Virus record (IMG/VR): IMGVR_UViG_3300044715_001249
Span: 1 to 52,348 of that record
Length of the DNA: 52,348 bases
Reading direction: 5' to 3' (one strand)
From: a virus
Lineage: Duplodnaviria; Caudoviricetes
Below the pieces are notes generated by a model, which was not told the DNA's origin, did no database searches, and saw only the letters and a list, made by a program, of their open reading frames with translations. Shown piece by piece: positions 1 through 52,348 of the stretch. A program made the translations under genes and the position numbers. How positions within the stretch are numbered: the first letter of the stretch is position 1; each line of letters opens with the position of its first letter.

Positions 1-50
1 CGCCCGCGCCGCCGACGCCGCCGACGCCGCCGACGCCGCCGCCCGCGCCG
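1..50. repeat. 50-bp direct terminal repeat (copy 1); circular assembly overlap
   Basis: Bases 1-50 are identical to 52299-52348. The reading frame of the Ala-rich ORF continues across the join. Confidence 0.85.
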
Positions 51-301
51 CCCGCGCCGCCGCCTCCAAGGCCGCCGCCGCCGACGCCGCCGCCTCCAAG
101 GCCGCCGCCCGCGCCGCCTACGCCGCTTACGCCGCCGCCGACGCCGCCCGCGCCGCCGACGCCGCCCGCGCCGCCGACGCCGCCGACGCCGCCGACGCCG
201 CCGACGCCGCCGACGCCGCCGCCGACGCCGCCGACGCCTCGTACCTGACCCAGGGCGCGGCCTTGGTGCTAACAATCCTGGCCGCCGAGGTGACCCCGTG
301 A
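1..301 (+). CDS. C-terminal part of an Ala-rich low-complexity phage protein that starts at 51778 and spans the contig junction
   Basis: Frame 2 reads AR/AD/AY repeats then ...ASYLTQGAALVLTILAAEVTP*. The TGA at 299-301 overlaps the GTG of the next gene. Confidence 0.75.
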   Translation, partial: ARAADAADAADAAARAARAAASKAAAADAAASKAAARAAYAAYAAADAARAADAARAADAADAADAADAADAAADAADASYLTQGAALVLTILAAEVTP

Positions 302-663
302 GCACCCCCGCCTACATTGCACAGGCCCTAGAACAGGGCAAAACCATCGACGAGCTCGCGACCGAGCTCGAGGTCACGGCCCGCCACGCCCGGCGCTTGG
401 CCAAGGCCGCGGGCTGGGTCCCGGGGCCGAGGCGCTACGCCGGGCCGCGGGTGCTCAAGGTCCGCGTCGCGCCCGAGGTCTACGCCGCGATCGAGGCCCG
501 AGGTGGACGCTCGGTCGAGGACACGATCGAGGCCCTGCTCGCGATCGTGGCCGACGCCCAAGCGTGCCAGGCCACCCGCGAGAACGCGCTCAAGGGCGAC
601 AGCCATGCCTGGGCCGCGGGCTACCTCGACGCCTTCGTCGCGAGGATCGGGGGTGCGCGGTGA
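298..663 (+). CDS. Putative DNA-binding protein (N-terminal HTH, possible second RHH-like segment)
   Basis: GKTIDELATELEVTARHARRL resembles an HTH. GTGA overlaps on both sides. Confidence 0.6.
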   Translation: MSTPAYIAQALEQGKTIDELATELEVTARHARRLAKAAGWVPGPRRYAGPRVLKVRVAPEVYAAIEARGGRSVEDTIEALLAIVADAQACQATRENALKGDSHAWAAGYLDAFVARIGGAR

Positions 664-1193
664 ACACCTGGCCCCTCCCCTGGCGCATCGCCGCCGCGCT
701 CGCCCGCGAGTCCGGGCTCGACTGGGCGCGGTGGGCGTACGGCGAGTACTACTGCGACTGCGACACGGACGCGATGATCGTCCCGGGCGTCGAGTACATC
801 GGCATCCCAGACCCATCGGACGCCGAGGCGTACCGGGCCGACTGCGCGCGGCGGGGCGTGGATCCGGGGCCGATGCCGGCGTTGGAGTACGTCGGCGACG
901 GCGACGGCGTGGAGTGGCTTGCGCTGCTGTCGAGTGCGATCGTCATCGTGGGTCGTCTATCGGCGACGATCGACGCCCACGCGGTGTCGATGGAGTGCGG
1001 TCGCGATACGGCTGAGCGACTCGCCCGCCTCTTGGCCCTTGCCACCGCGGCAGCGCGCGCGATGGGGGTGGGTGATGGCGACCTCGCTTCAACGCTACTG
1101 GTTCGCCGCGAGGACCGCATGCGGACCCCGGGAAAGACGCGACTCGCTCGCGCGCTCGCCGAAGCCGAGCGGCTGCTACAGCCCGACGTGTAG
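660..1193 (+). CDS. Hypothetical protein (177 aa)
   Basis: GTG at 660 overlaps the previous stop. The sequence is protein-like from VNTWPLPW; start trimmed from the 564 ORF. Confidence 0.6.
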   Translation: MNTWPLPWRIAAALARESGLDWARWAYGEYYCDCDTDAMIVPGVEYIGIPDPSDAEAYRADCARRGVDPGPMPALEYVGDGDGVEWLALLSSAIVIVGRLSATIDAHAVSMECGRDTAERLARLLALATAAARAMGVGDGDLASTLLVRREDRMRTPGKTRLARALAEAERLLQPDV

Positions 1194-3449
1194 CGCGTAG
1201 GACTGCACGAGGTCGAGCGCGACGGCATGGACCCTAACCGGCCCGCGCCGGCGCTCGACCCCGTCCGAGACCCCGACGAGTGCGGCGGCGATCGTACGCA
1301 GGCCTGCCCCGCGCGGCGCGGGGAACAGCGCACCGAGCAGCCCCGCGGGGTCGACCACGACATGCCCGGGGATCTCGTCGACCCGGCACCATTCCGAGCC
1401 GCCGATCTGCACCTCTTGCGCGATGCGCACGAGCAGATCGCCGCGCAGCCCCGAGCTTACGCACGCGAGCCGGCTCAGCTCGAGGTCACCCGCGCCGACC
1501 CAGAACCGATCGACCGGCGTGTGCTCGCGCGCGAGCTCGGCGAGCCACAGCACGTGGCGTGCGATCGCATCGCCCTCGACGAGGTCGAGCGGGTCGATCG
1601 ACGCGCGCGACCAGTGGCCGACCACCGGGATGTGCAGCACGCGATCGCCGAACGCATGCAAGCTCTCGTCGTTGAGCTCCCACGACACCGCGCCGCGGAT
1701 CAGCGCAACGGCGTCGTTCGTGGCGACCGCGTACCGCATGCAACCCTCGACGCGCTGCACGTCGTGCCCCTTGCGCTCGAGGCGTTGGACGCGATCGTTC
1801 ACGCCCTCGCGCAAGAACGCGGCGAGGGCTTGCCCGGTCTCGGTCGACGACGTGTCATCGTCGGCGACGGCGAGGCCGCTCGACGTGACCTCGCTATTGA
1901 ATCGACGGCCGAGGACGTCGCGCATCTTCGACGCGCCTTGCGGCCACAGCCGACCGACGCCTTGCAAGATCATCGATTTGCCTGTGCCCGGCGCCCCCGA
2001 TAGGATCAAGGCGCGGCACGGGAGATCGGTGCGCAGCAGCCCGGCGAGCCAGAGCCCGAGCTGCGAGGCGTAGGGCCCGGCGAGCTCGGCGACGAGGCGC
2101 TCGACGGCCGGCGAGCGCTCGGGCTCGAGGTCGGTGCGGACCGGCGCAGCCGCGACGGTGAGAGCGTTGATGCTCGGGTCGTACGTCGTAGCCCGGCACG
2201 CCAGCGAGTGCTTGAGGTCGGCGAGGGCGCGGCCGTGCGCGCCGAGCAGCGCGCCCACGTCCTCGAACGGGTCGAGCGTGTACACGGCCGCGAGCGCGCC
2301 GAGGACGTCGACGGTGAGACCATCACGCAAGAACGGCCCGGCCCACGACTCGCCCACGCGCAGGTAATAGGACTTGCCGCGGTGCAGCACGAGCGGACCG
2401 TCATCAACCAGCGCGGTCGCGTCGCTCTCGACACCGACCCACGACCACGCCGCGCGCCGGCGCGCGCCCGTGGTCTCGTCCGCGGCATCGCTGCGGCTCT
2501 CGCGGTCGGCCGTGATGCGGCCCCACTTCTGCAACACCGCTTCGGTGATCGGGATCTCGCACGGGGCGATCGCCTCCATCGCGTCGGCGCTCGGCCCGAA
2601 CAGGGCCGCTATCGCGTCCGGGTCCGCGTGCGGCCATTCATCGGCGAGTTCGCAGAGCACGCGATAGAGCACCGAGTCACGCTCGCCCGGGTCCGAGAAC
2701 GGGCGCCCGTCGGCGACCTGTCGAAGCGCACGGCCGATCGACTGCCGGCCCGCACGCGAGGTCAGGCGCTCGCCGAAGGCGCGCAGATCAAAGCGGCTCG
2801 GGTTGATCATCGCCGTGCCGAGGCGCTCGAGGCCGCGGCGCCAGTGCTCGTGCAAGGGCGGGAACGCGACGCGGCCCGAGGTGAGCACGTCGATCAGGGC
2901 GGGGCTCGCGGTGTACTCGTGCGAGGTCGCGGCGTGGATCGAGCCCGGTGCGAGCACGTAGCCTCCGGTGCTCTTGACGTCGACGCCGCTCGTGATGCCG
3001 TTGCGGCTTCGACTCACGCCGCGATACCATAAATGGATGCCGCCCCCGACGCGGCCGGAGTAGGTGCGAAACTCGGTCGAGCCGCAGACCGCGAGCACGT
3101 CGTCGAGACGCTCGGGCTTGTCGACGTCGATCACGGTGCAGCCGAACGACGCGGGCAAGATCGCGGCGTTGCTCGCGGCGTGGCGCCGGCACCAATCGCC
3201 GAGGACCTCGGGCGGGATCGGGGGCGAGCCGTGCTCGGCGAAGCTGTGCGGGTCGTCGTGAAGCGGGTTCCATCCCTTCTCGCCGCGCTGCACCTTGGCG
3301 CGGCCCCAGCCCGAGATCACCGGCGACTTGGCGCCGGGGACCATCGGGATCACGTTCGCACCGAGACCAACCCACGGCGCAGCGACAGCCCAGAAGCGGC
3401 CGACGACCGGCACGTGCGCGTCGAGCCAAGGCAAGCGAGTGGGGCTCAA
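1176..3449 (-). CDS. Bifunctional DNA primase/polymerase (prim-pol) fused to a P-loop helicase/ATPase
   Basis: Prim-pol motifs (VIDVD, GGGIHLWY, GVDVKSTGGYVLAPGS) and Walker A (LILSGAPGTGKS). TTG start has a GAGGTG RBS. Confidence 0.85.
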   Translation of the reverse strand: MSPTRLPWLDAHVPVVGRFWAVAAPWVGLGANVIPMVPGAKSPVISGWGRAKVQRGEKGWNPLHDDPHSFAEHGSPPIPPEVLGDWCRRHAASNAAILPASFGCTVIDVDKPERLDDVLAVCGSTEFRTYSGRVGGGIHLWYRGVSRSRNGITSGVDVKSTGGYVLAPGSIHAATSHEYTASPALIDVLTSGRVAFPPLHEHWRRGLERLGTAMINPSRFDLRAFGERLTSRAGRQSIGRALRQVADGRPFSDPGERDSVLYRVLCELADEWPHADPDAIAALFGPSADAMEAIAPCEIPITEAVLQKWGRITADRESRSDAADETTGARRRAAWSWVGVESDATALVDDGPLVLHRGKSYYLRVGESWAGPFLRDGLTVDVLGALAAVYTLDPFEDVGALLGAHGRALADLKHSLACRATTYDPSINALTVAAAPVRTDLEPERSPAVERLVAELAGPYASQLGLWLAGLLRTDLPCRALILSGAPGTGKSMILQGVGRLWPQGASKMRDVLGRRFNSEVTSSGLAVADDDTSSTETGQALAAFLREGVNDRVQRLERKGHDVQRVEGCMRYAVATNDAVALIRGAVSWELNDESLHAFGDRVLHIPVVGHWSRASIDPLDLVEGDAIARHVLWLAELAREHTPVDRFWVGAGDLELSRLACVSSGLRGDLLVRIAQEVQIGGSEWCRVDEIPGHVVVDPAGLLGALFPAPRGAGLRTIAAALVGVSDGVERRRGPVRVHAVALDLVQSYALHVGL

Positions 3450-3469
3450 GGCATCACCTCGGTCGGCAT

Positions 3470-3517
3470 GGTGAGGACTGTAGCACGATCGATCACGATC
3501 CCGTGTATACTACTTTC
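3470..3517. promoter_or_regulatory. Divergent promoter pair with CACGATC direct repeat (candidate operator)
   Basis: Minus strand TGC-TACAGT (hexamer 3477-3482); plus strand TATACT (3506-3511). CACGATC occurs at 3484-3490 and 3494-3500. Confidence 0.5.
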
Positions 3518-3706
3518 GTGACGCCCCTCGACAAGACCGAGATCAACCGCCGCAAGAACGCGAGCCTAGTCCAGTCCCGCGTGCCGCTCGGGCTGCGCCT
3601 GCGGCTGATCCGCGAGGCGCGGCGGCAACGGGTCAGCGTCAGCGCGTTGATCGCGGCGACGCTGGCGATTGCTTTTCCTGTGGCGCCGGCGAAGATCAAG
3701 GGGTAG
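3518..3706 (+). CDS. Ribbon-helix-helix (Arc/CopG-like) DNA-binding protein
   Basis: LVQSRVPLGLRLRLIREARRQRVSVSALI fits the RHH pattern. GTG 3518 lies 6 nt after TATACT. Confidence 0.6.
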   Translation: MTPLDKTEINRRKNASLVQSRVPLGLRLRLIREARRQRVSVSALIAATLAIAFPVAPAKIKG

Positions 3707-3716
3707 AGGTAGTCGC

Positions 3717-3788
3717 ATGATCGTGCTCGTGCTCGCCGCGGCCTTGTTCTGGCTCGTGATCCGGTCGAAGGGCGACGCGTCGCCATGA
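3717..3788 (+). CDS. 23-aa hydrophobic membrane peptide
   Basis: MIVLVLAAALFWLVIRSKGDASP*, GAGGT RBS, ATGA overlap with the next gene. Confidence 0.45.
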   Translation: MIVLVLAAALFWLVIRSKGDASP

Positions 3789-5089
3789 CCGCCCCGAGTT
3801 GCGACCACGTCTGGGCCCGCGACCTCGGCCGCGTGCGGTGTGCCGCGTGCGGCGTGTTGGTGCACGCGTCCCCAACACAGCTCGAGGACTGGCGCGCGTG
3901 CCCGCGCAAGTGGAAATATCGCCGCCTGCGCAAGCTCTACCCGGTGCCCGATAACGTGTGGGCCGCGTTCGGCACCCGCGCGCACAAGATCCGCGAGGAC
4001 TGGCTGCGGTCCGCGATCTGGACCGAGGCGATCGCCGCGAGCAAAGAAGGGCAGTGCGTCGCCGCCGGCATCGAGCACTGGCCGCGCCCCGGGCAGGCGC
4101 TCGGTGTCGAGATCGAGGTCGAGCGCGCCGACCTGCTCGGCGACGGCGTGCCGTGGACGTTCAAAATCGACGACGTCGCCGCGTCGACCCACGCGTACGA
4201 CCTCGGCGATCTCAAGACGATCGGGCAGCTGCGCTACCGCAAGACCGCGGCCGAGCTCGAGGCAGACGCGCAGCGCGTCGTGTATTCGGTCTGGGGCGGG
4301 CCGGTGCTGCGGCTCCCGGTGATCCGCGCGGCGTGGACGTACTGTCAGCGCTCGCCCGCGGGCGCGGCCCTGGTCACGCACGAGGGCGTGGTGAGCCACG
4401 ACCGAGAGCGGCTCGCCGCGATCAACGTCGAGGCGCGGGCGATGCTCGAGGCGAACCTGCGCCCGCTCGACGAGCAGGACCGCAACCGAGCCGAGTGCTA
4501 CCGCTACAAGGGGCACCCGTGCGCGTACGTCGATCACTGCCTGGCCGATCAGAATCTTCTTGCGATCGATTCGATCGAGCCGTATACACCGATCACCATG
4601 ACCGCACCCACTCTCGCAGACGTCCTTGCAGCCCAGGCCGGCACGGCCATCCCCGCACCAGTCGCGCCGGCTCTGCCGCCGATGCCCGTACCGGGCCCGG
4701 CGCTTCCGCCCCCGCCCCCGCCGAAGCCCTTGATCGTCCTCGCACCCGAGCTCGAGGCGTGGGTCGCGGGCTGCGTCGCCGCCGGCCACGACGAGGCCGT
4801 GGTCCGGGCCCAGGCCGAGGCCGCGATGGTCGGCCGGGCCGCGCCTGCGCCCCAGGCCGCGCCTGCGCCCCAGGCCGCGCCTGCGCCGGTCGTGACGCCC
4901 GCACCCGAGACCCCGACGCCCGCCCCGGCCCGCCGCGGGCGACCGCCCAAGGCGCGCACCGATGTGCCGCTCGTCGACGTGCACACGATCGCGGCCACGC
5001 TCGCGGCGCGCGCGGTGTCGGGCCCGGCCTCGCCCGAGGCCGTGGTCGAGGCGTATCACGCGGTACTCGCGCTGCTCACGGGCGAGTGA
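3785..5089 (+). CDS. Cas4-like/RecB-family PD-(D/E)XK exonuclease with Pro/Ala-rich C-terminal extension
   Basis: SPTQLEDWRACPRKW, FGTRAH, KIDD...GDLKT and a C-terminal Cys cluster (C-x6-C-x5-C). AT-hook-like RRGRPPK in the tail. Confidence 0.8.
   Translation: MTAPSCDHVWARDLGRVRCAACGVLVHASPTQLEDWRACPRKWKYRRLRKLYPVPDNVWAAFGTRAHKIREDWLRSAIWTEAIAASKEGQCVAAGIEHWPRPGQALGVEIEVERADLLGDGVPWTFKIDDVAASTHAYDLGDLKTIGQLRYRKTAAELEADAQRVVYSVWGGPVLRLPVIRAAWTYCQRSPAGAALVTHEGVVSHDRERLAAINVEARAMLEANLRPLDEQDRNRAECYRYKGHPCAYVDHCLADQNLLAIDSIEPYTPITMTAPTLADVLAAQAGTAIPAPVAPALPPMPVPGPALPPPPPPKPLIVLAPELEAWVAGCVAAGHDEAVVRAQAEAAMVGRAAPAPQAAPAPQAAPAPVVTPAPETPTPAPARRGRPPKARTDVPLVDVHTIAATLAARAVSGPASPEAVVEAYHAVLALLTGE
4838..4887 (+). 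repeat. In-frame 18-bp tandem repeat (AAPAPQ, about 2.8 copies)
   Basis: gccgcgcctgcgccccag repeated. Confidence 0.85.
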
Positions 5090-6726
5090 TGGCCAGCCCC
5101 GCAGCAGACTTCGACGCCTCGGGCATCGCGTGCGAGGACGGCGACCCCGACCTCGCGCGCGTGCTCAAGCTGTCGGCGTCGACCTCGGCCTCGCCCGAGT
5201 TCGTGGCCGCGCTCTCGGTCCGGCTCTCGCGGCCGGGCACCGATTGCGAGCTGCGGCAGAAGCAAGCAGAGGCGCTGCGGGACCTGTGGGATCACGGCGG
5301 GGTGTTTGCGTCGATGCCGACCGGCGAAGGCAAAACGCTCGTGACGCTGCTCGCCGCGACGCTGCTCGGCTCCGAGCGCCCGGTCTTGATCTTGCCCGCG
5401 AACTGTCGCGACAAGACGCGCACCGAGTTCGCCGAGTACCTCGCCGATGGCTGGCACGTGCGCCTGCCGACGCTGCTCAGCTACTCCGAACTGTCGCGGG
5501 CGGATCGCGAGCATCGGCTGCTCGAGCTCGCGCCCGATCTGATCTTGCTCGACGAGGCCGACGAAGCGCGCAACGTCGACGGGACTGGCTTCGGTCGACG
5601 GATCCGCCGCGCCTTGGCCAAGCTCGAGCCCCGCCCCCGCGTCGGGATCCTCAGCGCCACGCTGATCACCGATCAGCTCTTGGACTACTGGGAGCTCTTG
5701 CGATGGGCGCTGCGCGACGAGGCCCCGGTGCCGCAGCACAAGCCCGCGGCCGAGCGATGGGCGAGCGCGACCGACCGCACGATCCGCGGCGAGCTGCGCC
5801 GGCGTGAGCCCGGGGGCTTGGCCAAGATCCCGGGCGGGTTCCACCATCACCTGCGCACGCGCGCCGGCGTCGTCTCGGGGCGCGGCGAGGTGTGCCCGGC
5901 CGAGATCGAGATCACGACCTGGGTGCCGCCGATCGACGACGGGCTGCGCCGCTTGATCACGACCTGCGCCTTGCTCGGCAAGCGCCCCGACGGCGAGCGC
6001 GTAACCGAGTGGGAAATGCCCGATCTGCAGTGCTGCCTCGCGCAGGGCTTCTACCAGGTTTGGGACCCGCTGCCGCCGCGATGGTGGCTCGACCCGCGCC
6101 GCGCGTATCTCGAGTACGAGCGTGCCGTGCTCGACGAACAGATCGAGGGCTTCGACACGCCATCCCAGATCCGCGACGCGCTCGACGATCGGCACCGCCG
6201 ACCACAGCCGCCGGCCGCTGCCGAGGCGCGAGCCCTGCTCGCGGCGTGGCGCGCGGTCAAGGACAAGTTCGAGCCGAACTCGGTCCCGGTCTGGGTCACG
6301 CCCGCGATCATGGATGCGGTCGTCGCACACGCGACGAAGCCCGGCCAAATCGTATGGGTCAAGCACCGCGCGCCGGGCATCGAGCTGCAGCGCCGCGGCC
6401 TGCCATACTTCGGCGCGGACACGGCCCCGCACCAACACACGCCCGGCGCCCCGATGTGCTGCTCGATCCCCGCGCACGGCCGAGGCAAGAACCTGCAAGC
6501 GTGGTGGCGCGCGCTCGTGCTGCACCCGCCGGCGAAGGCCCGCAAGTGGGAGCAGTTGATCAGCCGCGAGCATCGACCCGGGCAACACGCCCCGACGATT
6601 TTCGTTGAAGTGATCGCGGGCGTGGAGTACCATGGGCAAGTGCTCGAACGCGTGGTGAACGAGGCGAAAGCCGATTCCGACGCCTCGGGCGTACCGAACA
6701 AGATCGTGATCGCGAAATGGAAGTGA
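5089..6726 (+). CDS. Superfamily 2 helicase (DEAD-box/SNF2-like)
   Basis: MPTGEGKT, LLDEAD, LSAT, GKNLQ and QLISREHR motifs. ATG 5089 overlaps the upstream TGA; start trimmed from the 3958 ORF. Confidence 0.85.
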   Translation: MASPAADFDASGIACEDGDPDLARVLKLSASTSASPEFVAALSVRLSRPGTDCELRQKQAEALRDLWDHGGVFASMPTGEGKTLVTLLAATLLGSERPVLILPANCRDKTRTEFAEYLADGWHVRLPTLLSYSELSRADREHRLLELAPDLILLDEADEARNVDGTGFGRRIRRALAKLEPRPRVGILSATLITDQLLDYWELLRWALRDEAPVPQHKPAAERWASATDRTIRGELRRREPGGLAKIPGGFHHHLRTRAGVVSGRGEVCPAEIEITTWVPPIDDGLRRLITTCALLGKRPDGERVTEWEMPDLQCCLAQGFYQVWDPLPPRWWLDPRRAYLEYERAVLDEQIEGFDTPSQIRDALDDRHRRPQPPAAAEARALLAAWRAVKDKFEPNSVPVWVTPAIMDAVVAHATKPGQIVWVKHRAPGIELQRRGLPYFGADTAPHQHTPGAPMCCSIPAHGRGKNLQAWWRALVLHPPAKARKWEQLISREHRPGQHAPTIFVEVIAGVEYHGQVLERVVNEAKADSDASGVPNKIVIAKWK

Positions 6727-6729
6727 CAT

Positions 6730-6848
6730 CGACCGATCGTCTAAAGGCCAGTGCGTGCGCAGCGGTTTCGCGTCCGGGCGACGTAATCCAGAGGAAAGAT
6801 CCCGGGAGTGTCCCGGGGATGCGGGTTCGATTCCCGCTCGGTCGACCA
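6730..6848 (+). ncRNA. tRNA-like RNA with enlarged interior (pseudo-tRNA or tRNA mimic)
   Basis: Acceptor stem CGACCGA/TCGGTCG followed by A-CCA; canonical T-arm GCGGG-TTCGATT-CCCGC; TC-GTCTAAAGG D-arm-like start; about 45 extra nt. Confidence 0.6.
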
Positions 6849-6889
6849 TGCGGCGCGAGCCGCAGTAGAAGCAAGGCAAGGACAAGAAC

Positions 6890-7558
6890 ATGACGCAACC
6901 GATCAGCCCAGAACAATGGCAAGCCTTCCGCGCGCAGGGGCATACCGATGCGCAGATCATGAGCCACTTCCACATCAACCCGACCCCGATGCTGCCTGGC
7001 CCGCCGCCACCGGCTCCGGCCCATGCACCGCGCGGCAGCATCGACGATCTCACGGGCGACGAGGCCGTGTTTCGGCACCCGAAGCTGCCCGCCGGCACTC
7101 GGCTCGTGACCGTGCTCGAGATCGAGGGCCCGGTCGCGACGAACTACGGCGACGCGGTGTTCGTGGGCGTGTGCGACGAGCACGGCGACAAGTACAGGAT
7201 CAAGCACAAGCACGGGACCGCGATCGAGCAGAACATCGCACGCCAGTCGCTCGCGTGCCTCGTCGCGGCATGCGGCGCGCGAAGCCTCAGCGAACTTCGC
7301 AAGGGCTGCGCTCGTCAGGTCCGGGTCAACGCGGTTGAGGCCGTGGCCAAGAACGGGCAACCGTACATTCGCGTCGACTACCTCTCGGCGTCGGCCCCCG
7401 TGCCGAGCTCGGCCCCCACGGCCTCGGCCCCGGCCTTGACCATGCCGCCGATGCCCGGGGCGCCCGCCATGCCCGCCATGCCCGCCATGCCCACGGCCCC
7501 GGCCGCGGCCTTGCCGACCATGCCCCCGCCGGGCTGGATGGGAGCGTGGCCGCCGTGA
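6890..7558 (+). CDS. Putative single-stranded DNA-binding protein with Pro/Met-rich termini
   Basis: Lies between helicase and polymerase. Beta-rich core ending AKNGQPYIRVDY; AAGGA RBS. Confidence 0.5.
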   Translation: MTQPISPEQWQAFRAQGHTDAQIMSHFHINPTPMLPGPPPPAPAHAPRGSIDDLTGDEAVFRHPKLPAGTRLVTVLEIEGPVATNYGDAVFVGVCDEHGDKYRIKHKHGTAIEQNIARQSLACLVAACGARSLSELRKGCARQVRVNAVEAVAKNGQPYIRVDYLSASAPVPSSAPTASAPALTMPPMPGAPAMPAMPAMPTAPAAALPTMPPPGWMGAWPP

Positions 7559-7731
7559 ACGGGAACCAGATCCCGCGGATCACGATCCGCGTCGTGAAGG
7601 TCCCGACCACGGGCGAGCTGCTCGACGAGTACTATCGTCAGCGCGGGCTCGTGCACGGCTCGGGCTCTGAGCCCGACGTGCGGGGCACCGGCGGGCGACG
7701 CATCGCGCCGAAGGGGTCGAGCGCGCGATGA
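7555..7731 (+). CDS. Hypothetical protein
   Basis: GTGA and ATGA overlaps with both neighbours. Confidence 0.45.
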   Translation: MNGNQIPRITIRVVKVPTTGELLDEYYRQRGLVHGSGSEPDVRGTGGRRIAPKGSSAR

Positions 7732-7844
7732 TCGGATCTGTGCTCATCTTGGCCGTGTTCGCTGTCATGTTCGCGCGCTGGCAAGTCGGCGCCGCCGCCG
7801 TGGCTCTGGTCGCTTTCGCGATCTGGGTCGAGCACATGCGCTGA
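7728..7844 (+). CDS. 38-aa membrane peptide
   Basis: MIGSVLILAVFAVMFARWQVGAAAVALVAFAIWVEHMR*; ATGA overlap. Confidence 0.45.
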   Translation: MIGSVLILAVFAVMFARWQVGAAAVALVAFAIWVEHMR

Positions 7845-7869
7845 ATCTCACGGGCCGCGGCACCTTCCC

Positions 7870-9909
7870 ATGATCACCGCCATCGACACCGAGACCGAGC
7901 TCGCGGGCAATCGCAACCCGATCCCGCGGCTGGCTTGCGTGTCGATGGCGTCCGAGCTTGGCGTCGAGGTCGTGCACCACAGCGACCCGCGCTTGTTCTC
8001 GATGGTGGTCGGGGCGCTGGCGGGCGGTGCCGTGTTCGCCAACGCCCCGTTTGATTTGTTCGCGCTGTGGCGTCACCTCGGCCCCAAGCTGTGGCCGCAC
8101 ATCCGCGCCGCGCTTGAGGCCGGGCGCGTGTTCGATGTCTTGACCCGCGAGAAGCTGATCGACATCGCTGCCGGCAAGCATCGCCAGCGCGGCGCGTACA
8201 ATCTCGGAGCCGTGGCCGAGCGCCGCGCGGGCATCAAGCTCGACAAGCACGACCCCTGGCGCCGCCGCTACGGCGCCTTGATCGACATCCCGATCAAGGA
8301 CTGGCCGATCGCCGCGATCGAGTACTCGCAGCGCGACGCATGGGGCACGTGGCGCGTGTACCAAGAACAAGAGGCCGAGCGTGCGCGGCATCGGATCGAC
8401 GTGTTCCTCGACGCGCCGGCCCAGGCCCGCGCCCACCTCGCGCTGTACGCGATGACGCTGCGCGGGATCCACACCGACGCCGCCCGCGTCGAGGCGCTCG
8501 ATCGGTTGCTCTCGGAGCGGATCCGACGGCTCGAGGCGCGCATCCTGATCGACAAGCTCGGCCGGTACAAGCACAAGAAGAAGCGCCCGAGTCCCGTGGT
8601 GCGCGCCAAGGCCGCGGCGCAGGCCGCCCTCGTCGAGTGGTGCCGCGCGACGGGCCGGCAGGCCACACGCAACGACCTGACGGACGCCGCGCGCATGCGG
8701 GGCGAGACGCTGGGGTCGATCGCCATGTCCAAGAAGGCGCTCGAGGCCGCCGGGGTCCCGCGCGGGAAGTGGCTCGACCTCGACCTCGTCGACAAGGCCG
8801 ACCCGTTCAAGGTCGCGCACCCGCTCGAGGTGTATCGCGAGCTCGGCGGGCTGCGGGCGGCCTACTCCAAGAACATCCCCGTTCTGCGCCACCCTGTGAT
8901 CCGCACGCGGTACGACGAGCTCGTGAGCTCGGGCCGCACGAGCGCGTCCGGGTTCAAGTCGATCCAGGTCGAGGACGCGGACGACGACGACGACGATAGC
9001 CTCGCGGACTTCGATTGCGAGCTCGAACCCGGCGACGAGTGGGTCGGCACGAACACGCAGAACTTCGGCCGCGACGGCGGCTGGCGCGAGTGCTTGATCC
9101 CGCCGCCCGGCAAGCGCCTGGGCTCGACCGATTACGGCGCGCTCGAGCTCGTGACGTTCGCGCAGGTACAACTCGACATGCTCAAGCGCTCGACGCTCGC
9201 CGACCTCCTGCGCGCGGGCAAGGACCCGCACCGGGCATTCGCTGCCGAGCACGTACTGCGGATCCCCTACGATTTTTACAGCAAGGCCCAGCACAACGAC
9301 GCGCGCCAGCTGGCGAAGGCGTGGAACTTCGGCAAGCCCGGGGGCATGGGCGAGGGTCGGTTCATCGAGTGGGCGTGGGTGACGTACGACGTCGCGATCA
9401 CGCCGGCGCAGCACAAGCAGATCGACGCGGTCTATCACGCGGCGTTCCCAGAGGTGCGCATGTTCTGGCACGCGATCAAGAGCAAGATGCAGACCGGGCA
9501 CGGCGATCGCGGCCCGGTCTACACCGTGGTGCAGCCGCGCACGCATCGGATCCGCGGGGGCTGCGGATTCCCTGACGCCGCGAATACCCACTTTCAGGGG
9601 CTCGGCGCGGACGTGGCCAAGCGCGCGGCCTGGCTCTTGTTCTGCGCCGGCCTCGACCCGTCCTCGCCCCTGCACGGCTGCTACCAGATTCTGTTCGAGC
9701 ACGACGCGTTCTCGACCGTCATCGCCGACAGCCCCGATCACGTGCCGTGGCCGAAGGGGACCCCCAACGCCGCGGCCGGGGCGTGCGCTTGCCGGGGCTG
9801 CTCGCAGCTCGCAGAGCAGGAACGGATCATGATCGCGGCCTCGGCCGAGCTGTGCCCAGACGTGCCGATGAAGGTTGAATCGACGAACACCGATCGGTAT
9901 CAGAAGTGA
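7870..9909 (+). CDS. polA: Phage family A DNA polymerase with 3'-5' exonuclease domain
   Basis: Exo I (IDTET), Exo II (NAPFDL), Exo III (YSQRD); motif A (DYGALEL), motif B (RQLAKAWNFG), FQGLGAD, motif C (HD). Confidence 0.92.
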   Translation: MITAIDTETELAGNRNPIPRLACVSMASELGVEVVHHSDPRLFSMVVGALAGGAVFANAPFDLFALWRHLGPKLWPHIRAALEAGRVFDVLTREKLIDIAAGKHRQRGAYNLGAVAERRAGIKLDKHDPWRRRYGALIDIPIKDWPIAAIEYSQRDAWGTWRVYQEQEAERARHRIDVFLDAPAQARAHLALYAMTLRGIHTDAARVEALDRLLSERIRRLEARILIDKLGRYKHKKKRPSPVVRAKAAAQAALVEWCRATGRQATRNDLTDAARMRGETLGSIAMSKKALEAAGVPRGKWLDLDLVDKADPFKVAHPLEVYRELGGLRAAYSKNIPVLRHPVIRTRYDELVSSGRTSASGFKSIQVEDADDDDDDSLADFDCELEPGDEWVGTNTQNFGRDGGWRECLIPPPGKRLGSTDYGALELVTFAQVQLDMLKRSTLADLLRAGKDPHRAFAAEHVLRIPYDFYSKAQHNDARQLAKAWNFGKPGGMGEGRFIEWAWVTYDVAITPAQHKQIDAVYHAAFPEVRMFWHAIKSKMQTGHGDRGPVYTVVQPRTHRIRGGCGFPDAANTHFQGLGADVAKRAAWLLFCAGLDPSSPLHGCYQILFEHDAFSTVIADSPDHVPWPKGTPNAAAGACACRGCSQLAEQERIMIAASAELCPDVPMKVESTNTDRYQK

Positions 9910-9958
9910 CGATTTTTTCTAGACACGCCCGCCCCGAGCCCGTAGAGATCAAGAACCG

Positions 9959-10165
9959 ATGCGACTGTCATCCACGATCACCGACGACGAGATCACGCAC
10001 GTGTGCGAGTTGATCGCCACAGGTCAGAGCTACGTGCCTGTACCGCGATGCGGTCGCGTGCTGCTCGCGTGCATGCACCTTGGCTTGTTCGACGACCCAA
10101 CCCGCGCCGTGCCGACGCTGACGCCGGCCGGGCTCGCCCGCGCCGAGGGGAGGCCGTACCCGTGA
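9959..10165 (+). CDS. Hypothetical protein
   Basis: Clean ORF after a promoter-like T-tract; GTGA overlap downstream. Confidence 0.5.
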   Translation: MRLSSTITDDEITHVCELIATGQSYVPVPRCGRVLLACMHLGLFDDPTRAVPTLTPAGLARAEGRPYP

Positions 10166-10803
10166 GCAAGAAACTCGCCCCTATCCACCCGACCGAGGCG
10201 CCCAAGCCCGTGACCGTGGATCTGTTCGCGTCGTATGCCGAGGCGAAGGCGTCGAGCTCGACGACGGCCGACCACGCCGCGCAGATCCTCGCGCTCGATT
10301 CGATCGACGGCCCCGAGCAAGAGGCCTGGGTGGCCGAGCGCGGACGCGAGATCGCGGCGGCGCGCTCGGCCCTCGACGCGCAGCTCAAGACCTGGCTCAA
10401 GCCCGTGCGCGAGCTCGAGGTCACGATCAAGGGCTTCGCCTCGGTCGTGTTCGAGGGCAAGCCCACGCCGATCCCGAAGCTGCTAGAGCGCTGCAGCAAG
10501 CACCTCGCCGATCTGCTCGGCGCCGCCCGGGCGCGCGCAGCCGTGACTCAGGCCGCGCTGCTGCCCGCGGCTCGGTCGGCCGAGGAGGTGAGCGCGGCCT
10601 TGGCCGTGCTGCAGCCCAAGCCCGCGGGCTTCGTCGAGGTCGAGCACTGGAGCTGGGAGATCGCAGACATCGCCTCGATCCCGCACACGTATTTTGTCCT
10701 CGACGTGGCGCGACTGGACGCCGAAGCGAGCGAGCAGAAGGGCGCGATGGCGGTGCCGGGTATTCGCCCGGTCTGCACCAAGAAGGGACATTTTCGATCA
10801 TGA
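10162..10803 (+). CDS. Phage coiled-coil protein of unknown function
   Basis: Helical N-terminus; C-terminal WSWEIADIASIP...YF...VPGIR pattern of a type common in phage replication regions. Start moved to GTG 10162. Confidence 0.65.
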   Translation: MSKKLAPIHPTEAPKPVTVDLFASYAEAKASSSTTADHAAQILALDSIDGPEQEAWVAERGREIAAARSALDAQLKTWLKPVRELEVTIKGFASVVFEGKPTPIPKLLERCSKHLADLLGAARARAAVTQAALLPAARSAEEVSAALAVLQPKPAGFVEVEHWSWEIADIASIPHTYFVLDVARLDAEASEQKGAMAVPGIRPVCTKKGHFRS

Positions 10804-11096
10804 GCCGTCGAGAACTAGGACCATCCCCAGGCCGCGCCGCTGCGTTGCGCAAGCAAGTCGAGGCCACCAAGCCCGGCCGACCCAGCATCCTCGACGAGGC
10901 CGCGGCCATGACCGCAAGCAAGCGATGGGTGTTCACCGCCGAACAGCTCGCAGACATCGCCGAGGTGCGAGCGGCTGTGGCCGCGGGCAAGATCCCGCGC
11001 GTGGGTACCGAGCGGCTCGCGCGCGTCTTGAAAGCGCGGTACGCTATGCCGTGGTCGGTCGCATCGATCCGCGATCACATCAAGGAGACCCCTTGA
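10800..11096 (+). CDS. Small basic protein, possibly HTH DNA-binding
   Basis: Overlap-coupled to both neighbours; VGTERLARVL...SVASIRDHI. Confidence 0.55.
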   Translation: MSRRELGPSPGRAAALRKQVEATKPGRPSILDEAAAMTASKRWVFTAEQLADIAEVRAAVAAGKIPRVGTERLARVLKARYAMPWSVASIRDHIKETP

Positions 11097-12211
11097 CCCA
11101 CCGCGAGACCATCGCCGAAGGGCTGGCCCGCGAGGCCGCCGAATCCGCAGCCCGCGAGGATGCGACCCGCAAGGCCCGCGCTGAGCAGCGCCTGCGCGAC
11201 ACCAACGCGACGCTGCGCGCGAAAGTCGAGACCTTGACCGCGGACCTTGCCGCGGCGAGCACCTACGCCGACGCGTTGCAGTACGTGAAGGCGAACCCGC
11301 TCGAGCCCGTGCGCATCGCCCCGCGCGAGAAGTCGAGCCGCGCGCACGAGGCGATCGCGGTCTGCGTGCTCTCCGATCTGCACCTCGACGAGAGCGTCGA
11401 CCCGGCCGAGATCAACGGGCTGAACGAGTACAACCCGGCGATCGCGGCCGAGCGTATGGATCGACTGGCGATCGGGCTCGTGTGGCAACTCGAACTCATG
11501 CGGGCTTCGGGCTCGGGTGCGGGCTACAAGATCCGCGATCTGCTCGTGCCGAACCTCGGCGACGTAACGACGAACTACTTGCGCGACGAGGACATCCACG
11601 GCAACGCGATGACCCCGATGGATGGGTTCGTGTTCGCGGCCGGCCTCGAGGTTCGATTCCTCGCGACCATCGCCGAGCGGTGCCCGTGGCTCGCACGCAT
11701 CCATTGCCCGCGCGTGCCGGGCAATCACGACCGCATGTCGTTGACCCGCCGCACGCCGTTTCGCAAGCGCGTGGCGCTGAGTTCGGCGCCCCTGCTCGCG
11801 CACATGATCGCGAGCGCGCCGGAGATCCGCGCCGACAAGCGCATCACGATCGAGCTGAGCCACGCCGAACATGTCTATGTCGATGTCTTCGGCAAGACCC
11901 TCCGCGGCATGCACGGCGATCGGTTCAAATATCAGGGCGGCGTGGGCGGGATCTTCGTTCCGGCGCGGCGTCACGTCCAAGGCCTGAACAAGACGCGCCA
12001 CGCCGAGATCACGATCTTCGGCCACTACCACACACAGAAGGCCGACGATCTGTGGATCTCGAACGGATCGCTGATCGGCCCGAACGCGTACTCGATCGCG
12101 AACGGAATGGACCCAGAGCCGCCGGCCCAAGTGTTTTTCCTGATCGACAAGGCTCGTGGCAAACGCAACGTCACGCCGATCCAGGTCGGCCGAAAGGATG
12201 AATGGTCATGA
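11093..12211 (+). CDS. Calcineurin-like metallophosphoesterase with N-terminal coiled coil
   Basis: All five motifs present: SDLH, GD, GNHD, HG, GHYH. TTG start with AAGGAG RBS. Confidence 0.88.
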   Translation: MTHRETIAEGLAREAAESAAREDATRKARAEQRLRDTNATLRAKVETLTADLAAASTYADALQYVKANPLEPVRIAPREKSSRAHEAIAVCVLSDLHLDESVDPAEINGLNEYNPAIAAERMDRLAIGLVWQLELMRASGSGAGYKIRDLLVPNLGDVTTNYLRDEDIHGNAMTPMDGFVFAAGLEVRFLATIAERCPWLARIHCPRVPGNHDRMSLTRRTPFRKRVALSSAPLLAHMIASAPEIRADKRITIELSHAEHVYVDVFGKTLRGMHGDRFKYQGGVGGIFVPARRHVQGLNKTRHAEITIFGHYHTQKADDLWISNGSLIGPNAYSIANGMDPEPPAQVFFLIDKARGKRNVTPIQVGRKDEWS

Positions 12212-12753
12212 CCTCCGGCCCCTACATGATGGCACGATCTGGGCGACGATTCTACTTCGCCGCCCCTGACCCAGAGGCGATCGACCTCGGCGACATCGTG
12301 TTTGCGTTGCGGTACCTGCACCGCTATACCGGGCACGTCGGCCGGTATGACGTCGGCGTGCATAGCGTCAACGTGCTCGCGTGCGCCCGCGAACTCGGGG
12401 CCGACCATGCAACGCAGCGCGCGGCCCTCATGCATGACGCGCACGAGGCTTTCGTGGGCGATGTGTCGTCGCCGTTGAAAGCCGCGATGCGGGCCGAGCT
12501 CGGCATGGATGTGGCGTGTCCGTACGATGAGATCGAGGACCGCGCTGCGCTCGCCGTCCGGCGACGGTTCAAGATCGAGGGCTTCGACGAGGCTCTCGTG
12601 GCCAAGGCCGATCGCATGGTCACGCACGCCGAGGCGCTGCATTTCCTCGGCGAGCCCGCTCGAGCTTGGGCCGCTGACCCGTGGACCGGGCTGCGGTACG
12701 AAATGCACCCCGAGCGGTTCGCCTGGGCGTGCCAGGACTGGGGGATCGTGTGA
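12208..12753 (+). CDS. HD-domain phosphohydrolase (YfbR/YfdR-like 5'-deoxynucleotidase)
   Basis: RYTGH, VGVHS, ALMHDAHEAFVGD..SPLK and KAD motifs. Confidence 0.85.
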   Translation: MTSGPYMMARSGRRFYFAAPDPEAIDLGDIVFALRYLHRYTGHVGRYDVGVHSVNVLACARELGADHATQRAALMHDAHEAFVGDVSSPLKAAMRAELGMDVACPYDEIEDRAALAVRRRFKIEGFDEALVAKADRMVTHAEALHFLGEPARAWAADPWTGLRYEMHPERFAWACQDWGIV

Positions 12754-13070
12754 TCGACAATAAGGTCACGCCGGCGAGGTGGCGCGCTGCGTTGCGTCGC
12801 ATTCGTCGGATCGCTCCGGTCACCACGCCGGTGCGATTCGTGCGGTCAAGTAGCGGGCCCTACTGCGCTTACGTCTGGATCGCGGACAAAGGCCACCGCA
12901 TCGTGATCTCCGATTCGATCGGCTGGCAGGCGCTGATCGATTCGCTGCTGCACGAGTGGACGCACGTGCTCCGCCACGAAGCCGATCCGCACGCAGACCC
13001 CGACGCGCACGACGATCTATTTTGGATCGAGTTCGGGGCCCTGTACCGTGCGTGGAGGCGGTGCAAGTGA
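12750..13070 (+). CDS. Small HEXXH zincin-like metalloprotein
   Basis: LIDSLLHEWTH...HDDLFW; GTGA overlaps. Confidence 0.65.
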   Translation: MIDNKVTPARWRAALRRIRRIAPVTTPVRFVRSSSGPYCAYVWIADKGHRIVISDSIGWQALIDSLLHEWTHVLRHEADPHADPDAHDDLFWIEFGALYRAWRRCK

Positions 13071-13156
13071 AAGCCCTGCACTGGCTCGCCGTCCCGCCGC
13101 TCGTCGTGCTCACCCTGTTCCTGTACCTGTTCGCCACTCACGAGGATCACCGATGA
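13067..13156 (+). CDS. 29-aa membrane peptide
   Basis: VKALHWLAVPPLVVLTLFLYLFATHEDHR*; overlaps both neighbours by 4 nt. Confidence 0.45.
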   Translation: MKALHWLAVPPLVVLTLFLYLFATHEDHR

Positions 13157-13419
13157 CCGACCGAAAGCTAGCACTAGAACTCGCCCTCGCCGATGTCGCG
13201 GCCGAACTCATGGCCGCGCGCATGTCCTGGCCCCCGTTCAACTCGGCGCACGAGGGCTACGCCGTCGCGGCCGAAGAGGTCGACGAGCTGTGGCAGCACG
13301 TCAAGGTCAAGCAATGCAATCGCGACCTCGACGCGATGCGGCGCGAGGCGATCCAGGCCGCGGCCATGTTCGCCGCTTTCGCCGCTGAGTGCTGCGGCGA
13401 GAAGACGGGGAGGACGTGA
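13153..13419 (+). CDS. MazG-like all-alpha NTP pyrophosphohydrolase
   Basis: SAHEGYAV-AAEEVDELW ... RREAIQAAAM; GAGGA RBS. Confidence 0.72.
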   Translation: MTDRKLALELALADVAAELMAARMSWPPFNSAHEGYAVAAEEVDELWQHVKVKQCNRDLDAMRREAIQAAAMFAAFAAECCGEKTGRT

Positions 13420-14066
13420 TGGACTACAGCAACGGACGAACCGCCGGGGATGATGCGATCGCGTGCGATATGCCGATGTGCAGTCGCGATGCCGAGCGTG
13501 GTGGACGATGCTACGCGCATCGTCACATCGATCAGGATTTCACGCTTTCGGCCGCGGCCGCGGCCGCGCCCAAGCCCCGCGCCGAGATCGAGGCCGAGAA
13601 GGCGGCCAAGCCGCGGCCCGACCTGTTGCCGCCCGCTGCGCTCGCGCTCGCGCTGCATCACAAGCGCAGTATCTCGGAAGCCTTCGACGCCTTCGCCCGA
13701 TTCACGGCGACGCGGGATCGGTTCGCGCTCGGCTCGGCGCTCGACTGCATCTTGTTCGAGATTGGCGGCGACCGTGCTACGGCCCTCATGGCCGCGGGCG
13801 AGATCATGGGCGTGGGCCTGCGCAAGCACGGGCCGTGCACGTGGCGGATCGCAGGCACCGAGCAGGCCGACCCGCAGACGCACTACGCCTCGGCGGTGCG
13901 GCATATCCTCGAGCACTGCGCCGGCGTCACCGTCGACCCGGACTCTGGCAAGCACCCGCTCTTGCACGCGGTCTGCCAGATCGCGATCATGCTCAACCTG
14001 ATCGACGACCCGCCGAACTACCCCGAGGACAACGACGGCCGTGCCATGATCGGGAGGCCAAAGTGA
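13419..14066 (+). CDS. DUF5664-like dATP/dGTP diphosphohydrolase domain protein with N-terminal Cys/His cluster
   Basis: KPRPDLLPP...GLRKHG..TW...SAVRH...DPDSGKHPLLHA pattern; GGAGG RBS. Confidence 0.75.
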   Translation: MDYSNGRTAGDDAIACDMPMCSRDAERGGRCYAHRHIDQDFTLSAAAAAAPKPRAEIEAEKAAKPRPDLLPPAALALALHHKRSISEAFDAFARFTATRDRFALGSALDCILFEIGGDRATALMAAGEIMGVGLRKHGPCTWRIAGTEQADPQTHYASAVRHILEHCAGVTVDPDSGKHPLLHAVCQIAIMLNLIDDPPNYPEDNDGRAMIGRPK

Positions 14067-15490
14067 GCGCACCGCACACGTTCGTCGTACAGGGCGATTG
14101 CCTTGACGTGCTCAAGACCTTTCCCGACGCCTCGATCTCGGCCGTGGTCACAGACCCGCCGTACGGCCTGAGCAAGGAGCCGGACATGCTCGAGGTGCTG
14201 CGGCACTGGCTGGACGATGGCGAGGTCTATCGCCACACCGGCGGCGGGTTCATGGGCAAGACCTGGGACTCGTTCGTGCCCGGGCCCGAGGTGTGGCGCG
14301 AGGTGCTGCGCGTGCTCAAGCCCGGCGGGCACGCGCTCGTGTTCAGCGGCACGCGCACGTACGACCTGACGGTGCTCGCGATGCGCATCGCCGGCTTCGA
14401 GATCCGGGACCAGCTCGCGTGGATGTACGGCTCGGGGTTCCCGAAGTCGATGAACGTCGCGCTCGCGATGGCGAAGCACCTCGGCGAGAAGTTCGTCGAA
14501 GTACCGCACCCGACGAACGCGTGCCCCGGCGGACAGTGGTGTCGCTGCACAGATCGCGACGAGCGCTCGCAGTCGGGCGCGACGAAGCACCCGCCCGATT
14601 ACGAGTTCGCCGACGACTCGGTCGCCGTGCAGTGGGACGGGATCGGTACAGCCCTGAAGCCCGCGCAGGAACCGATCGTGCTCGCGCGCAAGCCCCTCGC
14701 AGGCACCGTCGCGGCGAACGTGCTCGCGCACGGGACCGGGGGGATCAACGTGGACGCGTGTCGGATCGGGTTCGCGCCCGGTACCACCACCGCGTGTGCG
14801 GCATCGGCCGGCAGCGGCTCGGGCAAGGCTAGCACCAACGTGGGGTTCGTGGGTGGCATCGTCTCGCCCGCGCACGAGGCCGGCCGATGGCCCGCGAACG
14901 TGCTGTTCGACGAGACCGCGGCCGCGATGCTGGACGAGCAGACGGGCCCCGTCGCCGGGCAGCAAGGACGCGCGAAGGTCGCCGGCAGCGAGCAAACGCG
15001 CACCGTCTACAGCGGCGGTCGCAACTACCGATCAGGCAACCCCGAGCCGCGGGGCGACACCGGCGGCGCGTCCCGGTTTTTCTACGCCGCGAAGACCAGC
15101 CGCGCCGAACGGGAAGCGGGGCTCGATCACCTGCCGGCGGTCAAGCCTGCGACGGTCACGGGCCGCGCCGAGGACAGCGCAGGGCAGAAACACGCTCGCT
15201 CGGGCATGCCCGGCGGCGAGCCCCGCCGCAACGTCCATCCTACGGTCAAGCCGATCGCCCTCATGCGCTACCTCGTCCGGCTCATCACGCCGCCCGGCGG
15301 CATGGTCCTGGACCCGTTCGCGGGCTCGGGCTCGACGCTCTGCGCGGCCGTGCTCGAGGGCGTGACCTCGGTCGGCATCGAGCTCACGCCCGAGTACATC
15401 CCGATCATCGAGGGGCGCGTCGAGCATTGCAAGACCGTTGCAGCCATTGCGGGTGCCGATGCGCGCGAACGATTCGAGGCCGATCAATGA
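14063..15490 (+). CDS. DNA amino-methyltransferase (N4-C/N6-A, beta class)
   Basis: GDC, VTDPPY, HPTVKP and LDPFAGSGST in beta-class order. Start trimmed to GTG 14063 (GGAGG RBS). Confidence 0.92.
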   Translation: MSAPHTFVVQGDCLDVLKTFPDASISAVVTDPPYGLSKEPDMLEVLRHWLDDGEVYRHTGGGFMGKTWDSFVPGPEVWREVLRVLKPGGHALVFSGTRTYDLTVLAMRIAGFEIRDQLAWMYGSGFPKSMNVALAMAKHLGEKFVEVPHPTNACPGGQWCRCTDRDERSQSGATKHPPDYEFADDSVAVQWDGIGTALKPAQEPIVLARKPLAGTVAANVLAHGTGGINVDACRIGFAPGTTTACAASAGSGSGKASTNVGFVGGIVSPAHEAGRWPANVLFDETAAAMLDEQTGPVAGQQGRAKVAGSEQTRTVYSGGRNYRSGNPEPRGDTGGASRFFYAAKTSRAEREAGLDHLPAVKPATVTGRAEDSAGQKHARSGMPGGEPRRNVHPTVKPIALMRYLVRLITPPGGMVLDPFAGSGSTLCAAVLEGVTSVGIELTPEYIPIIEGRVEHCKTVAAIAGADARERFEADQ

Positions 15491-15906
15491 CCTTCCGCAT
15501 GCCACGACCTCGACGAGCCGACCCCGAGGGCGATCTACAACGCGAGATCGTTGGGCTGCTGCGCATCGCTGGCGTCGATTTCTGCCACGTGCCGAACTCG
15601 ACCGGGCGCGGCGGGGCGCGACGTCAGGGGCAGCTCAAGGCGTTGGGGGTCGAGCGCGGGATCTCGGACCTGTTGATCTTCGATCGGCCCCCTGCACATC
15701 AGCGCGGCGCATGGATCCCGTGTGGCGCGTGCCTTGAGCTCAAGGCGAAGGATCGTGCGAGCCCGGTCAACCCGTGGGACGACAAGCGCGCGAGCCTCGA
15801 ACAACGCGAGTTCTTGCGCCGGCGCCACGCCCAGGGCTGGGCCGTCGCGGTCTGCGGCCCGGGCGAGGCGCTCGCGCAGCTCAAGGCATGGGGGTTTCTC
15901 CGATGA
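15487..15906 (+). CDS. VRR-NUC domain nuclease
   Basis: EGDLQ, HVPN, GVERGISDL, LELKA, SLEQREF, GWAVAV. Confidence 0.85.
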   Translation: MTFRMPRPRRADPEGDLQREIVGLLRIAGVDFCHVPNSTGRGGARRQGQLKALGVERGISDLLIFDRPPAHQRGAWIPCGACLELKAKDRASPVNPWDDKRASLEQREFLRRRHAQGWAVAVCGPGEALAQLKAWGFLR

Positions 15907-16088
15907 TTGAACGCCCTCACGTCCGAGTTCGCGTGCTCGACCATCCCCTCGTGTGGGTGCTGATCCGCGAGACCGCCGGCCCCCTCGGCGCCGTCGTCGA
16001 GCTCGCCGCCGCGGGCCGGCGCCTCGTCGTGCCCCGGTGCTGGGTGCGGCAGACGGACGAGGCCGTGTCGATCAGGGCCGTTGTATGA
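15903..16088 (+). CDS. Hypothetical protein
   Basis: ATGA overlaps on both sides. Confidence 0.5.
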   Translation: MIERPHVRVRVLDHPLVWVLIRETAGPLGAVVELAAAGRRLVVPRCWVRQTDEAVSIRAVV

Positions 16089-16696
16089 TCGCTGCGCTGT
16101 TCGTCGAGGCCGATGGGGTCTATGCAGGGCGCGACGACGTCGACGCGTGGTCGATCGACCGCGACGCGCGGCGCTACACCGGCACCGCACCCGTGGTCGC
16201 ACACCCGCCGTGCGAGAGGTGGGGCCGGTATTGGAGCGGCGGCCCGTCGGCCAAGGTGCGGCGCTTGCTCGGCGACGACGGCGGGTGTTTCGCGACCGCG
16301 CTCGCGAACGTGCGTCGGTGCGGCGGCGTGCTTGAGCACCCCGAGGCATCGCATGCGTGGACTGCGTTCGGTCTCACCAAGCCGCCGAAGCGCGGCGGAT
16401 GGATCCCAGCGGGCGACGGCATCGGGCACACGTGCTGCGTCGAGCAGGGGCACTATGGTCACGCCGCGCGCAAGGCGACATGGCTATACGCCGTTCGTAC
16501 GACACGCCCCGATCTGATCTGGGGCTCGAGCGGATCGCGTGCCCGGCTCGAGCCAGGATTTCACTCGGCGGCCGAGCGCGCCGCAGCACCGCCCGAACGC
16601 CGACTCGTGTCGCGGCTCAGCCGCGACGAGCGCATCGGGACCCCCCCCGCGTTCGCCGAGCTGTTGCTCGACCTCGCTCGATCTGTCACCCCCTGA
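16085..16696 (+). CDS. Divergent C5-cytosine methyltransferase-like protein
   Basis: VVAHPPC (motif IV), VLEHP (motif VI), YGH.ARK.TWLY; atypical motif I (LFVEADG). Confidence 0.65.
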   Translation: MIAALFVEADGVYAGRDDVDAWSIDRDARRYTGTAPVVAHPPCERWGRYWSGGPSAKVRRLLGDDGGCFATALANVRRCGGVLEHPEASHAWTAFGLTKPPKRGGWIPAGDGIGHTCCVEQGHYGHAARKATWLYAVRTTRPDLIWGSSGSRARLEPGFHSAAERAAAPPERRLVSRLSRDERIGTPPAFAELLLDLARSVTP

Positions 16697-17375
16697 TCTG
16701 CCACAGCAACGAGCGCCCGACGAGATGCCGCAGCGCCCAGATCTGGATCCGCTTCGGGCGCCCGGCCGCCTCCCATGCGAGCCGCAGCCCGTTGGGCGGC
16801 TGCGAGTACCCGGCGAGCGCCGGGATCATCGCGGCCGTCGGTGCGCGCTTGGCCCAGCCCGCGAGCACGCCTGGGATCCGGGCGTGGCTAAGCGAGCCCT
16901 CGCGCGTCGTGGCGTACGCCTGCGGGCCGACCACGTCGGCGCGGGCGAGCAGTGGGTCGAGGCTCTTGGGGGCGTACCCGATCCCGGTCACGCCCTCGCG
17001 CGCGCCCGCGAGGTCGATCAGGTCCGCGGCTGCGGCCGGGTCGAGCCCGCCGCGCGCCTGCGTCCACGGTTCTTCAGCATCCCACCAGATCACGCGCACG
17101 CCGTAGTCCACGCTCGACTGCGTGAGCCAGTCGCACGCCGCGGCGATGTAGTCGCGGTGCGGCATCGCCCACGCGGTGAGCTCGAGCACGAGCCCTGCGT
17201 CGACGATCCGGCGGCACGCCTCGTCGGTCCCGGCGTCGGGCTTGAACTTGCTCGAGGAATCGCGGAATGGGCTCGCGTCGTGGACCATCACGTTGAGCGC
17301 CGTCACGCCCTCGGCGACGGCCCACTCGATCTGGGTCTTGGTCGGGCGCGCGCACCAGAGCGTGATGTCGATCAT
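16686..17375 (-). CDS. Putative TIM-barrel glycoside hydrolase (GH25-like; endolysin candidate)
   Basis: Alternating beta/alpha pattern, WDAEE (DxE) and PQAY; own -10 box 6 nt upstream of ATG 17375. Confidence 0.45.
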   Translation of the reverse strand: MIDITLWCARPTKTQIEWAVAEGVTALNVMVHDASPFRDSSSKFKPDAGTDEACRRIVDAGLVLELTAWAMPHRDYIAAACDWLTQSSVDYGVRVIWWDAEEPWTQARGGLDPAAAADLIDLAGAREGVTGIGYAPKSLDPLLARADVVGPQAYATTREGSLSHARIPGVLAGWAKRAPTAAMIPALAGYSQPPNGLRLAWEAAGRPKRIQIWALRHLVGRSLLWQIRG

Positions 17376-17412
17376 GGTGGAATCGTAGCACGATCTGGGG
17401 TAGGGTGACGTT
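17376..17412. promoter_or_regulatory. Back-to-back -10 boxes for the divergent 17375(-) and 17413(+) genes
   Basis: Minus TGC-TACGAT (17382-17387) and plus TAGGGT (17401-17406), each 6 nt from a start codon. Confidence 0.5.
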
Positions 17413-18114
17413 GTGCCAGTCCTGATCGATCTGTTCTGCAAGGCTGGCGGTTGCGGGGTCGGGTACGCGCGGGCGGGCTGGGACGTCGTCGGCGTCGACA
17501 TCGAGCCGCAGCCGAACTACCCGTTTCGGCTCATGCGTGCCGACTGGTACGAGGGCTTGATCGCGCTGCTCGTCGAGCTCGGGCAAGCCGTCGTCGCCGT
17601 CCACGCGTCGCCACCGTGCCAGGCGTACACGACCGGCGGGCGCGTGAGAGAGAGAGAGAGCCGACCTCGATTGATCGAGCCCGTGCGCGAGGCGTTCGCC
17701 GAGCTCGCCGCCGCCGGGATCCACACCGTGATCGAGAACGTCGACGAGGCGCCGCTCGTCGAGCCCGTGCGCCTGTGCGGATCGATGTTCGGCCTCGGCG
17801 TGCGGCGGCATCGATTGTTCGAGGTCTCGTTCGAGTGCGAGCGTCCGACGTGCTCGACCGCGATGCACAAGGCGCAAGGACCGATCGCCGGTGTCTACGG
17901 GCGACCGCACGGCGCGGGCGGTGCGTGGCCCGGTATGCTGCCGAGCACGCATGAGTCGTGGTCGCGCGCGATGGGGATCGATTGGATGACGTCGGCCGAG
18001 CTGAGCCAAGCGATCCCGCCCGCATATACCGAGTGGATCGGGCGGCGGATCCCGCGCGAGCGTCGCGCTATCGACGACTACGGCCCGCCCGTCGACGATT
18101 TTGGATTCCGTTGA
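17413..18114 (+). CDS. C5-cytosine DNA methyltransferase (compact phage type)
   Basis: DLFCKAGG, GVDI, HASPPCQ, IENV, RHRLFE, QAIPPAY. Confidence 0.85.
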   Translation: MPVLIDLFCKAGGCGVGYARAGWDVVGVDIEPQPNYPFRLMRADWYEGLIALLVELGQAVVAVHASPPCQAYTTGGRVRERESRPRLIEPVREAFAELAAAGIHTVIENVDEAPLVEPVRLCGSMFGLGVRRHRLFEVSFECERPTCSTAMHKAQGPIAGVYGRPHGAGGAWPGMLPSTHESWSRAMGIDWMTSAELSQAIPPAYTEWIGRRIPRERRAIDDYGPPVDDFGFR

Positions 18115-18876
18115 TCACGTGTCGAACGCCGACCCGATCGGGATCGTGAGCTCGACCGGGATCACGGCCCTGGCCCAGCATCGGCAGTTGATCGGCTGGC
18201 CCGGCAGGCCCTCGACCGGGTCGCCGTCGGGGTAGGGCAGGATCCGCCCGTGCAAGGCTTGATGCGCCTCGCGCACGCGATCATCCTCCTGCGTCACCCA
18301 CTCGAACTCGGTCGCCCCAATCGCCCGCGCGCGCTCGGCCTGGATCTGCGCGTGCAGGTTCGCGATCTGGTGCTGCGCGATCACCTTGAGCCGGCCCTCA
18401 AGCGAGCCGTAGGCCGTCGGGATCCCGTTCGTGGCCCACTCCGCTTGCAGCTCGGCCGAGCTCATGCCGAGGTCGAGGGCCGCGACGATGTCCTTGCGCA
18501 ACGCCTCGGCGACCTCGTCGCGCACGCCCGTGATCTTGGCCGCGGCCTCGCGGCTCCATTTCTCGACGGGGTCGAGGGTGTCACCGCGGGCCCGGGGCTT
18601 GCGTCGCGCAGCTGCAGCCCGCTCCCATCGACCCCAGCCCGAGGCCGAGCGCGCCCCGACCTTGGCCATGATCGCGGCCACGATGGCGCGGATGCGCTTG
18701 TCGGACCACGTGCGGCGCAGCGCGGCGCCGAGGGCCCGGGCGTCGGCCGGGGTCTTGACCCGCGGGAGCGTCGCCTTGATCCGCGCCACCATCGGCGCGA
18801 GCGCACGCCGTAGCTCGACCTCGAGCCCGCGCGGGGCCGGGGATCCGGCCGTCTCACGGGGCCGAGGGAGGGGCAT
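18115..18876 (-). CDS. Head morphogenesis / minor head protein (SPP1 gp7, MuF family)
   Basis: FEWVTQEDDRVREAH...PGQPINCRC. Confidence 0.88.
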   Translation of the reverse strand: MPLPRPRETAGSPAPRGLEVELRRALAPMVARIKATLPRVKTPADARALGAALRRTWSDKRIRAIVAAIMAKVGARSASGWGRWERAAAARRKPRARGDTLDPVEKWSREAAAKITGVRDEVAEALRKDIVAALDLGMSSAELQAEWATNGIPTAYGSLEGRLKVIAQHQIANLHAQIQAERARAIGATEFEWVTQEDDRVREAHQALHGRILPYPDGDPVEGLPGQPINCRCWARAVIPVELTIPIGSAFDT

Positions 18877-18914
18877 CGGCGATCCTTGGCGCGATTCCGC
18901 GCGGTCGATTTATC

Positions 18915-18949
18915 TTGCACGTGTCCGTGGGCCCTGCTAGTTTAGGGAC
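18915..18949 (+). promoter_or_regulatory. Repeated phage promoter cassette (copy A)
   Basis: TTGCAC-gTGTCCGTGGgccctgc (17 nt)-TAGTTT-AGGGAC-ATG. Confidence 0.7.
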
Positions 18950-19234
18950 ATGAGCCGCCGCAAGAACACCGCCGCCCGCGTCCCCTTCTCGGTCAAGGTC
19001 ATCCGCCCGTTCTCCGATGCGTCCGGCGTCGACTGCCTGATCGACGTGCTTGGATTTCGCTTCTCGGCAAACGTGCTCGGCGACGAGCGCGTGCAGATCC
19101 TGCCCGGACAGAGCGGGTCGGTCGCTGCGTCGCGTCGTGCGTATAAGCAAGCGCGCGCGGACTTCGCCGCGGCGCTGGCCGCCACGGTCGACGCTACCTG
19201 GCGCGAGGCGAATCGTGCGATGTACGCCGAGTGA
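18950..19234 (+). CDS. Hypothetical protein (moron-like, antisense to morphogenesis genes)
   Basis: Fills the gap between the MuF-like and portal genes; has its own promoter. Confidence 0.7.
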   Translation: MSRRKNTAARVPFSVKVIRPFSDASGVDCLIDVLGFRFSANVLGDERVQILPGQSGSVAASRRAYKQARADFAAALAATVDATWREANRAMYAE

Positions 19235-19236
19235 CA

Positions 19237-21069
19237 TTACGGCACCACGCCCCCACCGCCGGGGGCATCGGGCTCCGGCTCCTGGTCGGTCGGGTCGTTC
19301 GGATCCTCGGGCTCGACGATTTCCTCGTGCGCCTTGGCCATCGCCTCGACCGCGGCGAGGCTCACGACGCGGTGCGAGCCGAAGCCCCAAAACGGCAGGC
19401 CGCGCTCGATCATCCGCGTGATCGTCCGGGTCTTGATCCCGAATCGCTGCGCCGCGGCCTGCACCGTCACGCGGTCGCCCGGCAGCTCGTCGAGCGACGG
19501 CGCGGGGGCTCCGGCCGGGGCCGGCCCACCCGGCACAGGCGGCGGCCCGAGCACGCTCGCTTCGCGCCCGCGCAGGTTGGGGAACGCAACGCCGAGCGCC
19601 CCGATCCCCTGAGGGTAGGTCAGCTCGCGCATGTTTACCGCGCGCATGATGTCGATCAGGCTCGCGATCTGTGCGCCGTTCATCGCCTGATCGGCCGGGG
19701 TCGCGACCTCGGCCGGGGGCGAGGGCGTAGCCCCCGCAGCCACGCCCGCGGCCACGTCGGCCGGGTCGAGCTCGAGCGGATCGGCGTTCGCCTCGCCCGC
19801 GATCTTGATCATGCCGACATCGCCCCGGACGAACCGCGCCTCGCGGATCTCGTCCGCCGTCAGCACGCCCTTGTCGACATAGGCCGCGTCCGCGGTCGCG
19901 TTCTTGCTGTGGATCTCTGCGTCGCCCTCGGCGGATCGCGTCCACAGCGGATCCCACTCGATCTCGAACGAGTCGATCGCGAGGCCGTGCAAGCGGATCG
20001 CGATCTCGACGCCGCGCCGCAGCCCGGGATCGATCTCTTGCTTGCGCCACGATTCGACGCGCTTGTGGTAGATCTCCTGCGGCCCGCTCAACTCGCCGCC
20101 GCGCAGCCCGGTCGGGCTTTCGTTGAACAAGATCTCGCGTGGGTACTCGGTGCCGGCGACAAGCCGGCTCTCGCTCTTGTCCGCGAGCTCCGCCGCGCCG
20201 GTGAGTCCCTGCGTCACGGTGCCGAGCTCGTCGTCCTTGTCCATGACGGCGAGGCCGTAGGCATCGAGCGCCCTGCGTGTTGCGTCGGCCCGCTTCTGGA
20301 TCCGATCCATGCCGGCCTTCGTCTGCGCCTCTTGCTTGTATCCGCTGAGCCGCAGGTAGAGCAGGCTTGCCCCGTACATCATCGACACGCCGTGCGCTGC
20401 GGTGGCGCCGTAGCGGCCGAGATCGTCGAAGTGACGATCGAGCACCGACGGGCCCCAGCCCGTCGGTGACGGCGCCTCGTATTGCGCCTCGATCGGGAGC
20501 TTGATCGGTTCGTGGGGGATCGCCCGCGTGTGGTGCAGGTCGACCGAGGCGCTTGCGATGCCAGTCACCTGATAGGCGAGCGCCATCCCGTACGTCGGCG
20601 ACATCAACCCCACGTCTTGCTCGAGGGGACGCGCTCGCTCGGCCGGCACCGCGGCGAACCGCAGCAAGCGGGACGCCGGGCCGATCGCCATCGGCTGCTT
20701 CGGCTCGCCCGAGTTGAGCACGGCGATCGTCGTGATCGCGCCGCCGTATTGCCGCGCCCACTCGGCGCTCTGCCGCTCGGCCGTGGTCAGCCCAGCCGCG
20801 TCGAGCTCGGCCTTGATGGCCGCGGCGTCGAACTTGTCCGCGTCCGGGCCCGCGACCTTGGTGATTTTCCAGTCGACCGAGAACGCGGTCTCGACGATCA
20901 GCCCGACGATCCGCGCGGCGATCGGGTGCTGCCGGATCAGGGCGTCGATCATGCGCGGCGGCAGCGGCTCCCGCTGCTGGAACAGGATCCCCGCGTGCTT
21001 GTCCTTGGCAGATCCCAGGCTCGAGGTCGTCGAGGCCCAGTCGTCGATCCGTGGTGCGCGGCGCGGCAT
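19237..21069 (-). CDS. Portal protein (DUF1073 type) with C-terminal winged-HTH extension
   Basis: Between terL and the MuF-like gene; WARQYGGA, WGPSVL, YPREILFNESPTGL, FEIEWDPLW, GVLTADEIR motifs. Confidence 0.85.
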   Translation of the reverse strand: MPRRAPRIDDWASTTSSLGSAKDKHAGILFQQREPLPPRMIDALIRQHPIAARIVGLIVETAFSVDWKITKVAGPDADKFDAAAIKAELDAAGLTTAERQSAEWARQYGGAITTIAVLNSGEPKQPMAIGPASRLLRFAAVPAERARPLEQDVGLMSPTYGMALAYQVTGIASASVDLHHTRAIPHEPIKLPIEAQYEAPSPTGWGPSVLDRHFDDLGRYGATAAHGVSMMYGASLLYLRLSGYKQEAQTKAGMDRIQKRADATRRALDAYGLAVMDKDDELGTVTQGLTGAAELADKSESRLVAGTEYPREILFNESPTGLRGGELSGPQEIYHKRVESWRKQEIDPGLRRGVEIAIRLHGLAIDSFEIEWDPLWTRSAEGDAEIHSKNATADAAYVDKGVLTADEIREARFVRGDVGMIKIAGEANADPLELDPADVAAGVAAGATPSPPAEVATPADQAMNGAQIASLIDIMRAVNMRELTYPQGIGALGVAFPNLRGREASVLGPPPVPGGPAPAGAPAPSLDELPGDRVTVQAAAQRFGIKTRTITRMIERGLPFWGFGSHRVVSLAAVEAMAKAHEEIVEPEDPNDPTDQEPEPDAPGGGGVVP

Positions 21070-21088
21070 GGGGCTAGTTTAGCACGGG

Positions 21089-22510
21089 TCACTCATACGG
21101 GGACCACACGGGCAGATCCTCGATCCCGCGGAGCAACAGCGCGTGCACGGCGTACACACACGCGTCGAGCCGGTTCGGCGACGCGGCGCCTTCGGTCCAC
21201 GTGATCCACTCCTGTTCGAGTGCGTAGAACTTGCCCGCCATGTGCGCCTGATTCGTCTCGAACAGCGTCGCCACAGGCTCGGCCCGGGCCCGCTTGCTCT
21301 CGCCAGTGTGCACGTCGGAGACGACGATCCCGCCCGCGTCGTTGCGCTGCCGCTGTGCCGTCTTGATCGCCGCGATGACACCGCCCCGGCCGCCCTGATT
21401 GATCTCGGCCACGATCTCGACCGGGCACTCGAACGCGCGCGCGTACTTGACCGCGGTGTCGACCGCGAGCTCGGCCCATTGGGTGAAGCTCAGGCGCCCC
21501 GCGGTCAAGTCCTCGAGCACGAACGCGTTCGCGGGCGCGCCGTGGTCCGCCCCGGCGACCACGATCCCGGTCGGGTCGCTGTCGTCGTGATTGTCGAGGC
21601 CCGGGTCGATCGCGACCACGACGCGCGAGAGTTCGTGCGGGGCGTACTCGACCCGCGAGCCGTCGAGCATCGCCTGCGTGAGCAGGATCGTCGAGTCGAG
21701 CAGCATCGCCTCGTACTCCTGCAGCCACTCGCGCGAGCCTCGGATCGATTTGGCGTAGGCCGAGATCTCGACGAATCGATTTTCCAGGCTCGACCCGCGG
21801 CGCAACGTGACTTGCTCGCGCATCGCGTCGCTCAGCAGCCAGCGCGTGATCTCGTTCGGCTTGGGCGTCGTCGTGATCAGGCCCCGCATCGGCGAGCCGT
21901 CGCGGAACTTCGCGCGCACCGATGGCAGAAACCCGAGCTTGAAATGCTCAGCGGCGCGCTTGGGCCACGCCGCGATCTCGTCGGCCCAGAACAGCGAGAG
22001 GCCGTCGCCGCGGCCGAAGTCGGCTTGATGCGCGCCGTAGCAGCGCAGGATCGATTGCCGCTTGGGCGGCCCGATGTACGCGACGCCTCGATTCTCGATG
22101 TGGCGGAACGGGATCCCGCGCCGCTCGCAGACCGCTTGCAGCCCCTGCGGATCGTAGGGCGATCCGCACGACGCGAGCGGGTGCCCGATCATCGTCGCGC
22201 GCATGTCGTCCGCGTTCTTGGCGATCAGCGCGCCGCGAAACGGGCCGCGTTCCTCGTGCTCGTTCGCGACCCACTCGGCCCCGGTGCGTGTCTTGCCGAA
22301 GCCTCGGCCTGCGACCATCAACCAGATCTGCCGGCAGTCCTCGGGCCGCAGCTGCGCGTCGCGGGCCGCAAGCTCCCACATCTTCGACACCGCGACGCGG
22401 GCCGCCGGGTCGAGGCGCTCGATCGCGGCGCGCATGGCCGCGAGCCCGCGCCTCGCCCGGAGCTCGCGCAGCGCCCGAGCTGCGGCGCGGAGGTCGACCG
22501 GCGCGGACAT
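21089..22510 (-). CDS. terL: Terminase large subunit
   Basis: AGRGFGKTRTGAEW (Walker A), WADE (Walker B), TTTPKP, AIDP and SPNRLDA nuclease motifs. Confidence 0.95.
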   Translation of the reverse strand: MSAPVDLRAAARALRELRARRGLAAMRAAIERLDPAARVAVSKMWELAARDAQLRPEDCRQIWLMVAGRGFGKTRTGAEWVANEHEERGPFRGALIAKNADDMRATMIGHPLASCGSPYDPQGLQAVCERRGIPFRHIENRGVAYIGPPKRQSILRCYGAHQADFGRGDGLSLFWADEIAAWPKRAAEHFKLGFLPSVRAKFRDGSPMRGLITTTPKPNEITRWLLSDAMREQVTLRRGSSLENRFVEISAYAKSIRGSREWLQEYEAMLLDSTILLTQAMLDGSRVEYAPHELSRVVVAIDPGLDNHDDSDPTGIVVAGADHGAPANAFVLEDLTAGRLSFTQWAELAVDTAVKYARAFECPVEIVAEINQGGRGGVIAAIKTAQRQRNDAGGIVVSDVHTGESKRARAEPVATLFETNQAHMAGKFYALEQEWITWTEGAASPNRLDACVYAVHALLLRGIEDLPVWSPYE

Positions 22511-22512
22511 GG

Positions 22513-23556
22513 TCAGGCCGTGAGCTGGATAATGGTGCCGACGGAACCGGCTGCGCCCGCGCCGCCGGCGAGGTGCCCCGCGCCGCCGGCCCCGCCCGCG
22601 ACGCTGATCGTGCCGGCGCCCGTGTACGCGCGCGAGACGAGGTAAATCAGGCCGCCACCGCCACCGCCACCGCCGCCGTTGCCGATCGCGTCGGGGCCGG
22701 TGAACGCCTGCCCGCCCGCGCCGCCGCGCGCCTCGATCGTGCCCGCGTTCGCGAGCCGATAGGCGAAGATCACGATCACGCCGCCGCCCGAACCGCCACC
22801 GCCGCCGGTGCCCGAGTCGCCGCCACCGCCACCGCCACCGCCGGCCCCGCCTTGCAGGACCGTGACGGTCCCGGAGCCGCCGACGATCCAGCCATGCGCC
22901 GCGCTGATGTGACGCACGCCGTTCTGCCCCAGCCCGCCCGCGCCCGCGGCGACTCCGGCCGATCCGCCGGCCTCGCTCGCGTCCACGCCCGCGTCGTTGC
23001 TCGCCCCGCCCGCCCCGCCGTTGCCGCCGACGCCCGCCGACGCAGCGCCGCCGGCTGAACCTGCGGTGCTCGAGTTCCCGCCGGCACCGCCCACGGCGCT
23101 ACCGCCGATCGAGCCGACCGCCAGCGCTGCGCCTGCGGTGCCGCCCGTGACGTTGTTCGCGGGCTGCGCTCCTGCGTTGCCGTTCTGCCGGATCACGCCG
23201 CCGACCTGGATCGTCAGCAGCCCGCGCACGAACACGCGATAGCCTGCGGTTACGAGGATGCCCGTACCCGTGACCGTCAGCGTCTCGTAATACATGTCGC
23301 GCGTGAGGGTCGTTGTGCCGCCGGTGATCGTCACGACCCCGTCGACACCATCGCCGTACACGCCACGGCCTGCATCGGCGAGCCACAGAATGATCTTGTT
23401 CAACGCGAAGTTGATATGGTCGACGGGGATCGTAGCGCCCGCGACGAGACCCTGCGCCAGCGCGATCGGTTCGTTCTTCGTCGGCGAGCCCGAGCGAACG
23501 CCGCTGCTGTAGTTCGTGTCGGTCGCCCACGTGGGTTCGGTCGTCTCGGCTGGCAT
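22513..23556 (-). CDS. Glycine-rich tail fibre/adhesin-like protein
   Basis: Baseplate-attachment-like N-terminus (WAT...NFALN) followed by polyglycine repeats; follows the wedge gene. Confidence 0.6.
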   Translation of the reverse strand: MPAETTEPTWATDTNYSSGVRSGSPTKNEPIALAQGLVAGATIPVDHINFALNKIILWLADAGRGVYGDGVDGVVTITGGTTTLTRDMYYETLTVTGTGILVTAGYRVFVRGLLTIQVGGVIRQNGNAGAQPANNVTGGTAGAALAVGSIGGSAVGGAGGNSSTAGSAGGAASAGVGGNGGAGGASNDAGVDASEAGGSAGVAAGAGGLGQNGVRHISAAHGWIVGGSGTVTVLQGGAGGGGGGGGDSGTGGGGGSGGGVIVIFAYRLANAGTIEARGGAGGQAFTGPDAIGNGGGGGGGGGLIYLVSRAYTGAGTISVAGGAGGAGHLAGGAGAAGSVGTIIQLTA

Positions 23557-23565
23557 GGTGATCTC

Positions 23566-24189
23566 CTATGGGCTGAACGAGTAGGCGCCGGTACCGGCCC
23601 CGGCGATCGCACTCGCAGAGTAGTCGCCGATATCCTTGGCGGCAAGGGTCAGCGCCGATGCCGAGTAGTCGCCGATCACGGCGAGAGAATCGCCGACCAC
23701 GGCCTCGAACCCGTACGCGGCCGCGGTCGCGTTGCCCAAGATCTGCAACAGCAACGGCGTGTCGGTCGGGTCATCGAGCTCGACGTTGACGCGATAGCCC
23801 ATCGGATAGGCATCGGCGTACGCGAGCGGAACATGACCCGTGAACAGCTCGACGATCCGCAGGATGACCGGCGTCGTCGTCGTCGAGCTGAGCACGAGCT
23901 GCGCCTGAATCTGCAAGAGCACGCGGTAGCGTGCGTCGGTGTACCCGTAGCGCGGCAGCTGCAAGATGGCGCCGAGGCGATCGAGCTGCACGCCCTCGGC
24001 GGTGTCGAGGTCGAACGCGGCGCGCGTCAGGATCGACGCGTCGATCAGATCGTTCGTTCGCTCGCCGAACACGTCGACGAAGCCCGAGAGCCGCGGCGAG
24101 CGCGTGAACATGAGCAGGCGATCGGACGCCTCGAGCGCCTCGCTGCCCCATGTCACCGCGCCCCACTCGAATCCCCATTCGCTGCTCAT
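23566..24189 (-). CDS. Baseplate wedge protein (DUF2612-like)
   Basis: DLDTAEGVQLDRLGAIL...TDARYR motif. Confidence 0.78.
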   Translation of the reverse strand: MSSEWGFEWGAVTWGSEALEASDRLLMFTRSPRLSGFVDVFGERTNDLIDASILTRAAFDLDTAEGVQLDRLGAILQLPRYGYTDARYRVLLQIQAQLVLSSTTTTPVILRIVELFTGHVPLAYADAYPMGYRVNVELDDPTDTPLLLQILGNATAAAYGFEAVVGDSLAVIGDYSASALTLAAKDIGDYSASAIAGAGTGAYSFSP

Positions 24190-24192
24190 GGC

Positions 24193-25416
24193 TCACCCGG
24201 TGATCACGTAGATCGCACCCGCCCCGCCAACACCGCCCGCGCCGCCGTTGCCGGCCTGGCAGCCCGAGCCACCGCCGCCCCCGCCCCCGCCGTGGGATCC
24301 ACCGGCCCCGCCGGCGCCGCCCGCGGTGCTCGGCGTGTTCGTCGAGCCGCCGCCCCCGCCACCTTCGCCGCCGCGGTGTCGAGCTCCGGCCGTGCCGGCC
24401 CCGCCTGCGGTCGGCGAGGCGCCGCCCGTGCCGGCCGTGCCGCCGCTGCCGGCGATGATCGATCCGCTCGAGCCGCCCGCGCCCGCGGCCTGCACGGTGC
24501 TGACGTTCACACCACCACCGGCACCACCGCCGCAACCGCCGAAGATCGACGAGCCGCCAGCGGTCGACACCGGCGTCGCGGATCGCCCGCCACCGCCGGC
24601 CCCGCCGTACTCGGTGCACGTCGGCGCGGTGACGCTATTCGAGCCGTTGCCGCCCGACCCGCCCGACACGCTCGTGCCTGACGTCGTGCCCGGCCCGCCG
24701 CCTGCGCCGACGCTCGCGGTCCCGTCGGTGCCCGCGGCACCCGTGCCGCCACCGCCACCGCCACCGCCGGCCGTGCCGGCGTTGTCCCCGAGCTGCCCGC
24801 CGCCGCCGCCGTACGCGGTGAGGCGCAGCGTACCACTGCCGAACGTCGTGTCCCCGCCGACCTGCCCGGCAGTGCCGTCGCCGTTCGTGCCGCCCGAGTA
24901 GCCCGCGCCTGCGATGCCGCCTGCGCCGACCGTGCCCGTCACGGTGTCGCCAGCGGCCGCACACAGATCCCCGAGCCGATAGGTCCGTTCGACGCGAGCG
25001 CCACCGCCGCCACCGCACCCGCCCGTGCGGCTCGTGCCGCCGTTCGCGTGAGCCGCACCGCCGCCACCACCACCGCCGGCCCCGTACGCGATCACGCGCA
25101 CGAGCGTGTCGTCCGAGAACCCGGCCGGGCGCGTGTAAGTGAACGCGCCCGCGGTGATCCGCGACTGGACGTCCTGCGCCGGTGTGCCCGGCGCGGCCTC
25201 GAGCGCGGTCGTGCGCGTGGTCAGGTCGTACAGCCGCGCTTGATAGGCCAGCGTGCAGTCATCGACGTAGTTCGCCCACGCCGCGATCGCCCGCAGCTTG
25301 GAGTCAGCATCGGCGCGCGTGCGCGGGTTGTCGAGCTTGAGCGTGAGCAGCTCTGCGTGCGCCGCCGCGAAGCTGACGGCGGCCAAGTCGATGTCGAGCG
25401 GGGTGATGTTCGCCAT
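24193..25416 (-). CDS. Glycine-rich-domain tail fibre/adhesin
   Basis: Helical N-terminus, then RVIAYGAGGGGG...GAIYVITG; paralog of 44339-45685. Confidence 0.65.
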   Translation of the reverse strand: MANITPLDIDLAAVSFAAAHAELLTLKLDNPRTRADADSKLRAIAAWANYVDDCTLAYQARLYDLTTRTTALEAAPGTPAQDVQSRITAGAFTYTRPAGFSDDTLVRVIAYGAGGGGGGGAAHANGGTSRTGGCGGGGGARVERTYRLGDLCAAAGDTVTGTVGAGGIAGAGYSGGTNGDGTAGQVGGDTTFGSGTLRLTAYGGGGGQLGDNAGTAGGGGGGGGTGAAGTDGTASVGAGGGPGTTSGTSVSGGSGGNGSNSVTAPTCTEYGGAGGGGRSATPVSTAGGSSIFGGCGGGAGGGVNVSTVQAAGAGGSSGSIIAGSGGTAGTGGASPTAGGAGTAGARHRGGEGGGGGGSTNTPSTAGGAGGAGGSHGGGGGGGGSGCQAGNGGAGGVGGAGAIYVITG

Positions 25417-25419
25417 GGG

Positions 25420-26634
25420 TCAGATCTCCACGATGGTGACGCGCGCCGCGGCGAAGGCCGCTCGCGCTCGGATCCCGATCGAGAGCTTGGTGGTCTGCCA
25501 CGTGACGCCGTCTGGGCTCAGCTCGATTAGCACGTTGTCGATCCCCGGCAGGCCCGCGGCGAAGATCGCCCCGCTCAGCACGTAGGGGCGCACGTCATCG
25601 CCGATCGAGAACGAGACCGCGGCCTGTTCGAGGATCAGATCTTCGACCGTGTCGTCGACGCCGATCGGCGTTTCGTCCTCGGCGGTGCTCGTCGTGATCG
25701 TGCATCGCACCCACACGTTGACGTCATCGACGCGATCGAATCGCATCACGTGCACGAATCCCCACGTATCGGTCACGTTCTGCGTGACGTCGGTGCCGTA
25801 GACCTCTGCGCCCGCCGAGCGGCTCGCGAAGATCGCCGCGGCGACGTCTGCGTCAGCGCCCCCGACGACGATGGGATTGATCGCCTTGCCGGGGATCCCG
25901 TCGGAGTCTGTGACCAGCGTTCGGTTTTCATAGACCCGCGCGTACGTCACGCCCTCGACCTCGAGGATCGCGGACTCGATCGCCTTGATCGGCCCGGCCC
26001 CGCGCTTGTACGCCTCGGTCGTCGCGCGCACGCGCAGCGCCGCATCGGTCTCGATGTCGCGGCCAACGATCGGTTGCGCCGTGCTCTCGAACGAGCCGAC
26101 GTCAGACCACCCCACGACCGTGTCGAGGATCGTCCAGTCGTCGAAGCCGACCGCGGGATCGAGCGGGACCTCGTCGGCGCCCGCGGCCTCGCGCTCGATC
26201 GTGATCGAGAGCGTGCCGCCGCCGGGCACGAGGCCGCCGACGGTGACCTCCCACGTGGTCTCGAGCACGTCATACCGCAACCGGGCGCCCACGGGGATCG
26301 TGGTGCCGGGCGTCGCGGTAGCCGTGCCGACCACGCGGGAGAGGGCAGCGGGGATCCGCGTCATGCCGAGCAGTCGCACCACGCGATCGAGCTGCGGGCC
26401 CTCGGCCTCGAGCGACAACGCGTTGTAGACCGCGAGCAGGGCTTCTTGACACGCGACCTCGCGCTCGGCCTCGATGCGGACGATCTGCCCAAGCGTCGAG
26501 GTCACGCCCTCGCGCATGCGCTGGGTCTGCGCCGGCGTGAGCCCGAGCCCCGTCGCCTGCGCGACGATGATTTCCTCGAGCACGTCATCGAACGACTGGA
26601 TCGATAGGCCGGTGGAATCGATCGTGGCGCTCAT
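25420..26634 (-). CDS. Baseplate J / gp47-like protein
   Basis: AEGPQLD, GRDIETDAALR, GVTYARVYEN; start trimmed to MSATIDSTG. Confidence 0.85.
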   Translation of the reverse strand: MSATIDSTGLSIQSFDDVLEEIIVAQATGLGLTPAQTQRMREGVTSTLGQIVRIEAEREVACQEALLAVYNALSLEAEGPQLDRVVRLLGMTRIPAALSRVVGTATATPGTTIPVGARLRYDVLETTWEVTVGGLVPGGGTLSITIEREAAGADEVPLDPAVGFDDWTILDTVVGWSDVGSFESTAQPIVGRDIETDAALRVRATTEAYKRGAGPIKAIESAILEVEGVTYARVYENRTLVTDSDGIPGKAINPIVVGGADADVAAAIFASRSAGAEVYGTDVTQNVTDTWGFVHVMRFDRVDDVNVWVRCTITTSTAEDETPIGVDDTVEDLILEQAAVSFSIGDDVRPYVLSGAIFAAGLPGIDNVLIELSPDGVTWQTTKLSIGIRARAAFAAARVTIVEI

Positions 26635-27005
26635 GCGATCACCGTGCTTTCGACCGTAGTCTCGGTCCCGTCCGACACGCGGATCACGACCGAATACGAG
26701 AGCGTGCCGTTGTCGAGGATGTACTGCGGCGCGCCCACGATCTCGACCACGCCCTCGACGCTGAGGATCGTCTGCGAGAGCAGCCCGGCGATCCCGGGCA
26801 GCGGCTCGAACCCGAAGATCCCATCGAGGTACGGGAGCCCGGCGCCGCGATCGTAGCGGCTTTCGCCGCGCCAGGTCATGAGCCGGTAGACGACCCGCTG
26901 AGCGACCTCGGCGGCAAGCGAGACGTCGGACACCAGCACCGCATCGCCGTCGACGAGCGTCAGATCCCACACCCCGGTCGTCGCGTCGATCTGCAGGTCG
27001 CTCAC
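26631..27005 (-). CDS. Baseplate wedge / sheath initiator (gp25-like)
   Basis: VAQRVVYRLMTWRGE...GLPY...ILSVEGV; start GTG 27005. Confidence 0.72.
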   Translation of the reverse strand: MSDLQIDATTGVWDLTLVDGDAVLVSDVSLAAEVAQRVVYRLMTWRGESRYDRGAGLPYLDGIFGFEPLPGIAGLLSQTILSVEGVVEIVGAPQYILDNGTLSYSVVIRVSDGTETTVESTVIA

Positions 27006-27688
27006 TGGATCAGCACCTTGACCGAGAGTGTAGCAGCGATCGCCGCAGCAAACGCCGTGTTGGCGGCCTGCAGCGCCGTGGCGAACGCGGGCGCGCCGGG
27101 GGCGAGCCCGGCCCATGTCGAGGCCGCCGTCGACACCGCTGTCAAGTAGGTGGCGAGCGCAGCCGCAAACGCGGTGCCGAGGATCGCGGGCTGCGCTGCC
27201 GCGGCCCCGAGCTTGACGAGCGTGCCCTCGACGACGGTGCCGGTCGGGTCGACGGGCGCGACCGTGGGCCCGATCGGACACGGCAGAAACAAGCCATCGC
27301 CGAGCGAGTGTGTACGCCCGTTGATCGGATCGTCGGGCGCGCCCGTGAGCAAGAACCGGGCAAGGCATCGATCGGCGAACACGACGAGCCCGGTCGAGCC
27401 GGGCAGGATCGGCGTGGTGACGTACGACAGCGGCCCGCCCATCATGAGCACGGGGACCTGCGGGCACACGATCGGCGCCTGCGGGATCTCCTCGTCTTCG
27501 ACGTAGATCACCGGCAAGAACGCGAGCATGACATCGGCGCGGCGCGTGATCGGGTCGAAGCTGAGCACGGTCGCGGGCGCCGACACGCGCAGGTCGAGCT
27601 CGAGGGCGCGGCGCTCGAGGGCGAGCAGGTCGCCGAGCTGCGCGACGGGACTCGCGCCGTCGACCTTGTCCTTGGCGTCTGTGGTCAC
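27002..27688 (-). CDS. Baseplate central spike (Gp138-like N-terminus)
   Basis: PATVLSFD, VPV..MGG, GLVVFADRC, RTHSLGDG. Confidence 0.82.
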   Translation of the reverse strand: MTTDAKDKVDGASPVAQLGDLLALERRALELDLRVSAPATVLSFDPITRRADVMLAFLPVIYVEDEEIPQAPIVCPQVPVLMMGGPLSYVTTPILPGSTGLVVFADRCLARFLLTGAPDDPINGRTHSLGDGLFLPCPIGPTVAPVDPTGTVVEGTLVKLGAAAAQPAILGTAFAAALATYLTAVSTAASTWAGLAPGAPAFATALQAANTAFAAAIAATLSVKVLIQ

Positions 27689-28605
27689 AGGATCCTCCGT
27701 AGCACGAGATCGGCGCGCGCTGGCGCCCCGCTCTCGGTGTCGAGCTCGTACTCGCCCGATTCGATGCGGAAGGGCTCGGGCACGCCCGGCGCGACGCGCC
27801 CGACGAGCGAGACCTGCCGCCCGGGCGCGAGGTTCGGATCGAGGAACGTCGCCACCTTGACCACGCCGCCCGCGTCCTCGGCGGGTTCGCTGAGCCAGTG
27901 CGTACGCGGCAGCACGATCGCGAGCCCGTCGACCGGGAGCTTGCGCTTGGCCATGAACAGCTGCGAATCACGGATCCACCATCGCGCGCCGATGATCCGC
28001 GCGGCCTCGTCGAGCAAGTCGCGAGCCTTGCCGATGCGGACCGCCGTGTAGAACAGCGTTAGCGCGGCCGGGTTCATGGTCGCGATCGCAGCCGCGACGC
28101 TCGGGTGCGGCACGATCGGGATCAACGGCGGGGCGGCCGGGGGCACGTAGGCGGCGGGCGAGTTGATGCACGCAAGGGCGATCGTCACCATCGTGGACGC
28201 GTCGACGCCGGCCGAGCTCGTGAACTGGGCCGGGATCGCAGCGTCGGCGATCGCGTCGCCGCCGTCATCGGCCGTCGCGGTCGTGATCCAGTCGGCGCCG
28301 TCGAGGGTCGACGACAACGACCGGACATCGCCAAGGAACATCTTGATCGTGATGCCCGAGTAGCCCGAGAGGATCAGCAGCTCGGCGCGCCCGAGCTCGC
28401 TCCAGATCGTTTGCATGGCGAGGCGCCGCGGGAGATCGAGCCCGTAGATCGCGATGCTCGCCGAGTCGGGCGTCGACGTCATCGTACGCGTGACGCGAAA
28501 CGCGACGCGAGGCGACGGCGGCCCGGGCAGACCGAGCGACACGATCGGCTGACCCGCAAGCGTCACGTTCACCGCGGGCTTGAAGATCCGCGGGAAGGTG
28601 ATCAC
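27685..28605 (-). CDS. Baseplate hub protein
   Basis: FRVTRT..STPDSASIAIYGL, SGY, WWIRDSQL, LDPNLAPG; position upstream of the spike gene. Confidence 0.75.
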   Translation of the reverse strand: MITFPRIFKPAVNVTLAGQPIVSLGLPGPPSPRVAFRVTRTMTSTPDSASIAIYGLDLPRRLAMQTIWSELGRAELLILSGYSGITIKMFLGDVRSLSSTLDGADWITTATADDGGDAIADAAIPAQFTSSAGVDASTMVTIALACINSPAAYVPPAAPPLIPIVPHPSVAAAIATMNPAALTLFYTAVRIGKARDLLDEAARIIGARWWIRDSQLFMAKRKLPVDGLAIVLPRTHWLSEPAEDAGGVVKVATFLDPNLAPGRQVSLVGRVAPGVPEPFRIESGEYELDTESGAPARADLVLRRIL

Positions 28606-28647
28606 GCATTGCCCTCGGTGAATGTCGAAACGGTCATGACGGGTCCT

Positions 28648-30246
28648 TCAGGCGACGGTGTCTGCTGGGATCACCAGCACGAGGTAGGCGGCGGGGTGGT
28701 TCGTGTTGGTCGCAACGAAGCCGCCGTTCGTCGCGATCGGGCTCGCGACTGCGACGGTGGGGTCGGTCGTGTGGACGTTGCCGCCGGTGCCGTCGCCGTT
28801 CACCGAGCGGAAAATCTCATACTCGCTCGCGGCCTCGAAGTCCGACGGGTTGTCGTCGGGTGACGCGTCGTCGAAATCGGCGTTGAACGCGAAGCGGAAG
28901 TTAACCGTACCGGCGTTGTTCCGCACGCCCCACCACAGCACCGCGCTTGCGTCGACGGCGACGTCGCCGGCGTTGACCTCGACCCATGCATCGGTCGCGC
29001 TGCCGGAGCCGACCGCTTCCCACAGCACCGTCGCGCCGACGGCGTCGCCGACGCTCCCGCCCTGCGCCACGAACAGCCGCAGCTGCGACGTGTGTGTGTC
29101 GCCGTACCCGAGCGCGTGCGAGCGTAGGCGGAGGCCGAGCACGTCGGGCGGGGTCTGCCCCATGAACAAGTCGGCGCCGCCGGCATCGGGAATGATCAAC
29201 GCCGACTGCTGCGCAAGGGTCGTCGGCACGGGGATCTGCGTGCCCCATCGCGTCGACCATTCAGCCGACGTTCCGCCGGTGTCGACGTACTCGATCCCGA
29301 GCATCGGCGGCGACGTAAACGTGCCGGTGTTCGTCACGCCCGACAGCGACGACGGCCACGCGACGGACGGGTCGGGATCGACGCCGGTCGTGTACACCTC
29401 GAGGATGTCCACGAAGTCCATGCCGGTCGACCCGGCGACGCGGTATCCCGGGGCTGCGACGCCGCCCTCGCCCTTGAGTACGCAACGGTACACCGTCGCG
29501 CTCGTCATCGTGAACACCTGCGACGGCGTCAGCTGGATCGTCACCCATCCCGTCGAGCCGGTCGGGATCACGACCTCGGCGCGCAGCGTCGTCGCGGCGT
29601 AGTCGCCTCGCGTCGTGCTGCCGCCGGTGTAGATCGCGGCGCGCATGTTCGCGCCGGTCGTGTCGACGTACACGCGGATCGACTTGACGATCACCGTCCG
29701 CCCTGACGGGCTCACGCCGATGCCGCCGACGCCCTCGGAGATCACCGCGCCGGTGAAGCTCGTGGTCTGTCGACGACAGCCGAGGATCCCGCGCGCGCTG
29801 TTCCACACGCCGCCGACCGTGCATGTTCCGATCGCCCCGGTCACCGCGACGTCACCGCCGCTCGGCGTCGCCGTGTGCGGCGTCGCGGCCTCGATGGCCG
29901 TCGCGATCGCAGTGGCGCGCTGCGCCGCGGTGCGGTCGCCAGCCGGGTGCTGCACCTCGATGCCGGTGTAGCCCGAGAGCCCGGCGACGTAGGTGCCTGG
30001 GTCGACGCCGACGTAGCGGCCCGTGCCGTCGTCGTGCGACTCCCAGACGTAGTAGTCGGTGCCGGCGCCATCGTCGGGGATCGCGAGGTAGTTGCCCCAT
30101 CGCGTCGTGCCGTAGAGCCCCTGCCATGCACCCGCGGCTCGCGTGTGCCATGAAATCGGCTGCAGCGTGAACGTGGCCGAGGGCGCGGGCGGGCCCGACG
30201 GACCACGCGCGCCGGCGATGCTCGCGATCTGTTGGATCCGTCGCAT
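28648..30246 (-). CDS. 532-aa Thr/Gly-rich, beta-rich putative virion surface protein
   Basis: Within the baseplate cluster; composition typical of beta-sandwich structural proteins. Confidence 0.55.
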   Translation of the reverse strand: MRRIQQIASIAGARGPSGPPAPSATFTLQPISWHTRAAGAWQGLYGTTRWGNYLAIPDDGAGTDYYVWESHDDGTGRYVGVDPGTYVAGLSGYTGIEVQHPAGDRTAAQRATAIATAIEAATPHTATPSGGDVAVTGAIGTCTVGGVWNSARGILGCRRQTTSFTGAVISEGVGGIGVSPSGRTVIVKSIRVYVDTTGANMRAAIYTGGSTTRGDYAATTLRAEVVIPTGSTGWVTIQLTPSQVFTMTSATVYRCVLKGEGGVAAPGYRVAGSTGMDFVDILEVYTTGVDPDPSVAWPSSLSGVTNTGTFTSPPMLGIEYVDTGGTSAEWSTRWGTQIPVPTTLAQQSALIIPDAGGADLFMGQTPPDVLGLRLRSHALGYGDTHTSQLRLFVAQGGSVGDAVGATVLWEAVGSGSATDAWVEVNAGDVAVDASAVLWWGVRNNAGTVNFRFAFNADFDDASPDDNPSDFEAASEYEIFRSVNGDGTGGNVHTTDPTVAVASPIATNGGFVATNTNHPAAYLVLVIPADTVA

Positions 30247-30249
30247 GGG

Positions 30250-30576
30250 TCAGAGCTGCGCGGTGATCGAGATCTCGAACGCGGACGCGGGCCCGGTGAG
30301 CCCCGCCCCGGCCTCGGTCGCGACCGCGATCCAGAGGTTCGATCCGCCGATGAACACCGGCAGCACGAGCGCCGTCACGGCGCCGATGAATGCCGAGAAG
30401 ATCGGCACTGCGGCGCCGTCGGGCGCGGTCGTGCCGGCGAGTGCGTACAGCTTGACGTACGCCCCCGCCGCCCCCGGGTTGTGCGCGAAGATCGTCTGTA
30501 CCTCGGCGACCGCGCCGAGGGCGATGCGTGACGGGGTTGCGCCCTGTGCGGCGAATCGGATTGGTGCTGCGCTCAT
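30250..30576 (-). CDS. Small putative virion protein
   Basis: NPGAAGAYVKLY pattern; in the structural operon. Confidence 0.55.
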   Translation of the reverse strand: MSAAPIRFAAQGATPSRIALGAVAEVQTIFAHNPGAAGAYVKLYALAGTTAPDGAAVPIFSAFIGAVTALVLPVFIGGSNLWIAVATEAGAGLTGPASAFEISITAQL

Positions 30577-30920
30577 GAGTCGGCCCTTCGGTAGTAGAGC
30601 ACGGCGGCGAGATCCACGGTAGTGGCCGTCGGCGGCTCGCGATCGAGTGAATACACGAACAGCTGCCCGGGCGGGACGCGCGGGTCATGCTTCGCCCCGA
30701 GCAGCAGGTCGATGCCGGGGACCATCGTCACGGGCCCGAAGATCTGCGCGCCGTCGAGGGCGAGCACCCACAGCCGCCAGCGATCGTCGATCGCCGCGTA
30801 CCGGCACCGCAGCCCGAGCCGCAGCCCGTCGAGGTCGACGAACTGGATCCGGTCGCGATCCGCGTCCGCCCCCTTGACGTAGATCCGGGTGAGGGTTTCG
30901 CTAGCCAAGGCCGCCCCCAA
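30573..30920 (-). CDS. Putative baseplate plug/adaptor protein (start uncertain, 30920 or 30908)
   Basis: VDLDG...RY....DRW.L...GIDLL...PGQLFV...LYY; position after the Dit-like gene. Confidence 0.65.
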   Translation of the reverse strand: MGAALASETLTRIYVKGADADRDRIQFVDLDGLRLGLRCRYAAIDDRWRLWVLALDGAQIFGPVTMVPGIDLLLGAKHDPRVPPGQLFVYSLDREPPTATTVDLAAVLYYRRADS

Positions 30921-31521
30921 CGTCTGCCACGACGCTCGCGGCGGGCTGCGCTCCGGCGTTGCTTGTGGTCGCCGAGCCGGCGAGCATGGCGTCGAGGTCG
31001 AGCGCGCCCGCGACCGAGAGCGGCGACACGATGCGCAGCTCCTGGAACGTGATCGAGAGCTCGACCTTGTTCGAGCCGGGGTGTGTCTCGGTCATCGACG
31101 TGATCGCCATCGTCGGAAAGATGCGCCACGGGAGCACGAGCAGCACGGGCTCGCGCACGTCGATGAACCGCCGCAGCTTGGCGAGCTCGAGCAAGTCGCG
31201 GCGGATGATCGAGCCGAACCCGCCGAGCTGCGAGGCGATCAGCCCGAGCGGCGTCGCCGACAGCGTGCCGGTGACGGTCACGAGCTCGGGCCCTAGTTGG
31301 ATGTTGTCGGCGACCGAGCGCTCGATGGGGGACCGCGCGACCGTGATCGTCCGCGTCGCGCTCGAGCTCTTGAGCAAGTCGAGGCGCGCGCGGTTCGGCA
31401 GCGGCACCGCGATGTCCGTCAGGATGAACGCCGCCACGCCGGCGGCACCCGTGACCGGATCGAGCACGAAGATCGACGCGGTGCCGGGGCGGCGCAGCGT
31501 GCCGAGGTTGACCGCTACCAT
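30901..31521 (-). CDS. Tail tube initiator / Dit-like baseplate protein
   Basis: SPIERSVADNI, VTGTLS, MAITS, ITFQELRIV; directly after the tape measure gene. Confidence 0.7.
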   Translation of the reverse strand: MVAVNLGTLRRPGTASIFVLDPVTGAAGVAAFILTDIAVPLPNRARLDLLKSSSATRTITVARSPIERSVADNIQLGPELVTVTGTLSATPLGLIASQLGGFGSIIRRDLLELAKLRRFIDVREPVLLVLPWRIFPTMAITSMTETHPGSNKVELSITFQELRIVSPLSVAGALDLDAMLAGSATTSNAGAQPAASVVADVGGGLG

Positions 31522-31525
31522 GGCA

Positions 31526-33334
31526 TCACCGAGCGAAGTTGACCTTGGCCGTGCGCGTGGCCGCGGCGATCGAGCCTTGAAAATAGTCGCGGATCGCCCG
31601 GCCCGAGAGGTCACCGACCGTTGCCGGATCGCCCGCGCCGTCGATCGACTGCGCGATGTCGAAGTTGAACGTATTCGTGATGTTCGAGATCAAGACCTGC
31701 GGCTCGGCACCGCGGGCGATGCTCGACAACGCCACGTCGGGCACGTTCTCGTCGCCGAAGATCTGCGAGAGCAGCGGATCGGTTTGCTTCTTGACCGTGA
31801 GGTCGACGCCCGCACTCGACCCGAGGCGCGACAGCGCCGCGTTGCGAGCGATGAACGGCGTATCACCGGACGCGACCGAAGACGCGCCCGCCTTGATCGC
31901 GGCATCGACCGCGGCCGGGCCGACGCCGAAGCGATCGGCGAGGCGCCGCAGCTCGTCCCCGTATTGGTCGTCGAACTCGAACTCGCCCGCGCCGATGTCC
32001 TCGGCGAAGCCCGAGCCCTTGCCCCCGCCGCGCTTCTTGCGGAACTTGGCGCCGCTGTCGAGCTGCGCCTGCGCGTTGCGCTTCTTGGCCCGGTCGGCGA
32101 TCGCTGCCGATTCCGCGGCGGTGCGGCCGACCGTGTTCGCCGCGAGCTCGGTCGCGTCCGCGGTCGTCTTCTTGCTCGCCGCCGCGCGGGCGCGGCCCTT
32201 GGCCTCGAGCGCCGCGAGCTCGCGATCGATCTGCCCGACCGGGTCGATCCCGGTGTCGGTGATCGAGCCGTCGAGGATCCCGGCGCGCCGCGCCGTGAGC
32301 TCGTTTCGCCGCGCACTGTCCTCGGCCCCGAGCAAGGCCGGGGCCCCGCGCGTGCCCGACGTGCCGCGGTTCGACAACCCGGCGAGGGCGTCGCTCAGAC
32401 CGAGCGCGGTGTCGAGGACCGACCCGAGGGCGAACCCTAGCCCGCCGACGACGGCGACCAGCCCCGCCACGCCCGCCACAGAGCCGGCCGCGGCGAGGCC
32501 GACCGAGGTCAGCCCGGTGGCGACGGCGCCGAGCTTGAGCCCGACGAACGCGACGCCCAAGGCCCCGACCGCGGGCAAGAAGTCGCGCCAGTTCTCGGCG
32601 AGTTTCTGCACGACGGGAATCAGCTCGATCCCGATGTCGCGAGCGAACGCCACAACCTGCATCTTGAGCTTGCCGACCTGGTCGTCGAACTCGGCCGCGG
32701 CCGCGATCGCGTCCTCGCGCAGCACGAGCCCCGAGCGCTCGGCCTCGTCGCCCATCGCCTTGAGCCCCGCCGCGCCGTCGGCGAGCGCCGGCAGCAGCTC
32801 GAGGCCGCCGCGCCCGAGCAGGTCGAGCGCGAGCGCGGTGCGGGTTGCGGGGTCGTCGACCTGGCTGATCCCGTCGGCGAGGATCCCGAGCTGCTGCTCG
32901 GCGCTCTTGCCGTTCAACGACTCGATCGAGATCCCGAGCTTGGCGAACGCCTCCGCGGCGGGGCCGGTGCCCTTGCGCGCATCGTCGATCTGCTTGTTCA
33001 GCACCTTGATCGCGGTACCGAGCGCCTCGGGCCCGGACCCCGCTTGCGTCGCCGCGAAGCTCAGGCGCTGCAGCTCGGTCGTGCCGATGCCGAGGCGCCG
33101 ACTCATGTCGTCGATGTTCGCGGCCGACGCGGCCGACCGCTCGACGAGCGCGAGCAATCCGCCCGCGGCCCCAAGCGCGGCCTTGCCGACGCCCGCGATC
33201 ACGCCGCCGAACTTCTGCCACGCGGCGGCGCTGCGCTCGGCCGCTTCCTTGGCCGTTTTCTCGGCCTCGGTCACCTCGCGCGTGTCGGCCTTGAACGTCA
33301 GCGCCGCGATGAACTCTGCGATCACGTCGGCCAT
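31526..33334 (-). CDS. Tail tape measure protein
   Basis: Ala-rich helical protein (IDDMSRRLGIGTTELQRL, LLGRGGLELLP); canonical position. Confidence 0.88.
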   Translation of the reverse strand: MADVIAEFIAALTFKADTREVTEAEKTAKEAAERSAAAWQKFGGVIAGVGKAALGAAGGLLALVERSAASAANIDDMSRRLGIGTTELQRLSFAATQAGSGPEALGTAIKVLNKQIDDARKGTGPAAEAFAKLGISIESLNGKSAEQQLGILADGISQVDDPATRTALALDLLGRGGLELLPALADGAAGLKAMGDEAERSGLVLREDAIAAAAEFDDQVGKLKMQVVAFARDIGIELIPVVQKLAENWRDFLPAVGALGVAFVGLKLGAVATGLTSVGLAAAGSVAGVAGLVAVVGGLGFALGSVLDTALGLSDALAGLSNRGTSGTRGAPALLGAEDSARRNELTARRAGILDGSITDTGIDPVGQIDRELAALEAKGRARAAASKKTTADATELAANTVGRTAAESAAIADRAKKRNAQAQLDSGAKFRKKRGGGKGSGFAEDIGAGEFEFDDQYGDELRRLADRFGVGPAAVDAAIKAGASSVASGDTPFIARNAALSRLGSSAGVDLTVKKQTDPLLSQIFGDENVPDVALSSIARGAEPQVLISNITNTFNFDIAQSIDGAGDPATVGDLSGRAIRDYFQGSIAAATRTAKVNFAR

Positions 33335-33627
33335 TACCGGGCCCTCCCGCGCTTCTTGTGCTGCTGCGGTGCGGCCTCGGCGTTCGCCTGCGCCGCGTCA
33401 CGCCACGACCGCGAGACCACGTCGACCTCGGCGAGATCGTAGGCGTCGTCGAGCGAGAGCGTCGTGGCCAGGGCGTAGAACATCGCGACGTCGGGGCCCC
33501 CGTCGGGGCGGATGCAGAGGTTGCCGATCAGCGGCGGGAGGTTGGCGAAGCCGATGCCCTTGTTCGACCCCTTACCGGCCTTGCTCTGCGGCTCCCACTC
33601 GGCTAGTGGGAGCCGAAGGTAGGGCCC
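33334..33627 (-). CDS. Tail assembly chaperone, -1 frame segment (gpT-like)
   Basis: Open frame with no suitable start codon; overlaps the end of the upstream chaperone in the -1 frame; LSLDDAYDLAEV. Confidence 0.6.
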   Translation of the reverse strand, partial: GPYLRLPLAEWEPQSKAGKGSNKGIGFANLPPLIGNLCIRPDGGPDVAMFYALATTLSLDDAYDLAEVDVVSRSWRDAAQANAEAAPQQHKKRGRAR

Positions 33628-34091
33628 CGGAAGTTGTGCGCGAGCACGAGCGCGCAGACCTTGAGCAAGTGCAGGTAGTCGCCTGCGAAGTGGCTGTCGA
33701 ATCGGTCGGGCGTGAACTTGCCCTCGCCGCCGTCGCGCAGCGCCCCGCACTGCGTGTTCGCGAGCAGCTCGAGCACGAGCGGCACGAGGCCATCGCGCAG
33801 CGCTCGATCGGCGGTGGCGACGAGCGCCGCGGCGAGCCGGTCGACCGACAAGCCCTCGCCCTCGCCGGTGGCGACAAGCCGCAGCATGCCCGCGCCGAGC
33901 AGCGTGGTGATCCGCGGCAAGAGCTCAAGCCCGACGCGCGCGGGCAGCTTCGTCGACGTGTACATCACGCCGTCGAGCTTGTGCTGCACCGTGCTCGGCT
34001 TGAGGTCGACGGCGCGCAGGTCGGCCGCGAACGCGAGCAACGCCTTCGCGTAGATCTCAGCCGCGGTCGGGTCTTTTGCCTCGGTGCTCAT
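33603..34091 (-). CDS. Tail assembly chaperone (gpG-like)
   Basis: Between tube and tape measure; FDSHFAGDY...LAHNF; ATG 34091 with GGAGG RBS. Confidence 0.75.
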   Translation of the reverse strand: MSTEAKDPTAAEIYAKALLAFAADLRAVDLKPSTVQHKLDGVMYTSTKLPARVGLELLPRITTLLGAGMLRLVATGEGEGLSVDRLAAALVATADRALRDGLVPLVLELLANTQCGALRDGGEGKFTPDRFDSHFAGDYLHLLKVCALVLAHNFRGPTFGSH

Positions 34092-34546
34092 GCGAGATCG
34101 TGGCCTCCGAGCACCGGCCGAATCGCGGCGCACTCCCACGTCCACGTCCGCGATCCGCGTTCGCTGCCGAACGAGAAGTCTGGGATGTCGACGAGGAACG
34201 CGCCATCGCATTCGACGATGGTGTTTCCGTTGAGGTCGCGCAACACGAGAGCGCCCACGACGTTCTCGCTGATCGCATCGGCCGCAGCCGCCGCGCTCAG
34301 CTTGGTGTTCGTCGGGCTCGACGCGCTCAGCGTGACGCGGATTCGTCCGCCACCGTTGTAGTTGCGGACGCGCGTGGCGTTGCCCGCGAGATCGACCTCG
34401 CGGGTCCACGCGTCCGAGTCGGTCTCGATCACCGCGAAATCGCCGGTGCTGACGGCGCCCTCGAGGATGTCGATCGTCCCGGGCGGGATCGGGATGACCC
34501 AGGTCCCAACGACCTTGAGCGGGGAGTATTGCCGGAGCTCAGCCAT
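34088..34546 (-). CDS. Tail tube protein (DUF3277-like)
   Basis: YSPLKV, GGRIRVTLSASSPTN.KLS, RTWTWEC; follows the sheath gene. Confidence 0.82.
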   Translation of the reverse strand: MAELRQYSPLKVVGTWVIPIPPGTIDILEGAVSTGDFAVIETDSDAWTREVDLAGNATRVRNYNGGGRIRVTLSASSPTNTKLSAAAAADAISENVVGALVLRDLNGNTIVECDGAFLVDIPDFSFGSERGSRTWTWECAAIRPVLGGHDLA

Positions 34547-34556
34547 GGGTGGTCCT

Positions 34557-36002
34557 TTACTGGCGCGCCTCGATGGCGAGCGCGACGGCTTCGATCGAGG
34601 ATCGCAGGTAGACGAGTCCGGTCGCGCTCAAGGTCCGCGCCTGTCGCTGGGTCGTGGTGGTCTCGGCGAGCTGTGGTACGTCGAGGTACGGCGTTTTCGT
34701 CCCCTCGAGATCCTCGCCCTCGGGTACGACGAAGTCGACGAGGTGACCGGCCGAAACGCCGATCTGCAGCACGCCGGCCCACGCGGTGTAATAGCGATTG
34801 ATGCCCGCGTCGGTAAACGGCACGTCTTGCGGATCGCGGAGGTTGACGTTGATCGTCGCTTCCTCGAGCCGCGCGCGCAGCCAGTCGAGCGACGTCGTGA
34901 TGTCGATGCGCCGGCCCGCTGCGGCCGCACCGCTCGGCATCCACCCCTGGACGGTGAACGCCTGCACCGCGACGCCGCTCGACATGACCGCGGGCGCGAA
35001 ATAGTTCACGTTCTTGGCGCGCAGCGCCGTGACCTGCACGTCGGTCAAGTTGTCGCCCGAGATCCCGGCCACGCGCTTGAACGACCATCCGCCCTTCTGC
35101 GTGTCGAGGTCGAAGCTCAGGCACCGCGACGTCCAAGCGGCATCGAGGTACTCGGAATCGCTGGCGTGGTAGATCAACGCGGTGCGGGTGTACTGCAACC
35201 GGAACAGCGTATCGCCGATCGCCGCGTCGGTCGTCGTGACCGTGAGGTCGGCCGTACTCGCGACGGCGGTGCCACTCGCGACGACGGTGCCGCTCGCGAG
35301 CCCGGGCAGGATGCGAAACGTGACCGTCGCCCCCGTGCCGCCGGGCGCAGCCGCGAGCACGCCCGCGAGGTTCGTGCCGAACTGGGTCGTGAGCTGCGTA
35401 CGGAAGGCGTCGCCGACGAGGGCGAGCGTCGCGGGCGTACCCGCGGTGCGCGTGGTCGTGACGGTGACCGGCGCGCCGAGCCCGAAGCCCGTGAACGTGA
35501 GGATATAGGTACCGTCGGCGACGGTGCCCTCGAACAGCGCCGAGAAGCTCGGGCCCTCGTTCGCGAGCAGCGACGCGTCATTGCTCTGCGCGATCGCGAT
35601 CTTGGGGAAGCTCGCGGCCTCGACCCACGCCGCCAGCGCTGCGATGTCGGCCGCGGTGCGGCTCTCGATGTTGATCGCGTACCACGCCCCAGGATCGACC
35701 GCGAGGATCGCGTCGAGGCTCGCGGCGAGGTTCGCGTCACCGACGTCGCGCCGGCCGATGTAGACCGACCGCACACGCGGCTGCTGCGAGAACACGGCCG
35801 TCGCCCACGCGTACTCGGCGGTCGTGCTGACGAAGCCCGCCGTGACCATCGCGGCGAGCGAGGTGTAGGGGCCGTCGAGCCGGTTCGCCGTGACGGTGTG
35901 ATCGGAGACGAAGATCGGCGTGCCGAAGCCCGCGGGCGCGGTGCCCTGGCCCTCGAGCAAGACCGAGATCGTGACGTAGTTGCTGATGGACTGGGACGGC
36001 AT
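34557..36002 (-). CDS. Tail sheath protein (DUF3383-like)
   Basis: GFGTP, EYAWATAVFSQQP, WSFKRVAG, NVNYF, IDITTSLDWL, VPFTDAGI. Confidence 0.88.
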   Translation of the reverse strand: MPSQSISNYVTISVLLEGQGTAPAGFGTPIFVSDHTVTANRLDGPYTSLAAMVTAGFVSTTAEYAWATAVFSQQPRVRSVYIGRRDVGDANLAASLDAILAVDPGAWYAINIESRTAADIAALAAWVEAASFPKIAIAQSNDASLLANEGPSFSALFEGTVADGTYILTFTGFGLGAPVTVTTTRTAGTPATLALVGDAFRTQLTTQFGTNLAGVLAAAPGGTGATVTFRILPGLASGTVVASGTAVASTADLTVTTTDAAIGDTLFRLQYTRTALIYHASDSEYLDAAWTSRCLSFDLDTQKGGWSFKRVAGISGDNLTDVQVTALRAKNVNYFAPAVMSSGVAVQAFTVQGWMPSGAAAAGRRIDITTSLDWLRARLEEATINVNLRDPQDVPFTDAGINRYYTAWAGVLQIGVSAGHLVDFVVPEGEDLEGTKTPYLDVPQLAETTTTQRQARTLSATGLVYLRSSIEAVALAIEARQ

Positions 36003-36005
36003 GGA

Positions 36006-36875
36006 TCACCCCTCGGTGTCGACGTCAAGCGGAATCGTGATCGGTGCGGTCGTCGCCCCTCGTGCCTGCAGTGTAGCACGGGCGCGCGTAATCGCGCCGA
36101 CCGGCTCGACCGTGAGGCCAACCTGCGAGACGTACAGGGTCACGGCTGAACGGCTCTGCCAGGCCGGGCCCGAGAGCGCGTCGAGGCTCACCACGCGGCC
36201 CGGGGCGCCCGTCCACGCGAGGCCGTACCGCTCCATGATGGCCGTGGCGATCGGCAGGTTGCGGCGCCCGAGGATCTGCGCGAGCGCAGCGGGGGCACCG
36301 GCGCGCGGTGCGCGGTTCGTGCTGAACGCCTGCAGCTCGACCCACGCTCGGACGTCGACCGACTGCGCCAGCCCCGCCCCGGTCGTGAGGGTCGTGAGGG
36401 TCGCGAGACCCGGCGTGCTCTGCCGCACGCGCAGCTGATAGAGATCGCCGAGTTCGAGCGCCGCAATCGTGATTACGTTCGTCGAGCTCGCGGCGAACGT
36501 CGCGTCGACGAGCGAGCCCGGTGCGGCAGCGATCGCCGCGAGCAGCCCATCTCGCACGACCTCGACGTCGTCGAGCGCTTGGATCACGTACTCGAACCGG
36601 CGCCCGCTCGCGTGCAGGGCGATCGACTCGCCCACGGTCGCGGCGTTGATCGTCAGCGTCGCGGTCAACGGGAGCACGCACGGCACGGCCGCGGCCCCGC
36701 CCATCGGGTCATCGTCGGGACCGGCGAGCAAGCGGCACGCGACGATCAGGTCGGCCGCAGCCCCGCGCGGGAACTCGGACGGCGCCCATACCACGGTCGC
36801 GGCCGGCACGATCTCGCGGATCAGCGCGACGAGCCCGGCCTGTAGTCGTTCGATGTGGACGGCGCGCGTGGTCAC
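36006..36875 (-). CDS. Tail terminator / neck protein with inserted domain
   Basis: Position before the sheath gene; start GTG 36875 overlaps the previous stop. Confidence 0.6.
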   Translation of the reverse strand: MTTRAVHIERLQAGLVALIREIVPAATVVWAPSEFPRGAAADLIVACRLLAGPDDDPMGGAAAVPCVLPLTATLTINAATVGESIALHASGRRFEYVIQALDDVEVVRDGLLAAIAAAPGSLVDATFAASSTNVITIAALELGDLYQLRVRQSTPGLATLTTLTTGAGLAQSVDVRAWVELQAFSTNRAPRAGAPAALAQILGRRNLPIATAIMERYGLAWTGAPGRVVSLDALSGPAWQSRSAVTLYVSQVGLTVEPVGAITRARATLQARGATTAPITIPLDVDTEG

Positions 36876-37237
36876 GGCGCGACCTCGTCTCGCAGCTCGG
36901 CCTCGGCCATGAGCACGCCGCCGAGCGCTGCGTAGTCCTCGACCGCGGCGACCGAGTACACGCGGCCCTGATAGACGACGTCGGGCGCCGGCGTGGCGCG
37001 GACCGTGTCGAAGGCGTCGACGTCGAGCACGTAGATCGTGATCGTTTCGCGCGCGTAGTCGGCTTCGGGCCCGCGCATGCGCGAGCGCTTGTTCGTGGGA
37101 TGCACCACGGCGGTGATCGTCGTGTCGGCCGAGCTCGACAGCGTCTCGCCGAACGCGTCGGCCGTCGCCGCGCCGAACGAGCGCAGCGTGATCGTGGTCG
37201 TCGGGATGTCCCCGATCAAGGCGCGGACGTCGATCAC
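36872..37237 (-). CDS. Head closure / head-tail adaptor protein
   Basis: PDVVYQGRVYSV..VEDY; position in the neck cluster. Confidence 0.7.
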   Translation of the reverse strand: MIDVRALIGDIPTTTITLRSFGAATADAFGETLSSSADTTITAVVHPTNKRSRMRGPEADYARETITIYVLDVDAFDTVRATPAPDVVYQGRVYSVAAVEDYAALGGVLMAEAELRDEVAP

Positions 37238-37764
37238 TTGGCACCGCCCGTGCGCAAGATCTTGTCCCCATCGCGCACGGCGTACGACGTCGCGTCATAC
37301 AGCGCGCCGCTTTCGATCAGCGGGTCGTCGTGCCCCTTGGACTTGATCGTGGCGCCGGCCAAGGGCTTGGCCCAGCTACGCGCGTCGAGGATCGACTGCT
37401 GCACGGCCTCGACCATGCGCTCGCCAACGCCGGCCTGCGCCTCGTCGACCGACGCGTCGCCGCTGAGCAGCCGACGAAACGCGTTCTTGATCGCGTCCGC
37501 GATCTCGTTTGAATATTTCGCGAGCCCCGTCCGCACGAACGGCCGCGATGGTATGTGCCCGCGCGGCATGTCGTACTGGCGATCGTCGCTGCCCGGCGTG
37601 CCGAACTCTTGCCACGCGGCGACCTGCGCCACGCTCGCGTTCGCGTGCGGGTGCTTGGACTGGCCCGTCGGGCCCTGATAACCCACGGTGACGCGCTGCC
37701 GCTGCAGCGTCTCGGTGTCGGCCTTGAGCTTGCCGATCCCCAGGTCGCGGACCTCGACGGTCAT
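37234..37764 (-). CDS. Neck / tail completion protein
   Basis: VAAWQEFGT, IPSRPFVR, PLAGATI.SKG..DPLIESG.L; start trimmed to 37764. Confidence 0.8.
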   Translation of the reverse strand: MTVEVRDLGIGKLKADTETLQRQRVTVGYQGPTGQSKHPHANASVAQVAAWQEFGTPGSDDRQYDMPRGHIPSRPFVRTGLAKYSNEIADAIKNAFRRLLSGDASVDEAQAGVGERMVEAVQQSILDARSWAKPLAGATIKSKGHDDPLIESGALYDATSYAVRDGDKILRTGGAK

Positions 37765-38087
37765 GCGTCCTCGCAGATCTGATCGTACAGGCCACACGCC
37801 TGCGCGAGCCGTGGATCGCGAGCCGACGCCTTCGCCGTCCACCGCATGCACTCGCGCGCGTGCCGTCGGATCTTGCGGGCCTTACCGAAGATCTTGATCG
37901 GGGTATCGCGCAGCGCCTTCGCCATCGCGCCGTGGAACAGCGCTTGCTCGTGCGCGAAGGCGTACGATTGCCGCCGCATGATCGAGCCCTGGATCAGACC
38001 GAACACGCCATCGAGCGCGCGCTCGGCCAACGCCTTGGCGTCAGCTCGAGCGGCGTCTGCAAACTCGCGTGGGACGAAGATCGGCAT
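37761..38087 (-). CDS. Hypothetical protein
   Basis: Fills the gap; ATGA overlap downstream. Confidence 0.6.
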   Translation of the reverse strand: MPIFVPREFADAARADAKALAERALDGVFGLIQGSIMRRQSYAFAHEQALFHGAMAKALRDTPIKIFGKARKIRRHARECMRWTAKASARDPRLAQACGLYDQICEDA

Positions 38088-38090
38088 GGG

Positions 38091-38732
38091 TCAGATGCTA
38101 TACCCGCCGCCGGCGGTGCACGAACCCTGCGAGGTCCAACAGGACGCCTTGCCAGGACCCGTGCACGACCCGCCACACTCTGCGCTGCACTTCGGGCGCC
38201 TCTTGGGTTCGACCGGCTCGGGCACGTATCCCGCGGGACACGTATAGTTGCCGTTCTCGCATGTCTCGGGCAGGGCCGTGCCGACCGGCTCGCCCTCGAC
38301 CTGCCGCCCGTTCCAGCGACACCGCGTCAGGACACCGCCCGCGCCGCCGCCACACGTGCCCGATCCGCTCGTGGCTTGGCTATTGCCGGGAGTGACGCAG
38401 CAGGACTCCGTGCCGTCATGCGGGTGCAGGGGGCTGCACTTGCAGACGCAGAACGTCGAGAAGCTCATACAGAACGTGGGCGGGCATCCGTCCTCGGTCG
38501 TGCTGAGGTCGACCTCGAACCCGTCGATCGATGGTGGCGCATCCTCGAGAGGGCGGCAGGCGTAGGCGTGCTCGGCCTCGGCGGCCTCGGTCTCGGTCGT
38601 GCTGCTGCTCGTCTCGGTCGCGCCGGCGCCAGAACTCGAGCTCGATCCGAACGCGCCCGTGTCGAAGTCCTCGACGAAGCACCCGCAGACGAGCGCGAAC
38701 AGGATGACGATGGGGTGAATGATCTTGTGCAT
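38091..38732 (-). CDS. Cys-rich putative lipoprotein
   Basis: Signal peptide with LVCG-C lipobox-like site, S/T-rich linker, 19 Cys in total; GAGGGA RBS. Confidence 0.7.
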   Translation of the reverse strand: MHKIIHPIVILFALVCGCFVEDFDTGAFGSSSSSGAGATETSSSTTETEAAEAEHAYACRPLEDAPPSIDGFEVDLSTTEDGCPPTFCMSFSTFCVCKCSPLHPHDGTESCCVTPGNSQATSGSGTCGGGAGGVLTRCRWNGRQVEGEPVGTALPETCENGNYTCPAGYVPEPVEPKRRPKCSAECGGSCTGPGKASCWTSQGSCTAGGGYSI

Positions 38733-38740
38733 GGTGTCCC

Positions 38741-39073
38741 TCACGGCATGGCGATGAATGTGCGGAGGACTTCGGCGAGCGCCGCCACGGCCCCGCCGCC
38801 GCCCGCTGCGGCGCCGAGCGAGACCGCGGTGCGGCGACTCTGCGCGCCGCGTTCTTCGGCGTTGTGATCCTCGAGGGCGCGCAGGCGCAGCACGATCGCT
38901 GCGTTCTCGAGCTCGATCTTCTCGGCGCGCACGTGCACGCCGTCGACGAGCCCGCGCACGTTGGCGATGTCACCGCGTAGCGCGGCCATGTCCACGCGCA
39001 GATCCCCGAACCGCTCGTCGAGCCGGTCGAGTTTCGCGAGCATGCGCTCGAGGGTCTCGCTGATCTCGCTCAT
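38741..39073 (-). CDS. Coiled-coil protein with C-terminal hydrophobic segment (holin-like candidate)
   Basis: Heptad repeats ending RLRALE, then a Gly/Ala hydrophobic helix. Confidence 0.5.
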   Translation of the reverse strand: MSEISETLERMLAKLDRLDERFGDLRVDMAALRGDIANVRGLVDGVHVRAEKIELENAAIVLRLRALEDHNAEERGAQSRRTAVSLGAAAGGGGAVAALAEVLRTFIAMP

Positions 39074-39435
39074 GCGACCACGATCCCCGGGCAGACGGTG
39101 CTAGCGATCGAGAGGAACGCCCGCCCGAATGATGTCGACGCCAGGGACGGATCCCAGCCCGCGGGGATCGTCGGCACCGCGTACGACACCGAGATCGCGC
39201 CAGCGGCACGCGACGCCACGATCCCGCCCTCGCCCGAGCCGACGGTCGTGGCGGGGTTGAGCGCGAGGTAGTGGGCGGCGAGGAAACACTGCGCCCGGAT
39301 CGTGCGGTCGGCGAACAGCTCGTCGCTGATCATGGCCTCTGCGTCGGACAGGGCGAGCGCGCGCTGAGCCGCCGTCGCGCCGGTCGCTGTCGACGGCACA
39401 CGCGCGGTCAAGTCTGCGTCGCTCGCGTACGCCAT
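39070..39435 (-). CDS. Head-tail connector (DUF4054-like)
   Basis: FLAAHYL, AGAISVSY, STSFGRAF. Confidence 0.8.
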   Translation of the reverse strand: MAYASDADLTARVPSTATGATAAQRALALSDAEAMISDELFADRTIRAQCFLAAHYLALNPATTVGSGEGGIVASRAAGAISVSYAVPTIPAGWDPSLASTSFGRAFLSIASTVCPGIVVA

Positions 39436-39438
39436 GGA

Positions 39439-39819
39439 TCAACCCCAGCCCGCGGATCCGTCTGCGTCTGTGGGCTGTGGCTCGGGCTGCGCGCCGTTCA
39501 GCCGCGCCTTGATCTTGGCGATGACGGTGGCCCGCTTCTCGCGCTTGCCCCACTCGCTGAACGCCTGCCGGCTCGTGCCGCGGCGCAGCACCTCGGCAAC
39601 CTCGCCTTCGGCGTAGGTGGTCGGGTCGACGACGCGCAGCCCGAGGCCGCCCATCGCGTCGCGGTTTGCGTCGACGTAGTCGGCGCGCACGTAGTTGAGT
39701 CCGCGGCCGACCATCGTCGACTCCTGGGTGTGCGGGTCGATCGTGCGGCGTAGGATGATCATGCGCTCGCTCGAGTTGTCGACGAACACGAACGGCGGGG
39801 GCTGGGGCTTGTCGGCCAT
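39439..39819 (-). CDS. Hypothetical head-associated protein
   Basis: Directly after the capsid gene; GAGGA RBS. Confidence 0.6.
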   Translation of the reverse strand: MADKPQPPPFVFVDNSSERMIILRRTIDPHTQESTMVGRGLNYVRADYVDANRDAMGGLGLRVVDPTTYAEGEVAEVLRRGTSRQAFSEWGKREKRATVIAKIKARLNGAQPEPQPTDADGSAGWG

Positions 39820-39824
39820 GGGAT

Positions 39825-39940
39825 CCTCGGGTTGTTCAACGCGAAGACCCGCGGCGAGGGGTACAGCTCGACGCGGGTCGTTTTCACCGCCGAAGCCCCG
39901 TGGCCTTGCGGCCTACGGGGCGAGTGCTCGGCAGGGTGCG
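39825..39940 (-). other. Structured intergenic RNA segment (two hairpins) after the capsid gene
   Basis: GCCCCGTAGGCC-GCAA-GGCCACGGGGC and GACCCGCG..CGAG-loop-CTCG..CGCGGGTC on the minus strand. Confidence 0.5.
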
Positions 39941-39942
39941 CG

Positions 39943-41007
39943 TTACGGCTGGGCGCCAAACACGACGATGTGCGCGGCCAGGGGCCGCACGACCTTGACG
40001 CCGCCGATCTTGGCGTGCGACACGATCTTGACCTTGAAATCCTGCTCCTGCGGCGGGCGCTGGGTCAGGCCGCGGGCGCGGATGAACGCGAGCTCGTCGG
40101 AGTTCGCATTGGGTAGCGCAAACATGAGGTCGCCGCCGAACGGGAACGGATCCGGGGTCGGTCGCCGCGAGGCCTGGCACTCGTTCAGGCCGCGGAAGCT
40201 CACCTTGCCCTGGCCGGTGTCGTCGCCCGAATAGAGCTTGAGCAGGCGATCCCAGAACGACACGGCGCCGTCGGCCGTGCTGCCGATGTAGAGCGAACGC
40301 AAGCGCCGGATCATGCCGAATGGCATGTACACGATCGCGGCGTGGTGCTGCTCGATCGACTGCACCGGGATCGTGTCGACGAGCGCGAGCACGTCGGTGA
40401 TCAGCTCGTCGCCAGTCTTGACCGACCAGTGCCGGCCGCCGACGCCGAGCGCCGCGAGCGACTGCGGGATGTTCGGGTGCGTGAGCAGCCCGGGCATGTT
40501 CTTGGCCATGTCGCCGAACAGCCACTTGCGTTGCACGAACTCATCGTGCGCGCGCTTGACCGCGCCCGCCTTGATCGTGTTCAAGGCCATGCCGGCTTTA
40601 GCCGCGCGCTCGAGCTCGAAGATCGTGTACTCGTACCCGCCGCCGAACTCGGCCATCACGCCGGTGTAGCGCGAGGCCTTGACGTATGCCGAATCCATGA
40701 TCGACCCGTCGTCGTCGATCCAATTCATCTGCGCGCCCGAGTCCACCATGTAATACTCCCAGACCAGATCGGCCGGGTCGACCGAGCCGTCGATCGGGAG
40801 CACCTGACCGGCCGCGACGGGCAGATCCGGGTAGAGCGTCTCGACGATCTTGGGGAACACGTGGCGCAGCTTCTCGGCCCAGATCGGGGCGAGGCTTGCG
40901 TCGCAACGCCCGAGACCCGCGAGGGACTGCGCGAACGCCTTGATCGCGGCGCCGTCGGCTCGCGCCATCGCGAGAGCCGCATCGAGGATTTGCTTGGGGT
41001 ACTTCAT
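39943..41007 (-). CDS. Major capsid protein (DUF2184-type, HK97 fold)
   Basis: YEYTIFELERA, FGD...MPGLLTHPN, GGVKVVRP; AAGGA RBS before ATG 41007. Confidence 0.88.
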   Translation of the reverse strand: MKYPKQILDAALAMARADGAAIKAFAQSLAGLGRCDASLAPIWAEKLRHVFPKIVETLYPDLPVAAGQVLPIDGSVDPADLVWEYYMVDSGAQMNWIDDDGSIMDSAYVKASRYTGVMAEFGGGYEYTIFELERAAKAGMALNTIKAGAVKRAHDEFVQRKWLFGDMAKNMPGLLTHPNIPQSLAALGVGGRHWSVKTGDELITDVLALVDTIPVQSIEQHHAAIVYMPFGMIRRLRSLYIGSTADGAVSFWDRLLKLYSGDDTGQGKVSFRGLNECQASRRPTPDPFPFGGDLMFALPNANSDELAFIRARGLTQRPPQEQDFKVKIVSHAKIGGVKVVRPLAAHIVVFGAQP

Positions 41008-41018
41008 GGCGGTGTCCT

Positions 41019-42200
41019 TCACGGCTGCATCTGCAGCTTGACCTTGGCGAGTGCCCCGGCCGCGGCGGTGCTCGTGTAGCGGCAGATGCTCGAGACGTCG
41101 AGCATGTCGACGTCTGCTGCGCTGACGGTCGCGGTCGCGGTCGCGGCCTCGGTGTCATCCGACCAGATGTGAACCGAGGGCTCGTCGACGAGCACACCGG
41201 CCGACGCGGCGATCGTCAGGGTCGTGGTGTTGTCGGTCGGCACGAGGACCGCGGCGAGACCATTCGCGGCGATGTCCGCGGTGACCGCATCGAACAGGCC
41301 CGCGCACGCGTCGGCGATCGACGTGGTCGCGTCGGTCGGATGATAGACGGCCTCGATCTGATACCGGCGCCCGTTGGACACGACGCCGAACGAGAACCCG
41401 TAGATCGCTCGGTTGACGACCGGGGTCACGGTGAGGGTTTGCGCCGTGCCGGCCGGGGTGTCGCCCCAGTCGCCGATGCTCGAGCCCTCGACGCGCACGT
41501 ATACGCGCGACGCCGGGGTCACGGCCTCGGTCACGGTGATCCAGAACTCGCCATCCTCGGCGATCGGGTAGTGGTGCCCGCGCAGGCACAGATCCGAATC
41601 CGTGGTCAGCTCGTCGCCGAAGTCGGACGGGAGCGCGTGAAAGTGATTCGCATCCGAGCGGAACAGCATCCCGGCGATCTGTTCGACCGTGGTGGTCGAG
41701 GTCATGGCCGCGAACTCGTCGTCGGCGGTGCCGCGTGCGACGAGCTGACCGAACGCGAGCCCGGCCCCGCCCGCGGCCGTGGTCACGGTCGAGGTCGAGG
41801 TCGCGGCCGCGCCATCGGGGCCGCCGACGCGCGTGATCGAGTACGAGCGATTGGCGTGCCGCGCGGTGAAGGCAAGCACGAGGTTGGAGCCGTCGACCTC
41901 GGTCGTGGCCGCGACGGTCACGAGCGAGTTCCACTTGGGGTTGGCTGCGACCGCGGCCCGGATCGCCGCGCCGAGGGTCGCCTCGTTCGCGCTGCCGGTG
42001 ACGCTGGGCAGTGCCCACGCCTGGCCCGACTGCAGATCGGTGATCGTCAGCGCGACGGGATCGGTACCCGCGCCGGCGGTGATCGTCAGCGACAACACCT
42101 GCGCTTGTCGAGCGAGCTGCCGCGGCCGCGAGACTCGCGGGGCGAGAAGGGGCATGCCCGCGATCGCGGGCGTCATCTGGAGTGCGTAGGTGCCTTGCAT
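41019..42200 (-). CDS. Head decoration / cement protein with inserted domains
   Basis: Between scaffold/protease and capsid genes; PAIAG, LAFGQLV, GEFWI...VYVR, AGALAKV core interrupted by two insertions. Confidence 0.68.
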   Translation of the reverse strand: MQGTYALQMTPAIAGMPLLAPRVSRPRQLARQAQVLSLTITAGAGTDPVALTITDLQSGQAWALPSVTGSANEATLGAAIRAAVAANPKWNSLVTVAATTEVDGSNLVLAFTARHANRSYSITRVGGPDGAAATSTSTVTTAAGGAGLAFGQLVARGTADDEFAAMTSTTTVEQIAGMLFRSDANHFHALPSDFGDELTTDSDLCLRGHHYPIAEDGEFWITVTEAVTPASRVYVRVEGSSIGDWGDTPAGTAQTLTVTPVVNRAIYGFSFGVVSNGRRYQIEAVYHPTDATTSIADACAGLFDAVTADIAANGLAAVLVPTDNTTTLTIAASAGVLVDEPSVHIWSDDTEAATATATVSAADVDMLDVSSICRYTSTAAAGALAKVKLQMQP

Positions 42201-42214
42201 GGTCGTGCTCCTGA

Positions 42215-43525
42215 TCAGCGCGAGAGGTGGGCCGCGTACGCCTCGACGATCGGATCGTCATCGTCGGCCGCGTCGGTCTTGTGCGCGACCTCGAACGGGT
42301 TGATCGACACCGGGGCCGGGGTCGAGCTCGCGACCTCGACGAGGGCGTCGAGCACCGCGCCATCGGCCGCGTCGGCGCGCGCCTTGGCATGGGGCAGCAC
42401 GTGGGCGACGTACGCCCGCGCGAGCGCCTGATCGTCGGCGGAGTCGATGACCGAGGTCGGGAGCCCGGCCGCGGCGCTGAGCCGCTCGAGCCGACCGCGT
42501 CGGCGCACGAGGGCGGTGATCTGGTCGGGCGTCATCGATGGCATCTTCTTGTCCTTGTCCTCGTCGTCGGGGGGCATCGCGGGCTCACCAGCGGCGTCCT
42601 CAGGCGCCTCGGGCATTTCGCCCTCGGCCATGGCGGGAGCCGCCGCGGCTCCGCCCGCCTTGCGTGCATCGAGAGCCTCGGCGACGAGGGCCGCGATCCA
42701 GGTCGCGACCTCCATCTCGGTACCGTCGGGGCCGACGAGCAGCGCCTTGGTGGTCGGGATCCCGACCTCGTCGGCGAGCGCGGTCGAGATCTTGGACTGT
42801 GCGTGATCGCACCACGCCTTGACCGCGTCCATCTTGGTGCCCGCCGGGAGCTTGATCACGCGGGTGGCGCGTGCAGAGTCGAGTGTGGGCTTGCTCACGG
42901 GTGGGACCTCATGATCGGGCTTGACTTGGGTAGAGTAGCACGACTCCGCGGAATCGCGCGCGGAATCGAGCAGCACGCGCACGGCCGGGCCAGCGCGGCC
43001 CCGCTCAACGCTGGCGACGTGATTGCCGGCGAGCGCCCGCTGCACGGCGTCGTAACGCTGGCCGCCCGGGGCCGCCCCGGGCTCGGGGTGTACGTCGGCG
43101 AGGAATCCGATCGAGAGCTCGTGTTGGCCGCCGAGGATCTTGTCGATCAGCCCGGCATCGGTCACGCGCAGGCGCGCGGCCAGGTACGCGACGCCGTCGA
43201 CGTCGACGATCCGCGGCTCGGAGATCACGACGCCGCGCGAGTACTCGCGCGCGTTCGTGGCGTCGACCATCACGGGCGGGTGATCGTCGGTCACGGGCGC
43301 GTGGCGCCACGAATCGGCCGCGGCCTCGAGCTCGTCGCGCGGGCGAAACTCGAGCCAGGTCGAGCGCCCATCCGAGTACTCGAGCAAGCCGTCACGGGCG
43401 AGGTACGCGTCGACGTCGAGGTAGCCCTCGGGCGTCTTGACGGCGCGCGCATGGCCGGGCGAGGACGGGGCGTCGCCCCAGTCGAGCGCGATCCGATCGA
43501 TGCGAAGAACGCGAGTCACAGCCAT
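42215..43525 (-). CDS. DUF2213 prohead protease/scaffold protein
   Basis: TPEGYL, PVTDDHP, ELSIGF, YDAVQR...NHVASVERGRAG. Confidence 0.88.
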   Translation of the reverse strand: MAVTRVLRIDRIALDWGDAPSSPGHARAVKTPEGYLDVDAYLARDGLLEYSDGRSTWLEFRPRDELEAAADSWRHAPVTDDHPPVMVDATNAREYSRGVVISEPRIVDVDGVAYLAARLRVTDAGLIDKILGGQHELSIGFLADVHPEPGAAPGGQRYDAVQRALAGNHVASVERGRAGPAVRVLLDSARDSAESCYSTQVKPDHEVPPVSKPTLDSARATRVIKLPAGTKMDAVKAWCDHAQSKISTALADEVGIPTTKALLVGPDGTEMEVATWIAALVAEALDARKAGGAAAAPAMAEGEMPEAPEDAAGEPAMPPDDEDKDKKMPSMTPDQITALVRRRGRLERLSAAAGLPTSVIDSADDQALARAYVAHVLPHAKARADAADGAVLDALVEVASSTPAPVSINPFEVAHKTDAADDDDPIVEAYAAHLSR

Positions 43526-43614
43526 CCGCTTTCCTCACAGGTCGGGCACGGATCAGGGACGGGGCCGATCGGGGCGACAGTGCGCCCGCACATGGGGCAG
43601 ACCGGGTCAGCCAT
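43516..43614 (-). CDS. 32-aa zinc-ribbon miniprotein
   Basis: MADPVCPMCGRTVAPIGPVPDPCPTCEESGWL*; two CxxC pairs. Confidence 0.45.
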   Translation of the reverse strand: MADPVCPMCGRTVAPIGPVPDPCPTCEESGWL

Positions 43615-43777
43615 GGCGATCGACCTTGCCCTCGCGCTTGGGCGCGGCGTCGACCTTGGTGATCGCGTCCGCGGACGCAGCTCGGCGCTGCGCGGCCTCG
43701 CATCGCGCGAGGCTCACCGGGCCCGAGCCGTGGAAGTCGCCACAACGCGGGCACTTGGTGCCGCCGTTGGTGTTCAC
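43607..43777 (-). CDS. 56-aa Cys/His miniprotein
   Basis: VNTNGGTKCPRCGDFH...C; GTGA overlap upstream. Confidence 0.45.
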   Translation of the reverse strand: MNTNGGTKCPRCGDFHGSGPVSLARCEAAQRRAASADAITKVDAAPKREGKVDRHG

Positions 43778-43968
43778 CCGCTCGAGCTCCCGGACCCGCC
43801 GAGGTCAGGGCCGGGCGCCGCGCCGGAGCTCTCGACCTCGCCCCCGAGCGCATCCTCGATCAGCTGCGGATCGGGCTGGCACACGACGTTCGGCGCGAAC
43901 ATGGCCGAGATCGCGACGATGGCCGCGCACACGAGCGCGGCGATTGCGGTTTTCTGCTTGGGGGTCAC
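43774..43968 (-). CDS. Small membrane or secreted protein, first gene of the head operon
   Basis: N-terminal hydrophobic helix; TAGACT 6 nt upstream of the GTG. Confidence 0.6.
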   Translation of the reverse strand: MTPKQKTAIAALVCAAIVAISAMFAPNVVCQPDPQLIEDALGGEVESSGAAPGPDLGGSGSSSG

Positions 43969-44076
43969 GCCACGAGTCTAGCGCGATTCCGCGCGCGCGT
44001 CATGACCCGGCATGCGCGCAAACCCCGCTTTGTAAAGCAGCTGGCGTCGAAACGTAGAAGGGTGCATATCAGGATC

Positions 44077-44349
44077 ATGCTCAGCACCAAGCAAGCCCGC
44101 GTTCTGACTCACCTCGCCGCCCGCTCGATCTCGGGGGCGCCGTCGGTCCTCTCCATCGTCCGCGCGCTCGAGACGGACCGCGGCCACGCGGCCGGCTATC
44201 TCCGACTGGCGCGGCTCGCCAAGCGTGGGATGGTGACCATCCTCCCGCTGCACGAGGGTGCGCGCCGCGTGCTGATCACGGCCGCGGGTCTGCGCGAGGT
44301 TGCGGGCGTGTACCCGTACGCGGCGGATGCAGGCCGCGTCACCACGTGA
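44077..44349 (+). CDS. Winged-HTH transcription regulator (LexA-DBD/MarR-like)
   Basis: LSTKQARVL...PSV..I...LARLAKRGMV...RRVLITAAG. Confidence 0.65.
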   Translation: MLSTKQARVLTHLAARSISGAPSVLSIVRALETDRGHAAGYLRLARLAKRGMVTILPLHEGARRVLITAAGLREVAGVYPYAADAGRVTT

Positions 44350-45685
44350 ACACGTAGACCGCGCCGGAGCCGCCTGAGCCGCCGTTGCCGCCGCGGTTGC
44401 CCGCGCCTTCGCCGACCCCGCCACCGCCACCGCCACCGCCGTGGGATCCGCCAGCCCCGCCGTTGCCGCCGTTGGTGCCGGTCGTGATCGTGCCGCCGCC
44501 GCCACCGCCACCTGCACCGCCGCGCGCTGCACTGCCATCGGCGCCCGCCGAGCCAGCGGTCGGCGATACGCCGCCCGTGCCCGCGGCCCCGCCGGTACCG
44601 GCCGCGATCACGCCCGAGGCGCCGCCGGCCGTGGGCGCGATCAGGGCCGGGGTCACGGTCGCCCCGCCACCGCAGCCACCGCCGCCCCCGCCGAACAAGG
44701 ATCCGCCGCCGGCACCGTTGGCTGGCACGCTCGTGTGCCCGCCCCCGCCCCCGCCCCCGCTCTCCGCCGAGATCGCGGCCGTGGCAGAGGCTCCGCCGTT
44801 GCCGCCGCAGCCCCCGCTCGGGGTCGCTGGTGTACCCGGCCCGCCGCCTGCGCCGGCCGAGGCCGTGCCCACGGCGCCCACCGCACCGGCGCCACCGCCA
44901 CCGCCACCGCCGCCGGCCGTGGCCGCGTTGTCTCCGAGCTGCCCGCCACCGCCGCCGAAGGCTTGGGCGAGGTTGGTGCCGCTCGAGAACTGGCTCGTGC
45001 CCCCGGCCGCGCCCGCGGTCCCGTCCGCGCCGGTGTTTCCGACACCGGCGACGCCCGAGGCGCCGACCGTGACGGGCTCGGTCGGGCCGAGTTCGGACGC
45101 TCGATACCAGCGCTCGACCCGAGCACCGCCCCCGCCCCCGCACCCGCCCGTGCGCACGACACCGCCGGTCTGCGACGCGCCACCGCCACCGCCACCGCCA
45201 CCGCCGAACAGCACGACGCGCACGAACGTCGGCGAGAACGTCGTGGGCTTCGTCCACGTCGGCGAGCCCGGCGTGGTGAAGGGTTGCACGTCGGCCTGCG
45301 CGGCGCCGTTGATCGTCTGCTCAGCACCAGCGGCGTTGTATCGCTTCCATCCCGCTCCATGATGATACACGCACGATTCGGCGGGCGCGAGCGTGCCCGA
45401 CCACATGCGAGCAAGCGTCGCGTTGTCGCTGAACGAGATCGTGACCGTTTGCGCGGCTGCGTCGGTGTTGAACACCGAGATCATTTCGACGCTGCGCTGC
45501 GTGCTCGCGGCCGGGCTCCCGACGATCGTCACCGGCGTGGTGCCGTTCGAGTTGATGCGCGTGCGCCCGGCCGTGAAATCGGTTGCGGTCTGGTCGGCCC
45601 AGAACGCCGTGCACTGCACGGTCGTGGCCGAGCCCGAGGCAAGCACAAGCGCGATCGTGTCGGTCGTTGCGGATAGCGTGATCAT
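44339..45685 (-). CDS. Glycine-rich-domain tail fibre/adhesin (paralog of 24193-25416)
   Basis: Beta-rich N-terminus, then polyglycine domain ending GAVYVFTW. Confidence 0.65.
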   Translation of the reverse strand: MITLSATTDTIALVLASGSATTVQCTAFWADQTATDFTAGRTRINSNGTTPVTIVGSPAASTQRSVEMISVFNTDAAAQTVTISFSDNATLARMWSGTLAPAESCVYHHGAGWKRYNAAGAEQTINGAAQADVQPFTTPGSPTWTKPTTFSPTFVRVVLFGGGGGGGGGASQTGGVVRTGGCGGGGGARVERWYRASELGPTEPVTVGASGVAGVGNTGADGTAGAAGGTSQFSSGTNLAQAFGGGGGQLGDNAATAGGGGGGGGAGAVGAVGTASAGAGGGPGTPATPSGGCGGNGGASATAAISAESGGGGGGGHTSVPANGAGGGSLFGGGGGGCGGGATVTPALIAPTAGGASGVIAAGTGGAAGTGGVSPTAGSAGADGSAARGGAGGGGGGGTITTGTNGGNGGAGGSHGGGGGGGGVGEGAGNRGGNGGSGGSGAVYVFTW

Positions 45686-46920
45686 CGGTGATAGGCCCTC
45701 GTCTGGACTTGCGCGTGGGTCATGGCTGCGATCGCGGATGCGAGCTGCGCCGCGGTGAGCTCGGCGGCCGCGCCCGCGCCGGCGGTCGTCTTGCCGGCGA
45801 ATCGAGGCCCGGCCGCGAACTGGAGATCGGTGATCGCCCCGCTCGCCGCCACGCTCGCGAGCGCGACCGAGACCACGCTCGTACCGCTGCGGCGCAAGAA
45901 CTCGCCGTCGGCGATCGCGTCCACGTCAAGCGTGGTCCCGTTCGCGTCGAGTTGCGTCGCGGCCCCGCCCCCGCCACCGGGCGCGACCCATGTCCCATCC
46001 GCGCGCAAGAAGTTCGACGTGCCGCCGCCGCTGAGCGGCACGAGCCCGGACGCGGACGCGGTGAAGTTCGCGATCACGTCGCCGCCGCCCGTGACGTGCG
46101 CCGTCGCGTGACTCGTCGGGGTTCGCGCGTCGCTCAGGCGCGCGTCGTTGCCGACGCAGACCGTCGTGCCCGTCGAGCCCGTGGCGAGGCGCGCGAACGG
46201 CAGGGTCCCGGTCGTGAGATCGGCGGCCGAGCCCGAGCTCGCGACCGCGACAAGGCCGAGCGTCGTGCGGGCCGCGGACGCGTCCGCGTCATCGACGAGC
46301 GTCGCGCCGAAGGCCGAGATCCCGTGCACGGCCGAAGTCACCGCGGCGTGGGTCGCGATCCCGCCCGCGGCCTCGTACGCGCTCGCGGCCGTGGTCGCGG
46401 CCGTGCCAAGGCCGAGCGTTGTGCGCTGCGCCGCGGCGTCGGCATCGTCGAGGATCGCGCGACCGGCCGCCGTGATGTCGGTCACGTCGACCATCACGTG
46501 CGTGTGCGCGGTCGGGGCTCGCGCGTCGCTCAGCCGCGCATCGTTGCCGATGCAGACCGTCGACCCCGTCGAGCCCGTGGCGAGGCGTGCGAACGGAAGC
46601 GTCCCGGTCGTGAGATCGGCCGCGCTAGCGCTCGACGCGACAGTCGCCAGCCCGAGGGCGGCGCGAGCCGCGGCTGCGTCGAGGGCCGCGATGATGGTTG
46701 CACCGAAGGTCGTGATCCCGTGCACGCCCGAGGTCAAGGCCGCGTGCGTGGCCACGTCCCCGCCGCCGGATCCGTCCTCGCCGGGCTCCCCCTGGGGCCC
46801 GGGCGGGCCCTCGATCACGTTCGGGATCGTGATGCGGATCACGTCACCGAAGCGCAGCAGCTGCGAGCCGCGCGTCTCGACGACACCTGAGAGCTGGATC
46901 GGTCGGCGCGTCGAGGCCAC
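45682..46920 (-). CDS. Tail fibre protein with internal duplication
   Basis: Short collagen-like GPPGPQGEPG; repeated DDADA.A.RTTLGL and GNDARLSDAR units; start taken as GTG 46920. Confidence 0.72.
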   Translation of the reverse strand: MASTRRPIQLSGVVETRGSQLLRFGDVIRITIPNVIEGPPGPQGEPGEDGSGGGDVATHAALTSGVHGITTFGATIIAALDAAAARAALGLATVASSASAADLTTGTLPFARLATGSTGSTVCIGNDARLSDARAPTAHTHVMVDVTDITAAGRAILDDADAAAQRTTLGLGTAATTAASAYEAAGGIATHAAVTSAVHGISAFGATLVDDADASAARTTLGLVAVASSGSAADLTTGTLPFARLATGSTGTTVCVGNDARLSDARTPTSHATAHVTGGGDVIANFTASASGLVPLSGGGTSNFLRADGTWVAPGGGGGAATQLDANGTTLDVDAIADGEFLRRSGTSVVSVALASVAASGAITDLQFAAGPRFAGKTTAGAGAAAELTAAQLASAIAAMTHAQVQTRAYHR

Positions 46921-46960
46921 GCCCCAGGGTAGCACAGGCTACCCGGGGCCGGGGATCCCC

Positions 46961-47311
46961 CTAGAACACGAGGTAGACGTCAGGGATGACCGAGACCTCG
47001 CCGCGGCCTCTGGTCTCGCGGGTCCAGCCGAAGCGGGTGAAGGTGGGGTTTGGGAGCTCACACCCGCCATCGATGCGGCGGAGCGTGCGACGCACCGCGA
47101 CCTCGCCGCCGAGCCGGGCGACGAAGATCCGCGCGACCCGCTTCGCGGCCTGCTCGGCCGTCTCGCCCGCGGCATAGTCGAACATGTCCGAGCCACGGAA
47201 GCGGCAAAGCACGCCGTCGATGACGCGCGAGCGCTTTTGCACGGTGATGCACCCGGCGCCGAAGCGGATCTCGGCGATGGGGGTTTCGGTCGCGGTCGAA
47301 GTCGTTGCCAT
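46961..47311 (-). CDS. Hypothetical early protein
   Basis: Directly behind promoter copy B; begins MATTSTATET. Confidence 0.7.
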   Translation of the reverse strand: MATTSTATETPIAEIRFGAGCITVQKRSRVIDGVLCRFRGSDMFDYAAGETAEQAAKRVARIFVARLGGEVAVRRTLRRIDGGCELPNPTFTRFGWTRETRGRGEVSVIPDVYLVF

Positions 47312-47356
47312 GTCCCTAGCCTACTGCACGCCGCGGACATGTGCAAGAACAATCGA
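47312..47356 (-). promoter_or_regulatory. Repeated phage promoter cassette (copy B)
   Basis: TCGATTGTTC-TTGCAC-ATGTCCGCGGCGTGCAG (17 nt)-TAGGCT-AGGGAC-ATG. Confidence 0.75.
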
Positions 47357-47413
47357 CCCGGGGGCCGGCCGAGGCCCTCACAGCACGTCGGCAGACCACG
47401 CCGCCGTCAAGGT

Positions 47414-47638
47414 CTAGCCGCTGACCTCGCGCACGACCAGGGGCGTGTTGCAGTCCTCGGCGAACGCCGCGTCGACCACGCGCTCGGCCGCTGCTCGGCG
47501 CTTGAACACCCGGACGGCGTCTGCCTTGCGATAGACACCGTCGGCGCGCCACACAAAGACCCCGAACACGTTCGGATGCCCGGCGGGGGCCGAGCGCGCT
47601 GCTTCGACCTCCGCCATCCACGGGGCCCGCCGTGCCAC
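47414..47638 (-). CDS. Hypothetical protein
   Basis: Start overlaps the upstream stop. Confidence 0.6.
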   Translation of the reverse strand: MARRAPWMAEVEAARSAPAGHPNVFGVFVWRADGVYRKADAVRVFKRRAAAERVVDAAFAEDCNTPLVVREVSG

Positions 47639-47880
47639 TAGAACGCACCCCAGAGCTTCGAGCCGTACGCCGGGATCGAGGTGTAGAGGCCAGCCCGCGC
47701 GCGGCGGGCGTTCGCCTTGCGCCAGGCCGCTGCAGCTGCCGACGCGCCGATCGTGTCGGCAATGTGCTCAGCGGCCCATTCGATCGCCTCTGCCGGGGCG
47801 GTCAGCACGGTGACGCCGTAGCGGTTTGCGAGCGTGGCGGTCAGGGTGGTGGTCTCGGTCGCGGTCGTCGTCGTTGCCAT
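47638..47880 (-). CDS. Hypothetical early protein
   Basis: Directly behind promoter copy C; begins MATTTTATET. Confidence 0.7.
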   Translation of the reverse strand: MATTTTATETTTLTATLANRYGVTVLTAPAEAIEWAAEHIADTIGASAAAAAWRKANARRARAGLYTSIPAYGSKLWGAF

Positions 47881-47925
47881 GTCCCTAACCTACTGCATGC
47901 CGCGGACATGTGCAAGAACAATCGA
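47881..47925 (-). promoter_or_regulatory. Repeated phage promoter cassette (copy C)
   Basis: TCGATTGTTC-TTGCAC-ATGTCCGCGGCATGCAG (17 nt)-TAGGTT-AGGGAC-ATG. Confidence 0.75.
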
Positions 47926-48035
47926 CCGCTCGATCTCGAGCAAGGCCGCGGCCGCGGCTCGGGCGAGGATGCGGGCGCGGGCGCAGCGGGCCGCGATCAA
48001 GGCGTGCTTCGTCGGGGTCATGCCCGACCCATCGG

Positions 48036-48395
48036 CTACCGGCGCCGGTACTTGAACGCGAGCGACTCCGCGGCCTCGGCGATGTCCTCGGGCGTCGCCG
48101 AGGCCGGGCGCATGCCCGCGAGCTCGCACAGCTCGAACACGGCGCGCACGTGGTGCTCATCCCATCGCTCGGCCTCGACCTGGTAGAGGGCGTCGATCAG
48201 CGACTCGGTCGCGACCTGGGCCGGGCGCCCGCCATAGCGCGGCCGGGGCGGGACCCAGTCAAGGATCTTGCGCGCGTCCGCGGCGAAGACTTCGGCCGCG
48301 TGCTCGGGCGCCTCGGCGCGTTCGCGCCACATCTTGACGTCGGCCTCGAGCAACTCGATCTGGCGCTTGGCCTGGGCTAGTGTGAGCTTACTCAT
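48036..48395 (-). CDS. Hypothetical protein
   Basis: MSKLTLAQAKRQIELLE...; GAGGA RBS; ATGA overlap. Confidence 0.6.
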   Translation of the reverse strand: MSKLTLAQAKRQIELLEADVKMWRERAEAPEHAAEVFAADARKILDWVPPRPRYGGRPAQVATESLIDALYQVEAERWDEHHVRAVFELCELAGMRPASATPEDIAEAAESLAFKYRRR

Positions 48396-48871
48396 AGACA
48401 TCCTCGTGTGAAGCGCGCTGCGCTCTCGTGCACGGCCTCGATCTGGTCGGCGTCGAACGTGGCATTCGGATCGCGCCCGAGCCGGCTCCCGTGCATGATG
48501 TTGGCGGGGTCGTCGTCGTGTTCGAGCAGAAACACGTGCCCGATCTCGTGCGCGATCGTTAGCGGGCGGACCTCGACGCGCGCGGCCTTGCGACACCAGC
48601 CCCGGCCCTCGGTCTTGCCCGAGATCCCCTCGCCCGCGTCGTCGACGAGGCGCAGCCGCACCACGCCCCAGCGCTCGGTGGTCTCGGTGCGGTAGCAGTC
48701 GAGGTCGAGCGCGGCACACGCCTCGAGCACGGCCTCGGGCAACAGCGGGCCCCAGGCATCGTGCTCGACCTCGGCCGGGGTCTCGCGCTCGTCAGCGACG
48801 TGCACCGCGATCGGCCGGGGCGCGCCGCAGCCCCCGAGCAGGGCCGCGGCGAGGGCGATGCGAGCGGTCAC
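48392..48871 (-). CDS. Matrixin/metzincin-like zinc metalloprotease, putative lipoprotein
   Basis: LGG-C lipobox; HEIGHVFLLEH followed by NIM (Met-turn). Confidence 0.75.
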   Translation of the reverse strand: MTARIALAAALLGGCGAPRPIAVHVADERETPAEVEHDAWGPLLPEAVLEACAALDLDCYRTETTERWGVVRLRLVDDAGEGISGKTEGRGWCRKAARVEVRPLTIAHEIGHVFLLEHDDDPANIMHGSRLGRDPNATFDADQIEAVHESAARFTRGCL

Positions 48872-49047
48872 CGCCCACCGTATCGGGCGATGTGCCGCGC
48901 GCGGTCGATGCTCTTGCCGAGGTAGCGATCGGGCTCGCAACCCATGGCGCCCGTCACGACGCCGTCGCGCGTGATGAGAAAGATCTGCCCGCCCGAGAGC
49001 TTGTCGCGAAGGGTCAGGCGCGTCGCGGTCGTCTTGATCGTTTCCAT
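48868..49047 (-). CDS. Hypothetical early protein
   Basis: Behind promoter copy D; begins METIKTTAT. Confidence 0.65.
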   Translation of the reverse strand: METIKTTATRLTLRDKLSGGQIFLITRDGVVTGAMGCEPDRYLGKSIDRARHIARYGGR

Positions 49048-49081
49048 GTCCATATCCTAGCTTATGCCGCGGACATTACAA
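49048..49081 (-). promoter_or_regulatory. Repeated phage promoter cassette (copy D)
   Basis: TTGTAA-TGTCCGCGGCATAAGC (16 nt)-TAGGAT-ATGGAC-ATG. Confidence 0.68.
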
Positions 49082-49444
49082 GGCCCAGATCAAGAACCCG
49101 ATCGCGAGCAAAGTCACGAACGCGGCCTCAGCCACGCGCTCGATCCTGCGGCACACGCGCTCGTGCTCGGCCTCGCGCTCGCGCGCGGTCCGATCGGCCA
49201 GGTCGCGGATCTCGCGCATGGTCCGGTCCGAGAGTGCGGTCATGCGCGCGAACGCGGCGGCGAGCGGCCGCGACGCGCGCACGGGCCGGGCTGTGGCAAC
49301 CGGCGCGCCGGCCTTGAGCCACGCGTCGATCTCGGCCTCGAGCTCGCGCTCGCGCGGGATCGGTGTGACCTCGGTCAACTCGGCGTGGGGGCGGGACCCG
49401 ACCGTGATGGCGCGGCGGGCGGTGACGGTCTCGGTGGCGGGCAT
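49076..49444 (-). CDS. Hypothetical protein with C-terminal transmembrane anchor
   Basis: TAGTAT-AAGGAC-ATG upstream; ends AAFVTLLAIGFLIWAL. Confidence 0.65.
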   Translation of the reverse strand: MPATETVTARRAITVGSRPHAELTEVTPIPRERELEAEIDAWLKAGAPVATARPVRASRPLAAAFARMTALSDRTMREIRDLADRTAREREAEHERVCRRIERVAEAAFVTLLAIGFLIWAL

Positions 49445-49620
49445 GTCCTTATACTACCGATCTCGTGTCCGATCCGGTAGTCGTGTTCGCACCGGAGCGA
49501 GAACGTCATCCGTCCGCGCCGGCCGTCGTCGATGCCGAGCTCGATGGCGCCGGCGACCTCCTCGAGGACGCCGTCGATCGCGTCGGCCAGCTGGGCCGCG
49601 AAAGCGTCGAGGCCGGTCAC
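49375..49620 (-). CDS. Hypothetical protein
   Basis: GTG 49620 with GAGGTG RBS overlaps the previous stop; the 3' end overlaps the next gene by 70 nt. Confidence 0.4.
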   Translation of the reverse strand: MTGLDAFAAQLADAIDGVLEEVAGAIELGIDDGRRGRMTFSLRCEHDYRIGHEIGSIRTCPPPRPSPPAAPSRSGPAPTPS

Positions 49621-49790
49621 GGCTTCACCTCGTTGTGAGTGGGGAGCGTCGCCTCGTCCACACCGGACGGAACGCGGACCTTGAGCACGCGACCGCACCG
49701 CGAGCAGCGGGTGCGGCCCGCAAGGGCTTCGCCAACGGACAGCATCACGCGCGCGCCGCTGTTCCAACACTTGTTCTTGTTCTTGGTCAT
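49617..49790 (-). CDS. 57-aa Cys/His miniprotein
   Basis: MTKNKNKCW...RCSRCGR...PTH; GGAG RBS; below the ORF-track cutoff. Confidence 0.55.
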   Translation of the reverse strand: MTKNKNKCWNSGARVMLSVGEALAGRTRCSRCGRVLKVRVPSGVDEATLPTHNEVKP

Positions 49791-49850
49791 GGTCGTGGCT
49801 CCGGTGGTGGTGGGCTCAGAAGGTGCGCGGGGGCGGGGCCCCGGCCGGGC

Positions 49851-50057
49851 TCAGGCCGCGCAGCTCGGCCAGGGCGAGTGCTCGCACTCGCGGCAGACCG
49901 CGACACCGGCGACGAAGTGCCACGTGCGGGTGCTCGTGTAGTCGCACCGGCCGTGGTAGGCGAAGCCGGTCAGGGAGTAGATCGGGGCGCCATCCCACCG
50001 GGTCTCGGTCTCGTTCGTAGGGCAGGTCGCGGCGGCGGGTGCGGCGGTCGTTTCCAT
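49851..50057 (-). CDS. Cys/His-rich hypothetical early protein
   Basis: Behind promoter copy E; begins METTAAP. Confidence 0.62.
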   Translation of the reverse strand: METTAAPAAATCPTNETETRWDGAPIYSLTGFAYHGRCDYTSTRTWHFVAGVAVCRECEHSPWPSCAA

Positions 50058-50102
50058 GTCCTTATCCTAGCTCAAGCCGCGGACATCGTCAAGAAGAAAT
50101 CG
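50058..50102 (-). promoter_or_regulatory. Repeated phage promoter cassette (copy E)
   Basis: CGATTTCTTC-TTGACG-ATGTCCGCGGCTTGAGC (17 nt)-TAGGAT-AAGGAC-ATG. Confidence 0.75.
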
Positions 50103-50577
50103 GCACGTCCTCAACGTTTTCCGTGGCGAGCTCGATCGCGCGCAGGACCTCGGCCGCGGCCTCGACCGGGTCGGGGGCATCGGCGGCCGGGTCGTGCCTC
50201 GAGCGGCGCTCGCGCGCGAGCTCGACGATCTTGCCCGCGGCCGCGATCCGGTCCGCGCCTCGGCCGACCTGTGACTCCGCCACCCACACGCGCAGGGCAT
50301 AGGCCTCCAGCTCGTCCGGGGTCGCGTCCTCGGCCGGGGGCTCGAGGTGGCTCACGGCCTCGACGACCGCGGCCTTGGCCGCTTGCTTGGCGGTCGGGGC
50401 CGCTGGACAGCTCAAGGGCCATTTGGGCCCGTACACGGCCCGCTCCCGCTGAATCTGCCTTCGGACGGTCCGCCGATCGACCCCGAACTTGGTCGCGATC
50501 ACGTGCTGCGGGGTGTCGTTGAGCAGCAGCAGCCGCAGGGCTTCGGAATCGATGACGGGGGCTGTCGGGTCGGCCAC
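50089..50577 (-). CDS. HTH DNA-binding protein; terminase small subunit candidate
   Basis: IATKFGVDRRTVRR HTH followed by a helical region and an acidic tail; TGC-TACACT upstream. Confidence 0.5.
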   Translation of the reverse strand: MADPTAPVIDSEALRLLLLNDTPQHVIATKFGVDRRTVRRQIQRERAVYGPKWPLSCPAAPTAKQAAKAAVVEAVSHLEPPAEDATPDELEAYALRVWVAESQVGRGADRIAAAGKIVELARERRSRHDPAADAPDPVEAAAEVLRAIELATENVEDVPISS

Positions 50578-50804
50578 GGCTCGTCAAGTGTAGCACGCGA
50601 CGAAGCTTGGCGCGGCTCGCGCTGGACTCGGTCGCGGCGTGCAGCGGGACCCTACTTTTTATGGACAAGATCTGAACTGACGACGACGTCTACGAGAAAA
50701 TCCCCTAGATCCTAGTAGTCTACATTACACGATCTCGCCGCCTTCCGACTACAGCACAGCGAACGATCCAGATCATCGCCAAAAAAAGTGCTACGGTCGA
50801 AATC

Positions 50805-51320
50805 ATGCTGTACCAGTTCCCGATCCTGCAAACCGACTACAAGACCGCTAAAACCGTGGCCAGCGGCAAGTTCTCGCTAACGAGCGTGTATCACGCGGCT
50901 TTCAAGATCGGTCGATCAATCTGGGATATTACTCGCCCCGATTTATGCGGCGAAAAGCCCTCGCCAGCGTCGCCCGGGCAACTCGCGAGCTTGCCGTGGG
51001 ATGCGCGCGAGTGGCCCGAGGATCGCGCGTGGTCAGCGAGCGCGTGTGCGCGATGGTGCGTCCATGTAGGCCTGCCGCTCGTGGCGCGGCACATGCCCCC
51101 GCCCCCGCCGAAGCCGCTGCCCCCGCCCGTGAGCGGCGTCCACCTGCTCCTGGATCGCCCCGACCCGAGGATCACCTACCCGCACGCCTACGTCGACAAG
51201 CCGCGCGGCGAGGCCAAGCTCGTGGCGTATGCCGCGTCTCACGGGTACGGGATCGACTGGGCGGCGGAGTCGCCCCGGATCGTGTCGCTCGTGTCCGCGC
51301 CGGTGTTCCCGCTCGAGTGA
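50805..51320 (+). CDS. Hypothetical protein
   Basis: TGC-TACGGT 7 nt upstream of the ATG; clean ORF. Confidence 0.6.
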   Translation: MLYQFPILQTDYKTAKTVASGKFSLTSVYHAAFKIGRSIWDITRPDLCGEKPSPASPGQLASLPWDAREWPEDRAWSASACARWCVHVGLPLVARHMPPPPPKPLPPPVSGVHLLLDRPDPRITYPHAYVDKPRGEAKLVAYAASHGYGIDWAAESPRIVSLVSAPVFPLE

Positions 51321-51344
51321 CGTCGATTTTTCTTGTCCGAGCCC

Positions 51345-51378
51345 TTGTCATGTCCGCGGACGCTGCTAGGATAGAGAC
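51345..51378 (+). promoter_or_regulatory. Repeated phage promoter cassette (copy F)
   Basis: TTGTCA-TGTCCGCGGACGCTGC (16 nt)-TAGGAT-AGAGAC, followed by a hairpin-containing leader. Confidence 0.68.
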
Positions 51379-51427
51379 GTGGGCGGGAGAGCAGCGCATC
51401 GCTGCACCGCCCCGGAGAAACGACACG

Positions 51428-51709
51428 ATGACCACCGAGACCATTACCGCCACCATCACCGACCGCGACACCGCGACCACCATCGGCCTGGCCGGATCGG
51501 TCGACGCCGACATCGCTCTTGATGGTACGCACATCGGTCGCGTGACGCTCGCACGCGACGACCACGGCACGCTCGGCATCTGGGGTGACACGATCGACAA
51601 CTGGGCGGATACGAACCTCTGTCAGCGGCTGGTCGCGCTCGGAAAGAACGAGCGCCGCGAGATGATCGGCGAGATCGAGGACGCCGTGCGACTCGCCGCG
51701 AGACGCTGA
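51428..51709 (+). CDS. Hypothetical early protein
   Basis: GGAGA RBS; begins MTTETITAT; start trimmed from the 50945 ORF. Confidence 0.68.
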   Translation: MTTETITATITDRDTATTIGLAGSVDADIALDGTHIGRVTLARDDHGTLGIWGDTIDNWADTNLCQRLVALGKNERREMIGEIEDAVRLAARR

Positions 51710-51777
51710 CCACCCCACCGCCCGAGCCTGCCCGTAACGCACCCCTTCGCCGGGGCGAGCGTGCGGGCTCGGGGCGT

Positions 51778-52348
51778 GTGAGCACCCCACCTCTACCCGC
51801 CCCCATCATCCTGACCCGAGGCTCGCACGAGAGCCCCACCGAAGGCCTGTGCGCCATGGAGCTGACCGCGTACCTCGCGGGCGAGCGCCACAGCGATCAC
51901 CCGGCCTGCGCGTGTCCAGTACTCGCCGCGTTCGTTCGGCGCGTCAACGACGCGAGCGCCTGGCCGAGCGACGCGGCACGTACCGCAGCGCTCGAGCCCG
52001 TCTCGCGCGCGCTGATCGGCAGCGCAGACCCCGCAAAGCGACAGAGCCGAGCACTCGCCCTGACTGACTGGGGGCTCCGAGTGTGTCGGCTCGCGCAGGC
52101 TCGCGCGCGCGGCTGGGCCAAGATCGCGGCAGCGATCGACGAGCTCGCCCCGATCGTGGATCGAAAATCGGCCTTGGCTGCGCGTGATGCGCTGCTTGAC
52201 GCTCGCGCCGACGCCGCCTACGCCGCCGACGCCGCCGCCCGCGCCGGCGACGCCGCCGCCTACGCCGCCGCCTACGCCGCTTACGCCGCCGCCGACGCCG
52301 CCCGCGCCGCCGACGCCGCCGACGCCGCCGACGCCGCCGCCCGCGCCG
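51778..52348 (+). CDS. N-terminal part of the Ala-rich phage protein (about 273 aa when joined to 51-301)
   Basis: GSHESPTEGLCAMELTAYLAGERHSDHPACACPV...ND, then AADAAY repeats; open to the window end, so absent from the ORF track. Confidence 0.78.
   Translation, partial: MSTPPLPAPIILTRGSHESPTEGLCAMELTAYLAGERHSDHPACACPVLAAFVRRVNDASAWPSDAARTAALEPVSRALIGSADPAKRQSRALALTDWGLRVCRLAQARARGWAKIAAAIDELAPIVDRKSALAARDALLDARADAAYAADAAARAGDAAAYAAAYAAYAAADAARAADAADAADAAARA
52299..52348. repeat. 50-bp direct terminal repeat (copy 2)
   Basis: Identical to bases 1-50. Confidence 0.85.

What the first reader, a model, noticed from the sequence alone, without database searches (positions are those of the whole stretch)
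6730..6848. 119-nt tRNA-like RNA with perfect ends and an oversized, non-canonical interior
Seen: it starts 3 nt after the helicase stop. It has a 7-bp acceptor stem (CGACCGA/TCGGTCG, extendable by T6729:A6845), an encoded CCA, a perfect T-arm and a Glu/Gln-like TCGTCTAAAGG start. The best D-stem partner (AGAT 6797-6800) lies about 54 nt away, so the D-loop holds about 45 extra nt with small hairpins (e.g. CGTC-CGGGC-GACG). The anticodon position is a 7-bp stem CCCGGGA/TCCCGGG with only a GTG triloop and no U33. Established: GUG plus an extra acceptor pair are tRNA-His-like traits, and RNase P recognises the acceptor/T-arm. Inference: it is unlikely to decode. It may be a tRNA mimic (decoy for anticodon nucleases or tRNA-targeting toxins) or a processing element that punctuates the replication operon.
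Basis: partly seen in the sequence, partly recalled or inferred. Interest (0 to 1): 0.7.

Follow-up and report, generated by a model that had tools for sequence, protein, structure and literature searches.

The report
Non-decoding tRNA look-alike in phage operon
A lake-water phage carries, wedged between two replication genes, a conserved RNA that keeps a tRNA's shape and CCA end but cannot read codons, so it most likely serves as a cutting mark for the host's tRNA-trimming enzymes or as a tRNA mimic.

Summary
Window 6730-6848 (+) has a perfect 7-bp acceptor stem, a 4-bp D-stem, a perfect T-arm, A73 and an encoded CCA. Its D-loop is 54 nt and the anticodon position is a 7-bp stem with a 3-nt loop. 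ARAGORN and Rfam at curated thresholds call nothing in the window.

The only close relative I could fetch (L148, helicase 75% identical) carries the same element at the same spot. It is 99 nt there and scores 32.2 bits on Rfam tRNA, above the cut-off of 29. Both odd features are shared. All 59 comparable pair cells stay paired, and 5 pairs changed on both sides. The tRNA body is 68/80 identical, against 59% at four-fold sites of the helicase gene. So it is a selected RNA, not a decaying tRNA.

The loop reads GUG in the window and GUCA in L148, so the His-like reading fails. Relatives at 47-49% helicase identity lack the element.

Best reading (0.45): a tRNA-shaped processing signal inside the replication operon that also releases a stable tRNA-like RNA. 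No expression data exist and only two sequences are known. The scan has noted similar non-decoding tRNA look-alikes in other phages.

The parts
5089..6726 (+). DEAD-box/SF2 helicase gene that ends 3 nt before the element (context)
   Evidence: Pfam DEAD/ResIII and PHROG DNA helicase. The GC3 frame switches at about 5050. Translation.
6729..6729 (+). U at position -1. It is conserved in L148 and could pair with A73.
6730..6736 (+). Acceptor stem, 5' strand (CGACCGA)
   Evidence: 7/7 pairs with 6838-6844. The A3:U70 pair becomes G3:C70 in L148.
6739..6742 (+). D-stem, 5' strand (GUCU)
   Evidence: Pairs with 6797-6800. G10:U25 becomes A10:U25 in L148. Same register as the Rfam tRNA alignment of L148.
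6743..6796 (+). 54-nt D-loop. Conserved single-stranded AAAGGC at the 5' side and CCAGAGG(A/C)A at the 3' side flank an inserted hairpin.
   Evidence: Alignment: 9/9 and 12/13 identical blocks. Two GG doublets could serve as G18G19; the register is not resolved.
6746..6789 (+). Extended hairpin inside the D-loop, 20 nt longer than in L148
   Evidence: MFE folds. In both copies a distal helix of 3 bp (window) or 4 bp (L148) closes an 8-nt loop, above an AG/G internal loop. The length difference is split into gaps of 9 and 10 nt on the two strands. Weak point: the window hairpin alone folds no better than shuffles (z +0.78).
6797..6800 (+). D-stem, 3' strand (AGAU)
6801..6817 (+). Closed stem at the anticodon position: 7 bp with a GUG loop. 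No U33 and no 7-nt loop.
   Evidence: L148 has 6 bp with a GUCA loop. One pair changed on both sides (G:C to U:A) and one on one side (C:G to U:G). RNAalifold recovers the stem.
6818..6820 (+). Short variable region (GAU in the window, UAU in L148)
6821..6837 (+). T-arm: GCGGG, loop UUCGAUU, CCCGC
   Evidence: Identical in L148. It matches the tmRNA model's T-arm segment letter for letter.
6838..6844 (+). Acceptor stem, 3' strand (UCGGUCG)
6845..6848 (+). Discriminator A73 and encoded CCA
6849..6864 (+). 6-bp hairpin with a tetraloop, directly abutting the CCA
   Evidence: 3 of 5 counted pairs changed on both sides between the two copies. RNAalifold adds U6849:A6864. Fold z-scores -2.64 and -3.04. 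A strain variant C6854>U keeps the pair as U:G.
6862..6869 (+). GCAGUAGA, invariant in both copies. Its last 5 nt lie single-stranded after the hairpin.
   Evidence: Alignment. Occurs once in the genome. Its function is inferred only.
6890..7558 (+). Downstream 222-aa ORF of unknown function. It starts 41 nt after the CCA and has an AAGGA ribosome-binding motif.
   Evidence: 57% identical to the L148 ORF. The 3-nt and 41-nt spacings are the same in both genomes. No Pfam or PHROG hit.

Best explanation
The element is a tRNA-derived, non-decoding structural RNA under purifying selection. It entered as a cassette of about 140 nt (tRNA-like body, abutting hairpin, GUAGA) between the helicase gene and the next replication gene, in one sublineage of an uncultured lake myovirus.

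It keeps what tRNA-processing enzymes read: a coaxial 7-bp acceptor and 5-bp T-arm, a canonical T-loop, a D-stem with conserved D-loop purines, U at -1 and A73-CCA. It has lost what decoding needs, a 7-nt anticodon loop.

Most likely mechanism (inferred):
1. It is transcribed as part of the helicase-to-polymerase message.
2. Host RNase P cuts at its 5' end, 3 nt after the helicase stop.
3. Host 3'-end enzymes cut at or after the CCA and hairpin.
4. The operon transcript is thereby split into a helicase mRNA and a downstream mRNA.
5. A stable CCA-ended tRNA-like RNA is released as a by-product, or as a second product.

Shown: structure, conservation, position, loss of decoding features. Inferred: transcription, cleavage and any effect on expression.
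For: Structure and conservation:
- All tRNA hallmarks except the D-loop size and the anticodon loop are present.
- The homologue L148 sits at the identical position, 3 nt after the helicase stop and 41 nt before the next ATG.
- 59/59 pair cells are paired. 5 pairs changed on both sides and 2 on one side. Sliding the partners gives at most 55% paired.
- RNAalifold independently recovers the acceptor stem, the closed stem, the T-arm and the post-CCA hairpin.
- The body is 68/80 identical, against 148/251 at four-fold sites of the adjacent helicase.
- The 20-nt length difference is not a multiple of 3, and no codon phase shows high GC over 6700-6850. So the stretch is non-coding.
- Rfam tRNA aligns L148 over all 71 model positions at 32.2 bits.

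Position and genome context:
- Same strand as the flanking genes. No sigma-70-like promoter, and no terminator on the + strand, in 6300-7100.
- U at -1 and RCCA are conserved. That bacterial RNase P prefers these is recalled knowledge.
- The phage has no canonical tRNA, so the element is not part of a codon-supply set.
- No integrase, CCA-adding enzyme, reverse transcriptase or RNA ligase was found.
- Canonical tRNA genes lie near this helicase family in 13 of 149 relatives' loci, on the helicase strand in 12 of them. So tRNA genes in this module are a recurring feature.

Precedent:
- RNase P cuts phage and operon RNAs that are not tRNAs (passages of PMC11143913).
- Plant mitochondrial t-elements act as cleavage signals. 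They are CCA-tailed but not charged (abstracts of PMC1920247 and 10.1101/2024.09.09.612099).
Against: - Only two sequences exist, so covariation has no statistical power. 14/500 shuffles reach the observed values.
- There is no RNA evidence at all. No RNA run was listed.
- The thermodynamic signal is modest. Whole-element z is -1.54 (13/200 shuffles fold as well) and -2.03 (5/200).
- The cloverleaf is 3.8 and 1.7 kcal/mol above the MFE.
- The window's D-loop hairpin folds no better than shuffles (157/200).
- Relatives at 47-49% helicase identity run the same operon without the element. It is therefore dispensable, and a processing role is not required.
- Conservation of the D-loop blocks and of the closed stem goes beyond what RNase P needs. 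This hints at a role for the released RNA.
- A hairpin abutting the CCA would hinder exonucleolytic 3' trimming.
- Strain-level data show 0 changes in the element but also 0 in the last 330 nt of the helicase gene, so they do not discriminate.
Confidence: 0.45

Rival explanations
1. The released RNA itself is the selected product. It would be a trans-acting tRNA mimic, either charged by an anticodon-independent synthetase or binding and titrating a tRNA-recognising protein. Candidates are a host defence enzyme that acts on acceptor ends, a modification enzyme, EF-Tu, or a phage protein. The operon position would then be only a convenient way to express it.
For: - Conservation reaches beyond the acceptor/T-arm minihelix. 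The D-stem, AAAGGC, CCAGAGG(A/C)AAGAU and a possible A15:U48 pair are kept, which suggests an intact tRNA core and elbow.
- CCA is encoded, and the phage has no CCA-adding enzyme.
- The D-loop hairpin keeps its distal architecture while its length changes.
- T4 RNAC and RNAD are precedents for stable phage RNAs from the tRNA region with unknown roles (passage of PMC3014915).
Against: - No partner gene is evident. 35 ORFs scanned against PHROGs show no tRNA-related enzyme.
- The acceptor lacks G3:U70, so AlaRS identity is absent.
- C1:G72 with A73 resembles tRNA-Pro of the MAG. ProRS needs the anticodon, which is recalled knowledge.
- The closed, variable loop excludes anticodon-nuclease decoys.
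- Plant t-elements with similar features are not charged (abstract).
- There are no expression data.
Confidence: 0.3
2. It is a cis-acting stability element that is not cut out. The compact tRNA-like fold and the abutting hairpin would act as a 3' cap protecting the helicase mRNA from exonucleases. Alternatively, the hairpin would act as a 5' cap for the downstream mRNA.
For: - The element starts 3 nt after the stop codon.
- A stable hairpin with three compensatory pairs follows the CCA.
- There is no U-tract, so it is not an intrinsic terminator.
Against: - A plain hairpin would suffice for protection. Keeping the T-loop sequence, D-stem, discriminator and CCA is unexplained by this reading.
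- Bacterial RNase P cuts such substrates efficiently (established knowledge; passages).
Confidence: 0.1
3. It is a decaying tRNA gene, a pseudogene left from a once functional phage tRNA, with no present function.
For: - Related phages carry ordinary tRNAs in this module.
- L036 and L074 carry degraded-looking ones.
- The element is absent from relatives at 47-49% identity.
Against: - Two genomes whose four-fold sites are only 59% identical keep 85% identity in the body and share both abnormalities.
- Every varying stem position keeps pairing.
- The T-arm through the CCA is 29/31 identical.
Confidence: 0.08
4. It is a recombination site, an attP-like copy of a host tRNA 3' half used for integration.
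For: The 3' part resembles host tRNA ends. The best model hits in 150 further sphingomonad-family genomes are tRNA-Cys, at up to 40.8 bits.
Against: - No tyrosine integrase was found in six frames.
- The genome has direct terminal repeats and a lytic-type replication module.
- Both acceptor strands are present and co-vary, which an att core does not need.
Confidence: 0.03

Closest known systems
Canonical bacterial or phage tRNA (Rfam RF00005)
   Same: 7-bp acceptor stem, 4-bp D-stem, 5-bp T-stem with a UUCGAUU loop, discriminator and CCA. L148 passes the Rfam cut-off (32.2 against 29 bits).
   Different: The D-loop has 54 nt (window) or 34 nt (L148) with a hairpin. The loop at the anticodon position has 3-5 nt, lacks U33 and varies in sequence. 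Position 26 and the variable region are shortened. ARAGORN with default settings rejects both copies. The window copy scores 22.7 bits.
Plant mitochondrial t-elements and the tRNA-punctuation model of mitochondrial transcripts (Forner et al. 2007, PMC1920247; Ceriotti et al. 2024 preprint)
   Same: Non-decoding tRNA-like structures inside longer transcripts, next to mRNA ends. They are thought to be cut by RNase P or RNase Z. They are CCA-tailed but not charged (abstracts).
   Different: Those are organellar. This element is in a phage operon, has an encoded CCA, and its processing is untested.
Phage T4 stable RNAs RNAC and RNAD (species 1 and 2)
   Same: Small phage RNAs linked to tRNA genes with unknown function (passage of PMC3014915). 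That they have tRNA-like ends is recalled, not seen in a call.
   Different: They lie in the T4 tRNA cluster, not between protein genes.
tmRNA tRNA-like domain (RF00023)
   Same: The T-arm is identical to the model consensus. ACCA end.
   Different: Only 17 nt match (14.3 bits against a cut-off of 47). No G3:U70, no tag reading frame, no pseudoknots, and only 119 nt long. ARAGORN's tmRNA search is negative.
Bacterial Y RNA-like YrlA (RF02553)
   Same: A tRNA-mimicking module in a non-coding RNA.
   Different: 13.8 bits against a cut-off of 69. In YrlA the ends form the Ro-binding stem, not an acceptor stem with CCA (recalled from PMC4201824; I saw only its search listing).

Membership tests
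tRNA (RF00005) | Score at or above the Rfam gathering cut-off (29 bits) | tested here: inconclusive
   L148 scores 32.2 bits. The window copy scores 22.7 bits, on an alternative alignment at 6779-6845, and has no gathering-level hit.
tRNA (RF00005) | 7-bp acceptor stem, 5-bp T-stem, 7-nt T-loop, discriminator | tested here: met
tRNA (RF00005) | Anticodon arm of 5 bp with a 7-nt loop and U33 | tested here: not met
   The window has a 7-bp stem with a GUG loop. L148 has a 6-bp stem with a GUCA loop.
tRNA (RF00005) | D-loop of about 7-11 nt | tested here: not met
   54 nt in the window and 34 nt in L148, each with an internal hairpin.
tRNA (RF00005) | Detected by ARAGORN at default settings | tested here: not met
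   0 genes in the window and in L148. Only relaxed runs give mismatched models.
tRNA-His | GUG anticodon and a G-1:C73 pair | tested here: not met
   GUG is in the window only; L148 has GUCA. The -1:73 pair is U:A in both copies.
tmRNA (RF00023) | Score over the cut-off, G3:U70, tag ORF, pseudoknots | tested here: not met
   14.3 bits against 47, T-arm only. Pair 3:70 is A:U or G:C. ARAGORN -m is negative.
YrlA (RF02553) | Score over the cut-off (69 bits) | tested here: not met
   13.8 bits on L148.
Tymovirus-type tRNA-like 3' element (RF00233) | Score over the cut-off (40 bits) | tested here: not met
   14.3 bits on L148.
t-element-like processing signals (functional class) | Transcript ends generated at the borders of the tRNA-like structure by RNase P or RNase Z | not testable with these tools
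   No RNA run was listed. The runs laid were DNA contigs.
T4 RNAC/RNAD-type stable RNAs | Sequence or structure similarity to rnaC or rnaD | not tested
   I used no model or sequence of these RNAs. I saw only a review passage.

The most novel reading that the evidence does not exclude
Phages of this lineage, and others noted by the scan, have turned a tRNA into a dual-purpose device. First, an intercistronic cut-here signal lets host RNase P uncouple the helicase from the later replication genes. Second, the excised product is a CCA-ended, anticodon-less tRNA body carrying a variable-length D-loop hairpin, and it acts in trans. For example, it could soak up a host factor or defence enzyme that recognises the tRNA elbow or acceptor end. 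If so, this would be a new functional class of phage tRNA mimics, not a degenerate tRNA.
Probability: 0.2. Interest if true: 0.75.

Novelty: new variant of a known kind. Interest (0 to 1): 0.5.

Why it matters
Non-decoding tRNA look-alikes have been known in phages since T4 RNAC and RNAD but remain unexplained. This one is small and cleanly defined, and it lies between two protein genes of a replication operon rather than in a tRNA cluster. That position makes the 'tRNA punctuation' idea directly testable in a bacterial virus, by RNase P assay, end mapping or deletion. If the idea holds, standard tRNA finders miss a class of phage regulatory signals. If instead the released RNA is the active product, it points to a host tRNA-recognising factor that phages target.

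Tried and rejected
Searches for more homologues. Only L148 was found.
- blastn of 6400-7200 and tblastn of the helicase against 50,697 phage records: no match.
- PolA tblastn: 73 records, all below 60% identity.
- Exact and IUPAC patterns of the element in IMG/VR: 0, 1 unrelated tandem-tRNA locus, and 0.
- Single-protein locus search: none.
- Helicase-profile locus searches:
  - IMG/VR: 153 relatives, the best 80 kept, top identity 49%.
  - Metagenomes: 65 relatives, top 47%.
  - GTDB genomes: 4 relatives, including L148.
- The closest helicase relatives (P0002-P0011, 60-86% identical) come from collections whose DNA I could not fetch.
- A T-arm pattern scan from 100 nt before to 500 nt after the helicase match end in 80 loci gave 2 pattern hits (L035, L056). 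I did not examine them by eye, and model R1 did not hit them.
- Model R1 over 150 sources found only ordinary or degraded tRNAs besides the two elements.
- R1 over 151 sphingomonad-family genomes found the element only in G001. The best other hits are 30-41 bits; the five fetched were tRNA-Cys (3), tRNA-Gly and tRNA-Lys.

Expression:
- No RNA holder was listed among 19 lake-water runs.

Strain variation:
- Contigs of runs X6 and X10 cover the element with 0 changes. The adjacent helicase 3' end is equally unchanged, so this does not discriminate.
- X5 and X8 had no cover over most of the element.

Side track:
- The 3' part of the L074 tRNA-like RNA matched only its own contig and two unrelated jumbo-phage loci.

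Readings rejected:
- ARAGORN's intron mode gave a tRNA-Trp with a 107-nt intron reaching into the helicase gene. I rejected it as an artefact.
- The ORF 6717-6893 that spans the element is not coding. The 20-nt indel between the copies breaks the frame and there is no GC3 signal.
- The terminator-like hit on the minus strand is only the closed stem read backwards.

Supplementary files of papers were not consulted.

Full report
**Context.** The window is a complete virus record of 52,348 bp with direct terminal repeats and 70% G+C. Gene content marks it as a contractile-tailed phage:
- Structural genes: sheath, baseplate, tape measure, portal, terminase and major head protein.
- Replication module: primase-polymerase (minus strand, 1176-3449), PD-(D/E)XK exonuclease (3785-5089), DEAD-type helicase (5089-6726), a 222-aa ORF (6890-7558) and family-A DNA polymerase (7870-9909).

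It has no close relative among 50,697 deposited phages. The 19 listed runs that hold parts of it are all lake-water metagenomes.

**The observation.**
- The helicase stop is at 6724-6726 and the element starts at 6730.
- Acceptor stem: 6730-6736 pairs with 6838-6844, 7 of 7 pairs.
- D-stem: 6739-6742 pairs with 6797-6800.
- The D-loop is 54 nt.
- The anticodon position (6801-6817) is a 7-bp stem with a GUG loop.
- T-arm: 6821-6837, perfect.
- A6845 is the discriminator and CCA is at 6846-6848.

Standard detectors miss it. ARAGORN at default settings finds no tRNA in the genome. Rfam at gathering thresholds finds nothing. In E-value mode the best hit is the 17-nt T-arm against the tmRNA model, at 14.3 bits against a cut-off of 47. 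RF00005 at E<=10 over the whole genome gives one candidate, and it is here: 22.7 bits on an alternative alignment at 6779-6845. Relaxed ARAGORN runs give a 74-nt 'tRNA-His(gtg)' with a G.G mismatch in its acceptor stem, and an artefactual intron model.

**A homologue.** The helicase has 88 database relatives, but I could fetch DNA for few of them. Profile-based locus searches gave the following:
- 80 IMG/VR loci kept of 153 relatives, at most 49% identity.
- 4 loci in GTDB genomes.

One of the GTDB loci, L148, is a 6.3-kb contig binned with an Erythrobacter MAG. Its helicase is 75% identical to the window's. It carries the element at the identical position: 3 nt after the helicase stop, after the same CAU, and 41 nt before the ATG of the orthologous next ORF, which is 57% identical. 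The element is 99 nt there. Rfam's tRNA model aligns it end to end at 32.2 bits (cut-off 29, E 1.8e-5), with a 30-nt insert in the D-loop and a 4-nt loop in place of the anticodon loop. ARAGORN at default settings rejects it too.

**Selection.** On the pairwise alignment, with the cloverleaf plus the post-CCA hairpin as the structure:
- 59 of 59 comparable cells are standard pairs.
- 5 pairs changed on both sides: A3:U70 to G:C in the acceptor stem, G:C to U:A in the closed stem, and three in the post-CCA hairpin.
- 2 pairs changed on one side, to or from a G:U pair.
- Sliding the 3' partners by 1-3 columns gives 27-55% paired.

RNAalifold, run without my structure, recovers the acceptor stem, closed stem, T-arm and post-CCA hairpin.

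The tRNA body without the insert is 68/80 identical, and 29/31 from the variable region to the CCA. The adjacent helicase genes are 148/251 (59%) identical at four-fold degenerate sites of conserved residues.

The 20-nt length difference is not a multiple of three. MAFFT splits it into gaps of 9 and 10 nt. On the folds, these gaps lie on the two strands of the D-loop hairpin. In both copies a short distal helix (3 bp in the window, 4 bp in L148) closes an 8-nt loop and sits on an AG/G internal loop.

Together this rules out a coding stretch and argues strongly against a decaying pseudogene. Both genomes keep the same two abnormalities.

**Limits.**
- Two sequences give no statistical power. 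14 of 500 shuffles reach the observed values.
- Whole-element fold z-scores are only -1.54 and -2.03.
- The cloverleaf lies 3.8 and 1.7 kcal/mol above the MFE.
- The window's D-loop hairpin alone folds no better than shuffles (157/200).
- Which of two conserved GG doublets (AAAGG before the hairpin, AGAGG after it) plays G18G19 is open. Rfam chooses the first. The second would leave a D-loop of normal size around an inserted hairpin.

**Not a decoder, not His-like.** The loop is GUG in the window and GUCA in L148. The stretch from the D-stem to the T-stem is 20 and 19 nt, against 22-23 in a standard tRNA, so a 7-nt loop cannot be formed in L148. The -1:73 pair is U:A. The acceptor end (C1:G72, A73) looks like that of the MAG's tRNA-Pro, the D-arm start like its tRNA-Gln and tRNA-Glu, and the T-arm equals that of its tRNA-Gly. 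With model R1, the best hit among 150 further genomes of the MAG's family is a tRNA-Cys at 40.8 bits, against 131 and 165 bits for the two elements. The parent tRNA therefore cannot be named.

**Distribution.** Relatives at 47-49% helicase identity (L003, L004, L083, L084) lack the element. In L003 and L004 the helicase stop is followed within 10-35 nt by the start of the next ORF, which in L004 resembles the window's ORF 6890 by eye. The element, its abutting hairpin (6849-6864) and the invariant GUAGA thus look like a cassette of about 140 nt gained in one sublineage.

More widely, 13 of 149 loci around this helicase family carry canonical tRNA genes of varied identity, in 12 of them on the helicase strand. 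Model R1 also picked up two degraded-looking ones: L074:5391-5459, with a 5-nt loop, rejected by ARAGORN; and L036:5445-5517, a CAU tRNA at 30 bits with five mismatched pairs. tRNA genes inside this replication module are therefore a recurring theme.

**What the phage lacks.** Six-frame searches found no canonical tRNA, tyrosine integrase, CCA-adding enzyme, reverse transcriptase or RNA ligase. Between 6300 and 7100 no sigma-70-like promoter or plus-strand terminator was found.

**Mechanism.** The kept features are those read by tRNA end-processing enzymes: the 12-bp acceptor/T-arm helix, the T-loop, U at -1 and RCCA. That bacterial RNase P prefers the last two is recalled knowledge. RNase P is known to cut non-tRNA phage RNAs and operon mRNAs (passages of PMC11143913). 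Plant mitochondrial t-elements are tRNA-like, non-decoding cleavage signals at mRNA ends. They are CCA-tailed and modified but not charged (abstracts of PMC1920247 and of preprint 10.1101/2024.09.09.612099).

I therefore favour an intercistronic processing signal that separates the helicase message from the downstream one (confidence 0.45). The conserved hairpin and GUAGA after the CCA could define the 3' cut, or cap the new 5' end.

The strong conservation of the D-loop blocks and the closed stem goes beyond RNase P's needs. This keeps open a trans-acting role for the released RNA (0.3). The nearest phage precedents for that reading are T4 RNAC and RNAD, whose roles are unknown (passage of PMC3014915). 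A pure stability cap (0.1), a pseudogene (0.08) and an att site (0.03) are less likely.

**Expression and strain data.** No RNA run was listed. Contigs from two further lake runs cover the element without change. One variant in the post-CCA hairpin, C6854>U, keeps the pair. The neighbouring coding sequence is equally unchanged, so these data do not discriminate.

**Earlier notes of this scan** describe other anticodon-less tRNA look-alikes in phages, two of them in or next to replication genes. They share no sequence with this one. I treat them as leads, not as support.

**Verdict.** I class it as a new variant of a known but poorly understood kind.

Noticed in passing
L074:5391-5464: A distant helicase relative carries a tRNA-like RNA that ARAGORN rejects (R1 35.5 bits). 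Its loop at the anticodon position has 5 nt (AGAAU), one stem pair is mismatched and it has no CCA. The next ORF's ATG lies 3 nt after the discriminator, and the GGAGG inside the acceptor 3' strand is the only Shine-Dalgarno-like motif. Folding and translation start may therefore compete.
   Followed up: partly
L036:5445-5517: A tRNA with a CAU anticodon that just passes Rfam (30.0 bits). Five pairs are mismatched, including 1:72 and 10:25, and ARAGORN does not call it.
   Followed up: partly
loci L003-L151: 13 of 149 loci around this helicase family hold canonical tRNA genes (Gln, Thr, Met, Leu, Tyr, Ala, Lys, Asn). In 12 of them the genes are on the helicase strand, often one gene downstream of the helicase.
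   Followed up: partly
window 6940-7003: Strain variants from two lake runs cluster in a 64-nt stretch near the start of ORF 6890-7558 (9 changes). The 530 nt before it carry one change.
   Followed up: no
window 3958-6726: The 922-aa ORF listed here comes from the high G+C content. By GC3 phase and Pfam it is two genes: a PD-(D/E)XK exonuclease (3785-5089, another frame) and the helicase starting at ATG 5089, which shares its A with the exonuclease's TGA stop (5087-5089).
   Followed up: yes
protein P0007: One helicase relative (875 aa, 77% identical) carries homing-endonuclease/intein domains (PF05204, PF05203). An intein appears to be inserted in this helicase in a sister phage.
   Followed up: no
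window 6817-6849, run X8: A contig from another, AT-rich organism matches only the T-arm and acceptor 3' part at 80% likeness or more. It is probably an ordinary tRNA with a similar 3' half.
   Followed up: no
L184:1120-1142 and L185:7536-7558: Two jumbo-phage contigs (130 kb and 86 kb) share a conserved stretch of about 180 nt. It ends in a T-arm and acceptor-like 3' end without an obvious tRNA body, and may be a tmRNA-like or tRNA-like RNA.
   Followed up: no

Follow-up and report, generated by a model that had tools for sequence, protein, structure and literature searches.

A winged helix-turn-helix domain at the C-terminus of a phage portal protein, a putative DNA anchor inside the capsid

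The window analyzed here is the whole stretch of 52,348 nucleotides from a Caudoviricetes virus, and it contains a portal gene whose product continues well beyond the portal core. The features of this gene, of its neighbours in the head module and of two further genes considered below are as follows:

19237–21069, minus strand: portal gene, 610 amino acids in one open frame, stop codon at 19237–19239
19885–20949, minus strand: portal core (Phage_portal_3/DUF1073, PF06381; residues 41–395), assigned by Pfam
19549–19683, minus strand: three-helix 'mid' domain (residues 463–507), without a Pfam name
19483–19548, minus strand: Pro-rich flexible linker (residues 508–529), varying in length among relatives
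19324–19482, minus strand: winged helix-turn-helix (HTH) of the HTH_17/excisionase/Nu1 class (residues 530–582), assigned by Pfam, TIGR01764, AF2 and fold matches
19240–19323, minus strand: acidic disordered C-terminal tail (residues 583–610)
21089–22510, minus strand: large terminase (terL), lying just upstream of the portal gene (Pfam Terminase_6N and Terminase_6C, PHROG terL families)
22513–23556: Gly-rich tail-fibre-like protein, encoded by the gene preceding terL and not a small terminase (terS)
18115–18876, minus strand: MuF/SPP1 gp7-family minor head protein (Phage_Mu_F, E 1e-13; TIGR01641 phageSPP1_gp7), the next head-module gene
42215–43525, minus strand: prohead protease (phrog_530 head maturation protease, E 4e-55; Pfam DUF2213)
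50089–50577, minus strand: 162-residue protein with an N-terminal HTH (sub-threshold HTH_28 and HTH_23 matches)

The portal gene is read on the minus strand from 21069 to 19237 with no internal stop over its 610 residues, and encodes a Phage_portal_3 (DUF1073) core followed by the three-helix domain, the Pro-rich linker, the winged HTH and the acidic tail. It was assigned to the portal family phrog_146 (E 2e-60); its core scored 155.3 bits against a Phage_portal_3 cut-off of 33.8 and is accordingly a member of this Pfam family, and TIGR01555 reached 104 bits, which lies below its equivalog cut-off of 196. A PDB profile search matched the core to the Pam3 portal (8hds, E 1.6e-30), and the AF2 model of the protein (pLDDT 78.6) resembled the same structure (Foldseek, E 2e-18) as well as the portals of T1, FCWL1, E217 and Pa193, that is, a portal fold with clip, stem, wing and crown. 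The identity of the core to cultured phages is only ~23%. At the crown, the model places helices at residues 380–400, 405–414 and 436–445, so that the crown helices extend to about residue 445 (down to 19735).

Beyond the crown, the AF2 model agrees with the proposal, made from the sequence alone, that a small helical domain (residues 463–507) and a Pro-rich linker (residues 508–529) precede the HTH. The interval 19237–19700 considered in that proposal corresponds to residues 457–610, and its helical segment (beginning with the MNGAQ peptide) starts at residue 463. The mid domain was modelled as helices 465–479, 485–495 and 503–507 (pLDDT ~80). Portals of PF04860, PF06074 and PF05133 likewise carry it after the core, and in fused proteins it separates portal from MuF; a fold search returned generic helical matches only, and its structural neighbours in the ESM Atlas are no more than a lead. 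The linker falls below a pLDDT of 50 at residues 513–519 and has a mean pairwise identity of 0.32, with a small conserved Pro-Ser motif just before the HTH within its otherwise variable sequence. The tail has a pairwise identity of only 0.21, and its net charge (residues 585–610), −8 for the present portal, ranges from −2 to −8 across 28/28 aligned relatives; among portal+HTH representatives with short tails, 51 of 53 are net negative. Since the HTH itself is weakly basic (net charge 0 to +4), the module as a whole is neutral or acidic.

The peptide quoted for the HTH in the sequence-only reading is present at residues 533–577 (19473–19339), the start given for it (19476) lying one codon early. 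The HTH_17 model (PF12728; cut-off 27 bits) matched residues 535–580 with 23.3 bits when the whole protein was scanned by hmmscan and with 26.3 bits (E 9e-6) when the last 94 residues were used, and gave a single match in a six-frame search of the genome (19330–19467, minus strand), which at 27 bits was flagged as over the cut-off; the excisionase model TIGR01764 matched with E 8e-5 (23 bits against a cut-off of 28.8). The AF2 model (pLDDT 77–89) shows the beta-alpha-alpha-beta-beta-alpha topology of a winged HTH, with a strand at 533–535, helices at 536–543 and 547–555, strands at ~560–570 and a last helix at 571–582. Residues D532, G562, G564, V569 and S570 are invariant in 28/28 aligned sequences. 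A conserved second helix was also considered as a sign of a conserved DNA target and was dropped, the conserved residues being the HTH-class signature and the other positions varying.

Sequence-only searches of the PDB with the HTH were marginal (BldC, E 0.05–0.1 with a profile; terS 7lwr, E 1.4 with a single sequence), so that a fold search was needed. Its best match was 7lxs (Z 7.1, rmsd 1.8 Å, 52/55 residues, 29% identity), whose chains, like those of 7lwr and 7lw0, bear the molecule name 'Terminase, small subunit', and further matches were terS 6hn7 (Z 6.2), the DNA-binding domain of lambda gpNu1 (1j9i; TM 0.59, 30% identity), Xis 4j2n (Z 5.6), BldC (Z 5.4), Pukovnik Xis and RdfS. The fold neighbours also include Cox and MerR-type regulators, and several of them were solved on DNA. 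The nearest solved folds are therefore small-terminase DNA-binding domains of the lambda Nu1 type, then excisionases and BldC, which bears out the Nu1/Xis-type assignment made by eye. Every close structural neighbour of the modelled fold is a DNA-binding domain, and DNA binding by the portal HTH is predicted on this ground.

Several observations bear on whether the HTH truly belongs to the portal. GC3 of the HTH segment reaches 0.95 when read in the portal frame, as opposed to 0.68 and 0.50 for the two alternative frames, and a comparison with the related locus L004 showed 28/52 codons to be identical, 14/52 to differ by synonymous changes only and 10/52 to change the residue. The portal frame stays coding across the linkers, and in 10/10 distinct related loci reaching the portal 3′ end the HTH is present and the frame continuous. 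Local HMMs detected the HTH in 30/31 relatives, a retention that is overestimated because the relatives were gathered with the C-terminal profile itself; a precomputed PF12728 match exists for 10 of the 31. That two genes had been joined by sequencing or assembly was considered and rejected, as the continuous frame recurs in these 10 loci and in the 30 relatives; the recurrence of the fusion in independent contigs speaks equally against chance read-through. Taken together, these results confirm the in-frame fusion first noticed in the window: the portal terminates in a small domain of DNA-binding type, joined to it by a flexible tether.

The architecture is common to dozens of uncultured phages, as 66 of the best 150 50%-identity cluster representatives (the best 150 of 422 profile hits) combine a Phage_portal_3 portal with an HTH. 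The HTH is conserved more strongly than the portal core (mean pairwise identity 0.50 versus 0.43) and stably retained across a deep clade, although the way the relatives were gathered inflates retention here too: in a tree of 96 portal cores, 67/72 members of one such clade retain the HTH, and the label requires 8 changes on the tree versus a shuffle mean of 17.7, with 0/500 shuffles as low. Neither tblastn against cultured phages nor PDB searches found such a domain on a characterised portal, in line with the sequence-only reading. The whole portal matched 576 of 50,697 phage records, none with at least 80% query coverage, and all of the 30 matches listed end at or before residue 411; its last 154 residues gave no match at E≤1 among cultured phages. 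Similarly, the relative P0089 (Portal_Mu+HTH) matched 193 records of cultured phages, none at 80% or more, and among the 15 matches listed the alignments end at or before residue 491, ahead of the P0089 HTH. The idea that the architecture might already be both widespread and annotated held in part: it is widespread in metagenomes and carries automatic PF12728 matches, yet we found no published description of a portal+HTH_17 protein, the passages of Iyer et al. 2017 included.

In uncultured relatives, the slot after the portal is filled by MuF, a 2H phosphoesterase or an ADP-ribosyltransferase. The order portal–HTH–2H phosphoesterase was seen in 4/4 such proteins (P0074, P0087, P0091 and P0077), P0163 is a portal–mid–ADP-ribosyltransferase, and P0070 and P0064 are single polypeptides in which the HTH separates portal from MuF. 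The 2H phosphoesterases belong to a class that includes the anti-CBASS nuclease Acb1. A virion anchor, linkers and an unrelated extra domain with alternatives in relatives together make up the architecture of a cargo-bearing protein, and the portal+HTH protein extends a portal/MuF cargo theme for which enzymes and MuF are already known. MuF toxins reportedly belong to this theme as well, as Jamet and colleagues are said to have described in 2017. Passages of Iyer et al. 2017 (PMC5512222) describe 2H phosphoesterase and InPase fusions to portals, and the polyvalent proteins treated there resemble the present case in that additional domains, believed to be packaged within the head, come after a virion anchor; they differ in that 'other HTH domains' appear in these passages as rare components, with no portal+HTH_17 combination. 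Whereas polyvalent and MuF cargo is a variable effector, the module found here is a small DNA-binding fold that is stably retained across a deep clade.

Among the closest characterised counterparts is gp19 of the Pseudomonas phages E217 and Pa193, which is likewise a Phage_portal_3 portal followed by a MuF gene and carries a long C-terminal extension after crown and barrel, residues 529–765 of which are without cryo-EM density; a cement protein, a DUF2213 protease and a sheath are also common to both head/tail modules. In contrast to the portal in the window, the slot of E217 gp19 holds an InPase (E 3e-43) and not a winged HTH, and local HMMs found no significant mid or HTH match in E217 gp19 and gp20, nor in Mu gp29 and gp30.

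With respect to the gene neighbourhood, the MuF gene abuts the portal gene in seven related loci (L001, L002, L004, L006, L007, L010 and L011), and the order terL–portal–MuF in the window and in L001, L004, L006 and L007 places the portal gene within a head module; in L002, terL is not adjacent to the portal. The observation that no terS gene lies beside terL was confirmed in 4/4 loci with that side visible. A six-frame search of the complete genome with eight terS Pfam families matched none of them, the 53 predicted proteins yielded no firm terS match when scanned against Pfam and PHROG, and Phage_Nu1 (PF07471) was neither among the portal matches at E≤1 nor found in six frames. The 162-residue HTH protein (50089–50577) had no terS match in PHROG, NCBIfam or the PDB; in the ESM Atlas, one neighbour cluster (0.92, 149 shared features) bears the automatic name 'putative Terminase small subunit', and Terminase_5 is present on 13–16% of the members of two further neighbour clusters. 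We regard this protein as a weak candidate for a stand-alone terS that might instead be a regulator.

[quoted passage not shown] Crown and wing lie inside the capsid in both procapsid and virion, as described for JBD30 and Staphylococcus phage 812, and the extension would exit from the crown, so that all twelve copies would hang in the capsid interior, in the slot where related portals carry enzymes or MuF as cargo; portal topology and the fusions both point to this interior position. There, the twelve HTH domains would bind the phage genome with little sequence specificity and would capture whichever DNA end enters first and keep it in place, which would both prevent slip-back and seed spooling; this end would remain at the portal throughout and be the last to exit. 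Counting for this model are the intact coding frame, the recurrence of the HTH in relatives, its HTH_17 fold class and the equivalence of the slot, E217 gp19 being a Phage_portal_3 portal with an InPase. Similar roles have been considered for other portals: the Pam3 portal anchors a DNA lasso of ~160 bp and contacts the initiating DNA terminus, and charged crown termini and a wing belt have been proposed to anchor the leading end in phage 812. These elements, at the C-terminus or crown, consist of charged loops or molten-globule termini, whereas the one proposed here is a folded winged HTH on a tether. According to passages of an SPP1 review, gp7 is a DNA-binding protein that the portal brings to the procapsid interior and that supports the start of infection; it would parallel the function proposed for the portal HTH, but is a separate protein of few copies and unrelated fold, and the phage analyzed here has its own MuF (18115–18876) besides the portal HTH. 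A neutral or acidic module is, however, odd for a non-specific DNA clamp and counts against an anchoring role.

The sequence-only reading had offered two functions for a ring of such domains, namely gripping packaged DNA from the inside, which is the model favoured here, and taking over part of the terS role, so that twelve Nu1-like domains would recognise the packaging site and/or recruit TerL. The latter is suggested by the best fold matches, by a weak terS match (phrog_57, E 2.6e-4) and by the missing terS beside terL and among the Pfam families searched, yet we consider it highly improbable. One argument against it is that small terminases are notoriously divergent. The topology would be wrong, since the HTH follows the crown inside the procapsid and the terminase docks on the external portal clip (JBD30, phage 812), on what is predicted to be the opposite side of the capsid wall. 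Like the HTH, terS proteins of the gpNu1 type (1j9i, 7lxs, 7lwr, 7lw0) and 6hn7 have a winged-HTH fold, N-terminal in the Nu1 type and C-terminal here, but the gpNu1-type proteins stand alone and have self-assembly and TerL-binding regions, whereas the HTH is part of the portal frame and is followed by only 26–28 acidic, disordered residues, with no oligomerisation core or TerL-binding region. Further arguments against this role are the absence of a Phage_Nu1 match, the MuF and enzymes in the slot, the 162-residue terS candidate, the separation of terL from the portal in L002, and E217, which has the same portal family, a terL 6.5 kb from the portal and a characterised TerS of its own. Hence the HTH most likely holds the genome from the capsid interior rather than selecting DNA for packaging.

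Two other functions can be considered. The portal could load twelve copies of the module into the procapsid as cargo, the prohead protease then cutting a linker and the free HTH leaving with the DNA to act in the newly infected cell, for instance by protecting the DNA end or as an early regulator; in relatives, the HTH would also be a coupling that pulls a fused enzyme with it. We regard this as possible but rather unlikely. It would be in line with Mu gp29, whose C-terminal 124 residues are missing from the virion map, a loss attributed to cleavage by the head protease (protease I) and a reason to think that the HTH module may not stay tethered. The constant portal–HTH–2H phosphoesterase order, P0163, the portal–InPase of E217, the long disordered linkers with their conserved Pro-Ser motif, and the proposal, in passages of Iyer et al. 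2017 (PMC5512222), that MuF- or portal-fused domains are packaged and injected point in the same direction; moreover, the slot enzymes (2H phosphoesterase, ADP-ribosyltransferase and InPase) make sense only if released, which favours cargo over an anchor. A prohead protease gene is present, and its DUF2213 product (42215–43525) might conceivably be the enzyme that clips the portal tail; on the other hand, it is not of the Mu gpI family, the portal has no known cleavage site, and the HTH with its acidic tail alone has no evident activity in a host. The HTH occupies an internal position in P0070 and P0064, and flexibility explains the missing density of E217 and Pa193 equally well. Broader still is the unlikely idea that the portal C-terminus serves generally as a loading dock for the capsid interior with the winged HTH as its DNA hitch, such that twelve copies per procapsid would latch onto the genome, be freed by the protease and be pulled into the host as the first phage proteins to arrive, towing in relatives a fused anti-defence enzyme (2H phosphoesterase, ADP-ribosyltransferase or InPase). 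Alternatively, HTH and tail may dock a head component (MuF, scaffold/protease or coat) instead of DNA, so as to bring it to the portal vertex or to nucleate assembly. The conservation of tail charge but not sequence is typical of an electrostatic docking peptide, the net charge of the HTH is low, MuF is encoded by the next gene and fused behind the HTH in P0070 and P0064, and the SPP1 portal binds gp7 strongly according to passages of the review. Such an adaptor is nonetheless quite improbable: all close structural neighbours of the HTH are DNA-binding domains, portals devoid of the HTH still load MuF (e.g. E217 gp19/gp20), and the HTH is kept even where MuF is covalently fused, which argues that it is not merely a dock for MuF.

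Overall, these results bear on the question of how a procapsid captures and retains the DNA end that enters first. They show that a Nu1-like fold near terL is insufficient to call a small terminase, and that, besides the enzymes already known from it, the cargo slot of portals can house a module that is not an enzyme. If true, the loading-dock idea would amount to an undescribed route of protein injection, with the portal as carrier and the Nu1/Xis-like domain as coupler. Finally, the findings bear on the role of the invisible C-terminal tails of portals, which comprise 124 to ~240 residues in E217, Pa193, Pam3 and Mu. The family described here offers, in at least 66 distinct 50%-identity clusters, a folded, recognisable DNA-binding-type domain, conserved more strongly than the portal core, in that tail position, which makes the role of portal tails testable.

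The portal is encoded by one uninterrupted reading frame and is an ordinary but divergent Phage_portal_3 member, in which five C-terminal segments, among them a winged helix-turn-helix (HTH) and a three-helix module here called the mid domain, follow the crown:

Portal reading frame and its segments (all minus strand)
21069-19237, portal, 610 aa, no internal stop
residues 41-395, portal core, Phage_portal_3 (Pfam, 155 bits), also phrog_146
to about residue 445, end of the crown helices, before the five segments
after the crown and before the mid domain, disordered linker
19549-19683, residues 463-507, mid domain, three helices, pLDDT about 80
between mid domain and HTH, Pro-rich linker in the AF2 model
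residues 530-582, HTH, compact beta-alpha-alpha-beta-beta-alpha, pLDDT 77-89
C-terminal of the HTH, disordered acidic tail

The AF2 model of the portal (pLDDT 78.6) matches the Pam3 portal (E 2e-18), and also those of T1, FCWL1, E217 and Pa193. The sequence-only reading had singled out 19237-19700, corresponding to portal residues 457-610, and the peptides it quoted are found in the portal frame, with the helical segment starting at residue 463; its HTH peptide is likewise present, at residues 533-577 (19473-19339), although its start had been placed one codon off. The in-frame continuity of portal and HTH that it described is borne out by the single frame (21069-19237), which has no stop between them. 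Across the HTH segment, GC3 reaches 0.95 in the portal frame versus 0.68 and 0.50 in the other frames, and comparison of the 52 HTH codons with those of the related locus L004 revealed 28 identical, 14 differing only synonymously and 10 changing the residue. The portal frame is coding throughout.

Using the 154-aa C-terminal model as query, Foldseek ranked 7lwr (named 'Terminase, small subunit' by its depositors), 7lw0 and 7lxs at the top (probability 1.0, target TM 0.67-0.68, 29-31% identity), followed by RdfS, P2 Cox, BldC, 1j9i (the lambda gpNu1 DNA-binding domain), Pukovnik Xis and 6hn7. An independent search with VIA returned 7lxs (Z 7.1, rmsd 1.8 A, 52/55 residues), 6hn7 (Z 6.2) and 4j2n (Z 5.6), then MerR-type regulators, all at Z values below 8, which according to the tool can reflect a common arrangement. 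At the sequence level, HTH_17 scored 26.3 bits on the isolated domain and 27 bits in a six-frame genome search, against a cut-off of 27; TIGR01764 'excise' matched at E 8e-5, and weak PHROG matches (5e-5 to 2.6e-4) comprised recombination directionality factor, excisionase and small terminase. Since the structural matches span the small domain from end to end, are consistent with the sequence models and fall in one fold class, the earlier assignment as a Nu1/Xis-type winged HTH was right at the level of fold, and the modelled domain belongs to the HTH_17/excisionase class, borderline by score and clear by structure. Membership in the Nu1 small-terminase (terS) family was considered separately and rejected: features that define the family are lacking, which places the domain outside it, and Phage_Nu1 matched neither the portal in the Pfam scan nor the genome in the six-frame search.

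A word-indexed search recovered 31 relatives (34-72% identity), each of which comes from a metagenome or MAG; a precomputed PF12728 match is present in ten. HMMs cut from an alignment of the query with 27 of them (P0007, P0008, P0016 and P0032 were excluded for coverage <=83%) detected the HTH in 30 of the 31. Within the alignment the HTH is present in 28/28 sequences, with D532, G562, G564, V569 and S570 invariant, and its mean pairwise identity (0.50) can be set beside those of core (0.43), mid domain (0.43), Pro-rich linker (0.32) and acidic tail (0.21). Despite this low identity the net charge of the tail is negative in 28/28 sequences (-2 to -8); that of the HTH ranges from 0 to +4.

A profile of the C-terminal module, built from 10 sequences (the window and fetched loci), was searched against 1.84 billion cluster representatives and matched 422 proteins at E<=1e-3, 68 of them at E<=1e-10.

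Architectures among the best 150 of the 422 profile matches, assigned with three local models
Phage_portal_3-type core and HTH: 66 (47 with mid domain, 19 without)
core and mid domain, no HTH: 21
mid domain alone: 35
HTH alone: 23
mid domain and HTH: 2
none of the three models: 3

Pfam scans of 64 distinct profile matches (54 + 11, P0073 in both) indicated that the mid-only proteins scanned belong mostly to other portal families (PF04860, PF06074, PF05133), that HTH_17 also ends two Portal_Mu portals (P0077, P0089), and that HTH-only matches represent either gene fragments or HTH_17 proteins of ordinary or tandem type. In a FastTree phylogeny of 96 portal cores, 67 members of a single 72-member clade carry the HTH, and the HTH label changes 8 times compared to a shuffled mean of 17.7 (0/500 shuffles as low), in a set that was gathered via the C-terminus and hence omits portals with neither mid domain nor HTH. 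The mid domain itself behaves as a mobile module: portals from no fewer than four Pfam families (PF06381, PF04860, PF06074, PF05133) have it behind the core, fused proteins have it between portal and MuF (the SPP1 gp7-type minor head protein), and it also exists as small stand-alone reading frames, as noted in proteins P0094-P0173. Its fold search returned generic helical matches only.

Where would the HTH reside? In the portal structures consulted (JBD30 and phage 812), crown and wing lie within procapsid and virion and the clip alone is outside. The C-terminal extension of the 610-aa portal begins after the crown; in two relatives (P0070, P0064) MuF is fused behind the HTH, and a 2H phosphoesterase is found there in P0074, P0087, P0091 and the Portal_Mu protein P0077, in the order portal-HTH-enzyme in 4/4, while P0163 carries an ADP-ribosyltransferase behind the mid domain. 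As the extension follows the crown and relatives carry MuF or enzymes at this position, the HTH most plausibly occupies a cargo slot in the capsid interior. Taking P0159 as well, the domains behind these portals are 2H phosphoesterase, ADP-ribosyltransferase or intein. One portal-HTH protein, P0018, bears the NCBI name 'anti-CBASS Acb1 family protein', although no phosphoesterase domain was noticed in it; the name may have spread from the portal-phosphoesterase fusions, Acb1 being a 2H phosphoesterase.

MuF/gp7 proteins are capsid-interior parts loaded via the portal. Iyer et al. 2017 (PMC5512222) interpreted enzymes joined to a MuF or portal domain as packaged, injected effectors; extra domains on portals and MuF are, as a theme, already in print. 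The cultured phage E217, of the same portal family, carries an InPase domain in this slot (E 3e-43) in place of the HTH. In the E217 and Pa193 portals the corresponding residues 529-765 lack density, 442/621 residues are modelled in Pam3, and the last 124 residues of the Mu portal are absent, which was attributed to head protease cleavage. Searches with the whole portal, the C-terminus and P0089 found no portal-HTH architecture among cultured phage records, and a PDB profile search found no HTH on a solved portal, in agreement with the earlier remark that no such domain is known on characterised portals. Nor was a portal with a winged HTH described in the literature searched, which for Iyer et al. 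(PMC5512222) comprises text passages.

The record itself is complete (52,348 bp, 70% G+C) and its late operon runs, on the minus strand, in the order protease, cement protein, major capsid protein, neck, sheath, tube, tape measure, baseplate, fibres, large terminase (terL), portal and MuF.

Genes bearing on packaging
42215-43525, minus strand, prohead protease, DUF2213, not of the Mu gpI family
22513-23556, Gly-rich fibre-like protein, the gene preceding terL
21089-22510, minus strand, terL, directly before the portal
18115-18876, minus strand, MuF, after the portal
50089-50577, minus strand, 162-aa protein with an N-terminal HTH, ESM Atlas neighbours of which include putative small terminases

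The order around terL is repeated in three related loci (L001, L004, L007), and no terS lies beside terL in any of the four loci, window included, in which that side is visible. Scanning 53 predicted proteins against Pfam and PHROG gave no terS match, and eight terS Pfam families gave 0 matches in six frames; to the extent that profiles can tell, the premise of a missing adjacent terS thus stands. TerS proteins, however, diverge very strongly. The 162-aa HTH protein is a candidate separate terS, as a lead only: its ESM Atlas neighbour scores 0.92 with 149 shared features, where true family members typically share 170. E217, whose portal is of the same family, possesses a TerS, and its terL is 6.5 kb away from the portal. 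In a 50-kb relative (L002, 8491-10001) the stretch from the Gly-rich fibre gene to the portal contains a 155-aa reverse-strand reading frame instead of terL, so that terL and portal are not always linked within the group.

Several further features were observed. The Gly-rich fibre-like paralogues (22513-23556, 24196-25419, 44342-45925) share 73-76% identical stretches. IMG/VR classes the record as having direct terminal repeats, based on 50 identical end bases; because these fall within a 9-nt Gly-rich coding repeat array (1-290 and 52155-52348), they are probably a product of circular assembly, not physical ends, and the call may stem from an assembly overlap. The 360-bp gap between portal stop and MuF start holds a coding-like 94-aa reading frame in reverse orientation (18950-19234, plus strand, GC3 0.85) with one terminator-like hairpin inside it and no Pfam, PHROG or NCBIfam match; as the MuF gene of seven relatives (L001, L002, L004, L006, L007, L010, L011) directly adjoins or overlaps that of the portal and L008 has a different gap of ~530 bp, this junction looks like an insertion hot spot. 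A conserved element of 46-81 nt (63-93% identity; 47278-47358, 47847-47927, 49031-49076, 50024-50104) extends as far as the start codon in each of four small genes on the minus strand and probably serves as a repeated promoter or leader for a set of early genes. The intergenic region 50578-50804, which separates the 162-aa HTH gene from a divergently oriented gene on the plus strand, has 53-55% G+C against 70% for the genome and probably contains a promoter or an origin; it had been suggested as a binding target of the portal HTH. The replication module includes an HD-domain protein (12202-12753, plus strand) and a protein with a dATP/dGTP diphosphohydrolase N-terminal domain (13389-14066, plus strand), a pair reminiscent of DatZ/MazZ, which belong to phages whose genomes contain 2-aminoadenine; among the reading frames scanned, none for an adenylosuccinate-synthetase-like PurZ was seen.

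The proposal that the portal HTH takes over the terS role draws on fold resemblance and the missing terS, and solely on these; the topology, in which the HTH follows the crown, is contrary to it, as are the lack of a Phage_Nu1 match and of the regions by which a terS assembles and binds TerL, and we consider it very improbable. Docking of a protein such as MuF or a scaffold by the fold and its acidic tail is slightly less remote, yet still improbable. A better, though unlikely, alternative is that the prohead protease (42215-43525) clips the module, which would then leave with the DNA and, in relatives, tow the fused enzyme.

The best reading, which we hold tentatively and at somewhat less than an even chance, is that twelve tethered winged HTH domains would bind the genome within the head and, once bound, might anchor its leading end. 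Against it stand the weak positive charge of the HTH, the acidic tail and the precedent of C-terminal cleavage in the Mu portal. Genome anchoring by the HTH would extend the DNA lasso on the Pam3 portal and the anchor proposed for the charged crown termini and wing belt of phage 812; it would also parallel SPP1 gp7, which is DNA-binding and portal-loaded.
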